The notes: generated from the letters alone by a model not told the origin. A stretch of DNA of 64,000 nt from Bugula neritina (GCA_964035545.1 OZ037766.1:19518767-19582766); one strand, 5' to 3'. Numbered from the stretch's first letter, positions 1-64,000 are shown. Numbers and translations are program-made.

Positions 1-3
1 TAG

Positions 4-3000
4 TAAGCCTCACTATGAGAGAGAAGATGAAGTGGAAGATGCTGCAGGTACAACTACTTGTATATATATAACTTTAGCTTCAACATGAATAAGTAGGAGC
101 TTCGTATTAGGGCTTTAAAAGTGGTCAGTGGTTCAAATCTCAGTAAAGGCCATTGGCGATGTTATGATGGGCATTCAGCCATAATTGCTCCTTGCAATAG
201 AAAACAAGTCATTAGTCTGCTTAAAAGACCTTCACCACCAGGGGACCTAACAGGGATAGAGACTATCAACATACTAGAGTAGAGCAGAATATTACATCTA
301 AACCAAAAGAAAGCGAATTGTAATGACGAAAAATCCTATAGTTTTGTTTTTCCGCTATTATCAAGGCTTTTGTTCTATATTAATAATTTAAATTATAAAA
401 ATAAATTTATTAAACTTACTGATACATTTGAAAAAAAGGCTAAAATTATCGAATTCGTTAACTATGATTCTAGTAGTTTTAGTTATTGCTAAAGACAATG
501 AATAACGACTTAGTAAAATTTTCACGATAACTGTCATGGGTTAGTGAATAACTCAAAGTAGTTTTTTAATATATCGTTATTCATCTGATTAAACTTTTAT
601 TCTTTGTTCTATTTTACTATTTAAAATGCAGTTGTTATATATGTTACCTTAAATTAACTTAGCATTTGTATGTGCTATGAAGTAATATTGTTTTAATGTC
701 TTTAAAGTTGTCCTCTTTTTTTAACTGTGTTCTAATCATTTTGCCTATATTATTACCTACCTCATAATGCGAATTTTATCTTTAATTAGACCATGGTTAA
801 AGTTGCTACACTGTTCATAACTCTATTGACGTGTGTATCTGAACTATAGGTGAATCAACTCTTGTCAATCTACAACAGCCGTCAGTTACCTGTGGTAGTA
901 TTAATACAAGTACATCAGCTACTTGTTCATAATGTTGCAGTGTGAATAAAGAAGTAGCCTATGTTGTTCTATTTTCGTTTTCATCTTATGTCCTCCAGAT
1001 GTTAAGAAAAGATTTTGGCAGTCTGTTGGCGTGTTTGGAGAAAAGGGTGCTCTGCAGCAAATGATTATCAGTATGACTGAGCAACTGTTATCTACAACAA
1101 GAAGGACAATGTTTATCTATAGAAAGAAATACTCCAACTGCTCACTTCGTAAAGGACTAAAGAAATGGAAGTATGTCCAAGTCTTGCCACTTCTATATGA
1201 GAGTTGTGTACCAAATAAATAGTAAACCATGTGTGATGTAACACATGCATGCAGTTTGTCATGAAAATTTTGCTATAGGAGTTTTCTTCTTCTATAATGT
1301 ATAAACAACTCATCCATTGCTCATAACATTAGGGGTGGCTCAAAATCTTGTGCTGGAATCCTGACATCACCTGTTTAACTTCTGGTTTTAAAAACAAAAC
1401 ATTAGCTTCCTTGATTGTGAAAATAACTCTGAGAGGGAAAATTCCAAATCACAGAAGTGGTGCCATTCGCCAGTTCAACTCACCATATTGTATGATGTAT
1501 CCATACTTTATTATTGTTAGCGTTTTTCAACACTGTCATCTCAACAACTTAATTAACTCAAGATTTTTACAATTCTATTTGCATTATAAAGCATCGTGTT
1601 GTGAACTACCAACAGGAATGTGGGAATCTATATGAAGAAGTTGTTAACTGAAGCACAGCACGACCTGTCCATAGGGCCTTCTCTACTATTTAAACATTAC
1701 GATGCTGTGAATATTTCAACTGAATTCATTGGTGAGTTTATGATAGATAACCTAACAGAAACATACTTCGAGTTTATTAATCATTTATATTTAACAACTG
1801 TACCAATACAAATCAGTAATTTAGTTCAGTAATATTTTTAGTGTTATTTATTTGGTTGTATAGAGATGTAGAAATGTCACTAAAGGGCACCTGCAATAAT
1901 CTATCAATAAATGGAATGGAATTGACAATTTCCTTTAAAAAGCAAAGTTAACAAGTTCAAAGCATGGGATATGTTTTCCTCTTTTAGGTATACCTGAATT
2001 CGATCCCCACAGAAGCGGTAAGAACTCCATAAGTTGCAATTTATTGTTAAGAGATTTAGTATTTTTGATCAATTGTATGTGCTATATAAATTATATTTTT
2101 TACTTTAGAAATAACTTTATTCCATGAGATATAGTTAATACTAGACTATTGAAAGAACTAGCTGAAGAGGTTCTATTTAAGTATTTTTCGTTAGTATTAT
2201 TATTTCATGCAGTCATTTGCCATTGTGTGTTGAAGTGTTGAAGCAAACACATGTATATCCACTAAACCCAAGTAATGAGTATGTTTCCATATCTGTATAA
2301 CTATATTGTCGTTTTACAAAGTACCTTTGATTTATTTGCAAACATAAATTAATAGAAACTGCCGAGAAGTATTTAGCTTGTTTGCCATTACAACTGCCAC
2401 AATCACTACTTGGTTTTGATACATTTTGAAATGTATGGCTGGTATTTGAAAAGAAAGTTTCATTTCAACTGAAATTTTTGCACTCAGATTTCTGTTGTGG
2501 ACATTAAATTTAGAACCCTATTGACCAGGATGGTAAACAATACGATTACCAGAGCTTTCTATCTTTTGGCCTCAAAGACATTTGTGGTTATATTTCACCA
2601 GATAATCTAGACTTTAGACTAAATGCTTCCGGAATTTTAATTTTACTATTTGTTGTTAATGCTAGTTGGAGATTCTTGTGAAGGCATACCATTCAAGGCT
2701 AGTCAGTTCTACGCTAGATGTACTCATGCCTTATCTGCCCTCAAGGCAGCACCTAACTCCAAGCATGTAAAGAAGAAATTGTGGGAGCCTACCACTGTTT
2801 ACCTTCACTTATACAGAAATAGAGACCGGGGTGGTAGATCTATACCATCTACTAAGAACTGGAAATTGATTAAAGTAAGTGACTGAGGGTTCTAGAATCA
2901 TGCCTTCAACTCTCCTCTCACTTATTCTACCAACTCTCCTCCCACTTATTCTACCAACTCTCCTCCCACTTATTCTACCAACTCTCCTCCCACTTATTCT

Positions 3001-6000
3001 ACCAACTCTCCTCCCACTTATTCTACCAACTCTCTTCTCACTTATTCTACCAACTCTCCTCCCACTTATTCTACCAACTCTCCTCCCACTTATTCTACCA
3101 ACTCTCTTCTCACTTATTCTACCAACTCTCCTTCCACTTATTCTACCAACTCTCCTCTCACTTATTCTACCAACTCTCCTCTCACTTATTCTACCAACTC
3201 TCCTCTCACTTATTCTACCAACTCTCTTCTCACTTATTCTACCAACTCTCCTCCCACTTATTCTACCAACTCTCCTCTCACTTATTCTACCAACTCTCTT
3301 CTCACTTATTCTACCAACTCTCCTCTCACTTATTCTACCAACTCTCCTCCCACTTATTCTACCAACTCTCCTCCCACTTATTCTACCAACTCTCCTCTCA
3401 CTTATTCTATCAACTCTCTTCTCACTTATTCTACCAACTCTCCTCTCACTTATTCTACCAACTCTCCTCCCACTTATTCTACCAACTCTCCTCCCACTTA
3501 TTCTACCAACTCTCTTCTCACTTATTCTACCAACTCTCCTCCCACTTATTCTACCAACTCTCCTCTCACTTATTCTATCAACTCTCCTCTCACTTATTCT
3601 ACCAACTCTCTTCTCACTTATTCTACCAACTCTCCTCTCACTTATTCTACCAACTCTCCTCCCACTTATTCTACCAACTCTCCTCTCACTTATTCTACCA
3701 ACTCTCCTCTCACTTATTCTATCAACTCTCCTCCCACTTATTCTACCAACTCTCCTCCCACTTATTCTACCAACTCTCTTCTCACTTATTCTACCAACTC
3801 TCCTCTCACTTATTCTACCAACTCTCCTCCCACTTATTCTACCAACTCTCCTCTCACTTATTCTACCAACTCTCCTCTCACTTATTCTATCAACTCTCCT
3901 CCCACTTATTCTACCAACTCTCCTCCCACTTATTCTACCAACTCTCCTCCCACTTATTCTACCAACTCTCCTCTCACTTATTCTACCAACTCTCCTCCCA
4001 CTTATTCTACCAACTCTCCTCCCACTTATTCTACCAACTCTCCTCCCACTTACTCTACCAACTCTCCTCTCACTTATTCTACCAACTCTCCTCTCACTTA
4101 TTCTACCAACTCTCCTCTCACTTATTCTACCAACTCTCTTCTCACTTATTCTACCAACTCTCCTCTCACTTATTCTACCAACTCTCCTCTCACTTATTCT
4201 ATCAACTCTCCTCCCACTTACTCTACCAACTCTCTTCTCACTTATTCTACCAACTCTCCTCTCACTTATTCTACCAACTCTCCTCTCACTTATTCTACCA
4301 ACTCTCCTCTCACTTATTCTACCAACTCTCTTCTCACTTATTCTACCAACTCTCCTCCCACTTATTCTACCAACTCTCTTCTCACTTATTCTATCAACTC
4401 TCCTCCCACTTATTCTATCAACTCTCTTCTCACTTATTCTACCAACTCTCCTCTCACTTATTCTACCAACTCTCCTCTCACTTATTCTACCAACTCTCCT
4501 CTCACTTATTCTACCAACTCTCTTCTCACTTATTCTACCAACTCTCCTCCCACTTATTCTACCAACTCTCCTCTCACTTATTCTACCAACTCTCCTCTCA
4601 CTTATTCTACTAACTCTCCTCTCACTTATTCTATCAACTCTCCTCCCACTTATTCTACCAACTCTCCTCTCACTTATTCTACCAACCCTCCTCTCACTTA
4701 TTCTACCAACTCTCCTCTCACTTATTCTACCAACTCTCCTCTCACTTATTCTACCAACTCTCCTCTCACTTATTCTACCAACTCTCCTCTCACTTATTCT
4801 ACCAACTCTCCTCTCACTTATTCTATCAACTCTCTTCTCACTTATTCTACCAACTCTCCTCTCACTTATTCTATCAACTCTCCTCTCACTTATTCTATCA
4901 ACTCTCTTCTCACTTATTCTACCAACTCTCCTCCCACTTATTCTACCAACTCTCCTCCCACTTATTCTACCAACTCTCCTCTCACTTATTCTACCAACTC
5001 TCCTCTCACTTATTCTACCAACTCTCCTCTCACTTATTCTACCAACTCTCCTCCCACTTATTCTACCAACTCTCCTCTCACTTATTCTACCAACTCTCCT
5101 CTCACTTATTCTACCAACTCTCCTCCCACTTATTCTACCAACTCTCCTCTCACTTATTCTATCAACTCTCCTCCCACTTATTCTACCAACTCTCCTCTCA
5201 CTTATTCTACCAACTCTCCTCTCACTTATTCTACCAACTCTCCTCTCACTTATTCTATCAACTCTCCTCCCACTTATTCTACCAACTCTCCTCTCACTTA
5301 TTCTATCAACTCTCTTCTCACTTATTCTACCAACTCTCCTCTCACTTATTCTACCAACTCTCTTCTCACTTATTCTACCAACTCTCCTCTCACTTATTCT
5401 ATCAACTCTCTTCTCACTTATTCTACCAACTCTCCTCTCACTTATTCTACCAACTCTCTTCTCACTTATTCTACCAACTCTCCTCCCACTTATTCTATCA
5501 ACTCTCCTCTCACTTATTCTATCAACTCTCCTCTCACTTATTCTACCAACTCTCCTCCCACTTATTCTACCAACTCTCCTCTCACTTATTCTATCAACTC
5601 TCCTCCCACTTATTCTACCAACTCTCCTCTCACTTATTCTACCAACTCTCCTCCCACTTATTCTATCAACTCTCCTCTCACTTATTCTATCAACTCTCCT
5701 CCCACTTATTCTACCAACTCTCCTCTCACTTATTCTATCAACTCTCCTCTCACTTATTCTACCAACTCTCTTCTCACTTATTCTATCAACTCTCCTCCCA
5801 CTTATTCTACCAACTCTCCTCCCACTTATTCTACCAACTCTCTTCTCACTTATTCTACCAACTCTCCTCCCACTTATTCTACCAACTCTCCTCCCACTTA
5901 TTCTACCAACTCTCTTCTCACTTATTCTACCAACTCTCCTCCCACTTATTCTACCAACTCTCCTCTCACTTATTCTATCAACTCTCTTCTCACTTATTCT

Positions 6001-9000
6001 ACCAACTCTCCTCTCACTTATTCTACCAACTCTCCTCCCACTTATTCTACCAACTCTCCTCCCACTTATTCTACCAACTCTCCTCCCACTTATTCTACCA
6101 ACTCTCCTCCCACTTATTCTACCAACTCTCCTCTCACTTATTCTACCAACTCTCCTCCCACTTATTCTATCAACTCTCCTCTCACTTATTCTACCAACTC
6201 TCCCCCCACTTATTCTACCAACTCTCCTCTCACTTATTCTACCAACTCTCTTCTCACTTATTCTACCAACTCTCCTCCCACTTATTCTACCAACTCTCCT
6301 CTCACTTATTCTACCAACTCTCCTCTCACTTATTCTACCAACTCTCTTCTCACTTATTCTACCAACTCTCCTCTCACTTATTCTATCAACTCTCTTCTCA
6401 CTTATTCTACCAACTCTCCTCTCACTTATTCTATCAACTCTCTTCTCACTTATTCTACCAACTCTCCTCTCACTTATTCTATCAACTCTCCTCTCACTTA
6501 TTCTATCAACTCTCTTCTCACTTATTCTACCAACTCTCCTCTCACTTATTCTACCAACTCTCCTCTCACTTATTCTACCAACTCTCCTCTCACTTATTCT
6601 ACCAACTCTCCTCTCACTTATTCTATCAACTCTCCTCCCACTTATTCTACCAACTCTCCTCTCACTTATTCTATCAACTCTCTTCTCACTTATTCTACCA
6701 ACTCTCCTCTCACTTATTCTACCAACTCTCTTCTCACTTATTCTACCAACTCTCCTCCCACTTATTCTACCAACTCTCCTCTCACTTATTCTACCAACTC
6801 TCCTCTCACTTATTCTACTAACTCTCCTCTCACTTATTCTATCAACTCTCCTCCCACTTATTCTACCAACTCTCCTCTCACTTATTCTACCAACCCTCCT
6901 CTCACTTATTCTACCAACTCGTACCAAATATTCTGTTATATTCTAGAGAATATATGACCAGTCTGCCAGGTCTCCACTGCGTATGGCAGGTATGACTACT
7001 CTGCTGCCCCTTGCCATATTCTTCCCTCTAGTTTAGTTTCCATAAAGTTGCAGCTGTTGCAAGTACAGTACTAGGATAGCATCTTGCAGTTAAGTTTCCT
7101 GCAACAAGTTCACACAATGTTACAGATATATACGTTCTGTAATTATATAAAACTTCTGGTAGGTCAACAAACTAGCAAGATTTTCTATATACATGTATTA
7201 CTTCATATTTATTGCACACCTTCAATTAATATAATCAAGTTAAATGGTAACGCCAATTTTATACAAACTATGGATTAAAATTTCACATTCATTCATATAA
7301 TTATTTGTAAAATTATTATGATGGTAGTAGTTGTAGTATATACTGTAAATGGTGTTTTTGATATTGATAACAATGAGAAAAATGTTGGATTAATTATAGT
7401 GATCAACTTGTTTCAACAGCTAACCTATGATATATATTAGAATGTGTGGTTTATTTGTGAATATTTCCTATTGGTCAACTTACCAGAATATAAAACATAC
7501 AATTACGTTGGTCACTTTTATCTTTTAAAATGTTGATTCCTATGTGACTACTTTTCTAATAAAATAGCAAAGTACATCTCTTTTATTCTGTGGAAACGTA
7601 CTTAAAAACTACATAACATCAAACAAAACAAAACATATCCATAAAAACAAGTTATGTAATTCAATCAATACTTCAACTACTAAGTTGTTTGTCCAAACAC
7701 TGCTCCAGGGCTTCCTGTTGCCACCAGTGCAGCTTTATGGGAGCTGTGCTAGTTGCTTGCCAAGTATTCTTATGTTCTTTGTTTACGGATTATTTATCAG
7801 ACTATCATAACATAGTGACCTCATTTTACAGTAGTATGGTAAGATTATATAAATTATTCTAGTATTGCTCCTAGAAAGCTTTAGTCATTCTGAAACAAGT
7901 GCATTACTTTTGTTATTATTTTGTTAAAGTTGATTTCACTCAATATATTATACTTTTGTTTTACTTGTTTTGATTTACTTATCAAAATCTAATGGGAATT
8001 TTATGGTGGGTTGTTAGTTTGGCTTTAAAGGGTTGCTCGATCTTAGTTTATTACAATCACATTATAATTATGAACTATAATCTAATGTGTATGCAAAAAA
8101 TTGTGACTTTGCAAAGGGATATGTGCCTAGAAAACAGCTTTTCAAAATTCTAATTTTGAGGGAGGTAAAATTTTCAGCCATGAAAAAGAATAGCCTAATA
8201 CGTGACGTGTGAACGCCAGTAACTATGCTGCACGTGCTAACTATAACGCTAGTATTCAAGGTTGCTGAGCACAATATCAACCAATAACGCTCAAGCAGTT
8301 ACAGTGCGCTATATAGGTCAGCTTTGGTGTGCCCGTAATATTGCACAATCGGACCTAGTTTAGATTAATCGCAGGCATTCATCCTAAAGAATGCATGTTT
8401 TTGCAATGCTTTTTTCTAATGTTTACAAGCAAAATATAGCCTAATGTTATCACATACATGTTATTTAAAACGTCAAAAAACTATAGATTGAGATAATTCA
8501 CATTTGCACTTCTATAAATATACAAATTACGAGCTGAAAGATCACATCTCACAGTCATATTTCTATAGTTATTCATTTGTATAGTCACGTGACCAGCAGG
8601 AATGCTGGCGCTGTTACGTCACATTTCCCAGCTCATTTCAAAATCGGCGTTTTGGCTGTTACCAATCTACACCCTCAACTTCAACTAACTTTTTCTACCT
8701 TTGGTCAAATGCTTTTTGTCAATGCATGCTTAGAAAAACACAATATTATGTGTGTTTGACCTAAATGGCCATTTATTAAACAAGATAGAGCAATCCTTTA
8801 ACAGTTTACATATGATATATCATATATTATATGGTTTTGTATTATGATTATCACAGGTCCTAGTTGAATTTTTAAAAACAGTTTCATATAATTACACCGT
8901 TATCCTTATTTGATTTTACCTTTAAATTTATATTTTTAGATGCTCTTCATGAAATATCGGATCAGCAACAAGGTAAGCAGATGCTAATCATTAACCTAGT

Positions 9001-12000
9001 GTTAGCATTTTCAACTGTGCATGTTATATACAGTTGCTGTAACGTTTATAGGAGGTGAACTATTTAAAATATATGTAAATAGTAAGTGAAGACATTTTCT
9101 CTTGGCGTTTTATATAATTTTATGTTATATTTGAAGAAGTGGCCGCACCATTTCAAAATGTGATGAATATAAAAGTGAACAATTTCTTTCTTTTCTGTAG
9201 TGTTGAACGGTGTCATGCCGAAAATATTTTTAAATAGCAGAACACACTAAACAGAGCAAATACACTGACTATTAGCTTCCTAGTAATATTTCATAGTATA
9301 TTTATAGTAACTTGATACGGCATTCTAAAGCTATTTATTTTGTTTCTAGGTTTGAGGGAGACAATAAGGTTTGATGATTTATACATACAATATAAGTTGA
9401 TCACCTGTACTAAATGTTTTCTTTATATAAAACATTTAATTTATAATAGTTACTGTCTATTTAGCTCTTTGTAAGCAAATGATGCTCATTTTTATTGAAG
9501 TGACTCCATAAAGTTTTCTCAAGCAGCTAAAGGGGGGACTCTTTTAGACCTTCCTGGTGCACCTGTCATTACAGATCCTGAAACAGGTGAAAAGTCTCAG
9601 GATCTGACAGGTGTTGACGTGAAGGTATTACATACATACTGTGCATACATATGTACATACATACATACATGCATACGTACATACATACATACATACTGTA
9701 CATACATATGTACATACATACATACATACGTACGTACGTACGTACATACATACTGTACTATACATACATGTAATACATACATGTAATACATACATACATA
9801 CTGTACATACATGCATACTTACATACATGCATGTATAAGACAACTGTATGACTAGTTAATTGTTCTGTTACACCCTGTATTTCTGAGACTTATTTGTCTC
9901 CCTTTGACAGTCAAATGGTATGACTACTAACATATAAGTAACTGTATAGCCTTTGTACCAGCAATTAATGGTGTACATATTTTTTGCAGAGAATAACTGT
10001 ATCAGCCCAGCAAATAGCTGAGGCTATGCTATATCTTAGTCATCATAACATATTCACTAAGAAAATGGTGAAGGATCGTTTCATTTGGAAAAAGAGAATG
10101 CAGGCGATTTCTAATCAGGCTAAGATAACGGCAGCAGAGAATACACAAAGAGAACATCCAAAATTTCTCAAAATTATGTCTCTTACATTAAGGGTAGCTA
10201 AAAGTGAACCTGGCGCTGGTTCAAGAGCTCAGAAACCCCCGGTCTGTCTCTCCACCACCTGTCAACACAAGGTACTTTAAGAACCACTTCTCAGTGTATG
10301 ATATCTGAAACTCTATGACTTCAAGTCACATTAATTTGGTTTTAATTTAATGAATCAATTTGATTTATAGGTGCTGCACAAATTTTATTTATCATTAGCT
10401 ATTATTTCACACAAGATTGGATTACTTCTAACTATATTTCTTGCTAATAGGTGCCTAGTTTATCCGCAAAGTCTGCAGTATCAGCTAGAATTGGCAGAAC
10501 ACTAACTGGTGAGTTGATATATTTCACTAGAGCTGATCTAATCTACTTCATACTATACTCTGGCACCTTGTAGGAGAGTCTAATACTAGTCACTGAAGGC
10601 CACTTGCAGCTCATCAAATCTTCCAACTGTTTGGATCACTTGCTATCAACAATTTCAGTTTTTAGGACATAATGAATACCTTATAATATTCTTATTCACA
10701 CATAAAAATATATACAATGTTGTACCGATTTTGGATTGATTCTTATAATGTTAATTTAACAATATTAGATAATGGTGGACTGTAAAACAATTATTTTATT
10801 TGTATGTGTTTGTGTGCATTGTGTTTGTGTGTGTGTTGACTGTTGTGGCTGTGTGTATTGTGTTTGTGTGTATTGTATTGTGTTTGCGAGTTGTGGTTGT
10901 GTGTATTGTATTGTGTTTGCGAGTTGTGGCTGTGTGAACAGTGACATGCACCTACTGGCTGCCAACCTATTTATCTCGATACAGGTTGTTACTCTCCAAA
11001 AATCAAATCATCTCAATCTTACAATCTACCCTCTGCTTTTGGCAACTCCCCATCCCGTTACAAGTTGAATGCTGGAGGGGTGAGTAAAAAGAAGTTTCCT
11101 GAGACGAACAGACGGACTCCTATAAAAGCCGCTAGAAATAACTATGCTAAACCTATGCAAAAGCAAGCTAATGCTGACAGGCTTTCGGGCAGCAGTGATG
11201 AACAGTTTATTGATGGTCACTGGAAGAAAAACCCTTTCAAAAAGTACGGTGATATCAGTTAGTTGCACTTTGTTTCTATATTTTGATGAATGTTGCAAAG
11301 TAGGCTTATTTCAAATTGAATACATTGTGTTACATGAAGTTGGTTTTTTATGCATGCCAAGACCTTTATCAGTTCACTTACTTTTCATTCAGTAAACACA
11401 CACCTGGTGACTCGTAAATATTTACATCTTTATATTATCAAACCGCAACAAGGTATAAAATATTAGTAAATTTAGTAACACAAAAGTTTCAACTCTTCTC
11501 ATCACTTTACATTTAAGACATTATCAATTAATGAGTTTCCAACCATGATCATGTTTTTCTAGTTATCGGAGAGCAGGCTTTACTGGGAACATCACTTTGA
11601 TTAAATTGAGGGGCAGAAACGTGACACACAGCGATCTCTACAAACCAACACCATCTATGGAAAGCATTCTTCATCGAAGTTTTATAAGAGATAGGCTAGT
11701 AAAACCTGGTCATGTTGATGAAGTTATTTCTCTTTCTTCAAAAACGAGCTTACCTCCCATAAATCAGCCATCAACATTCAAGGCATGGTGCATGTATACT
11801 TTTTGCTATTATTTTTGTCAAGTGCAAGCTGTCCTTAGAGGATTAAAGAATATTGTGGACTTAATGTGTTGTTGTCTTCTCTTTTTATAGACAATTTATA
11901 ACATGATGAACCAAACTACCACTCAAGCAGAGTTTCTTTCTGATAAAGACTCCAGGGACCTAATTCTAGAAAAGTTTAGAGGTCGTCTGCTAAGTGAAGC

Positions 12001-12754
12001 AGCAAAAGAGAAAAAGGCTATAGCCTTTCAATCATATTTACAGGGCACTGCTGGAAAAGCTTATACTCAACATGTTTACATCCGGAAATCAAATAACAGG
12101 TCTCTAAATAAATCATTTTTAATATCTATAGTATGTACATTATTAAAAATAGTAAGCAGGAAATATTTTTAAACACTACTTTATTTATCTAAATGAATAA
12201 AGTAGCAAACAAAAAATATTTCTTGTTTATTTTTGTATAATGTGTTCGTGTGTGTGTTCGTTCGTATGTGTGTAATTTAAAACTCAGTTTTGTGCATTTG
12301 TACCCATTGGATGCATATAAAACAAGACAGTCAGCATCAAAAGTACATAGTGGAAGATTAGCGATGGGTAAAACATGTAAAACGTGTAGTTTTGATAGTC
12401 ATTATGGATGCTTTAAGAAAACTAGGATATGAAAATTATCATGGTAATGAACATAAAGTAACCAACTGTGTTGCTATATTTTAGACCCACACATTACCAG
12501 CTGGAAATTATTCTTAGCATGTCATTGAATATAAGACTATAAATAATATTGCTGATTATATAGTGTTATTAAAAAGTGTCATGTTATCATCAAGAATATA
12601 CACACGCGGCCCAGCAAAGTCTGTGCAGTTGGATGATTCTGGAGAGAACATTGTTACTGGAGAGAACATCGTAGCTGAAGAGGAAGTTCTTGAATTTAAA
12701 AGCAAAAGAACATATACTCAGCCGAAAATTCTACCTCCACCAAACAGTCAGTAA
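4..12754 (+). CDS. Unidentified multi-exon protein-coding gene, 5'-partial (3' exons tentative)
   Basis: Phase-consistent AG/GT-bounded exons read by hand: 4-47, 999-1170, 1616-1731, 1988-2017, 2135-2169, 2514-2586, 2666-2874, 6947-6989, 8940-8972, 9548-9624, 9990-10271, 10451-10508, 10985-11243, 11563-(11782 GC donor or 11821), 11891-~12099, and a probable last exon 12564-12754 whose phase link is unresolved. They overlap ORF-track peptides at 1031, 1620, 2650, 9984, 11065, 11597, 11903 and 12563. No protein family recognised. Confidence 0.6.
93..275 (+). mobile_element. Degenerate tRNA-derived SINE (same family as 57991-58194)
   Basis: B-box-like GGTTCAAATCTC is followed by aaaggccattggcgatgttatgatgggcattcagccataattgctcc...cagggatagagactatcaac. 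This is colinear with the reverse complement of 57991-58194. Confidence 0.6.
2904..6920. repeat. 24-bp intronic minisatellite, ~167 units (CTCACTTATTCTACCAACTCTCCT)
   Basis: 24-bp period is directly visible, with three common C/T variant positions and no G on the + strand. It fills almost the whole intron 2875-6946 and produces the artefactual 1355/1372-aa ORFs. Confidence 0.98.
8029..8797. mobile_element. Non-autonomous DNA transposon, Kolobok-like (TTAA TSD, AG...CT termini)
   Basis: Left end ttaa|agggttgctcgatcttagtttatta; right end as reverse complement ttaa|aggattgctctatcttgtttaata, giving an imperfect TIR of ~25 bp. TTAA at 8025-8028 and 8798-8801. Purine-purine termini fit Kolobok rather than piggyBac (CC/CA). 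Confidence 0.75.
9628..9835. repeat. Degenerate (ACAT)n microsatellite
   Basis: catacatacatac... with tgta/cgta interruptions, starting right after the donor at 9625. Confidence 0.92.
10800..10937. repeat. TG-rich repeat with a duplicated ~33-bp unit
   Basis: tgtgtgtattgtattgtgtttgcgagttgtgg occurs twice within (TG)-rich sequence. Confidence 0.8.
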
Positions 12755-13744
12755 TCGTTTCAAAATCTTTTGTCTTTTTTGCTGATCAATTTCAACCATT
12801 TTTAAGTTTGCAATGCTAGGAAATTTTATTAAGAGTATATTATCTTTACTGTGTTTAGAATGTATTACTATATCTAGTTTTACCATAAAATTATAATTGC
12901 AATGAAATAGACCTCAAATGTTATATATTTTAATTATGTTCTACCAAAATGATAATGAATTTTACAGCATATGTTTTATGAATAAGAGGTTGCCTATTGC
13001 ATGGTCATTTATAAAATTGATTTGGAGGTTAGAAAGTCCCTGCACCAAGTCCAATGTGAATGTACTGATATTGGTAGCGTACCAGGAGCTTAGTTGCTAA
13101 TAGCTAGTCTACAAGTCGAATAAATAGAAAAGCATTTATTCTTGTTTATGCAGTCAACTCTAAAAATCTGGGCAGCGTTCAATCTAAACCCAACATCTAC
13201 CAACCAGTGATGAGTTCCCATGTCAAGAGTTCAAGGATTTCTTTGGCGCCTTCGTTGCCCAGCGTTTCTGGTAAGTGTCAATCTCACCAACCTCTGTGAT
13301 CAGTGGGTAAAGCTATACTCTTGTAACTAGTTGCATGTTCTTGCTAAAGTTTATATGATTTTATTGAATATTCAATGTCTCGGGCTGATAATACTCAGCT
13401 CTATAATTATTTGTATTGTAGGGTCTAACTTTGTTACCCACCAAAGCAGAAAGGCAAGTAATAGTAAATTAGTATATAGTTAATTGATGGTGAGCAATTG
13501 CATAAATTTTAATGGTGTTGTTTATTTAAAGCAAGTCTCACAAACTTGGCATCATAGAAATTAGGTGACTGCTCTACAGTTCTAAAGTATGCATATTTTA
13601 TGATACTTAAAAATTATAATTCTAAAAATATACAATATAACAAATGTGCAAGGTTTGCTCTAGTAGACAAAGTACTATGAGGAGCTCTCACATTCTTACT
13701 TGTAATTACTCATCCATTGATGACTATGTATTGTTAATGCAGGG

Positions 13745-14359
13745 CTAATAAAATCTCGAACATTGACAACAGTTTGTTTTTTATCACTAATAACTTTATA
13801 CTTTTTAAATTTAGAATTCTAAAAAGCCAATATCGCTTGGTAAAGTTAAGAAATCATCTAAGTAGACGAGGAAATCAAGGGTAATACTGCATAACATGGT
13901 GAGCACATTTTTATTGGTAACTTTAAGAACATTTGTTTTTACAATTTCTATAATTTGTAATTTAGCTTTTCCAGTAACTATGTCTTTATTTGCCTTACAG
14001 AGGCAGATAAATTGTTGTAAAATGTTTTGAATATTTTAGGTTGTTCATGAGCAAGAAAGACTTAAACATGTGCAGGAGACAAGTTATTTCTATAAGTTTT
14101 TAAATGCAAATAGAACTTGACAAGCCAAGTAAAACTTTTCAATTTATGTATTAGTCTATTCCAAGCAAATAAATTCGTAATATGAAGTAGTCAATTTAAC
14201 CAGTAATAAATAATACAAGTATAAAGATTTCAGTTTCAACTTTCACTACTTGGGAGTACCATTTGCCTTAGCCATTTGCTATCTTTTATTAAAAATTTAA
14301 AAACTAATAAAATCTCTAACATTGACAACAGTTTGTTTTTTATCACTAATAACTTTATA
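13745..14359. repeat. Pair of 56-bp direct repeats (13745-13800 and 14304-14359)
   Basis: ctaataaaatctc(g/t)aacattgacaacagtttgttttttatcactaataactttata; one mismatch, 559 bp apart. Confidence 0.9.
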
Positions 14360-14700
14360 TTTTAAGCACGTGCAGTATAACAGTAACAAGAATACAGGAA
14401 TGATTTAGCAAAATAAAATATAATTAAACATGATCAAACCAACATTAACAACTATTATCATAATATAATTATGTAAAAATAGAAAAGCTGTTCTTGTATA
14501 TAGCATTAAATATATCTTAAGCTGAAATAATATACAACACATGACACATGTACTTTAGTTAATCATTGCATTGACCTATCTATCTCTAATTAATCAGTTC
14601 TCTATTGGTAAAACAGGAGCAGCACAGGCTAAGGAACATACTAAAAGAGACAAAATTTATGTACTGCAAATAATTAAAGTTTCCTACAGATCTTCATTGT

Positions 14701-14743
14701 CTAGTTGTATCCACTCTCTGAATCAGTACTAAATTCTTCGTCC
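14701..14743 (-). CDS. MYO18A: MYO18 terminal coding exon
   Basis: tttcag|g GAC GAA GAA TTT AGT ACT GAT TCA GAG AGT GGA TAC AAC TAG; phase 2 matches the donor at 16275. Minus-strand AATAAA at 14285-14290. Confidence 0.8.
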
Positions 14744-17700
14744 CTGAAAATATAAACCTAGCCATTACTAAGCTGCCTTTTAACTGAAACATGCAAAGTT
14801 ATGTCAGAATTTCTAGAAAAATAGTGGTGAAAATGCTAGTAGTAAATTGTACAACTATATTCTTAGTAATAATAAAGTGAATATAATGCCAGCTCAACTT
14901 TAAAAAGCCAAACTGTATAAATTTTACCTATGGTTTACAACCCCATAATTGTACATAATATTATATTTTAAGAGCATTTGCGCTACCAGCATTTATGTTT
15001 GGGTGAATTGGCATGTAAAGCTTGCATTTTAATTACTGACAACACCTGTAACTAATAGTGACTAAAAGACTTCATTTAACTTTTTATATACACCATAGGT
15101 GTAGAAAATTTAAATCGATTCCAAATGTTAACTCAAATAAGATGCTGAACAATAAACAAGGTTTCAAAGTGACTTAGTTTTACATACATCTATAAGCAAC
15201 ACATTATCCCACTATAAGCCCTCACTTTAAACACAACCTAATGCACCTTCAACATGTAACATAACCTGTGACATCTCCCATCACCAAATAAGCCAACCAA
15301 CCAACTACTAGCAAATAACTGAGCAAACCAGAAATAACAAAATAAGCACTCAACTGAACAGCTAAAAGTTAAATTAATACTATTTCAAATAGCTAGCTTT
15401 AACCCAGGCTAAAAATGAGTGTATTAGCCCTTTACCGGTGGTCTATATCTTCCATTTCATCCCTGTATCACAGTGAATGCAAATTAGATGCCTTTGCAAA
15501 ATAAGAATACAAAATATAAAAAGCTATGGCAAATAACAAAACAATTCGGGAAGTTGCCACCAAATCCAATGATACATACAAACATCTGATACAAGTATTT
15601 CCAAGTGGACGAAGTAGGGAAACTCTCGCTGTATAACAACACTTAGAAAACAGAACTGCCAAACAAGTTTATAAATAACTCATGACAAATGCAAAAAAAA
15701 TAAAAAGGACAAACTGTAAAACCAGCTGTTCCTAACCAACTTCTCGTCACATGCAAATGCAAATTTCATCATTATCAGAGAAATTTTGTTGTTGTGCAAT
15801 AGAAATTATCTGTTAAAAAAGTTTTTGTTGAAATGCAAACTAAATGTTAAAAGTTGAAAATTATCAGTAATTCGATTATACTAAATATAGTATTTATGTT
15901 GATGACAAAGTGATTTCTGTAATATAAGAGTGAACACAGATGTAATATAAACTTATCTACCTTTGCTTAACCTAACACTCTGAACTCAATGCTGTCTTTT
16001 AATATAACAGTAATTTGTAATATTTGCAATTTAATTCTTGTATTTGTTAATAATTTTTATGTTAGTCATTGTATAAACAGTGAAAGTTGGTACCCATTTA
16101 ACTGCATTGCTTAATTTGCGTAAGTGTAAAACCTGTTGAAAAAATAATTGTTTTAAAATGATGCCGACAAGACTAATATAAAAATATGGTATGTTTTTAC
16201 CATATTGTAACGTGAGCTCACTGGTAAAGTGAGCTTATGTTACAATTTCACAACAGAAAAAAAATTCTAACTTACTCATCGTCAGTCAAGATGGAGTGAG
16301 CCAACTCAGCCTGTAGATTGTCTGCACGTTTCTGGGCTGATTTGAGATCGACTTGAAGTTGGTGAACCTCTGAATCACACAGCTCCACCTTTTGAGTCTA
16401 TTGATAATCATAATACATATACTTATACCATCAAATGATACCATATACTCAGACTATCAACTGATAACACACCACCAAATAACAAACTCACCAAGCTGGA
16501 TATGGTTTGGGTTTGCTCAATGTCTTTTCTATTTACAGATTCTAGACTTTCTAGGGTTCTGCTGAGCTGGTTTTGTAATTGTCTTCCCCTGCGCTCTTCA
16601 TCAGCTATTTTCATATTAAGTTTACTAATTTCATCATCCAATTTATCGCAGTTATCTTTTGCTTTCAATGCCTGATTCTAGCAAAAGTAAATAATAAAAA
16701 GAGATAATCCATTACTGATGAATAAGTTGCAGTTTTTGTGGCAATCGATGACTTGGTGTGGTGAATCATCATTGGCTACAGATAATTGTTGACCATTCTC
16801 ATTCACCAATATTAGCCATGAAAACTAATCCGTTATAAAACATTTATTTTTTTTATTTTATACCAATAAAGTATATAAACTTTTCAGATGATCCAGTAAC
16901 ACATTACACTTAAACTATTTTTAGATGATGTTTCAGTCGGATTTTATTTCAGATAAATTTACATTATTAGTATCAAAATTTCATGCGGCACATCATATAT
17001 CTAAAATGAGTTTTCCCTCAAATCAATGGAAGAACTTTTCATGGGAAATAAGAAAACAATCTCAGTTATACAAAAGAAAAATTTCTGAACATTCCCAATT
17101 GTTGCTAGAATAATTTTGTTATGAAGCTAAATCTAATAAACTGTCTCAAGTCTAACCACATTTCACAGTTACTCTAGTTTTGAAAATTGTTTTAAAAGCC
17201 TTACATAATAAGTGTTTCTAGCAGTAACAATTACAAGTGCAGTTTAGGACCATTGATATATAGTAAGTATAACCTGCAGATCAGCATTACACTGCAATGC
17301 TTCAATCAGCGCTGTTGGTAGATTGAAGCTTGATCCACTATACTAATGCATCTGGCATGTAGCCAATAGCTCACCATCAAAACATCAAGTCTGAAACACT
17401 CACCTCAAATCTAACTCTCACACTTTTTTCATATTCCAATTTCTGTTCTATCTCCAATACTTTAAATTCCAGAATAGATATTCTGTCCTTCGGAACAAAG
17501 TGGGAATCTAAGTGAGCTAGTTTACTATTCGCAGAGTCCAGTTCCTCCTGAAGCTTGGACTTCGTTTCTGATAGAGATGATATCTGCTCTGTCTGGTCTT
17601 TTAGTTTCATCGTGTTTACCGTGTTCTACAACACCATCTGTATTAATTATCAGTTACCAAACTTACTATTTTAGAGTTAACAAAATGACAAATGTTTAAT

Positions 17701-20700
17701 TTAATCGAAGAAAACAACTTCAAAATTTCAGCCACGCAAACACAAATGTTTTTTTAAAGTTGCAAGCAAACTGGGTGAGTGAAAAAGTGAGGTTAAGAAA
17801 GTATAAGACAAATTCCAAGTAGGGCCTATTACAAATAAATCAAAAGTTTCGGCTTTATTATTCAGGGTCCACTGAGTGTACTCAACCTAAAATATTTCTA
17901 TGAACATACATAACATGGTGAATGTTTGAATTATTTATTAGTCAGCTATAAGTATGAATGAGTAAGACTAAATGAGAGAGATGGTGTATAGAACTGAGAG
18001 ATGGTATATAGGACTGAGAGAGATGGTGTATAGGACTGAGAGATGGTGTATAGAACTGAATGAGTTTGACAGAGTTATTATTAGGAGAGACAAGTATTTG
18101 TACCTGTGAAACCAAAGTCTGGTATCGCTTCAAGAGCTCATGAATTTCTTCATCTAAATCTTCTTTTTCATTTTCAATGTCATTTTTCTCTCTCATCAGT
18201 TTGGACGCTCTATCTTCAGCTTCTACTTTCGATTTGTTGGCAGCAGAAATCTGGTGCTGACATTGCTGAAGGTCAACTTCAAGAGACTGTTTAGACTTGA
18301 GAGCAGCAGTTAGATTGGATTGAAGGTCTTCCAGCTAAATCAGAATAAAAAGCAGACGCAGATTTAGTTGATGGTGGCAAATATATGCCAATAGAGTGTA
18401 ATGAATAGACAGATTATAAACTGAAAAAAGTGGGAGTAGATTATGGAGTAAGAGAGCTGCAGCTATACATACTTTGGTTTCCATGGCTCTATATTGAGAT
18501 TTCTGACTATTTTGCTCTTTCAATTTTTCAATCTGACTCGTAGTGTCACTGAGTAGGGCCCTGAGGCGCTTGATGACTCCCCGCAACTCCTTTTCATGCT
18601 CTAAATCAGCACATACTCATGGACTAACGTGTCTGGCGACTTAAACAAGAAACTTAACAGCAAAACTTTAAACCAGTCATATTTTACTAACTGATCCAGC
18701 AACTCTGTGAGCAATTACTTCAGTTCAGAAGGAACTTAGCTTGAACAGGGAAAAAGTTCTGCTGCAATGAAAGTTTGATTTCCAACAAATTGTCCACTGA
18801 ACACTGGAGTTACTTAGTTAGTTACTTATAACTTACCAGGTAAATAACAACATGAATACTATAAGTCATGAATACCGGAGTATAAAATATCTTACATGCT
18901 TATATCGAGTGTAATTAATAAAAGAAATGCACTACATATATCCTATATGGCACCACAAGTCAACACTAACACTACCTACATTTACAGGTGAAAAGTTACT
19001 CACCAACATCTCTAACTGGCGCAGTGTCTTTCGCCTTCAGCCATTTTCTTTCTGCTTCACGGCGTTCTTGAAGAGCCTGGTGTAGTTCCTCTTCTAACTC
19101 AGCTATTCTGCTTTCATAGTTTCTAGTCTTACGGGCCTGAGTGTCCCGCACCTCCTCCAAATCTCTTTCTAATTGGTCAATTTCTTTCTGGTGCTTTTGC
19201 TTAAGTTTATCAACCTCCATTTGTATTTTCAATTTTGCCTAAAATATAACACCAACTATCAGGCGATGAATGTTTATAACACCAACTATCAGGCAATCAA
19301 TGCCTATAAGAATATATTCTAAGCAATTTAAACTGGCTCACAAATTTTCATTTGAGGAGCTGTAGCCAATACTATTATACTAAGGTGTTAGTTTACAGCT
19401 AAACTTAACATAATATATTATACTTTGCAATTACTTACATAGTAGATTATTATATATATATATTATATTATATTATATATATATACTAAAAACTTTCATT
19501 TGACCAGCTCACACTTCAATTTACTGGCAAATAGTCTTGTAAATGATAATAGCATATAAAAAATTAGAATCTTGATGAATGTTTTCAGTCCATAAGGTTA
19601 TGTTCGGAATACTACTACTACACACACAATACTTGTTGGTATTATGAAATCCATATCCAAAGTTGAACTAGTGCTGTACACTGCTAAAACCACTGAAGAG
19701 TGAAGAGTAGTGCATTTTTTCAGCTTGGCTATGTAAAACAAATTTTCCCTTATTCAAATTGAATTTATCATTTAAAAGGTTGCTTTTTAATATTTTAATA
19801 ACAAACCTAAAACTTGGGAGAAATTTAAAAGCACTTTACATTGTGAGCAAATGAATTAGTGGCACTTTCTATTATAATAAATGAATCATTATTTAAACAA
19901 AATCAATTAAAGTAAACAGGCTAGGCAACAGAAAATCTTACTTTTTCAATCAAGTACAGTAAATTATTATAGGCCATTTAAGTGCAATTCTTTTCTAATT
20001 CAAAACATAAGGGTTGGGACATACACCTCATTGGAAATCAGATGAAGATTTAGAACTAAAGACTATACAATACTTTTATCAGCAACTTCATTTATGGCAC
20101 TCTTATAATATTTAAGAACAATAAAAACTTCATTGATAACTAAAGAGACTTTGGTGAGCAACTCCTGAGTGTAAGCTATTTGGAGTTATCAGCCCACTAA
20201 TGAGTGGCACCTGACACTAACACTAATGTAACTGCTTTTCCTCTTAATTTGAAAGAGAAAACTAACCTATAAGTTATTTAAGCCTAAACGTGGTAGAGTT
20301 TTCGGTTTAAAATCGGAAAATGATTTAAAAAAGGGACACTCGGCAAAGATCAGAATATATTAGTTCAACTGTAAATTAGATTCCCATTGACTCAATGAAA
20401 CTGGCCGGTGTGATTGTCAGGACTAGCAAGTTGGCTCTCTGTACTATGTTAAGGTTGAAGTTGCTACGAAATTGCCGAAAAGCTGGTGGTTTATTGGAAT
20501 CAAACAGTTTAGAACTGCTTCAATAATCCCTCCCAGTATTTTACGAGAAAGATGTAAGAAACAATGAGATGAAGAGCATGAATAGAAAAACAAAATATGC
20601 AACTGTCAATTCTTTTACCTATTTATATCTATTTCTATTTCAAGCCCTTACAACTTAACGTGCAATGTCTCCACAATCTATTATAGTTAGCCATCATAGC

Positions 20701-23700
20701 TATGATAGGCTATCATTGTACCACAAAGATTAGCAGAGCTCAAGTAAACAAATTACTATGATTGTATTGACACTCTTGTGAATATTAAAGGAACTAAAAA
20801 TATAGCTGATGATAAATTTTATCTGTTCTCTGTAGTCCATGAGTAGACAACTTTGTTTAGTTTCACCATGAGCCACTGAGCTCTATTGCATATACTTATT
20901 AAACCATGTAATATGAGTACTACAACTAATTCTGTACAAAGTATGTGGAGTATTCAAGTATCAATATCAAATGTTATTGCTACTTTAATACTTTACGGTT
21001 AAGAATCAAGCATATGTTGCCAAGTGTGCAGGTCTATGGAACTCTATTTCTGAAAATTCTGACAGAAGTTCTCACTTTTGGAAGTGCTGACAATAATTTA
21101 TGAGGGTGGGTTAGATAATCAACATCAGTTTGTAATTCAATATTTTAAAAGTTATAAGATGTTATTGGGAGAGATATGATTCATAGGTCTCACAGAATGC
21201 AAAAACCTAGACCACACATATATTGATTTGAATTCTTCTTACCATGATCAAAGAATGGCACACAAATAGGATGTCTCAGTCAACATTTTTACTAAAAAGT
21301 AATTTCCACTCAAATGTTGATGAAATCGAGTTTCACAATAGAATGAGTCACAGGAAACTGTATGCTGGCTGAAGTATATTTTTAGAAACTTGAATAGAGC
21401 TGAGTTGATGCTTATTGTAGTAGATTAAACAGGAATAATGAGAGCATGTTCACTACTAGTTAAGTGAGGTAATTAACCTTGCTTGACTGCTCCTTTAGTG
21501 CTCAAGAGTGACAAGCTAAGCTAATTAACAATTATTACTGGGAGAAAGAGTTGATTAAAATAGTAAAACCTGCCACATGAATTAAGCAAGGGCTACTGTT
21601 GCAGCTGTACAAATGCACATTGTCAGAAGTTTCAATTCCTTGTCAAACAAGATTGTCCAACACAAATATTTCATTGTAATAATTTCAAGAAAAAACACCT
21701 ATATCTGTGATGCTGGGAATATGGCATTTGTAACTGATTTTTAGGGTAAGTTGTTTTCATTATATAAAGTATGAGTCAAATGATTTGGAGAAGAAATTAA
21801 TATTGTTGACAAATAAGGATGTACAGATTGAAGCCATGTTGAGTTGTAGGGAAGAGCACTTTCATGGTGCTAACAGAGACCTGATACATCTAACTTGAGT
21901 AGTGAAGTTAGACATTACTTTCACCTCGGAGATGTTAATGGTGAGATAAGACTGGAAGAAAAGAGTATCAGCTAAACAACCAGCCAAGGGTTATCTCAAA
22001 AGTATGAATTACCTACCATCTCCACCTCATGCATTTCCTGCTGCAGATCACCAATCTCGTCCTCGGATTCTGCAAGTTTTCTTTCCAGTGCATGTTTGAC
22101 AGACCTGAGTTCGATCAGTTCGGAGTCACCTCCTCCACCCGAGGATTTCAACTCTGTCATCTCATGCTCCAGCCTATGCAGTTTAGTCTGTAGAGCGTCT
22201 CTTTCAATCGTCACATCCTAGAGGCAGAGGAGAGAAATGACTTAGCAAACTACACTACTCTAGCTTATGCCTAATATGAATAATGATCAGATGCGAGTCC
22301 ATTTCTATGCCCCCTCCTGGTTGAATACTTGTTATGGATTTAGCTACAGGATAATGGGACTAAGGCTAGTCTTCATGGCAACCATAAACTACTTAGTGAT
22401 AGGTTTACTGTAGTGCTATGGCATGATTTGTTAATCAAAACTCGAATCAACTTCGAAATAAATATAAACAATCTAGTATCATACACAATTAGTTTAACCA
22501 TCGTGATCAGATTGATGGAATAGTTGATATCACTTAGGATGGCTTTGTTGAAGGGGATTGTAAGATATATAGGTTACTCAATTCACACTGATTCTGATAT
22601 ACTTTCCCCTGGAGTACAGCTAATAGAGTATCTATTGATACAATAGTCAGCAGTAATATCCTGGCAGCAAATGAATATCTGCCTGCCTGCTATTATAATG
22701 AGATTGATCACAATGACAATGGGTTAATTAAAGTATTTCATGATCTATAAGATAGAGCTGAACGTAGGTGTTTAAAATGTCACAGAAGTAGAAATAATGA
22801 CCAACCCAGCAGCATGTTTCCCCAAGGAAATAGGAATGCATTTATGGGGGTAATTTTTCAAATAAAAGCAGGTGTACATGCAGTAAGTACATAGCATCTT
22901 GATATCTCTACTATCTATCTCTTTACATCAACAACAAATTATCACTGATAGTATCAACACATGTTAAATCATGTAACCATAGAAAGTGAGAAGAAAATGT
23001 ACCTTCAATGTTGAGTCAGGCAAAAGACTTAAAACCCTCACCCTGTTCATGTTGACATCCATGATGTAATAATGATATGATATCCAGTAAGACTAAGAGT
23101 AGCCTATCACAGAGCTACAGTTTCAGACTGAGCACTAGAGCAAGTGATAGCAAGTGACACCAATACACAGAGCTAGTACTGCTAGTTACTACTATGTCAA
23201 AGACAAAGAACTCAGTGCCACTCCAGTTATTGCTAATCCTTTATTATGCTGATGAGGTGTGGTGGCATTGACTGGGAGTCACTGTATGCACACAGTACAA
23301 GCCACATCAGCCATGCAGCTGTATAACAATTATACTGCAAGTTACGGAGTACACAAAGCACTGTGCGGGCAATACTTTCAAATCACTCAACTAGGCCGAT
23401 GACAATACGACATCTGATTGGCTGATGACAACAATACTCTTGTGAAACCACGCTATGAAGAATTTATACAACGCGGATACGAACGAGCAAGCTCTATGCC
23501 GGTCAATGTGCCATCCAGCACCGGCTGACACAATGGCTCATTTAGTTTGCAGTAATTTCAGTTTAATGGTAGGGTGGATGTAGGTTTGAGCAGCAGAGGA
23601 AAAGTCGAAATTTCCTGGCCTTATAATACGATTCTAAACAGCTTTATATACTGCATATGAGTAGTGTATACCCTTCTAGGTGGTATACACACTGAATGTG

Positions 23701-26700
23701 ACATGTTACCCACACTGTGTGTGACATGCTATACACAGTGTGTGACATGCTATACACTGTGTGTGACATGTTATACACACTGAGTGACATGTTATACACT
23801 GTGTGTGGCATGCTATACACACTGTGTGTGGCATGCTATACACTGTGTGTGGCATGCTATACACACTGTGTGTGGCATGTTATACACTGTGTGTGACATG
23901 TTATACACTGTGTGTGTGACATACTATACACTGTGTGTGGCATACTATACACTGTGTGTGACATGCTATGCACTGTGTGTGGCATGTTATACACTGTGTG
24001 TGACATGTTATACACACTGTGTGGCATGTTATACACTGGGTGTGACATGCTATACACTGTGTGTGACATGTTATACACTGTGTGTGACATGTTATACACT
24101 GTGTGGCATACTATACACTGTGTGTGGCATACTATTACCTCTAGCTGCTGAGTGAGACTATATTTTTGAGTCAACAGCTGGTCTCTTTCCTTCTGCAGAA
24201 GGGCTTTCATACTCTTTTCCCCAGCCATGTCTCCTGCTTTTAGTTGAAGCTCCGAGTCAAATCTGTGTATAAACAGAAATGAGTAGACTACCAAGTTATA
24301 AGACATATCATGTCTTATTTACCTCCAAGTATGGTGTATACTTCTGTGCATAGTATATGATGTATAACCTACACTTCGAGTGCACAAGGAGCTTCAAAAA
24401 TACAAGAGAGGATAACTGCTTTTCTAAGATTAAATCTTCAACTTTATAGAAGGACAACTACTAAATATGATTGATTTACCTCCTTTGTCGCTTTTCTAGT
24501 TCGAAATTACGAGCCTCGCTATCCTCATATTGCCTCTTTAAATCTTGAGCCTCATTACTATATTTCTGCACTTTCTTTTTCAGATTTCCAATCACCTGCC
24601 CCTGCTCATTCTTTTCCAGTACTAATTCTTGCACCTGCCAAGAAGTTCATAACCGTCTTGCATTGCAGCTAAAATACTCAAATTTCAGCACATGATACAC
24701 TCAAAGTTGTGTTCCTTGTTTGTGAAAAAATTGATTCAAAACATGACATTTGGAAGGTTAGAAGCCACAGGCTCATTAAAAGTATACCAAGCAGAGCACA
24801 AGCTAGAAATAGACCGGCGAAAGTTAGGACCAACCTGTCTTTCTAGTTTATGCTTGGTGTGCTTGAATTCTTCTATTTCTTCTTCATGCTCAGTTTGCAG
24901 TTGTCTCCTCCTCAACTCATTCTCTTTCACCATGTGCTCGTACTTGGACTGAGTGATGAAAGAACCTGCGGGTTGAACAGTAAACACAGTATGCATTACC
25001 ACTCTGCACCAACTACGACACAAAGTGCATCTTGTAGTCTACAATTGCTGTTATGTTCTGTAGTAATATATTAAATACGTAGTTGCAAGTAAGTTGTTTA
25101 GTAACAAGTGTGTGCAAAGCTTAAACCCCAAAGTCCTGTCTGATAATTACTGATTACCTTTTCTTTGAAGTTAGCAAAGTTTCATCCATATAAACATAAT
25201 ACATACTCTTGAGCGAAAATACAATATACTATGCTATAAATGAGTGTAAGTTTAGTAGAATTTCTTGAAAATTCAATTTGACTATAGTCACAAATAAATT
25301 AAATTTAGAGATCAATAAACATGCTTAGAACAATTTTTTACATTACTTCAAAGCTTTCTTCTCTAAAAAGAAGACAACTGAAAGCTGTCCCAACCTAAAC
25401 ATAGCACTTTAGGCCTGGAAATCCATAACAGCGTCAACTGTACTGTACTGTAAATCCAATCAATAATTCTTGTTGATTCAATGCACCACCTTGAGAGCTA
25501 AAGTAAGATATACATTTTGCCATGCAAACTACTCTACCCTCCATCTGAATGATTCTACCATGTCCAAGATACATAGCTTTAGATCTACAAACTAACCATC
25601 TGGCACATCATGATGGCTCTCTTCATAACTTTCATGAACTTGTCTCAGTTCTTCATTTTCTTTCTCTAGCAATTCTATCTTTCTCTGTAGATCTTCATGA
25701 GATGCCTATGTATATAAATACTCTACACAGGTTAGCTACTTTATAATATTATATACATAAGCTCATATAACACACAAATGTTGAATGCATGCCTGTATAA
25801 AACAAAACTAGTAATAAAAATGATTGAGTGCTCAAAAAATACAAATTAGAGCATTTATATGATTTAGTGGATGCCGAAGTAGACAAATAGCTTAGCGTTG
25901 AATGACGAATGGTTAAGACTTGAAAGTAAGTTGATTTAATGGTCGTATAATAAAATAATGCAATTTCAGTATTTATAACAGAATTGGGTCTGTTGATTGA
26001 GGAAATATTTAAAACCATGCCTGTAAGAAGATGCTAGTTTGTGGATCTACTGTTTTACATTGTCTTATATTGTTCTAACAAAAGTAAATTACTAATAACT
26101 CACCACAAGGTCACTGAGCTGAGACTCTAGAGAAAGTCTGGAGGAAGTTTCCTGTTCAAGAAGTTCCACTGCCTGGCGAGAGACCTGCCTCTCCTGGACA
26201 GATTCTGACTGAAATCTAACAGCCTGAAAGACACAGCAGATATTGTTGAAAAACCTATTGCAAAAAAGTCAACGAAAATTAATGAAAAATCAATATTTTA
26301 TGCAATTGATAATGATGACATTTACTATAAGGCAAATTTTATCACTCCTCAAAAACAAATTTATTAAATTTTTTTACAAAGATAAGTTTTTTCTTAGAAT
26401 TATATAATATTCTACAAGTTCTGAGAAAATTTGTTTTCTTACCATAATAAACATTGAAATATGATTGAAAGAAAAAATACCAACTCAATATCGAGGTATA
26501 AACAGTTTTCTAGATAGAAATCCTACCTCATACATGTTTGAAACACAAAGGTGATCTACTAATAAGAAAAGCCTATCTATAGTTATTAGATGTATATATT
26601 TATGAATATTTATGTATCCTTGATTAATGTGAGAAAAACATCTTGGCTTCAGTTGAATAATCAACAGGTCATCACCATTATGCGTTGGCAATAATAAGCT

Positions 26701-29700
26701 GCAAGAATTAGCATGTAGAAATGTTACTCATTGGCTTTTCATGTATTGAAGTTACGTGACTTTGCAAAGACTCTAATGCATAGGAGGAGGCTATTTGCTG
26801 CAGTCTGCTTGGCTATAAAGATTTAAAGTAAAGGCATATTCCTACAAACAGTGAGTCTGCCGAATAGCATCTATTAAATGGCGAGATGTACCATATTCAA
26901 CATCCTACAATCATACCCTCCCCCACCTTTCTACACTCCCCTACACCTCTCTACACTCCCCTACACCTCTCTACACTCCCCTACATCTCTCTATACTCCC
27001 CTACATCTCTCTATACTCCCCTACACCTCTCTCCATTCCCCTACACCTCTCTATACTCCCCTACACCTCTCTACACTCCCCTACACCTCTCTACACTCCC
27101 CTACACCTCTCTACATTCCCCTACACCTCTCTATACTCCCCTACACCTCTCTACACTCCCCTACACCTCTCTACACTCCCCTACATCTCTCTATACTCCC
27201 CTAGAACCTCTCTACATTCCCCTACACCTCTCTATACTCCCCTACATCTCTCTATACTCCCCTACATCTCTCTATACTCCCCTACACCTCTCTCCATTCC
27301 CCTACACCTCTCTATACTCCCCTACACCTCTCTACACCTCTCTACATTCCCCTACACCTCTCTACACTCCCCTACATCTCTCTTCACTTCCCTACACCTC
27401 TCTACACTCCCCTACACCTCTCTATACTCCCCTACACCTCTCTACATTCCCCTACACCTCTCTATACTCCCCTACACCTCTCTATACTCTCCTACACCTC
27501 TCTATACTCCCCTACACCTCTCTTCACTTCCCTACACCTCTCTACACTCCCCTACACCTCTCTATACTCCCCTACACCTCTCTATACTCCCCTACACCTC
27601 TCTACACTCCCCTACATCTCTCTATACTCCCCTACACTTCCCTAAACCCTCCCAAACTTCTCTGCATTGAACATTTCAAAGTGTTGCTGAATATTCTTAA
27701 AATGTCTCAGAGCTCAAATTTTTAATATTACAAGTTTATTAAAATTTATTGATACTTTTATATTTTTGTTAATAATCTATGCCTGGTGAACAGATAATTA
27801 AGGACGAGTGAGGGGGTAGTTTCGCATCTGCTGAGAGATGCTCCCAAATATTTTTTTAGATTTCATAAGTTAAAAATTATAGTAATAACAGATAACTCTC
27901 ATGTAGCTGTATGAAGCTAAACATTTAGATATATTATAGATTGAAGTAATGCACCAATGTGCAAATCATGCCAGTGGACAAACAAATGCCTTAATGTAAC
28001 AATTTTGTCGGGAAGCATGAGTATTAGTGCAAATGCCTGATATAACCTGCATACCTCATCTTCAAACCTTGCACATTCTTTCTTGTATGCACTCCGCTCA
28101 TTTTCCACTTTTTCCAACTGGGATTTTAGTTGAAAAAGTTCTGCCTACAACGAAATATAATCTGAAAATTTAGGACATAAATTGGCAGAGTAACAGTTGT
28201 ATAACATAAAAGAAAATTGAGTTGAAAATGTTACATTTTTCTAAAAACAAAAACTTACTTATTACAGTTCTATGAAAGCTTGAAGCATGTTCATAATTGA
28301 TAAGTTTAACTAATGTGTGTAGTGTTGAAACTGCTTACTCATGTACTAACACAGGTAATCCATCTCCGAACTAAATGAATAAAATAACCAAAGATAAACA
28401 TTTCTTTACCTCTTTAGCCTTGAGAGTCTCTTCTGTCTGCTGAACGTTAACTAGAGGTTTGATTTTGGTGTACAGTTTCCACCACTGCCAGTCCTCAAGT
28501 TTAAAATTTATTCTGATGTTTTTCTGTATACATCGCATTGCTTCGTGCTTCAACTAAAATGCAATAAAACGTACAGCCCGCACATTTCAAGGTGTAGTCA
28601 ACATATTATTTGCAATGAGGACATAACTTACCTTAAGTTTTACGATAGCTTTCTGAGCCAAGTAGCGCCTGATATGCTTCTGTATGACTATGGCATACAG
28701 AGACCTTCTGAGTTCTCTAAGACGGTTGAGTTGTGCCAAAGTATCTGGCCGGATAAACACCTGACATAAAAGAGCTCAGTGTGTACTCAGCATGAGATGC
28801 TACCACCAGCTTACTATTTTATGACAACAGTGTTTGACTAGTATATTTGGATAAACAAATGTAGTTTTTGTTACTACCACTGATGGCATTAATTAAAATA
28901 GGCAAATGAAATTTACTGCAGAAGCAACTTGTGAATAAATATCATAAAACAAGTATGAGAAATAACATATACGTGACTTGATGAAGTATATGTGACTTGA
29001 TGAAATATACGTGACTTGATGAAGTATACGTGACTTGATGAAGTATATGTGACTTGATGAAGTATATGTGACTTGATGAAGTATATGTGACTTGATGAAG
29101 TGAACCAACCTGACTTAGCCCTATCCTGTACTGACTTTTATCAACACCAACTGTCGTCAGCACCTCTTCCACAACAGCTTTCTGATCCACCAGTGGCACA
29201 GAATACGAAGCGTCTTCCCCACAGAGTAAAGAGTAACGTCTTATAAACTCACTGAATGTTAGGTGTTCAGGGTACCCTAGATGCACATGAATCATAAGTC
29301 ACTTTGAGAAGAGAGATAGTTCTCATTATAAAGAATTTATTCTGGTGAAGGTGACATTCTATTATGGATACAACAGGGAAGCTTCACCATTCTCTATAAA
29401 ACAAGCTTTGAACCAAAAAGACACAAAGCTGAAAGGATATACAGACCTTGGCGATGAAATCTAACTGCAGTTAGGAGTTGCATTCCTCTGATTTGCAACC
29501 TGATGTAAGGTACATCAAGCACCATGTCACCTGTTAGAGGAACAGTACCAGCATGACTTCTCTGTCTATCTTGTGAGTTGGGAACTAAATGTATGACAAA
29601 GTGAACGGCCATCTTTGATATGTTGTCCAGCAAAGAGTCCTGCAGAAGCAAAGAAGATTGTGTCTAATTAGTAACACACCGGAAGGCATGCATTAGGAAC

Positions 29701-32700
29701 AAATGACTAGGCATATGTTCATGGCTGAGTCATTAATGATTTTTTTATAAAACATGAAATCAATATTGAGATATATTCTGATGTTTATCATGTGTTTTAA
29801 AGATGTGATATTCAAAATTTTGATATATAGTTACGTTTGTTGTATGTACTGTGTGAAAAACTAGAGTTGGACTACAGGTAAACCTATGAGCCAATAATGA
29901 AACACAAGATAATCAGCAACATTCTGGCTTTTCTTGATAGGGTGGCAGTGTATTCTCTGGGACTTTCATGAACAAATTCTTCATCATGGAGCATTGTTAA
30001 GATAAGTTGTTAAGATAAGTTGTTAAGATACATGCTCCAATGGATGACTTTAAACCATATTGGTGAATTGAGAAGTACATAGTTTGTTGGTGAGAATGAG
30101 CAAGTTTCAAGCTTTTTAACTCACCATTTGGTATTTAACAGACATAGACTGAGATTTACGCTTCAGCCCTGCTTGGTTGACATATTGACGCCTCAAACTA
30201 TTACTACGGTGTAATGTACTCATGTTGCCAGCACCACTTGTAAATGAGCTAGCTAGTGAGCTGGAGGCCGAGTTGAATAATTCAGCAATACTCGATCTGC
30301 AATGAAATGACAAGACATATTACAATACAGAGCGTACTAATCATTTTTATGCACATTACATTGACCACTCATGAAACAACGATTTAGTGCCAAAGGAGCT
30401 GGCTTTCTCTACATAGAAATAATGACCTAATTATTGCTGTTAAAGCAATAATAACAAACACTTGCTGACTGTAGGCTGAGTCAGCGTCTTTTTAGTAACA
30501 ACTTAAAATTAAAACATTCGCAGCACATGTTAGAGCAAAATTCCGATAGCATCACGTACCGCTTACGCTGCCAGCAATTTGCACAACCTAAAGCATTCAT
30601 ATTGCACTTGACGATGTAATTGAGGGGAATTCAAACTGTTAAACTTTCAAAATTAAAATACCTGTAAGATACAACACTGTGGAACTACCTTTCACAAGGC
30701 ATTTCCTAGCAAGATGAGACAACTTTTAAAAGAATTTATCAAAATAAAATTATCGAGTAAATGCTTCTTTAACTATTTTCCACAAAAGCTGTCTTAGTTT
30801 TAGCTTTCTGTGGTGCTGCTAACTTTTATGTTGATAGTGAACACAAATTTTATGACAATATACATCTAAGTGTCTAATTGTTTCAGTTAAATGTGAACAA
30901 TTTTTTAACATTGATATAATTATATTACTATTTTATAATGATATCTGTTGTTGATATAATTTTTATTTTATTAGATTTATTGGCAGCACTAATTTTTTTT
31001 ACAGCCATGAATCTTTATCTATGAATATTATTACAATATTGTTACAATACAACAATTTAAATGCTTATCAGTTATAAAAAATAGCTATAAACAAATTTAT
31101 AAAATATTCCATCCTTATTATTTTTGCTTCAACTGTATATCTCATTAATGACTAATACCATATTATAATTATATTATAATAATAATGTCCACATTTTACT
31201 ACTAACCACATAACTGTTAGCAATAATAGTGATACTACCACGGGCACCAAAAGTAATGTTTGTAAGTTATAATAGTATCAGCAGTAGAAGCGCAAAACTA
31301 GTGCTAGGATTTTAGCATAATATTTCTACAACAGCAGCTGGTGTAGAAATATCCTGCTAAAATCCTAGTACTAGTTTTACTAGCTTTTCATATAGACAAT
31401 AAAATAATTGCTGTGTTGTGACGAGGGAAGGAGGAACAAGCAAGTCCTCAACAAACAACTTTCATTCAACTCAGAAATTTACTGCTTGCTTGTGATTCGA
31501 AACTGAAACTACAGACCCTGCAGTTTCCACCTTTGAGTAACAAAGAAATAGTGGAGTTATGCCCTCCTATGATTACATACTTTTGACTAGACTGTAGTAG
31601 ACCCGCAGCTTGCTCAGTATTGCTGTACAGTCTGCAGGTTTTCAACCAGCCAGCACACTGGTAGGTGACTTGTGCTGTGCCATAGTAGTGATTCAATGAA
31701 AAGAGAGAAGGATGGTGAGGGTGGAGAGTTAAGAGCTTCTCACCTGTCAAATATATTGCAAAGAATAAAGCAGTTATCCAGATGGTTGCAATTCTGGCTA
31801 TATTAGCATCACCTGAAACTTGCGGTGACAGTGTAGGCCTATCATACTAGTAGCCAACAGCTGTAGAAAGTAATGAATACCTTCCATGGGGTTTAAATCA
31901 ACCAATAAAAAGAAAAGAAAGATAAAGACAGGTTTGCAATATGTTTTACATATTGATAGGGAATAAACACTAACTAACCTCAATAGCTGAATAACATTGG
32001 ACAAACTATAACCTTATATATTCAACATCATATGGATTATACCACAGACAAAAACCCTCCAATAGTTTATTTTATACAAGGTTTTAAATGTTAAACTCAA
32101 AGTAAAAATGTATTTAATATTTACATGAGGTATGGGATGGGTATGGTGTATCAAAAGATTTGCCAATAACAGTTTTTTTATAAATTGAAAATGGGTCTTT
32201 ACAATATCTTTAGATCTCAGCAATACCGAGGTAATAACTTTTAGTAGCAGCATAGCAGAAGTCATGTTATGTCATATTTCAACTTGAATTTTAAAATAAA
32301 GGTATGCTGTGACCAGAGTCAACTCTGCCAGGGCATAAATTCCACTCGAATGCACCTGCTCTCTATATTTAGAAAGCGCTATAGTCTATACAATCACACT
32401 AACTCGTATACTTACACTGCACCATTGTAAACTCACACTGCATTATTATATACTTACACTACAATGCTGTACACTTACACTACAATGCTGTATACTTACA
32501 CTAAAATTTTGCATATTTACACTACAATGCTGTACACTTACACTACGATGCTGTATATTTACATTACAATGCTGTATACTTACACTACAATGCTGTACAC
32601 TTACACTACAATGCTGTACACTTACACTACAATGCTGTACACTTACACTACAATGCTGTATACTTACACAACAATGCTGTACACTTACACTACAATGCTG

Positions 32701-35700
32701 TATACGTACACTACAATGCTGTACACTTACAGTACGATGCTGTACACTTACACTGATCTACAGCTCTCCCATGAGCCAAGTCTACTTTGTCTAAGAACTG
32801 CTCCTCAGTAGCACCTGGTGTCATAGACATTTGATCGAGTATCCAAAACAGTCCGAGATCTGCACTCTCATCTCTGCCCAGCAGACTGAGATCTATTCGG
32901 CTGTTTGCACTTCCTGTTCCTTGTAACTGAAATGATACGATATCCTTGTAACTGAAATGATATGGTATACTGTATCATAGGTCGTGTGAATAGTGGTTTT
33001 AAAATGGTGTGTGTTGCATTTATAGAACCACCTTCAGCAATAGATGTCGGTGCTTGACATGTGCTACTAAGTGGTGAACATGTGCTACACAGGTGCTAGA
33101 CAGGTGGCGCTGGACATGGTTATTTATGCATCACTCATGCCCAGGTTTCCTTGTTTCACAAACCATTATCGGCTTCCACAGAACATTACTGCACACACAC
33201 ATTGAAATAATAAGATCTTCATACCAGCTGTTGCTGATTGGATGGTTTGTCAAGCAGCTTCACCATTGCTTCTGGACGATCAGTGAAATCATCAAGTTCT
33301 ACTTCAATGTTCTCCTGTAGGTAGAAGAACAGCACTATGATATTTGAAGCAGATGCACTGCCTGTACTAGTTATTTCTAAAAGGCTAAATACATTTACCA
33401 CTACCGCTGTGTAAAAGCTATTTTACAATAAAGTAGTCGTTTTCCCTTGCATAATTTCTCAAGCTAAACTGATAATAGTGAACATGAAAAGCTCAGGGAT
33501 TGCATCGATTTGAGAACTGGCAGGTAATATTTCAGGTTACATAGTTTAGTTTAGTTTAGTTCATACACAGTTGATCATATACTGAGGTTTTCTTTAAAAC
33601 ACTTAATTATTATACTTGAAAGAAATGCATTCAAGGTAAAAGTTTTAAAACTTAACTACTTTGGAAAATGACCGAAATAAGCATTACAATATTCAAAGAG
33701 CAGTGTGAAACTAACGTATATTTTGCTAATCAAGTGAAAACTAATTACTAAAGCCAAATTAAGCTTCAAAAGTTGAACAAAGTCAAATACAGTTGAGCAC
33801 ATGAACCTGGGAGAGCGGCGCAGAGCACTTGGGAGGTGTCATACTACAGCATAGTGTAGGCTAGATGCTTATACTGGGTAAGCAAATTACATGCTAAGCG
33901 GTGAAGTGTTACAAGTAACTCAGAACAACCCACCTGTATGTAACGTTCTTTGTTCTCAGTAAATATCTTCTCATAAAAGAGAAGTTGTATTCTCTCATTG
34001 ATGTAGTTGTAGCAGAGGTGATTGAAGGTGGCTGGTTGAGAGGTGCTGTCTCTGAAGCCAGGTGTGTCTAGTATGATAATAGAAGTACAGTTCCTCGTCA
34101 CAGTTGAGAGGTTCCTGCATAGTGTAGAGAAATTTCCATATCAAACAAGTGAATAAACAACACAACTATTCATAGAGAAATACATTTGAATTGAAATATT
34201 GTGGAATAGTGAAATATATATAAAAGGTGATTGACCAAAAAAGTAGGTGAATACAAAGGTAAGCAATAAAGTTTAAACTTTTGGATGAAAAGAAAAAATA
34301 GAAATAGTTTAGACTTTAAAATAAAAGTATCCCTCACTAGAAAAACTTCTCTTCAATATAAAATATCAACACTGAGCATGAATGCAGCTATACATTAAGA
34401 TTTTCATCTTAATAAGATGATAAACAACTTCAATGACTCATTACAACTAATAGGCAGCAATAATACAAATAAAATTAGCATGAATTGGAGTGAACTCACA
34501 TAATTCAAATTTTATTTTCCAGAAACACGGGAAAGAACTAAAAAAAGGTGGTCTATTAGCAGCAGAATTTACAGTTATAACCAACATGTTTATTAGATAT
34601 AACCAACATGTTTATTAGATATAACCAACCTGTCTATTAGATATAACCAACCTGTTTATTAGATATAACCAACCTGTCTATTAGATATAACCAACCTGTT
34701 TATTAGATATAACCAACCTGTTTACTAGATACAACCAACCTGTTTATTAGATACACAACCAGAGTGAAGAGTTGAGTGTAGATACCAACAATGAATTCTT
34801 CCAGAGCATCTGCACCTCCAGAAAGAGTTTCTTCTACAGCAGAGGGTCTACAAAAGTTATATAAGTTATTAAATAACTGAGTAGATAGTCCAATAGGTAG
34901 TCCAGTATATAGTCTAGTAGGTAGTCCAGCAGGTAGTTTAGTAGATAGTCTAGTATATAATCCAGTTGATAGTCCAGTATATAGTCTACTAGGTAGTCCA
35001 GTAGATAGTCTAGTAGGTAGTCCAGCAGATAGTCCAGCAGATGGTCCAGCAGGTAGTCTAGTTGATAGTCTAGTAGGTAGTCCAGTAGGTAATCCAGTAC
35101 ATAGTCTACTAGGTAGTTTACTAGGTAGTCTAGTAGGTAGTCTAGTAGGATATCAGATGCTTTTGATATCATGTATTGCTGCTTATAGAAATTGTATTTA
35201 CAAAAAAGGGTTGAAAAAATCAAACATAAATACTATTCTTGAGCAGAAAACATAAAACTATATTTACTGAATGATATAACATTGAAACTGCTTTTAAACT
35301 CTGTAGCTTTATGATCTCACACAGTGGACGTGTGGAAGAGAAACATGAAGCACTGGTACTAAAAACAATATGTAATGAATAAATGCATCTATGTAGTATA
35401 AAAGGGTGCAAATGATGTTAGAAGTTAAAATCTTGGTTTTAAGAAACTGAAGCATAGTCATATTTTTAAATGTAGCCAACTCTAAGAAAAAGACGGTTCA
35501 AATAGAAAATAATGTTTAGAAAGAACAAGTTAGGGACAATTCTCTATGAAATGTAGGGATGTGGATTATAACTAGAGCAAGACAGATGTGAAAGGCAACT
35601 CAATTACTTTATTTTGATGGCAGCAGCTTGATAAATAGTGAGAAAATCTATTATTTGCTGTGGAAGTGTTAGGCCATGCCTGTAAGCTGTCGCTAGTAAT

Positions 35701-38600
35701 TTTAACTACTCAAATTTCATATTAGAAAATATTACTACAGCAAAGCTTGGAAATATTTATTCAGGGTGGCCTAAAGTTAACCTAGCTAAGTTCATCCACA
35801 TTCAACTCCATAGGTTGTTGTTTCTCGAAGAATATGACCAGCCAACAATTTTGTGATGAAAAGTAGCAGAGAAGTAAAACTTCCATTTTTCAAATAGAGA
35901 TTAACCATGATTCATCACCATTTTATGAAAAGCACACACATTTTACTATAATGAAATACTACTTAGGAAGGATTCGTCAACAGAAGTGGTATGGAGCACT
36001 TTGATTGAGCAAACAACAAAGGAGAAGCAATAAATCAGTGACACAATCAATAATTTGTAGAATAAGTTTGACCTAATTTACTCATTACAAACTCTTTCAG
36101 TCCTGGCAGCTATCAGTACAAACCTTAGATTTGATTGGCTGCTGAGAGTAGATGGGCTATAAGAGAAGATAGATTTGGCAAGATCTTCGGCATTAACTCC
36201 TAGCAAATTGGCAGCGTTCTGCGCACTGGCAGGGTCAGCAAAGTAGGTTTTGTTGTTGCTGCCTGGAGTAAAATTCATGAAACATTTAGATGCCAAAGAA
36301 GGCAGTAAAGAGAAAGAATAGGTAGGCTATAACTAGTCCAACTATTCAACTAAAATTTGCTAACATTTGACAAGACAACTCCAATAACTATGTCAACTAC
36401 ATGTAGAATTTTAGATATTAGTACATTACATTTAAACTTTCTTTTACTTTTATTTAATAAAGTATCAGTACCAGATACAGGGTTAACTAGACCATGATGT
36501 AGCACTATGATACACAGTAAATGTGTCATAACGAAACTGTAAACTTACCTTTGGTCACACCAGCTACTCTCAGATGAATGATAGCAGCAACAACATGCTG
36601 TATAGCTTTGATTTCTTCAGGCGTAACAGACAGCATTCTCAAAGAGTACTCTAGTTTATTCCAGTTACCAACAGCATCTTCAGGGTCCACAGTCTAAACG
36701 AGCACATAACTTCTTTAAATGTGACTGTTTATTAGCTATAAGCATTTCTTCTTTGCATGTTTGATACAAGTTATCATACGTCTCACGAATTTTTATCTTT
36801 CATGTTTCCAAACACAAGAACGTAATTTTCCAATCGCACCATAGTTATCAGATTTAAGTAAAATAAATAATTCAGTTGTTATCCTATAGACTTCACAGTT
36901 GCTATAGCAAAACTAAACACTAAGCATTCAGTGTTTATACTCTACTCTATATAGTTATCACATTATTGAACAGATAAGACAACTTCAAAATTTGTTTCAT
37001 AAGCTCAGACAAGTAAGTCACAAACCACATGGATACTTACACTGGGTGGTGAATAAACCGTATTAAAAAGTCCTTCATTAGAAAGTAAGTGCAGCTCTTG
37101 CCGTTGAGAGTTGTCTAATCCATATAGAACATATTGGAATATATGGAAAGTTGTCTCACCCTTTGGTATATTGACTATTCTGGACTTTTCTAATAGGCTA
37201 GCCTGCAACCATACATTAAACTCAACTTCATACTACAACTCAGTAACTTCATATAACACATGCATGTAGGACTAGAAGTTCAGACTCATCCCAGTGTATC
37301 CAAACTCAACAGTACGCTAGTGTGGGGCATCTCTAATGACTGAATATATTAAATACGACATAAAAACTCTGACAACTAAAATATATTGTTTTATAAAATC
37401 AAAATCTGGTTTTACAAACGATACACACAATACAATATCATATTAAAGACAACTAGCTTAAGTATATTACATACTCCAAGTAGTGACTACACAACCCAGC
37501 ACATTGTACATATCATTTAAATAGTATAAATATTGTATTCACTAGTCCTGAACATGCAGCATCATTTATGAACAAGGCATTACTTGGAAGGAAGAGGAAG
37601 CTATGAAGCCATAGTGATCAAAGTCGATAGTCACATGGTGAACAAAGCCACTGGAGTTGGTGTTAGGCTGAGTAGAGTAGTTTCCCAGTGCTTCCAGCAC
37701 AGTTAGTGCTGACGAGTATTTCTCATCTACAGATCATACCATATTCTTAGTGCAATGAGCTCCCCAATTTATAGTTTAACGTTGATCACTGGCGATGACA
37801 ACGGCAACATATGATACAACTAGGTACGTCAAGGTCAATTAGTGACAGCAAGAAGATAATCTGGCCACTTATAGAAATATGATGCATCAGTTTCATATGT
37901 ACACAGTAAACTAACCCAATAAAAGCATTTTACATTCTAAGGACTGTGAACAATAGGCTAGTAATTGTAGACAGCCAGGTTAGAACATAATTATTATATA
38001 AATATGAGCATATTAGGTGGCATCTAGCAATACTTACCAATAGCAAGTTGTTGACTGCCAGCATACATGTGGCCGTAGTAGTTCAACATATGCCTCATAC
38101 TAGTTGATTTACCACTACCTGTCCTGCCGGAAAGGACAATGCACTGGTCTCTGCAAGTTGTTATCATTTCCTGATACACGTATTGCGCTTTGCTATAGAC
38201 ATGGGGAGGTAACTCTGAATAGTTACAAGCTCGCACCATTTGCATCACCTGAAATACAGACTACAGTCAATTACAGAGTGAAGGATTTCACAGTATAACG
38301 TGGAATGTAGTGACCAAAAAGCATTAACATGATGAAATCTTTAGTATTTTATGCAAATCTTTAGCCAAGATGGCGTAACAGTACGAATTTTTAACAACTG
38401 TGGACTTGGACATTTTTCTTAAGGCTTTAATATTTAAGATTATTATATGTACAATAATGAGCAATTATATTATCAAGAAAAAGAGCAATTTAATTAGATG
38501 CTATTTTATTGTGATACTATTAGTTTCATGCCTCTTCAGCACTCCTCAGGCACAATATTGAATTTAAATTATATATAATAATATAAAATAATATAAAATA

Positions 38601-38688
<88 letters not shown>

Positions 38689-41600
38689 GTATATATGTAT
38701 ACATATAATGGGTGTCAGTTGTGAGCATTACATGCTCATGTGGCTACTTGATACCAAACGGAGTGCAACATGACTACATTTAACAAACTCGTTACCAGCA
38801 TATCCTTGAAATGTAGCATAGTCTTCTAATGAGACACGTACAACTAATACTATATATATACAGCTATTGCTATTTGATATACAATACAAATCCCAACAGC
38901 CATAACATAACAATATAGACACATGCCAGCAGGATATGAGTCATGAAAGTTATCCCATTCTGTCATATGCCACTTTTTGCAAAATTTCTAATAATTCAGC
39001 TAGTTTTATAATTATATAGTTTTTATATAATGTAGATACTCGAATATGCTTTTGTATAATAATAGCAAATATTATTATAAGAAATGAAACAATGTATATG
39101 TATAATGAGTCATGCCATAAGCTATTAATTACAAGTGTTATATATTACAGATGGAAAACACCTATTCCAATAAAAACTTGCTATAGGCATTGCTCTGGCT
39201 AGTTACAGTAACTTGAGAACTTTCTCAAATACTTAGATAGTTATAACTGCATAGCATAATACTATATGAACAATCTTTTACAAGGCAATTAACTTTATTA
39301 CTAGCATTTCCATAGATACTACATATTATAAGCTCTACTCTCAACTAAGTCAGTCACTGTGACTATCACTCTCTGCTGAGTCAGTCACTGTGACTATCAC
39401 TTTGAGCTAAGCGAGTCACTGTGATTATCACTTTGAGCTAAGTGAGTCACTGTGACTATCACTTTGAGCTAAGCGAGTCACTGTGACTATCACTCTCTAC
39501 TGAGTCAGTCACCACAACTATTACTCAAACCAAACCCAACGGCCAACCTTGTGTGAGTAGATGTTGAGAGAGGTGTTTGGGTTGATAAGGAGTAGACTGG
39601 GGCCACTGACTGTGTGCACAAGACTGCTGCCATACCGCTGACGTAGTACATGTAACAGTGATGACTCATTCAAATATGTAAGGGAAGATAAGTCCTCACA
39701 GCGATCTAATGAGGGCAAATTCACCTGTAAACAGAGTTAAATAAAATTGATGTCAACAAGTGTAGCAGTCGCATAGACAGGGTATTTCTTAACATTTTTA
39801 ATATTCTATAGCACGTTGGTATTATTAAATTTCTTTTGATTGGCTGAATTCTTTTAGAATAACATCTATCAATAGTATGCAATTTTTAGTTCGAATTCCT
39901 ACATAGTGATTTGATCCGACTTGCAAGTTAAACTAAATTGAATGGGCCAACTTGAGTTAGTGATTGCCTTAGTAGGACTTGATAGTTTTATGTCTGTTTT
40001 TGACTTGAATTGACTCAGCTAGCTATTTTTTGTAATACATTTTACAATTCTGGTAAACAGTATAAAGGTTTGTGGTTGTGAAGTTATACTAAAAAATGAG
40101 GACTTTCCATTTATATTACAATAATTTAATGCAGCAACTATACAGCTTTATACCCAAACAATGGTAAATCTAGACAACAGTTCAACATGAAAAGAAATGG
40201 CAAAAATTAAGTATTCAAGATCCAACAGCAAACTTATGAAACTGAAGCTATAAAACATGAAAGGCTTCTTTTTCAAAACTCAACTGCAGCACAATCATGG
40301 ATTGTAATACTTTTTTATATTCAAATGAGTAAAAAGTAAACAAAATAACAAATAATATGTTTTTCTTAATTAAACCCAAGCAATTATAACCACAAACACA
40401 TTTAAAAACATCTAAGCAAGCTAAAATTTTTATTGCAGACAAAATTACAACAAGCTTGTTCAGATTGTATTTATTAAAACAAACAATTAAATTTTTCACT
40501 TAAATATTTTAGCATGAAAGCATCAAAAACATAAAAGCAAAAATAATTAATGAAGTCCTAGTAATTATATTACTTGCTATTGCATGTACCCCATTATGAA
40601 CTGTTGAAAAGTAGGAAATTAGTTTAAAGTTGCCTTTATACCTTCACGATTTTCAGTCAGAAATTCAATTTGGCCGGGTTGCATTGCATTGTAAAAGCCA
40701 CTTATAAAAATTTTTGTACTGTGATAACCTAATTTCAGAATACTCAAAAGGAGTATCAACTCCTTGTAAACATTGTTATTTAGTTATGACTTTGGCGATT
40801 AGATGGCGTACTTATATGTTAATAATTATATCACCTACGCCTTCACTAATTCACTACGTTTACAAAGGGCAGCAAATAGTGATTAGGCGAGTCAAATTTC
40901 AATTTTAGAAAGTGAGCTTCTGCATCAATATGATTTCAACGATTTTCAGTTTGACTATAAGGGGTACCCGGACAAGCATTATCAACTTAAACTCGGTACT
41001 TTTGTCAGCAGAGGTATAAATGCAACTTAAAACAAACCAATTCAGTTGTGAAGGTCAAGTCAACTATACTTTTCACTTAGATGTTCAAAAGTACACATGC
41101 TACAAAACATGCAGCCTGCAGTAACAATTGGGACTTAATTGTGTAATGATTCATGAGAATTTGGAATAAAATAATTTGAAAAATACTGATGCTGTGGCCC
41201 CCAGCTCAAGCTGAAGTTTACAATGTGGCCTTCGCCATAGAATATTCCTTTTTAGTGGCCCTCGATCTAAAGAGGTTGGACACCCCGGGTTTAGCAGATG
41301 CTAAACTGAATTTGCCACAGGCACATTTGTAAAATAAGTGAGGTGAGATTCTTACTTTCTCCAAGTCATTTTCATCCACTTCCAAGATATGCCCCCCTTG
41401 TTCCAGTTTCACTTTGCATCTACCATCTGTGGTGGCTGATTGTATTAGTTTACAAGATGAGTATCCACCTTTATGAATCAACCAGTAATTCTCCTCACCA
41501 GAGTTGTCATGTCCATTGATCGGTGGTGAAACCTTATCAAGTAAAATTATACAGAACCATTAGTAAATAAATCATCATTAATAAAGTTAGGTATTCTTCT

Positions 41601-44600
41601 AAGCTTTGTCTGCAAGTAGACTTAAAGTAGTAATGTAATACTGCGCAGTAGTAAATTACTATATTGGTTAGGAGTTATCATGACAGTTGATGATGCCAGC
41701 TGCCCAGTTGAGAATGAAGAAGGCTGTCCAAACCCATGGCAGAGCAGTTATTGTTGTGAATATAATTTGTCTGGGAATGATGCATTTATGAGAGTAATTA
41801 GTGAATCAACCTTTTCTATATCACTCAGAGTGATGTACATAATGTCAAGCAGCCAACAAAACACATTTTGCTACTCACTTCTTCAACTGTCTGTTTACAG
41901 TGGGACATTCTGGCTTTTGAAAATACAAACTTGAGAGACACCTTTTGATGACACCATTAAAAATTTAAAATATAATTTATGCTATTGGGATGACACCATC
42001 TACAATATTTCGTGGAAATGTGCCAATATGCTCAGGTCTTTACTCCACACTCTATCACGTGAAATAAGCAAGACATTGCAAGGGTTTTATGGTCAAATCT
42101 TTTATTGTGTCTATGTTGAATATTCAATGAAGAACCTGCAGTTTACACGAGAGTGCTTTACTTAAACAAATGTACATCTGCAGCTTCAACTGTGGAAATT
42201 AGAAATAATTTTATTGGAAAATTGACACTAATTGGTGCAAATGCTAGATTTCAGCACTGGAATTCAAATACTCTCTATGGTAGCTATGTACTATTGACAG
42301 TAATATTTGCTATGTTTAAATAGAGGTACGAAGAAAGTCAACCATATAAAGGTAACATATGCATGTAAGTAATGAGTAGAGAGTGTCACCTAGAGTAGGC
42401 AGATAACCTGTGATTAACAGTGCATCACATAATGATATTTCAACTGTCACTACTACTGCAAGTCTATTAGAATTGAAAAGTAGTGAAGGCTGGTGCTTAG
42501 TTTGCTTCCCTTGTTTAGACACGTAGTGAAGATATTTCAAACATTTCATAACCTATATTCCACATTTTATTCAAGTTCACAGCAATACACCATAAGTCGC
42601 CACCACAGCCTCACTTATAAGTAAAAATTCTGAATTGCTGGCTTGCCAGTCGAGTGTAGAATTTCATATTTTTGATCAGTAAATTGTCAGCATTGAATAT
42701 ACAACTGCTGGTAATAATTAATCATCTATTTGGCTGTTGATACCTTCTCTGTAGTAGTAGTACATAGTATATAATACTACTAGTCAGTACATAGTACTAC
42801 TAGTCAGTACATAATACTACTAGTCAGTACATAGTACTACTAGTCAGTACATAATACTACTAGTCAGTACATAGTACTACTAGTCAGTACATAATACTAC
42901 TAGTCAGTACATAGTACTACTAGTCAGTACATAGTACTACTAGTTAGTAAATATAGTACTAGTCAGTAAATATAGTACTAGTCAACAAATATAGTGCTAG
43001 TTAACATATATAGTGTTAGTTAACATATATAGTGTTAGTTAACATATATAGTGTTAGTTAACATATATAGTGTTAGTTAACATATATTGTGTAAGTTAAC
43101 ATATATAGTGCTAGCCAACGAATTCAGCATAAGCCAGCAAAAATTTTGCCCAAAATTGTGGCCTGTTTTTAAAATATTATGCTGAAAAAGTTATAAAAAC
43201 TTGCTTTGCAGACTTACATTCAATAAATCTATTTGCTGACTAATCTATTTGCTGACTAATCTATTTGCTGACTAATCTATCACATTACATATTTGGAGTT
43301 TCTGGACTAACAACTTGTAATGTAACTTTGGAAATATTTTTGATCTTCTGTGATTAAAGGCTGACACACCAGATTTCAGAGCCCAGATCTTATAGTATCC
43401 ACGTTGAATTACTATTTGCCTACTATATGTCCAAATTAAAAATAAACCTTGTACTAAAAATCGGCTGTGGAAAATGCAGTAGTAGAAAAAAAGCCTAGCA
43501 TGACTACATTATTTTCTATTTCAAACTATGATTAATGGTTGATGCTGTTATCTAAAATGTTGACTTTATATCAGAGATTATTATACCAAGTAGCTATCTA
43601 GTAGAACAGGAATGTGACCCGGGTCTGATTATACTTAGTGTACTGTCAATAAGAAGACTTAGCCCCTTGATTAGGTCAATGTGTGGCTGGGTATAAATTA
43701 CTACTTCTAGTTTAACTTGGATGTCTTAAACAACAAAGTTGCAGTCAATTTTGTATGTGAATTTAGTATTATTAGATATAAAAAATGATAAAAACTTACA
43801 TCTCCATTGTTATTGACTTTAAACTCAGGAGAGTTGTTGACATACGGTGCAGTTACAGGTGGATTGGCACGACGGTGAAGTTCGCTGACTCCTACTAACT
43901 GCTGAACTACCAGATTCAGAGGGTCAGGTGACTGCTGTATCCATGCGATCACTACATCTCGAGAACATTCTTCCACATTTTTACCATTTATCTCCACAAT
44001 TCTGTCCCCAGCAATCACACCAGATTTGCTACCAGAAGACCCAGGTTCAGCATGCACTGCGTGGTGTGTGACTCCTGTAGCTACATTGGTGTATGGAGCC
44101 CATCTTAAATTGAAACCAAAGTCCCCTGTCGGCTGACGTGATATGACTAGTCTGCGAGTTTCCATTGGAGGAGGAGGAGTTATGGAAGGTAACTCCAAAT
44201 CAACATCATACACTTTTTCAGTAGCAGATGCAGGTGGGGGGACACTGGGAGGTGCTATGTTCATCGTTATACTGTGAATAGATTCCCGCTTTTTCCGATC
44301 AACCAGATGGGATGATTTGGTATCAGGAGATGTCCGCCAAGCAAACTCCTCGTTGATCCGCGTGTTTTGTCTCAATAACTCAGCTTCATCTAAATTACTG
44401 GGAGGTGCATTCTGAGTTTTATGTTTGCTAGAGCCACGGATTTTTAGAATACCCCGGGATACGGCTGATGACTTGCCCCCATTCTTGGAGCTCACACTTG
44501 AAGAACCAAAGGGAGCATTCTTACTGGATTTAGTAGTTAAGGGAGAGGTAAGCTGACTATACCTTGGTTCCCCCAACTCATTATCATATCCAGATATAGA

Positions 44601-44690
44601 ATCCCGAGATTTCTTTTCTTTTTTCGAATCTTTTCTCTCTTTTTTTTTGTCATCAGACTTTGTTTTATCCTTTCGTCCGAACTTGAACAT
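14701..44690 (-). CDS. MYO18A: Unconventional myosin-XVIII (MYO18A-like; KE-rich + PDZ + motor + IQ + coiled-coil tail), ~1887 aa, 32 coding exons
   Basis: complement(join 43800-44690, 41356-41532, 39548-39724, 38038-38248, 37584-37726, 37041-37202, 36549-36693, 36124-36262, 34740-34847, 33934-34114, 33225-33314, 32752-32926, 31581-31743, 30125-30296, 29447-29639, 29110-29276, 28632-28760, 28410-28553, 28055-28144, 26104-26223, 25597-25705, 24835-24965, 24480-24634, 24139-24262, 22017-22217, 19004-19238, 18473-18600, 18104-18334, 17404-17625, 16492-16677, 16276-16397, 14701-14743). All introns GT-AG, phases consistent, total 5664 nt. Class-18 hallmarks: [41 protein letters not shown] switch [15 protein letters not shown]. 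Confidence 0.95.
15436..15462 (-). CDS. Candidate 27-nt frame-preserving micro-exon of MYO18
   Basis: gatacag|GGATGAAATGGAAGATATAGACCACCG|gtaaag; phase 2-2, adds DEMEDIDHR. Confidence 0.55.
17970..18060. repeat. Short 20-22-bp minisatellite (gagatggtgtataggactga), ~4 units
   Basis: Visible tandem units ~45 nt from the donor at 18103. Confidence 0.85.
23690..24134. repeat. ~20-22-bp minisatellite (acactgtgtgtgacatgttat)
   Basis: About 20 variable units, abutting the myosin donor at 24138. Confidence 0.95.
26925..27643. repeat. 20-bp minisatellite (CTACACCTCTCTACACTCCC), ~35 units
   Basis: Clear 20-bp period, almost G-free on +; GGGG run every 20 nt on the - (myosin sense) strand. Confidence 0.97.
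28410..28760 (-). CDS. MYO18A: MYO18 neck exons (28632-28760, 28410-28553) with IQ motifs
   Basis: [13 protein letters not shown] and [28 protein letters not shown]. Confidence 0.92.
28966..29101. repeat. 19-bp minisatellite (GTGACTTGATGAAGTATAT), ~7 units
   Basis: Tandem units begin ~8 nt into the intron after the donor at 29109. Confidence 0.93.
31294..31378. repeat. 85-bp near-perfect palindrome / hairpin
   Basis: 42-nt arms aaaactagtgctaggattttagcataatatttctacaacagc / gctggtgtagaaatatcctgctaaaatcctagtactagtttt, 4 mismatches. Confidence 0.9.
32410..32754. repeat. 21-bp minisatellite (ACTTACACTACAATGCTGTAC) containing the splice donor
   Basis: About 16 units; the - strand unit carries T|GTAAGT and the first unit is the true donor at 32751. 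Confidence 0.95.
33934..34114 (-). CDS. MYO18A: MYO18 exon containing switch II / relay helix
   Basis: [13 protein letters not shown]...[22 protein letters not shown]...ERYIQ. Confidence 0.95.
34577..34753. repeat. 22-bp minisatellite (ATAACCAACCTGTTTATTAGAT), 8 units, spanning the exon/intron junction
   Basis: The - strand unit ATCTAATAAACAG|GTTGGTTAT is the exon end (YLINR) plus the donor. Confidence 0.95.
34878..35150. repeat. 12-bp minisatellite (TAGTCCAGTAGG-like)
   Basis: About 22 units, ~30 nt from the acceptor at 34848; explains the LLDY-repeat ORF. Confidence 0.93.
37584..37726 (-). CDS. MYO18A: MYO18 exon containing switch I (absent from ORF track)
   Basis: [48 protein letters not shown] aligns by eye to myosin LEAFGNAKT..NxNSSRFG. 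Confidence 0.92.
38038..38248 (-). CDS. MYO18A: MYO18 exon containing the P-loop
   Basis: ELPPHVYS...[16 protein letters not shown]; tttcag| and |gtaagt. Confidence 0.95.
38575..38700. repeat. (TA)n microsatellite with AT-rich and (TATG)n flanks
   Basis: Pure (TA) run of ~70 nt at ~38608-38676. Confidence 0.97.
39348..39512. repeat. 31-bp minisatellite with internal palindrome GTCACTGTGAC, ~5 units
   Basis: agtcactgtgactatcactttgagctaagcg repeated. Confidence 0.9.
39548..39724 (-). CDS. MYO18A: MYO18 exon: start of motor domain
   Basis: [49 protein letters not shown]; ttacag| acceptor, |gttggc donor. Confidence 0.95.
41879..41908 (-). CDS. Candidate alternative start or cassette exon of MYO18 ([10 protein letters not shown])
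   Basis: ATG TCC CAC TGT AAA CAG ACA GTT GAA GAA|GTGAGT; the phase-0 donor is compatible with the acceptor at 41532. Confidence 0.45.
42755..43112. repeat. Compound minisatellite: 20-bp TAGTCAGTACATAGTACTAC grading into 19-bp TAGTGTTAGTTAACATATA
   Basis: Visible tandem units with transitional units at ~42940-43000. Confidence 0.93.
43800..44690 (-). CDS. MYO18A: MYO18 first coding exon: KE-rich N-terminus and PDZ domain
   Basis: [27 protein letters not shown]...[18 protein letters not shown]...[17 protein letters not shown]. Ends GAT|GTAAGT (phase 0). A candidate acceptor just 5' of 44748 suggests a non-coding exon further upstream. Confidence 0.93.
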
Positions 44691-46560
44691 GTTGGAAAAA
44701 AGTATGGCTACACTACAAGATTTCCTTGACCTTCACTGCAGTCATAGTCTACAAGCAAATGACTAACACGTATAAATCTACAGTCATCACCAAACAATTG
44801 AAAGTTTTAGTATAAAGTTAATAATGTGATCAATCATTATGTCAAGAAAGATATAAGAGAACAGAAAATACTTAGCATAGAAAGTTTTAATTTTCCATCT
44901 AACTTAATTAATTTTAACCAAGATATGCTCATTATTTACTCTCTGGTAGCATGTAGCTACTCTTTGCAAAGGAGTTGCAACGATCTTTTCTAAATACAAT
45001 AATTTAGCTACTTGCTGCTTATATACTCTATTTGAAGATAAATAACAACTAAAAACATGTCCTACATACACTTATGTATCATAGAACTTTTCTTAATTGT
45101 AGAACAGTTTAGGTTACAGCATCATAAAAAGTTTATAATACAGTAATAAGGAAAAAATAATTGGTATGTCAAGATAGTGAAGTAGCATGTGGGGGCTTCT
45201 CCTATGACTATATCAGCAGCATTAAATATTTAGCAGGAAAGCTGAGGGAAGTCTTCAATGAAAATACAAGATAGTAGAAAAGTCACTTCGACATGATGGT
45301 GGATTCTTCAAATGGTAAATTATTCATATTACTCATCATTAATGAGATAGAGGAGCAAGGTGAAACATATTGTAGCATAGTGATAGTGTGGAGTTATAGC
45401 TGGAGTTAGTGGTAGTCACCAAAACTTGACAAATATATAATATTAGGTCTAATTATGTAGCCTATTTTCTACTTTCCAACACACTTTATAAACATTTTCA
45501 AAGTTATACAGAATATAAAATATTTTAATAGCTTTTGAAGCAGCTATTATACTTTTCAAAAGCCAAATTGGACATTTATTTATAAAAAAAATCACAACTT
45601 TAGAGCTAAAATAGTGTTTATTGCTTTGGTTACATAGTTAAGATTATCAACATAAATTATCAGCAGATAAATTTTTAACTTTTTGACTATTTTAAATGAA
45701 GTTTGTGAGGTTACAGAATTTATTTTTGTTAAAATGAAATAATAATCAATAACAAATTGAAATAGATCGACATTTTAAAGAAGTAATGTAGGAAAATGGT
45801 TGGAGAGCAATACACTTGCTATATGAAAACAGTAGGAATTTCTAAAAGGGTTCTCCTGCTTCAGGCAAATTGGTAACATTCCCAAGTAACTAAGTGGGTT
45901 GTAGTTTATGCTAATTAAGTACTCACATTAGTAGCAGTTTTGCATAGAACATTCAGTGCTAAATAGAATTAATAATATTTCCTACTTCTTTATAAGGTGT
46001 TGAGCTTGAAAACAATTGTTGTAAAATAATAATGACAAGTCAGTAAATGAACTGATTTACTCTACAAGTAAGTTTAATGCCAGGGTAAGCGACTTACTGT
46101 TTAAACTTTAGAGTTTACTGCTAGCCAAAAACATTAGTGATCAGATGACATTACGTAAGCTAGAGTTTATGACCAATAGTAACATGTATGTAAATTTATA
46201 ATAGCATTACAAATACTAATATTATATTCACCAACTACAAGTAAATCTAACCAGTAAAAAAATTAACGGTAAGTAGAACCATCAACATTAGTTTAGGTGC
46301 AAGACCAGGTTTTACAATAACTCTTAGATTTTCTATGCTATTGACTATTAGTATTAGTAATACTAACAGTACTACTAACAGTAAAACCACGTAAATAACT
46401 GAGTTACTGTAACTACTAGTCAGTTAATGTCTGCTAGTTATTCACTGGGTTAAAAGAGTAAGGTAAAGTTAGTGATAGAGTCTAACTTTGAGAATAAGTT
46501 TATGGCAGAGTATTAAATTTAAGTGTAGTAAGAATGATCCAATAATTAAAATATATTGCT

Positions 46561-46850
46561 AGGTTGAGATTCCTATGCTATAGTGTAATGTAGCATGCTG
46601 ACTAGCAAGTTAGAAGTTTTAGGTTCAATTCCTGGTGGCAGCAACTATTTTACAAGCTATTTCAGCACAAAGTGTGATGATGTACTACTTCTAGAGAGTT
46701 GAGTGGCGAGTGAAGCCTAGGAACTGGCAGAGTAGTAAGGGCAGTGGAGTTCCAGAGAACCAGGAGGAATGTTGGGTTGAGATTCTATTGTACCTCCTAT
46801 AGGTAGCATGTTGGCTTGCAAGTTAGAAGTAGGAGGTTTGATTCTCACAT
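46561..46850 (+). mobile_element. Two tandem degenerate tRNA-like SINE heads
   Basis: ggttgagattc...gtagcatg(c/t)tg(a/g)ct(a/t)gcaagttagaagt...ggtt(c/t)(a/g)attc occurs at ~46561 and ~46774; resembles the head at 59979. Confidence 0.5.
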
Positions 46851-47000
46851 AGCATATAAATCATGATTATATATAAAATTAAATAATATCAATATTTAAT
46901 ATGATTATCATTATGTGATAACATTGGCATTATCATTATGATTATCTGATTATAATAAAAGGATTAGGATTTGATCATTATAAATCTAATATTATGATTT

Positions 47001-48025
47001 TCATCTGTATCTGTAAGAAGTAGATCCTGCAGCAGATCCCGTAGGACCATCGTGCAAGCCTCGGAGATCAACGAGTTACTATAATGGCAACCAGCAAATT
47101 ATATATACTTTTTTTTCCTTTTTCTTCTCTTTTTTAATTTTTTCAATGTATAAAGCAAAATAAAATGTATTGATGTAGAGATCTATTAAAAGAAAGCAAT
47201 GGTAGGGACGCTCAATGGGAACAAAAGTGAGCAGTCTGCTCAACACCAACTTCAAGTCTAATGTCCCTGATTCTTCTAGGGAGGAAACTATGATGAAATG
47301 GGCCGGGATTTGAAGAGAGTGATGTTACCAATCCCTGTGACTGAAAACACGTAGTTACATTAGTATTTACAAGATTTGTGTTCTCTTCCAAGAATTTAGT
47401 GAAAATCTCTATCGGGCTACTAACCATTTTCTTGTAGAGCTTTACTCTCAACTCCCTACGACGGACTTCCAGAGTGCTGAGGCCTAATTTTTCTCGGGCC
47501 TCTGACACACTGTCAGTACGGCCTTTTAAGTTTCCTATAAATCGGATAGCCAGATTTTGAACTCCCTCAATTTTATTTATAAGTTTTTGTGTATAAGGGC
47601 AAAATACCTGGCACCCATACTCAAGTATGGGGTGGCATAGGGAAGTGAAAGCAAGTAATTTTGTTTTACGCGGCGAGTTTGATAGTGTTCGCCTTATCAA
47701 CCCCAGAACCTGAGAGGCCTTTTTAACTTTTTGCTCTATATGTTTGTCAAACTTTAGATTATTTTGTATAATGACGCCTAGATATTTGGCCTCTTCAACC
47801 TCACTAACTTTTTCTCCTGCGAGAGTGTAGATACCATTCAAATTTGGTCTTTTAGAGAAGATCATTAGTTTGGTCTTTTTAATATTGAAACTCATGCCCC
47901 ATTTTATAGACCATTCATATATGTTGTTTATGTCCTTTTGAAAACTTTCAAAGTCACTTGAGTTATTTACAGATGTAAAAATGATGGTATCATCTGCAAA
48001 TAAACTAACATTACAGGAGAGGCAA
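47001..48025 (-). mobile_element. 5'-truncated LINE (CR1/L2-group, Crack/Daphne-like) with intact RT C-terminal ORF 47212-~48025
   Basis: LFADDTIIF...FQKDINNIYEWSIKWGMSFNIKKTKLM...KYLGVII...LKFDKHI...PILEYG...IEGVQNLAIRFI. About 200-nt 3' UTR ending in tacagatacaga. The start Met comes from flanking low-complexity DNA. Confidence 0.9.
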
Positions 48026-48959
48026 TCATAATTCATAATGGTTATCATTATCACTTAATCATTGTGATTAGTAAGTGTCAACTTACAACTAATAACATTG
48101 ACTATCACTATAACAGTAACTACTACCATAACTTATAACTATAACATTAACTATAAGCATTATTAACAGTATTCGTATTACTATTAGTATTACTTTTGTA
48201 TAAGTCACAACATTAAATTTAACTCATAAAATAAAGAGAGGATTAAGACTTACTCTATTACTATTTCTATTAGTCAATGTAATATAGTATTTGTACATAT
48301 TTTTAAGGACTAAAGTTAGAGTAAAACTAACAGTAACTGTAAGGACTTTGACTAACTTAAAGAGTGAAAGTAAAGCTTTTAGTCTTACTCTTATTAACTT
48401 ATAGTTATACTATTACATTTAGTTTTACTATTACTATGATTATCACTATCATCGTGATGGTAAATGTAATAGTATAGTGACTATGAGTATGACTATCATT
48501 ATCAAAGTATCAACATCGTGATCATTATGACTATGATTATCATTATGATCATAGGACTAAGTTAAATTATTATAATTTAAATTATATTATTATTAACTTT
48601 ATATTTATTGAATTTTCAATTACATTTAGTTTTAATTTTAGTTTTACAAATTTTTAATATAACATTAACTAACAGTAATACTAATACTAATAGTAATACT
48701 AATGTATAACATTATGATTATCATTATGTAATTAACTATAATATTATTATTAATATTATTAATATTATAATCACTACGTTTACAGTTTATTAGTAGACAG
48801 TTACTTTTACTATTCGTATTAGCTATTACTATAAAATTTAGACTATTAGTGAATTACTATGAGTATTACTATCAGTATGTGTGCGCATCACTATCAGCGT
48901 GAGTATCAGTACCGTACAGTGAGTATCAATATGAATATGAGCATGGTCTACTTCTGGTA

Positions 48960-49110
48960 CAGGAAAAGGGGGTGTGTTAATTAGCGCATAAATTTACAGA
49001 TGGGCGTGTCTCATGGCTTTAATTATTATCATCCTAGTCATTTCTCATTGGCACAGGCAAAACGAAGAGGTCTCTTCATTGCGCATGCGTCTATCTCGTA
49101 CTTCGGTTAC
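48960..49110. promoter_or_regulatory. Possible promoter-like island (NRF1-type TGCGCATGCG at 49080-49089, reverse CCAAT at 49047-49051)
   Basis: Short GC/CpG-richer patch in low-complexity AT DNA, ~4.3 kb upstream of the myosin start codon; motif match only. Confidence 0.25.
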
Positions 49111-49287
49111 TTATTACTTTAAGTTAAAATCGAAGGTAACGATTATATTATTATTATTATTAAATTACTGTTACTATTATGTTTACTTATTAAAGTTGAG
49201 TATAAAAGTTAAACCTAAAGTTTTAGTAAATAAGTATAAGTATTACGGTAGGTAAAGCTAAAATTTAATGTTAACAGCAAGCCTTTC

Positions 49288-49528
49288 ATAGTCAAACTCA
49301 AAGTCAAACTCAATCACAATGTCATACTCATACTCAGTCTGATACTCATAGTCATACTCATAGTCATACTCAAAGTCATAGTACTCATAGTCATACTGAT
49401 ACTCATAGTCATACTCATAGTCATAGTCATACTCATAGTCATAGTGATACTGATAGTGATACTCATACTGATAGTGATAATCATACTGATACTCATACTC
49501 ATAGTTATACTCATACTGATAGTGATAG
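49288..49528. repeat. Hexamer microsatellite (TCATAC/TCATAG/TGATAC)n
   Basis: Period-6 repeat; explains the MSITMS ORF. Confidence 0.92.
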
Positions 49529-50520
49529 AGTCTTAGACCAAGAGTGAAAGACTCACTTTGACTTGCACTTTGTCTTTAGTTTATACTTTTACTATAGCAT
49601 TAGGCTTAGCTGGTCACTTAGAGTTAGTCTTAAATTATACACGGAAAATTTCATTTAAGTTTAACACCGATGAGTGCCAAGTGAAGTGATCATATTTCAC
49701 TAATGTTTGGTAAAACTAATGACACCTCGCATCTGTATGCACTTGGTGAAACCACTCTCAAAACAGTTGAAGAGGCCAAATTGAAATACCTTGGTGTACC
49801 TAATCGTGCAGTCTGATCTGAAGTTTGACATACTGAGACATAATCATATTTAGATTATTATTATTATTACATCAATAATCTAAGCTTAAAACTATTGCGA
49901 GCCGGTGAAGAGACCACAGATTAACTTTGTTGATGAGAATATTCTCGGATAAAGAATGCCGTGAAACGCTTTCATCTGCTAAGAGAGAAGAACCAACATC
50001 TATTTCTGCATTTTCATAGACCTTTCACAAAAGTTTTCTCCCTTGAAGCATTAGATATTTGAGGATACCATCTCACAACACAAACTCAGCTTAGCTATGT
50101 GCTAAAACCCTATAGCCTATACATTACAATTAAAATATTAAAACTTAGCTACATACTAGAATAGATTTATTTCAACATATGATAAACCCAAACAAAAACA
50201 ACATAAGAGGCACTCATAATTTTGCGCCTGTAGGTGTTAGCAGAGTGTTCTAATTTTACGAGGTTAGTTAACAAAGAGCTGCGTCTGTACCAGTAGCCTA
50301 CTTTTTATGCTTTACGCCAGGGATGGGCAAATGGCGGCCCGCGGTCCACATCAGGCCCTTCTACTATTTTAATCAGGTCCTCAGCCAATCACTAGCAATT
50401 CTTAAAATTTAATTGGTTTCTTAATCATTCACAAATTGTGTGCACTATGCAACACTGGCCAATCATGAACATAGCTCATGAAAAGATTCTGGCCAATGTA
50501 TAGTTACCGATATGTTTCAT

Positions 50521-50940
50521 CCCAGATAGACGCCGCCCAGTTAGACGCTATTTTTCATTTTGGTACCATAATAACGTATATAACTGTTGTATTGATTGCT
50601 AGATAGCTAATATGCTAATAGCTATAATAGCTAATATAAAGTATCTGGGATAATAGCCCACTTTTCACAGATTTCTGTGGGACAAAAAACAGTAATACAA
50701 TAATAATAGACATTATTAATAAATACTTATTAACGAAATGTTTTTTTCGACAACAAGAAGCATAGAATATACAAAATTAATAAGTTAATACAGATCAAAG
50801 AAATTTATTTATGTACCAAGCAGCAAACAATTAATCCAAGCTTATTTAAATATACATATATTTCAATAATATTCAAATAAATTGCACACAAAATATATGA
50901 CACAAAAATAAATAAATAGCGTCTAACTGGGACATGGGCT
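50521..50940. mobile_element. MITE-like insert nested in the hAT element
   Basis: 18-bp perfect inverted repeat cccagttagacgctattt (50536-50553) / aaatagcgtctaactggg (50914-50931) around an AT-rich core; exact ends unclear. Confidence 0.6.
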
Positions 50941-51060
50941 GACACCACTGAAACTAATGATCACGGTTCAGTGAGCATAAGTATAGCAGCATTACAACTA
51001 TAGTTATGTGATGTTGCTGCATCAACAGTTAGCCTCTACACTTTACCAGTTATAACTAGT

Positions 51061-51297
51061 GAAAAGTACCCTACACTAGCTAAACTGGGACTAAGAGTAC
51101 TGAGCATATTTGGTTATGTTTATAAATGTTAATGCATGTTTTCTATCATGGACCATATCAAAAAAATTATAGAACACAGCTAGCTCACCAATGAGCATCT
51201 GCAAGATTTGCTTCGAGTAGCCACGTATGAACCCAGTACTAGCAGTGACATTAGTGCTATTATGGCTACTAAAAGTTTGTTTCATACTTCTCACTAA
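51061..51297 (+). pseudogene. Degenerate hAT transposase C-terminal dimerisation domain
   Basis: EKYPTLAKLGLRVLSIFGYVYKC*CMFSIMDHIKKNYRTQL / (frameshift) LTNEHLQDLLRVATYEPSTSSDISAIMATKSLFHTSH*. Fits the Buster/Charlie C-terminal pattern (YP.L...A...L..F.STY.CE..FS....K...R.RLT..HL...SH*). Confidence 0.85.
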
Positions 51298-53189
51298 TTA
51301 TAGTAGGCCTACTAAAAGTGTACCCAACAAGTTTTTTGCGGCGTTCTTGCTTTGTAAACTATATAAAACTTGTTGTTAAATTAATCAACTGTCACCTTTT
51401 TTATTCAGCATCCACATTCTGCAATTTATACTTTCAGCCTTGAAAACGAAAAAAAGCAATTTATATTTGCATTTGGTAATGCAGAATTGTACCTTGCATT
51501 TACAACAAACAAACCTGGCCCTTCTTACGCCTTAAATCTTGAGATCTAGCCCCATTTTAAAAACATTTGCCCATCCCTGCCTTACGCCATAAGGCGTAAG
51601 AAATAACCAGTACTGGTACAGCTCTTTGTTGACATAAGTTATGGGCTTATAGTTATAGTACAGACTACAGTCACAGTGTGAGTGTCAGTCACTCTAGGTC
51701 AGACTCAGTATGAGTGTTACTGTTAGTGTACAGGTACTACTACTATTTCTATTGAGTATTGCCACAGAAAAGATATAACAAATAAAATTTCCAATGATCA
51801 AATTAAATAACTCATTTTTAAACTTGAAATTAATAATTTTTTAGTCCGTGATATGATGAGGATTAAATAATTATTTTAATTAATTTTGTAGATTTATAAT
51901 AATTGATGTTTTTTTTATATTAAAAATAGTAATATTAATATACCTAGACTTGAAGTCCTATTCTTATAGTTATTCTTAAAGTTAATACTGACGCTTAAAG
52001 TTCATCTTATAGTTATAGGTATACTTATAGTTATAGTATTTGTTACTTATTTTAAACTTGTAGTATAACCCAAAGTTATACTAAAACTGTAAAAATAAAT
52101 CTAATAGTAATACTCACTAATAGTTATAGTGTATTTATACATGGTAGTATACTAACATTGATAGTTATACTTATACTAATACTAATAGTAATACTTGATA
52201 CTATACTAAGACTATCTCTATAGATTATATAATGATTACAGGTTATAGACACAATTATAATGATAATAATACTAGTACTAATAGTAGCAGTTATGCTTAT
52301 AGTAATAGCAATACTAATAATAATAACTAGTGTATATTTATGATGCTTAGTCTTATAGGTATACTTATATGTATTAACTTATAGGTACTTATAAGTACCT
52401 TATAGGTACTTATAAGTACCTTATAGGTACTTAACTTAACCTATAGCTATGGCTTTGTAATTGGCAATTACCTATTGCAGTATATATCATATTTATAGTT
52501 TTCCCGATAGTGATACTCATACTTATAGTGGTAGTCATGGATCATGTTTACTGTTTCTGTTCACAGTAGTGACTAGTTTACTAATGCTAGTAGTGTTACT
52601 AACAGGGGTCAAAGTTAGCGGGTCACGTGGGGTCCCCTAAACTTAGTCGTAACCCAATTAAATATCTCATTACATCCAATAGCATATATGAGATTAGTGA
52701 TGAAGTGTTGAATGGTTTGACATAAAACTGGTGATAAAGCTCCATGAATTGTTGAAAGTCAAAACACACAAATTGTTGGTAGAAGTTATGTACCTGAGTA
52801 GCTTTGAAAATGAGCGGTTTCTCTAACTCGCCTCTTAAATTTTTTCAGGTTTAGTATCAGAGCCAGTGCCACCAACTAACCAATTGGCTACTAAACTATA
52901 GATGGACTATAGTGTGCTATTCATGAGTAAAAGAAGATGCGGCTGAACTGAACCTCAGTATTAATGTGTTGGTTGTACATGTATTGGAAAAGGTGGTGAT
53001 TGTAAGGTCAGTTTAGAGTTGCCACTTCCTGGCGTTACTTGGTGTTAATGATATGATAATCATGTTGATAACAGACTCAATTCCAGTTTCAATTTAACAA
53101 AACTGCAATGGCAAGCTCGTCCTAATTTTGAGCAAGTTAAAACATGATTTCATATACTATTACCTACTTATTGACGAGGCCCATAACGG

Positions 53190-54535
53190 GGTTACTTCTC
53201 GTATCAGCTCATAACATCTACTGTCTTCGCCACTATTGACCTCCATACTTTTCTATCTTATGCCAGATCTATGATCAATGATCAAATGTAATGTTAGCAT
53301 ATGTTTTGAGGTCTTTTTTGATAGTATCAACCCATGATATTCTTCTGGCCCCTCTGGGATGTTTTTGCCGGCTAGTTCAGATATATCTCTAGTGCTTGCT
53401 TGGCAGGTGCACCTTCTGGTAATCTGAGAAGGTGCCCGAGCCATCTTACTCTGTGTTCTTATGGTATGAGACCAAGGTTTCTGCCATGTCTTCTTATATA
53501 GCTCTTTGAGACCATCTCACCTTCAATATTTTACGTAGGAGGTTTCTTTGGCATATGTCGATGTTGTTACTTCTCTCTTGTGTGATTGACCATAGTTCAC
53601 TGTTATAAAGGAAGATGCTTCCTAATAGCGCATCCAAGAGTCTCATCTTAATATTCAGACTGATTCCTTTTTGTGTTAGTATTTTGTTGATGTTGTAAGC
53701 CACTGTTGCCAGTCGGTTGTATCTGCCTATGTTGTTTTGTGTCAGGAGGATTGAGCCTAGGTATTTACATTTCTCCCACTGCTTTTCTACTCTGTTGATA
53801 TATTTTTCTGTCTTTGCTAGGTTGATATGTAGATCTGTCTGTGAGAGAACAGATGGAATGTTTGCTTTGATAATTTCTATGGTGTGGCTGCAGTTGCCAC
53901 CCACCCAGCAGATATCATCTGCCTATTGCAGGTCAGTCAACACCCCAGAGTCATGGCAGTTTGCATAGTCATGGTCTCTCAGTGCAGTTGGTAGTCCTGA
54001 TCCGGATGTGAGTGAAAAATAGTTCTGGTCTTCTAGAGCTGATGGTTGGCTCGTTTTTTTCACTGAGCAGAGGGCTTTTGCCAGATATAGTGTGAAGAGA
54101 GCAGGGCCAAGGCAGTTGCCTTGAGGTGTACCCATATTTGTTACAAAAGGAACCCCTTTCTTTCCAGCCACATCTACAAACTTTTATCATATGTAGTTCT
54201 GTGAGTGTATACTGTGTAGTATACTGTGTAGGTCTTCTAGCAGTATCTTTCTGTTCACGGTATCAAATGCTCTAGATATGTCCATCGTTAGTATGTGTGT
54301 TTCAAAGTTTGTAGATCTTACCGCTTTTTCTGCCATAATCTTCAGGGCAAAGAGCTACTCTGTTGTACCACTTGCGTCACCGGTATCTCACTGTTGCTCT
54401 TCTCTCTTATTCTCCATAACATGCAAGTTGCTAGTACAGTGGGATGATGAAACGTAGATGACTTGCTGGTCCTTTGGCTTTTCCAGGCTTTTGTAGTGGT
54501 ATTAGAATGCCATCCTTTACTTCTGTAAAGGATCA
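53190..54535 (-). mobile_element. Decayed non-LTR retrotransposon RT (RTE-like)
   Basis: Frame-broken motifs MDISRAFDTVNRKILL, GTPQGNCLGPALFTLYL, Q*ADDI (YADD site carries a stop), KCKYLGS, IFLYNSELW, LLRKILKVRW. Confidence 0.85.
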
Positions 54536-56467
54536 CATTCTAATATACTATTACTACTAGTATAAAAATATTCTAAAAAATATCTAATAAAAGTTAATTT
54601 TCTGAACTGGGTTCAAATTTAATTTTTAGTATCTCTTGCTAGGTATATTGGATACTTATACTAGATCTAGTAAACAAGTCCAAGTAGACCAATATGCAAA
54701 TCTTCTAATAATCTCAAGGGTGTGAAAACCCTGGAAATGCTAGCTTTCTCTGTTATATTTATTTTAGTACATAGTCAAATAATATATTTAGCATATTGGT
54801 GTATTGACTTGCCTAACTTTGGAAAACTTGCAGCAAGTTAATCGAAGTTTTTGAGTCAAATAAATCATTTTAGCCAGTCAATTTTAGTCAAAAGGTTTCT
54901 CCTACTCAAATGAAGCGATTTAGATTAGCTCTTTGTTGGTTCTAAAAGTGTGGGTTTTACTGGTTTGTTTTAACATATAACAATAAGTTTAGCAAAGAAA
55001 TAAAATACAATATATAATATGATGTCAAAAAAGGCATGCATCTGTGATTCTAGAGTTCAAATTTGAAGGATAACATCTAAGTGACTGAGACTTTAAGAAA
55101 CAGTAATCATAATAAAAATGATTTAACCTTAATTTAGCAAAACGTAAGTTTCGAAGAATAAAACTGTTTAGTATCACACCACTCATAGAGTGTTTAAAAA
55201 AGTAAAATAGACACTATCATGTCATTCAGTTTGATCATCGAAATTTCATTGACATTAGAATTTACAATTTGGCACCTGTTTGAAAAGCCAGACTGAATTT
55301 TTTCTTACATATTTTGAGATTTTTGTTACATTCACTATGAATACTACACAGTCTGGGGAATCTCGGAATGTGTAGTATTCAATAGTATATCCATACCAAG
55401 AATTTTTTTGATATGAAAAATTAAACTAGAAATACTACAATTATGAAACCCATACTTTTAGTGATATATTGATGTATTTTGTAATGAAACCATTTTAACA
55501 TCCACTTTGAAGCAAATGTATTTTCATTGTTTTGAAAGTCGCATGCTTCGTTTTAAATTTACCAATTAACATCAAATAAAAAGAATATGCCATTAATTAA
55601 AGACTAGTTTTTGAGTTGCTATGCTATTAACATTGTAGTTATTTTGCAATGGCTAAAGAGTTTCCATAATTGAACTTTATTCAGCTATTTAAAAGTATGC
55701 TACTCCAGCTTTGTAATGTTACAAGCTTTGTCTAATAAGAAATATTATATGTGTGGCTTTGTTCTTTAGTTAAGACTATTCCAATTAACTTTCACTAGCA
55801 TGTTTGTTCAGAATTCTTCTGCTTCTAAGTGGTAGTTTCCAGTGCTGCACAAATGCATTTTTTCTGATAGAATTTTAGTTAATGATAATAACAACTAAGC
55901 TGTTCAGAAGTAATAAGTGTGTATATGGTATAGCTGGACAATATTTTGATGAAGTAATTTAAGATAATAATTGTTTTCTGTACCCATAGTTATTTTCATG
56001 TTTTATTATAATGCACAACAAAGTAGCAAATTAATGCTATACCACATCTATTTTAGATGGTGTAATAAATATCTGGAATATAGAAATCCATAGAATAAGT
56101 ATCATATTCAGTTTACTTGTTCTTATAAAGTAGCCTGTAACAAAGCATGTTTGTTGTTCACATAAAAGAATAAAGGTGTCATAACTTGTGTTGGGCGAAA
56201 TTCTCAAACTGTTTGTGACTACCTCAACAGCCAAACGTCCTCATAAAAAATAGCTAAAGGTGCACTTTTGAAAGTTATCTTGAACTTACTATTAAAAGTA
56301 AAACCTGCTATCAACATAGTCTGTTGACAGTGTTGTCAAATGTGTTCATGTAGTTCAACTAAGCATTGTAGGTGCAACTCCTACTTGGGAATAATATGTT
56401 GAAAAAAGTTTCTGCTGAGAGCATGCTAGTTGAAATCAAAAAGTCACAATGAAAACATAATTGAGAG

Positions 56468-57245
56468 CAGGGTTCGGGTAATTGATGTTTGTGGTTGCAA
56501 TTGGTTGCAATTAATTACATTTTTCCAAATAATTGAATGTAATTTGTAATTGAAGTATAAAACTGCAATTGTAATTTACCACATATCAGGGCGGGGTCAA
56601 TTACATGTGAATGTAATTAATTGCAATTACATAAAAATTTATCAATTACAATTATAATTGCAGTTAAAAAGTAATGTAATTAATTACAATTACAATCACT
56701 TTTGTTCTCACAAGGAATAAAAAGAAGTTATGTAATCTCACTTCTAGGGTCCAACTACCAGGGGCAATTTTGTCAGTGGTGAACCTACTTTGTTCCCAAC
56801 AGTGATACTATACCACATGGACTCAATGAACTTGTTATTTAGCAGTAGGCATGGTAGGAAAAGTATGAATCTTTTAAGATTTTAAAATTTGAAGTAATTG
56901 ACATGTAATTATAAAGTAATTGTAAAAACCAATTGCATTAGATATGTAATTAGTTACAATTACAATTACATTTTTATACATTCATGCAAATACTTGAAAA
57001 AATTAACTAATTACAACCAATTACAATTACAAATTACAACTACCCCAACCCTGATATCTAGAGTAATTGATTTTTACAATTACTTTGTAACCACATATTA
57101 ATTACTTCAAATTTCTAAATCTTTCATAATTCTCTTACCATGGTTACTGTGTAATAAAAATTTCAGATTAATTCAATGCAGTATTATTGTTATATTGTAT
57201 CACCTTATTAATAATGTTAAAAGAAACAGATGAGTTGTTCACCAA
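56468..57245. mobile_element. CAGGG-terminated non-autonomous element with a second copy (56587-57053) inserted in the opposite orientation
   Basis: Inner copy cagggcggggtcaattac...caactaccccaaccctg is flanked by ATAT on both sides, with GTAATT/AATTAC subterminal repeats. Outer segments match the reverse complement of the inner copy. Confidence 0.75.
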
Positions 57246-57474
57246 TATCAGATGAGCTACCGTAAATTTTTAGAATACAAATAGTTAATTGTGAATTTCG
57301 TTGAACTCCAAGTTGTACTAGTTGTATTAACATATTGTTCTGTACGCAGTTTTATGGCACCCTAAGCTAATGTGAGAAAGGCCATATGGTAGCTTACAAA
57401 TCTTTTATAATCTTTGCAAATCTTAGCTTTTATCCTTTGCTAGTAAAAAGTCTGTAATGCATTCAATTTTAAAG

Positions 57475-58623
57475 ATGAAACTCCATTTAGCTCTTTTAAT
57501 AACAACTTGCTTAGTCGTCGGGGTAAGTATTTCAAAATCTAGAATAGCAGCTGCCTGCTCAGCAGGTAAGAAGCTGTAAAGTATCTACTTTTTATGTACT
57601 TAGGCTGGTGTATCAAAACAGGAAGAACAAAAAGTGAACATGGTTTCTTATTCTTTAAATGCTATAAGCTATGTTTCTGATATGGTTTTGGGCACAAAGT
57701 GTAGATTTCACTACAAGGATTAATCCTGCCTCAATCTAAGCTTGCTATCATTTAGGCAAAGGGTAATATTGTAACCTTTTCAGTTGTTTAAGCTTATGCT
57801 TACAATATTGTTTTTTAGGGATTTCAGTCTCCCAATAGCTAATTCTTGGGTAGCTTTTCTTTTTAAATGAAACCCTGCAGTTAAAATAACTTTTTTTTAA
57901 CTGAAAGGAAAATCCTATTGCATTTACATTCAATAAGTAAATACATTTGTAGTGTTTTTGAGCCTCATGAAGAGTGAAAACTATACGCAAGTTTATAGTT
58001 GCCATCCCTGTGAGAAAACCCCTGATGGGAAGGGTTTTTTTTCTTAAACCGGGCTAAGGTCTTACTATACAGATGAGGCATGGGAGCAATTATAACTATA
58101 TGCTCTTCCTAACATCACCAATGACCTTTGTTGAGGTTCAAACCCATGACTTCGTGCTTACTAGGCGACACTTTGACCCCTAGGCCAAGGCTGCTCTAAA
58201 TATTCTTAGCATTAGTTACAAGCTACATCAGTGCTGTTGAAAATCTTGATGCTGCCCCTTAGCTGTATCAAAAGTGTAAGAATTTGGGTTTTTGCAATAT
58301 TATCGAAGTTTAATTGTCCAATGATAATTTATAATAAATTGTTGATAGGTTCACAAAAATATAGAAACTAAATAAAAATTACATTGATGAGATAAACACT
58401 ATAATATGCAGACTAATATATTATGCTTTCTTAGACAGCTGCTGACTTCAAACATTGTTTAGAAGATAAAGAATGTGACGTCACAGAATGCTGCCACCAT
58501 GATAGAGCTGTAGGGGTTTGTGTGAGCAGAAAGACTTATGGTCAGCTTTGTGACTGCGGCTGTGAGAAAAATCTGATGTGCTCAATGACAACTGGCAAAT
58601 GTGAATATGTTTTCAAAGGCTAA
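57475..58623 (+). CDS. Secreted 10-cysteine colipase/prokineticin(MIT/astakine)-like peptide precursor, 78 aa; join(57475-57522, 58435-58623)
   Basis: Exon 1 MKLHLALLITTCLVVG|GTAAGT. Exon 2 ttcttag|TAADFKHCLEDKECDVTECCHHDRAVGVCVSRKTYGQLCDCGCEKNLMCSMTTGKCEYVFKG*. Phase-0 join; signal-peptide-like N-terminus; C-x5-C-x4-CC...G..C...CxC...L.C pattern. Confidence 0.85.
57991..58194 (-). mobile_element. tRNA-derived SINE, antisense in the peptide gene intron
   Basis: - strand: A-box-like TGGCCTAGGGG, B-box-like GGTTTGAACCTC, then a body shared with 93-275. Confidence 0.65.
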
Positions 58624-59978
58624 CTTATAATACAATCTGCCTGTGTTGTAGCAAATTTATAAAGAAAATGTAATAGTTTATTCAATACATACACCACATA
58701 AATTTTCTCCTTCTTCTATTGGTTGATGTATAGAGTTACATAACGTAGGTGTTTACAATTATATCAATGTTAAGTATATATTATTACTTTTAACTACTGA
58801 TTTTAGCACATTGAATGAGTAATGTTTTAATTTATATTTTCCCATGTAGTCCCATACAATACTGCACATAAACATATGTAAGTCAGAAATTTAAGAGCGT
58901 TTGTCAAAAAGGTGAATTCCTGCAATTCCATCATAATCTAGAAGTAACATCCAATTATCTTTCACTCATTACACTCCGAGGGTGGACCACACAACTTTTT
59001 AGAAATCGAGAGGTTCAAGGGCCCTAATTAATCTGTGAAAACTTTAAGTTGTTCTGTGCGCCCAGTAAGCCACAACAATTTTTAATAAACTTTTAACATA
59101 AATCAGGAGTTGTCTTTTCTTAACGTTTGTTTGAATCGGTCAACTATCTTAGAATTATTTTATCTAATTTATTTTATATATGCAAAAGAAATTTAAGATG
59201 ATTATAGATGCTTTTCTCATTTATTGTTGTAAAAGCTTAAGACTGCTCTGTCCACCCAGTTACCCAGTTATGTTCAGGAGATCACACAAACATTAATTCT
59301 AAGTATTACTTTGGCCAATAGGTGTTCTGCCCACCCAAATAGCCAAAAAGGCTCTTCAAATTTTTTCGGGAGTTGTTTTCTTTTCATTTTGTTTAAATCA
59401 GTTGAATGTCTGAAAGTTATATAAGGTAGTTTATTATATATACATGGTAAAACTTCTGCAGATGATATAGAGACATTGTTCACTTTCCTGAGTTAAATTT
59501 TTGTGACTTTCTTCTGACAGCGTCTGAAGGAAAGTTGAGCATCCACAAAACAAAGCAAGAGACTGGGTTTGTTTTAGAAATTGGTGAGCATTATTATTAA
59601 TTAGCTGTAAAAATGTTTATAAATATAGGTGAATGAATGTCTGATAATGATTTTCTTCACGACTTTAAACATCCTAACTACTTTTACAAAAAAGTAATGA
59701 GAAGCATGAGCAGGTTGGTCTGGATTGTAAAGGATAATATTTTAAGTTTGTACATTTGAGCTTTACTAACAAATTTAAATTGAACTACATGTATATGTTC
59801 TATAAGCAATGTTTTTAAAACAATGCTGTTGGTTAAAATGCATACTTTTTATACTATTTCAATAATGACTTCAGAGCAAAGATGGCTTAATAAAATGTGC
59901 AGCTTTTCCCACAAAAAATGAAATTATGCTGCACATAAAATATTTATCGGACAGCTGTGGTGTTGAGTTTACCCAGCA

Positions 59979-60490
59979 GCCCCTGTGGTGTAATTGTTTA
60001 GCCCTGCTTGCAAGCCGGAGGTCTGTGGTTCGAATTCCTGTGGGGGCAAAGTTTTTACAACAGCTATCTAGAAAGGGGCAACAATTGCCTTTGTCAACAC
60101 ACCATCACCGGAATATTATTGTTAATTGGGATTTTTAAGTATGTGTAGTTGTTTTCTCTTGTTTTTGCGTATGTGTGGGGTGCACAACTCTGAGATATTG
60201 GATATAGCATGGGTGTGGCTTGTGTGATTGTTGTAGCTATATAACCTAGTGTAAATAGGAGAATTGTGGATTGTAGACTGATTAAGGAACGATTGAGGAA
60301 ATATTTGTATAGAATGTGTGACCCAATTAGAGCTTGTTAGGGTACGTTAGTGAGTGCTAACCAAAGACCAAAGACTGAGAAGCACCACCAGCCAACTACC
60401 CTAACCCGGAGTCTCAACTTCACCCCTACCGGACGGACGGAAGCTGGAGTTACCTCGCAGCCAAGCCATTAACCCGTAACTGTACACTGA
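59979..60490 (+). mobile_element. tRNA-headed SINE-like element (head 59979-60048)
   Basis: gcccctgTGGTGTAATTGtttagccctgctTGCaagccggaggtctgtGGTTCGAATTCCtgtgggggca: A and B boxes present, stems imperfect. The 3' boundary is a guess. Confidence 0.6.
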
Positions 60491-61111
60491 CCCAAGCTCA
60501 CGCAAAGGCTGCAACCTATATAGTAGGCCTATATATTATTCGGTGAGTTTATAATACTCCAAATTACTAAAACCCACCACAACATCATGAATATATTGTT
60601 GAAAATGGCAGCATAACTATAAAATGACTGACCCCTTGCACCCAAAAGGCATTGAAAATAATATATACTTGTACTGTAAAACCAGCAGCAATACATTCTG
60701 ATTTAAATGTCAGAAGTCTCAAATGCAGGCAACTGTGTATGTCCATGCAAGGATTGTCTAAACTGAAGATCCTTTGGAGAAAAAGACGCAAATTAGATTG
60801 ATAGGAGTAATAATGATGGTAAGAAAACTTTATACAACGAAGCACTGCTTTGTCACATTTGTTATATAGTTTGCTTCAATTAACAAGAAATTTTACATTG
60901 TGTTTTAATCACCTTTATCTTTATGTGATTTTAAAATACATTTACAGAATAGTGCTCCTTTTTTTGCAAATATTTAATGATTCCTAACAGATCAATAGAA
61001 TCTTGACTCATTTGTTCGGCGCTCATGATATATTTTTTAAGAATCTGATTCTTTGACAAATCGACATAAAAAGCTTCTAATCCTGCATAACAAACTTCTT
61101 TTATATATTTA

Positions 61112-61363
61112 GGGCGCTTTCGGATTCCCTACGCGTAGGGGTAACTGTAGGCCCTACGCGATGCCCATTCGGTAACCATCACGCGTAGGGCGCAATTATT
61201 CGAGCAATTACGATAATTTCACTCTGACATTGCGTCATTTTTGTAAACGAGTGTAAGCGATAGAATAGGTAGTTACCCCTACACGTACCCGGGGTACTCG
61301 TGGTTACCGAGCAAATTCATCGATGAGCCCAGTAGGCTACGCGTAGGGAATCCGAAAGCGCCC
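61112..61363. mobile_element. PIF/Harbinger (Tourist-like) MITE, 252 bp
   Basis: Perfect 27-bp TIR GGGCGCTTTCGGATTCCCTACGCGTAG; TTA TSD at 61109-61111 and 61364-61366; internal repeats of (c)ctacgcg/cgcgtaggg. Confidence 0.92.
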
Positions 61364-61633
61364 TTATTATGTATGCTTCTGCCAAATGTAAAGTGTCATT
61401 CATATAGCAAACATGTGTTTCTATTGACAACTTGGTTTGCATAAAAATACTGTTTTGTAATTTGTAAATTCAGAATCTGTGTAGATATTAAAGTAAGAAA
61501 CAACCAATTTTTTTATCTCACAAAATATTGTTCTTTATAGACAGTTAGTTATATTGGATGCTATTTTGCACAATATGAGCTCCTAATTTAATCACCTATT
61601 CAATATGCGTACTTGCTTTTCACAATAATTTGA

Positions 61634-61828
61634 GTTTGGGTAGAGATACGATTCTAGACTCTGTGAATTCATTATCAGCATAAAATCTTGATGTAGATTT
61701 TGCACAATCCACATTTCTTTTTATCACCCATCCAAGATGTCGATTTGTTTTTTGCAATAACTCTAGTTTGGGTAGAGATAGAATTCTAGAGTTTGTAGAT
61801 TCAGAATCAGCACAAAATTCTGATCTAG
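61634..61828. repeat. Diverged ~64-bp direct duplication, probably a DNA-transposon remnant
   Basis: agtttgggtagagata.(g/a)attctaga...tcagca.aaaa...tgat.taga at 61634 and 61766. Confidence 0.6.
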
Positions 61829-62763
61829 AAATAACTTTTTAAGTAGCCACCTAGTAAAGTGTAATAAGCCAATTTTTGAATACTTTTTGGGAGGTTACTT
61901 CTAGACTAATGGTGTACTCGAATCTTACCACATGGTATATCCATGCAAACCCAATATGAGAAAAGAGAAAATGTTTGTTTACACTTATAACCTAATTTAA
62001 AAAATAGATATTTTAAAATATATTCAAATAAGCCCAGAATCTGCAGAATGAAAAGGGCTAACCAATACATATTTCACCGATGAGTCTAAATACTTCAGGA
62101 CCATATACCTCTGAGAGACATACTTATTTAATTGTTGCCACAGATCTGTAGAAACTAACAAAAACCTAAACCGAGAATATAGTTTTTCAACTTACAAGTT
62201 TTATTAGCAGAAATATTTTTCTATAAAGATAAGCACGATGCCGGATGCAGTTTTCCTATAAAAAATTATTTGAAAAATAATTAAATTATATATATTGTTT
62301 ATGGTATGGATATACATATACATGCTCATATTCCATTGCAACATCCACTTTAGAAACAAATATATATTGAATTTAATTCCAGAGTTGATAAAAATTCCAA
62401 GATATTTAGCAGTCTGCAGAGATATTTCATTAGACCCGGAGCCTAGCAACTGGATTCACCAGAAACCAACAACAGCCTCTCACATGATATTCAATTCAAT
62501 CACATGCAACACTTGAATTTACAGTTCATGGCTAGCCTTAAAAAACTGACCAATAAAAGTATATACGTAGTACAAGCCATCAGAAATATCTGGCAATCTA
62601 GTCGAGAATTTGAAAGCTCTGTAAGTAAACAGTTGGGTCTTCATGGGCGAAATATGATGGTTGGCAGATCTCTTGTACAAAATGACTTAGTATGGCCAAT
62701 CTCAAATGTTACAGAGCTGTACCAACTAAACACCTTGCTACCATCATACTTCTCTGTGCTGCG

Positions 62764-64000
62764 CTACATGTTAGCGTTCTCCTTGCCAATGCCATTGCAA
62801 GACACTATCACTGTACCATCTTCTTGCTGTGCAGTCTCAAAATTAACCTTTAAATATAGCATAATGTATTATAATGTACACAATACTAAATACAATTGAA
62901 AATTTTACTATTAACTATTTACTATTAACTGCCGTTAACATGCTGAAGCTATTGACTAGGTCATAAAATTACAATGTTATTTGCAAACTCCGACCTTCCC
63001 TCCAATGTCTGAGGCAAACACATAGGAATTTCAAGAAAAATGCTTCAAACAAAAACAGATTCACAGTAAAGCATCACTAACATTAACAGATAGCAAAGTA
63101 TTTTGTTCATCATCTGATGATGACAAGTGGTTAAAATAATAACAATTTGAACAGTTAATTTGAACATTACCGCTCTAAATCAGTTCAGTAGCCAGCAAGG
63201 AAAATATATTTATGTGAGCAGTTATATATAAATGATGCAATATTTTTTAAAGAATTTGCATACTTTAAAAGCAGCAAAAAATACATTTAAATATTCAAAA
63301 TATTTAATAAAAATATTTTAGCTAGCACAATACTACCTGGCACATTTTTTGAGCAATGTCAATCGCTGTTTCCGTATGCATAGTCAAAGGCCCACATCTA
63401 ACACGTGATAATCCTTTAGCTAGAGCCATAAATATAATCAGCTGAAAAAAATCACCATAAAATAAAACTGACACATATCTCATTCATTTTACATCAAACT
63501 GAAACTATGTAATAGATGCAACATAATTTGCTACATAATAATTGAAGGACCAGTCTGTGGATGATTGACAAATAAATAGAGATTTAATAGTAGATATATT
63601 AAAAGTGATAAAGCTTAAAAGTAGCCTAGCAAAAACACATTGCAAATACTTATACTTGATTTAATTAAATTAAATTAATACTGAAAAGGCAACTCAGAAA
63701 TGTATGCTTCCATAAAATCATGAAATTAAAAGACTGAAAATACTGACACACTGTAGCCCACAAACCTGATCTTGAAGATGTTCATCAACACAACCAAGTT
63801 CTTTTACAGCTTTTATGAGTTCATTGGCAGCGTCATTTGCTACTTCCTCTGCAGGTTTCCCTTTCCGGCCAAATCCTGTCCCACCAAATACACAGTCTGT
63901 AGTTGTGTTGGCAGTCAAAAAGATACCACAACCTGTGGCCATAGCCTCACTAGCTGACAGATATCTACTTTCAATATTAATAGGAATTCTTAGTTTCAGT
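62764..64000 (-). CDS. RTCA: RNA 3'-terminal phosphate cyclase, last three exons (5'-partial): 63766->64000, 63337-63441, 62764-62847
   Basis: ...GTGFGRKGKPAEEVANDAANELI...GCVDEHLQDQ|LIIFMALAKGLSRVRCGPLTMHTETAIDIAQKMCQ|VNFETAQQEDGTVIVSCNGIGKENANM*. Retains the D.(H/Y)LQDQL and catalytic-His (MHT) motifs of RtcA; phase-0 GT-AG introns. Confidence 0.93.

Follow-up and report, generated by a model that had tools for sequence, protein, structure and literature searches.

The window analysed here, a 64,000-nucleotide stretch of Bugula neritina DNA (G000:C2:19518767-19582766, from an assembly of 216 Mb with ~33% G+C), probably carries a real, single-copy, two-exon gene for a secreted five-disulfide peptide, most likely an endogenous hormone- or cytokine-like ligand of a lineage-restricted family. 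In the mechanism we propose, the start codon and the signal peptide's hydrophobic core would come from exon 1, a phase-0 intron of 912 nt would be spliced out, and exon 2 would supply the signal-peptidase site (..T-A-A/D, the slash marking the predicted cut) together with a peptide of 59 residues. Its ten cysteines would most likely pair into five disulfides. After secretion, the terminal Gly would perhaps be converted to a C-terminal Lys-amide, and the product would most likely act as an extracellular ligand.

Sequence inspection of the window places all elements of the gene on the + strand (Table 1). Exon 1 encodes Met-Lys followed by a 13-residue, mostly hydrophobic run, and its codons stop exactly 5' of the donor GTAAGT at 57523. 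Translation could start at either of two in-frame ATG codons, one at 57457 (G at -3) and one at 57475 (A at -3). The acceptor consists of a pyrimidine tract and AG (..GCTTTCTTAG, last base 58434). Its TAG is an in-frame stop, and exon 2 has no in-frame ATG 5' of the first cysteine. Hence, the frame of exon 2 would be translatable only once spliced to an upstream start. The predicted mature peptide begins with DFKH, directly after the predicted signal and with no propeptide before the first cysteine. Its cysteines are spaced 5,4,0,8,9,1,1,5,6, and it is mildly acidic (10 acidic and 8 basic residues, 3 His). Its calculated average mass is 6658.6 Da, from which ~6648.5 Da is expected with five disulfides and ~6590.5 Da for the des-Gly amide. 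This anatomy had been described in an earlier note on the same DNA, as a hydrophobic exon with a GTAAGT donor joined in phase to a start-less exon of 62 codons, giving 59 residues after Thr-Ala-Ala with this ten-cysteine spacing, a terminal Gly, and neither an AVIT N-terminus nor an RGD motif. Inspection and translation bear out each of these points.

Table 1. Features of the window, by position (nucleotides counted from its first letter).
Feature	Position	Strand	Remarks
24-bp satellite	2907-6920		Consensus CAACTCTCCTCTCACTTATTCTAC, 167 copies, 94% match
TGT/TGC-rich tandem repeats	9631-9855, 10769-11065, 23702-24152, 32339-32791	one or both	13-17 Cys per 55 residues
Myosin-18-like gene	23800-44700	-	Pfam matches
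Possible coiled-coil tail, myosin-18-like gene	23857-24306	-	Weak match, E 0.003, below Pfam cut-off
Myosin motor end, myosin-18-like gene	28942-29295	-	
PDZ-containing exon, myosin-18-like gene	43707-44690	-	
Reverse-transcriptase fragment	47212-48054	-	RVT_1, E 5e-9; between myosin and peptide genes
Further high-copy repeats	56507-57148, 58861-59074		Word depth
Possible N-terminal extension MHSILK	57457-57474	+	6 codons from in-frame upstream ATG; alternative start
Candidate exon 1	57475-57522	+	Start codon and predicted signal-peptide n-/h-regions, 16 codons (MKLHLALLITTCLVVG)
Predicted intron	57523-58434	+	Phase-0, 912 nt, GTAAGT donor to TTTCTTAG acceptor
SINE-like dispersed repeat	57977-58197		~210 bp, within peptide-gene intron
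Exon 2	58435-58623	+	62 codons and TAA stop; predicted signal-peptide end (T-A-A) and whole mature peptide
Predicted mature peptide	58444-58620	+	59 aa, 10 Cys, pI 5.8, C-terminal Gly (possible amide donor)

The choice of exon 1 was examined with a scan for mini-ORFs that open with ATG, run for 12-32 codons up to a phase-0 GTRAGT donor, and encode a hydrophobic core of ten residues. Both strands of the 64 kb (128 kb of strand) gave a single match, which was exon 1. When any GT was accepted as donor, it ranked first of 18 candidates in the 6.4 kb upstream, and the runners-up had weaker donors and lay at least 3.7 kb away. Inspection found the features of a signal peptide, i.e., an n-region that carries a Lys, a hydrophobic core whose best 10-residue Kyte-Doolittle mean is 2.7, and small residues at -3/-1. 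From the (-3,-1) rule and an AAD conserved in a second species (see below), we infer that the precursor is cleaved after AA/D. A search for sequencing runs holding the locus returned no RNA run. The sole holder found was a genomic DNA run, X1, in which exon 1 is unchanged and whose contigs span both exon borders without a joint. The frame of exon 2 is under selection and lacks a start of its own, so an upstream exon is required. The use of the proposed exon 1 thus has strong circumstantial support, and the peptide is very probably secreted.

The search for orthologues called for in the earlier note gave one relative. When 1.84 billion representative proteins were searched exhaustively by HMMER with the exon 2 peptide, exactly one matched, P0001 (58 aa, E 3.1e-21, 67% amino acid identity). 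Its coding sequence lies on two Logan contigs of another species, L002 and L003 (runs SRR25569782 and SRR25569789). Contamination by the same species was considered as a source of these contigs and is excluded by the 29% nucleotide divergence. Conservation of the cysteines in related species had been named beforehand as a test of the peptide, and all ten are kept in P0001, with all nine spacings. The kept blocks include CCHHDRAVGVC, CDCGC.KNLMC, CEY.FKG-stop, and the AAD before the mature part. The predicted mature peptides have equal lengths, cysteine spacings and charge counts in the two species. They begin with DFKH in the window and DMKH in L002, and the predicted cleavage regions read T-A-A/D and V-A-A/D, respectively. 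The stop after the terminal Gly is also kept, with a different codon (TAA in the window vs TGA in the other species), and the peptide may be amidated by way of this conserved Gly-stop ending.

At the DNA level, similarity (71%) is confined to positions 248-431 of L002, corresponding to 58438-58621 of the window, and ends at the exon borders. The flanks and intron DNA of L002 could not be aligned with the window, and a search for synteny with the L002 flanks in the window's own genome gave no match. At the corresponding position L002 shows an acceptor too, with TAG behind a stretch of pyrimidines (..TTCCTTCTGTAG), and the alignment indicates that the acceptor position of exon 2 is conserved across both species. 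We looked for an exon with a start and a signal in the 241 nt upstream of the L002/L003 acceptor, where the contig ends, and found none. Extending these contigs upstream through a neighbouring called gene led to the same two contigs again. In the second species exon 2 itself begins with ATG, and it is formally conceivable that translation starts there and yields a product with no signal peptide.

The mode of evolution of exon 2 is that expected of a coding sequence. Nei-Gojobori counting between the window and L002 gave pN 0.20 and pS 0.70, i.e., an omega (dN/dS) of ~0.12, with dS ~2 and synonymous sites therefore saturated. The 53 differences fall 12/10/31 on the three codon positions (chi-square p 0.0005), and both other forward frames contain stops. 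Variants within each species follow the same pattern. Between X1 and the window, exon 2 has four differences, all at third positions (three synonymous, one Glu to Asp), and L002 and L003 differ in the exon by a single synonymous third-position change. All five within-species variants are thus at third codon positions, with four synonymous and one Glu to Asp. Because of the conservation in a second species, the low omega, the third-position excess and the variant pattern, exon 2 is a protein-coding exon under purifying selection.

One side observation concerns the distribution of variants around the exon. In the 738-nt X1 contig (58140-58877), the exon holds four of the five differences from the window within its 189 nt, against one in the 549 nt of flank (Fisher p 0.017). 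Chance may account for this excess, since other parts of the region also have clustered variants. Alternatively, it could be the trace of old haplotypes at exon 2.

Two segments outside the cysteines stand out as the obvious candidate functional sites. One is the fully conserved hairpin loop His-His-Asp-Arg that joins Cys4 to Cys5, and the other is a dibasic pair kept in the loop between Cys5 and Cys6 (Ser-Arg-Lys at 58525-58533 of the window, Pro-Arg-Arg at 335-343 of L002). The dibasic pair might form a basic patch for receptor contact, or it might be cleaved by a convertase to give a two-chain, disulfide-linked peptide.

We found no paralogues in the window's own genome with protein and profile searches (best other match E 0.44). 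The weak genome matches were translated and judged to be noise. One of them (G000:C2:20795335-20795406, with ..CCHERQVGYC.. and a TGA) was rejected as a paralogue because its alignment was unconvincing. The gene is therefore single-copy. Other searches reached further. No near-identical product of exon 2 was found in a collection of 15 billion proteins, and of the 62 pattern matches from a scan of JGI metagenomes, tblastn confirmed none. A word-index protein search was blank with exon 2 and returned only P0001 with the two-sequence alignment. Such a blank is weak evidence for short cysteine-rich peptides, since P0001 was missed despite nine 5-residue words in common with exon 2 (our own count on the alignment). 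The peptides of both species matched no family in Pfam-A by hmmscan at E up to 10, and all PDB sequences, searched with a profile at the same E limit, were likewise without a match. Its motifs were absent from the 8.4 million papers searched and from the supplements examined of the lophotrochozoan neuropeptide survey. By sequence, the peptide falls in no described family, and we conclude that it represents a new, lineage-restricted family of cysteine-rich peptides, previously unrecorded. The earlier note's claim of an unannotated gene for a compact cysteine-rich peptide is thus supported by the gene anatomy and by conservation in a second species.

Toxin and antimicrobial families are typically multi-copy and cationic, with fast-evolving mature parts. 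The peptide described here is single-copy and mildly acidic, and its mature region evolves slowly. On this account an endogenous ligand that is secreted, and possibly amidated, seems to us more likely than a toxin or an antimicrobial. The earlier note had left a toxin, a cytokine and a defence peptide side by side. Single-copy status, strong purifying selection and a pI of 5.8 make the toxin and defence options less likely, and the cytokine-like option stands. A role as a protease inhibitor or in other forms of defence is the main rival to the ligand role.

The surroundings of the gene are rich in repeats. The SINE-like repeat in the intron had 2979 candidate copies in a first look at the genome. 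Of these, 39 other copies were scored and are 81-85% identical, and its word depth is ~1000 times that of its flanks. ARAGORN called no tRNA in it. Together with the flanking high-copy repeats and the reverse-transcriptase fragment, it confirms that the gene sits in a transposon-rich spacer, as had been proposed. The nearest recognisable gene that we found upstream is the myosin-18-like gene. The window contains 290 open stretches of at least 50 codons, and exon 2 is the only non-repetitive frame with at least 10 Cys in 55 residues. All others are translations of the TGT/TGC-rich tandem repeats, which are false positives for scans of cysteine-rich peptides. The core of the 24-bp satellite has a GC skew on the + strand down to -1.0, with G absent from 4001-6000, and the satellite gives rise to a spurious ORF on each strand, of 1372 and 1355 aa.

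These surroundings raise the question of whether exon 2 is anything other than an open frame that arose by chance, a pseudogene or a functionless fragment carried by a transposon. Besides the repeats around it and the lack of an RNA run among those found with the locus, a rough composition estimate gives a few expected non-repetitive ten-cysteine frames in an AT-rich genome of 216 Mb. Against this stand a conserved island in a second species between flanks that cannot be aligned, an omega of 0.12 with a third-position excess (p 0.0005), the conservation of all cysteines and of both exon 2 borders, and the stops that interrupt the other two forward frames. The transposon version fails because the gene is single-copy. 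The explanation as a whole is scarcely credible, and the chance-ORF and pseudogene readings of exon 2 are effectively excluded. A different possibility makes exon 2 the terminal exon of a gene that is larger or starts differently, and that would use other upstream exons, another signal exon or further domains. The conserved acceptor stop and the stop after Gly fix the 3' exon only, the stretch upstream of the L002/L003 acceptor shows no counterpart of exon 1, and the run holding the locus is genomic. Yet no second signal-like ATG..GTRAGT mini-ORF exists in the 128 kb of strand, exon 1 has the strand and phase required and is 912 nt upstream, and the other candidates have weaker donors at distances of at least 3.7 kb. 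Furthermore, the conserved AAD that opens exon 2 looks like a signal-peptide c-region. We thus hold a different upstream gene structure to be distinctly improbable.

The remaining alternatives keep the gene model and concern the fold of its product. AlphaFold2 gave poor models, with a pLDDT of 60.9 from the single sequence and 62.8 from the two-sequence alignment. A Foldseek search of the PDB with such a model found nothing at an E of 0.001 or better. The weak list that it returned for this poor model is headed by MIT1 (1imt, E 1.8, rmsd 9.6) and Dkk1 (E 2.5), with draxin and other Dkk chains. The best VIA-align score of the peptide model among 48,161 chains was a Z of 2.6. When applied to Foldseek's list, VIA-align gave Z of at least 2 only for knottins, over residues 2-37, and less than 2 for MIT1 and Dkk. 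The knottin rows (MCoTI-II, EETI-II, Magi4 and the scorpion KTx lambda-MeuKTx-1) have Z 2.0-2.2, which is in the chance range. In an Atlas shape search, a Dkk4-like protein (TM 0.53), ixodegrin (0.48) and prokineticin (0.46) appeared amid unrelated bacterial proteins, none of them significant. For both species, the nearest neighbours in a protein language model were spider ICK toxins (Toxin_12, diguetoxin, omega-atracotoxin) and Dickkopf_N, at 0.80-0.83, values that shuffled sequences often reach. It is doubtful, if worth serious consideration, that the peptide is a knottin-type defence peptide, inhibitor or toxin, with Cys1-6 forming an ICK and a two-disulfide C-terminal extension, and not a colipase-fold ligand. 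The spacing of its first six cysteines fits what we take to be the general ICK pattern, and the language-model and VIA-align results point the same way. By the calibration of the tools themselves, none of these scores rises above chance, and the gene is single-copy. Its mature part evolves slowly (omega 0.12), and the pI of 5.8 argues against a cationic antimicrobial. The colipase/prokineticin fold, as the earlier note stated it, is not established either, as Pfam and the PDB were blank, pLDDT was 61-63, Foldseek E values exceeded 1, and VIA-align Z was below 2. A more specific version, in which the peptide is a minimised colipase-fold ligand on a bryozoan-lineage branch of the prokineticins and astakines, with the 17-residue Cys6-Cys7 loop deleted (C-D-C-G-C), a C-terminal amide, and a hormone or cytokine function through an as yet unnamed receptor, seems to us improbable. 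As for topology alone, a colipase-type arrangement is unlikely but deserves a hearing, and so does a knottin plus extension. Otherwise the peptide would have an unclassified disulfide-rich fold. Whichever fold applies, a secreted ligand encoded by two exons is our preferred reading; the number and pairing of its disulfides are predictions from the ten cysteines.

These results show that a conserved and selected peptide gene can escape both ORF lists and gene callers, as among 15 billion proteins it is recorded only once, by a 58-aa unnamed ORF in another species. The set of peptide hormones described so far in bryozoans is small (PMC4990251), and bryozoan biology would gain a candidate signalling or defence peptide that is open to synthesis and testing. 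Peptide engineering could find in it a compact five-disulfide scaffold under either reading of the fold. If the colipase-fold reading were true, the 59-residue form would reveal what the prokineticin/Dickkopf scaffold can do without, and a minimised ligand of this kind would be the smallest natural version of the colipase fold. If the peptide instead represents a new orphan cysteine-rich family, its annotation would be useful and unsurprising. Prokineticin-like peptides have been reported across nearly all lophotrochozoan phyla (PMC6425005). Given these reports, and since members of the superfamily that lack AVIT are known, a bryozoan peptide of the prokineticin superfamily would not be new in kind. 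A 59-residue form with a one-residue Cys6-Cys7 loop would be a new variant.

The inhibitor cystine knot is one of three known systems with which the peptide can be compared. Its first six cysteines (C-5-C-4-CC-8-C-9-C) could form such a knot, the core of which pairs C1-C4, C2-C5 and C3-C6, but knot peptides have six to eight cysteines whereas this one has ten. Its C4-C5 loop is longer than is usual for knottins, and no family HMM matches it. The C-terminal domain of Dickkopf and colipase are, like the peptide, small ten-cysteine domains with five disulfides. Dkk chains are among the weak structural rows (3s8v_X at E 2.5, 3s2k_C and 5o57), which are below significance and mixed with other folds. 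The Dkk domain is part of a larger protein, whereas the peptide is free-standing and has no Pfam match. In the colipase fold the cysteines pair C1-C4, C2-C5, C3-C7, C6-C9 and C8-C10.

Cysteine-anchored inspection shows a real resemblance to MIT1, whose sequence has cysteine spacings of 5,4,0,11,9,17,1,5,9 (PMC8859281). The ten cysteines are in the same order in both (C-C-CC-C-C-C-C-C-C), and six of the nine spacings are identical: C1-C2 of 5, C2-C3 of 4, the adjacent C3C4, C5-C6 of 9, C7-x-C8, and C8-C9 of 5. Beyond the cysteines, the two share Asn-Leu at matching places between C8 and C9, and Gly as residue 7 between C5 and C6. The remaining three loops of the peptide are the smaller ones (8 vs 11 for C4-C5, 1 vs 17 for C6-C7, 6 vs 9 for C9-C10), and it has 59 residues against ~80 in the prokineticin/AVIT family. 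The framework comparison of the earlier note therefore stands, with six spacings as in MIT1 and the C6-C7 loop reduced from 17 residues to one. The peptide's cysteine framework looks like the prokineticin/colipase type with three loops shortened. Like the peptide as predicted, members of the prokineticin/AVIT family are small secreted peptides that directly follow the signal peptide. To our knowledge, a terminal Gly that could signal amidation is not a feature of this family. The curated cut-off of PF06607 is 21.6 bits, which the peptide of neither species reached, as neither had any Pfam match at E up to 10. With this profile test failed and the fold test undecided, we do not file the peptide as a prokineticin. 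The AVITGA N-terminus of the AVIT family, which is required for receptor activation (PMC7020442, PMC8859281), is absent from the peptide, as its DFKH and the DMKH of L002 show. The lack of AVIT excludes only the AVIT subgroup, because relatives that also lack it are known, i.e., the astakines and the MIT-like peptides of spiders (PMC3303826).
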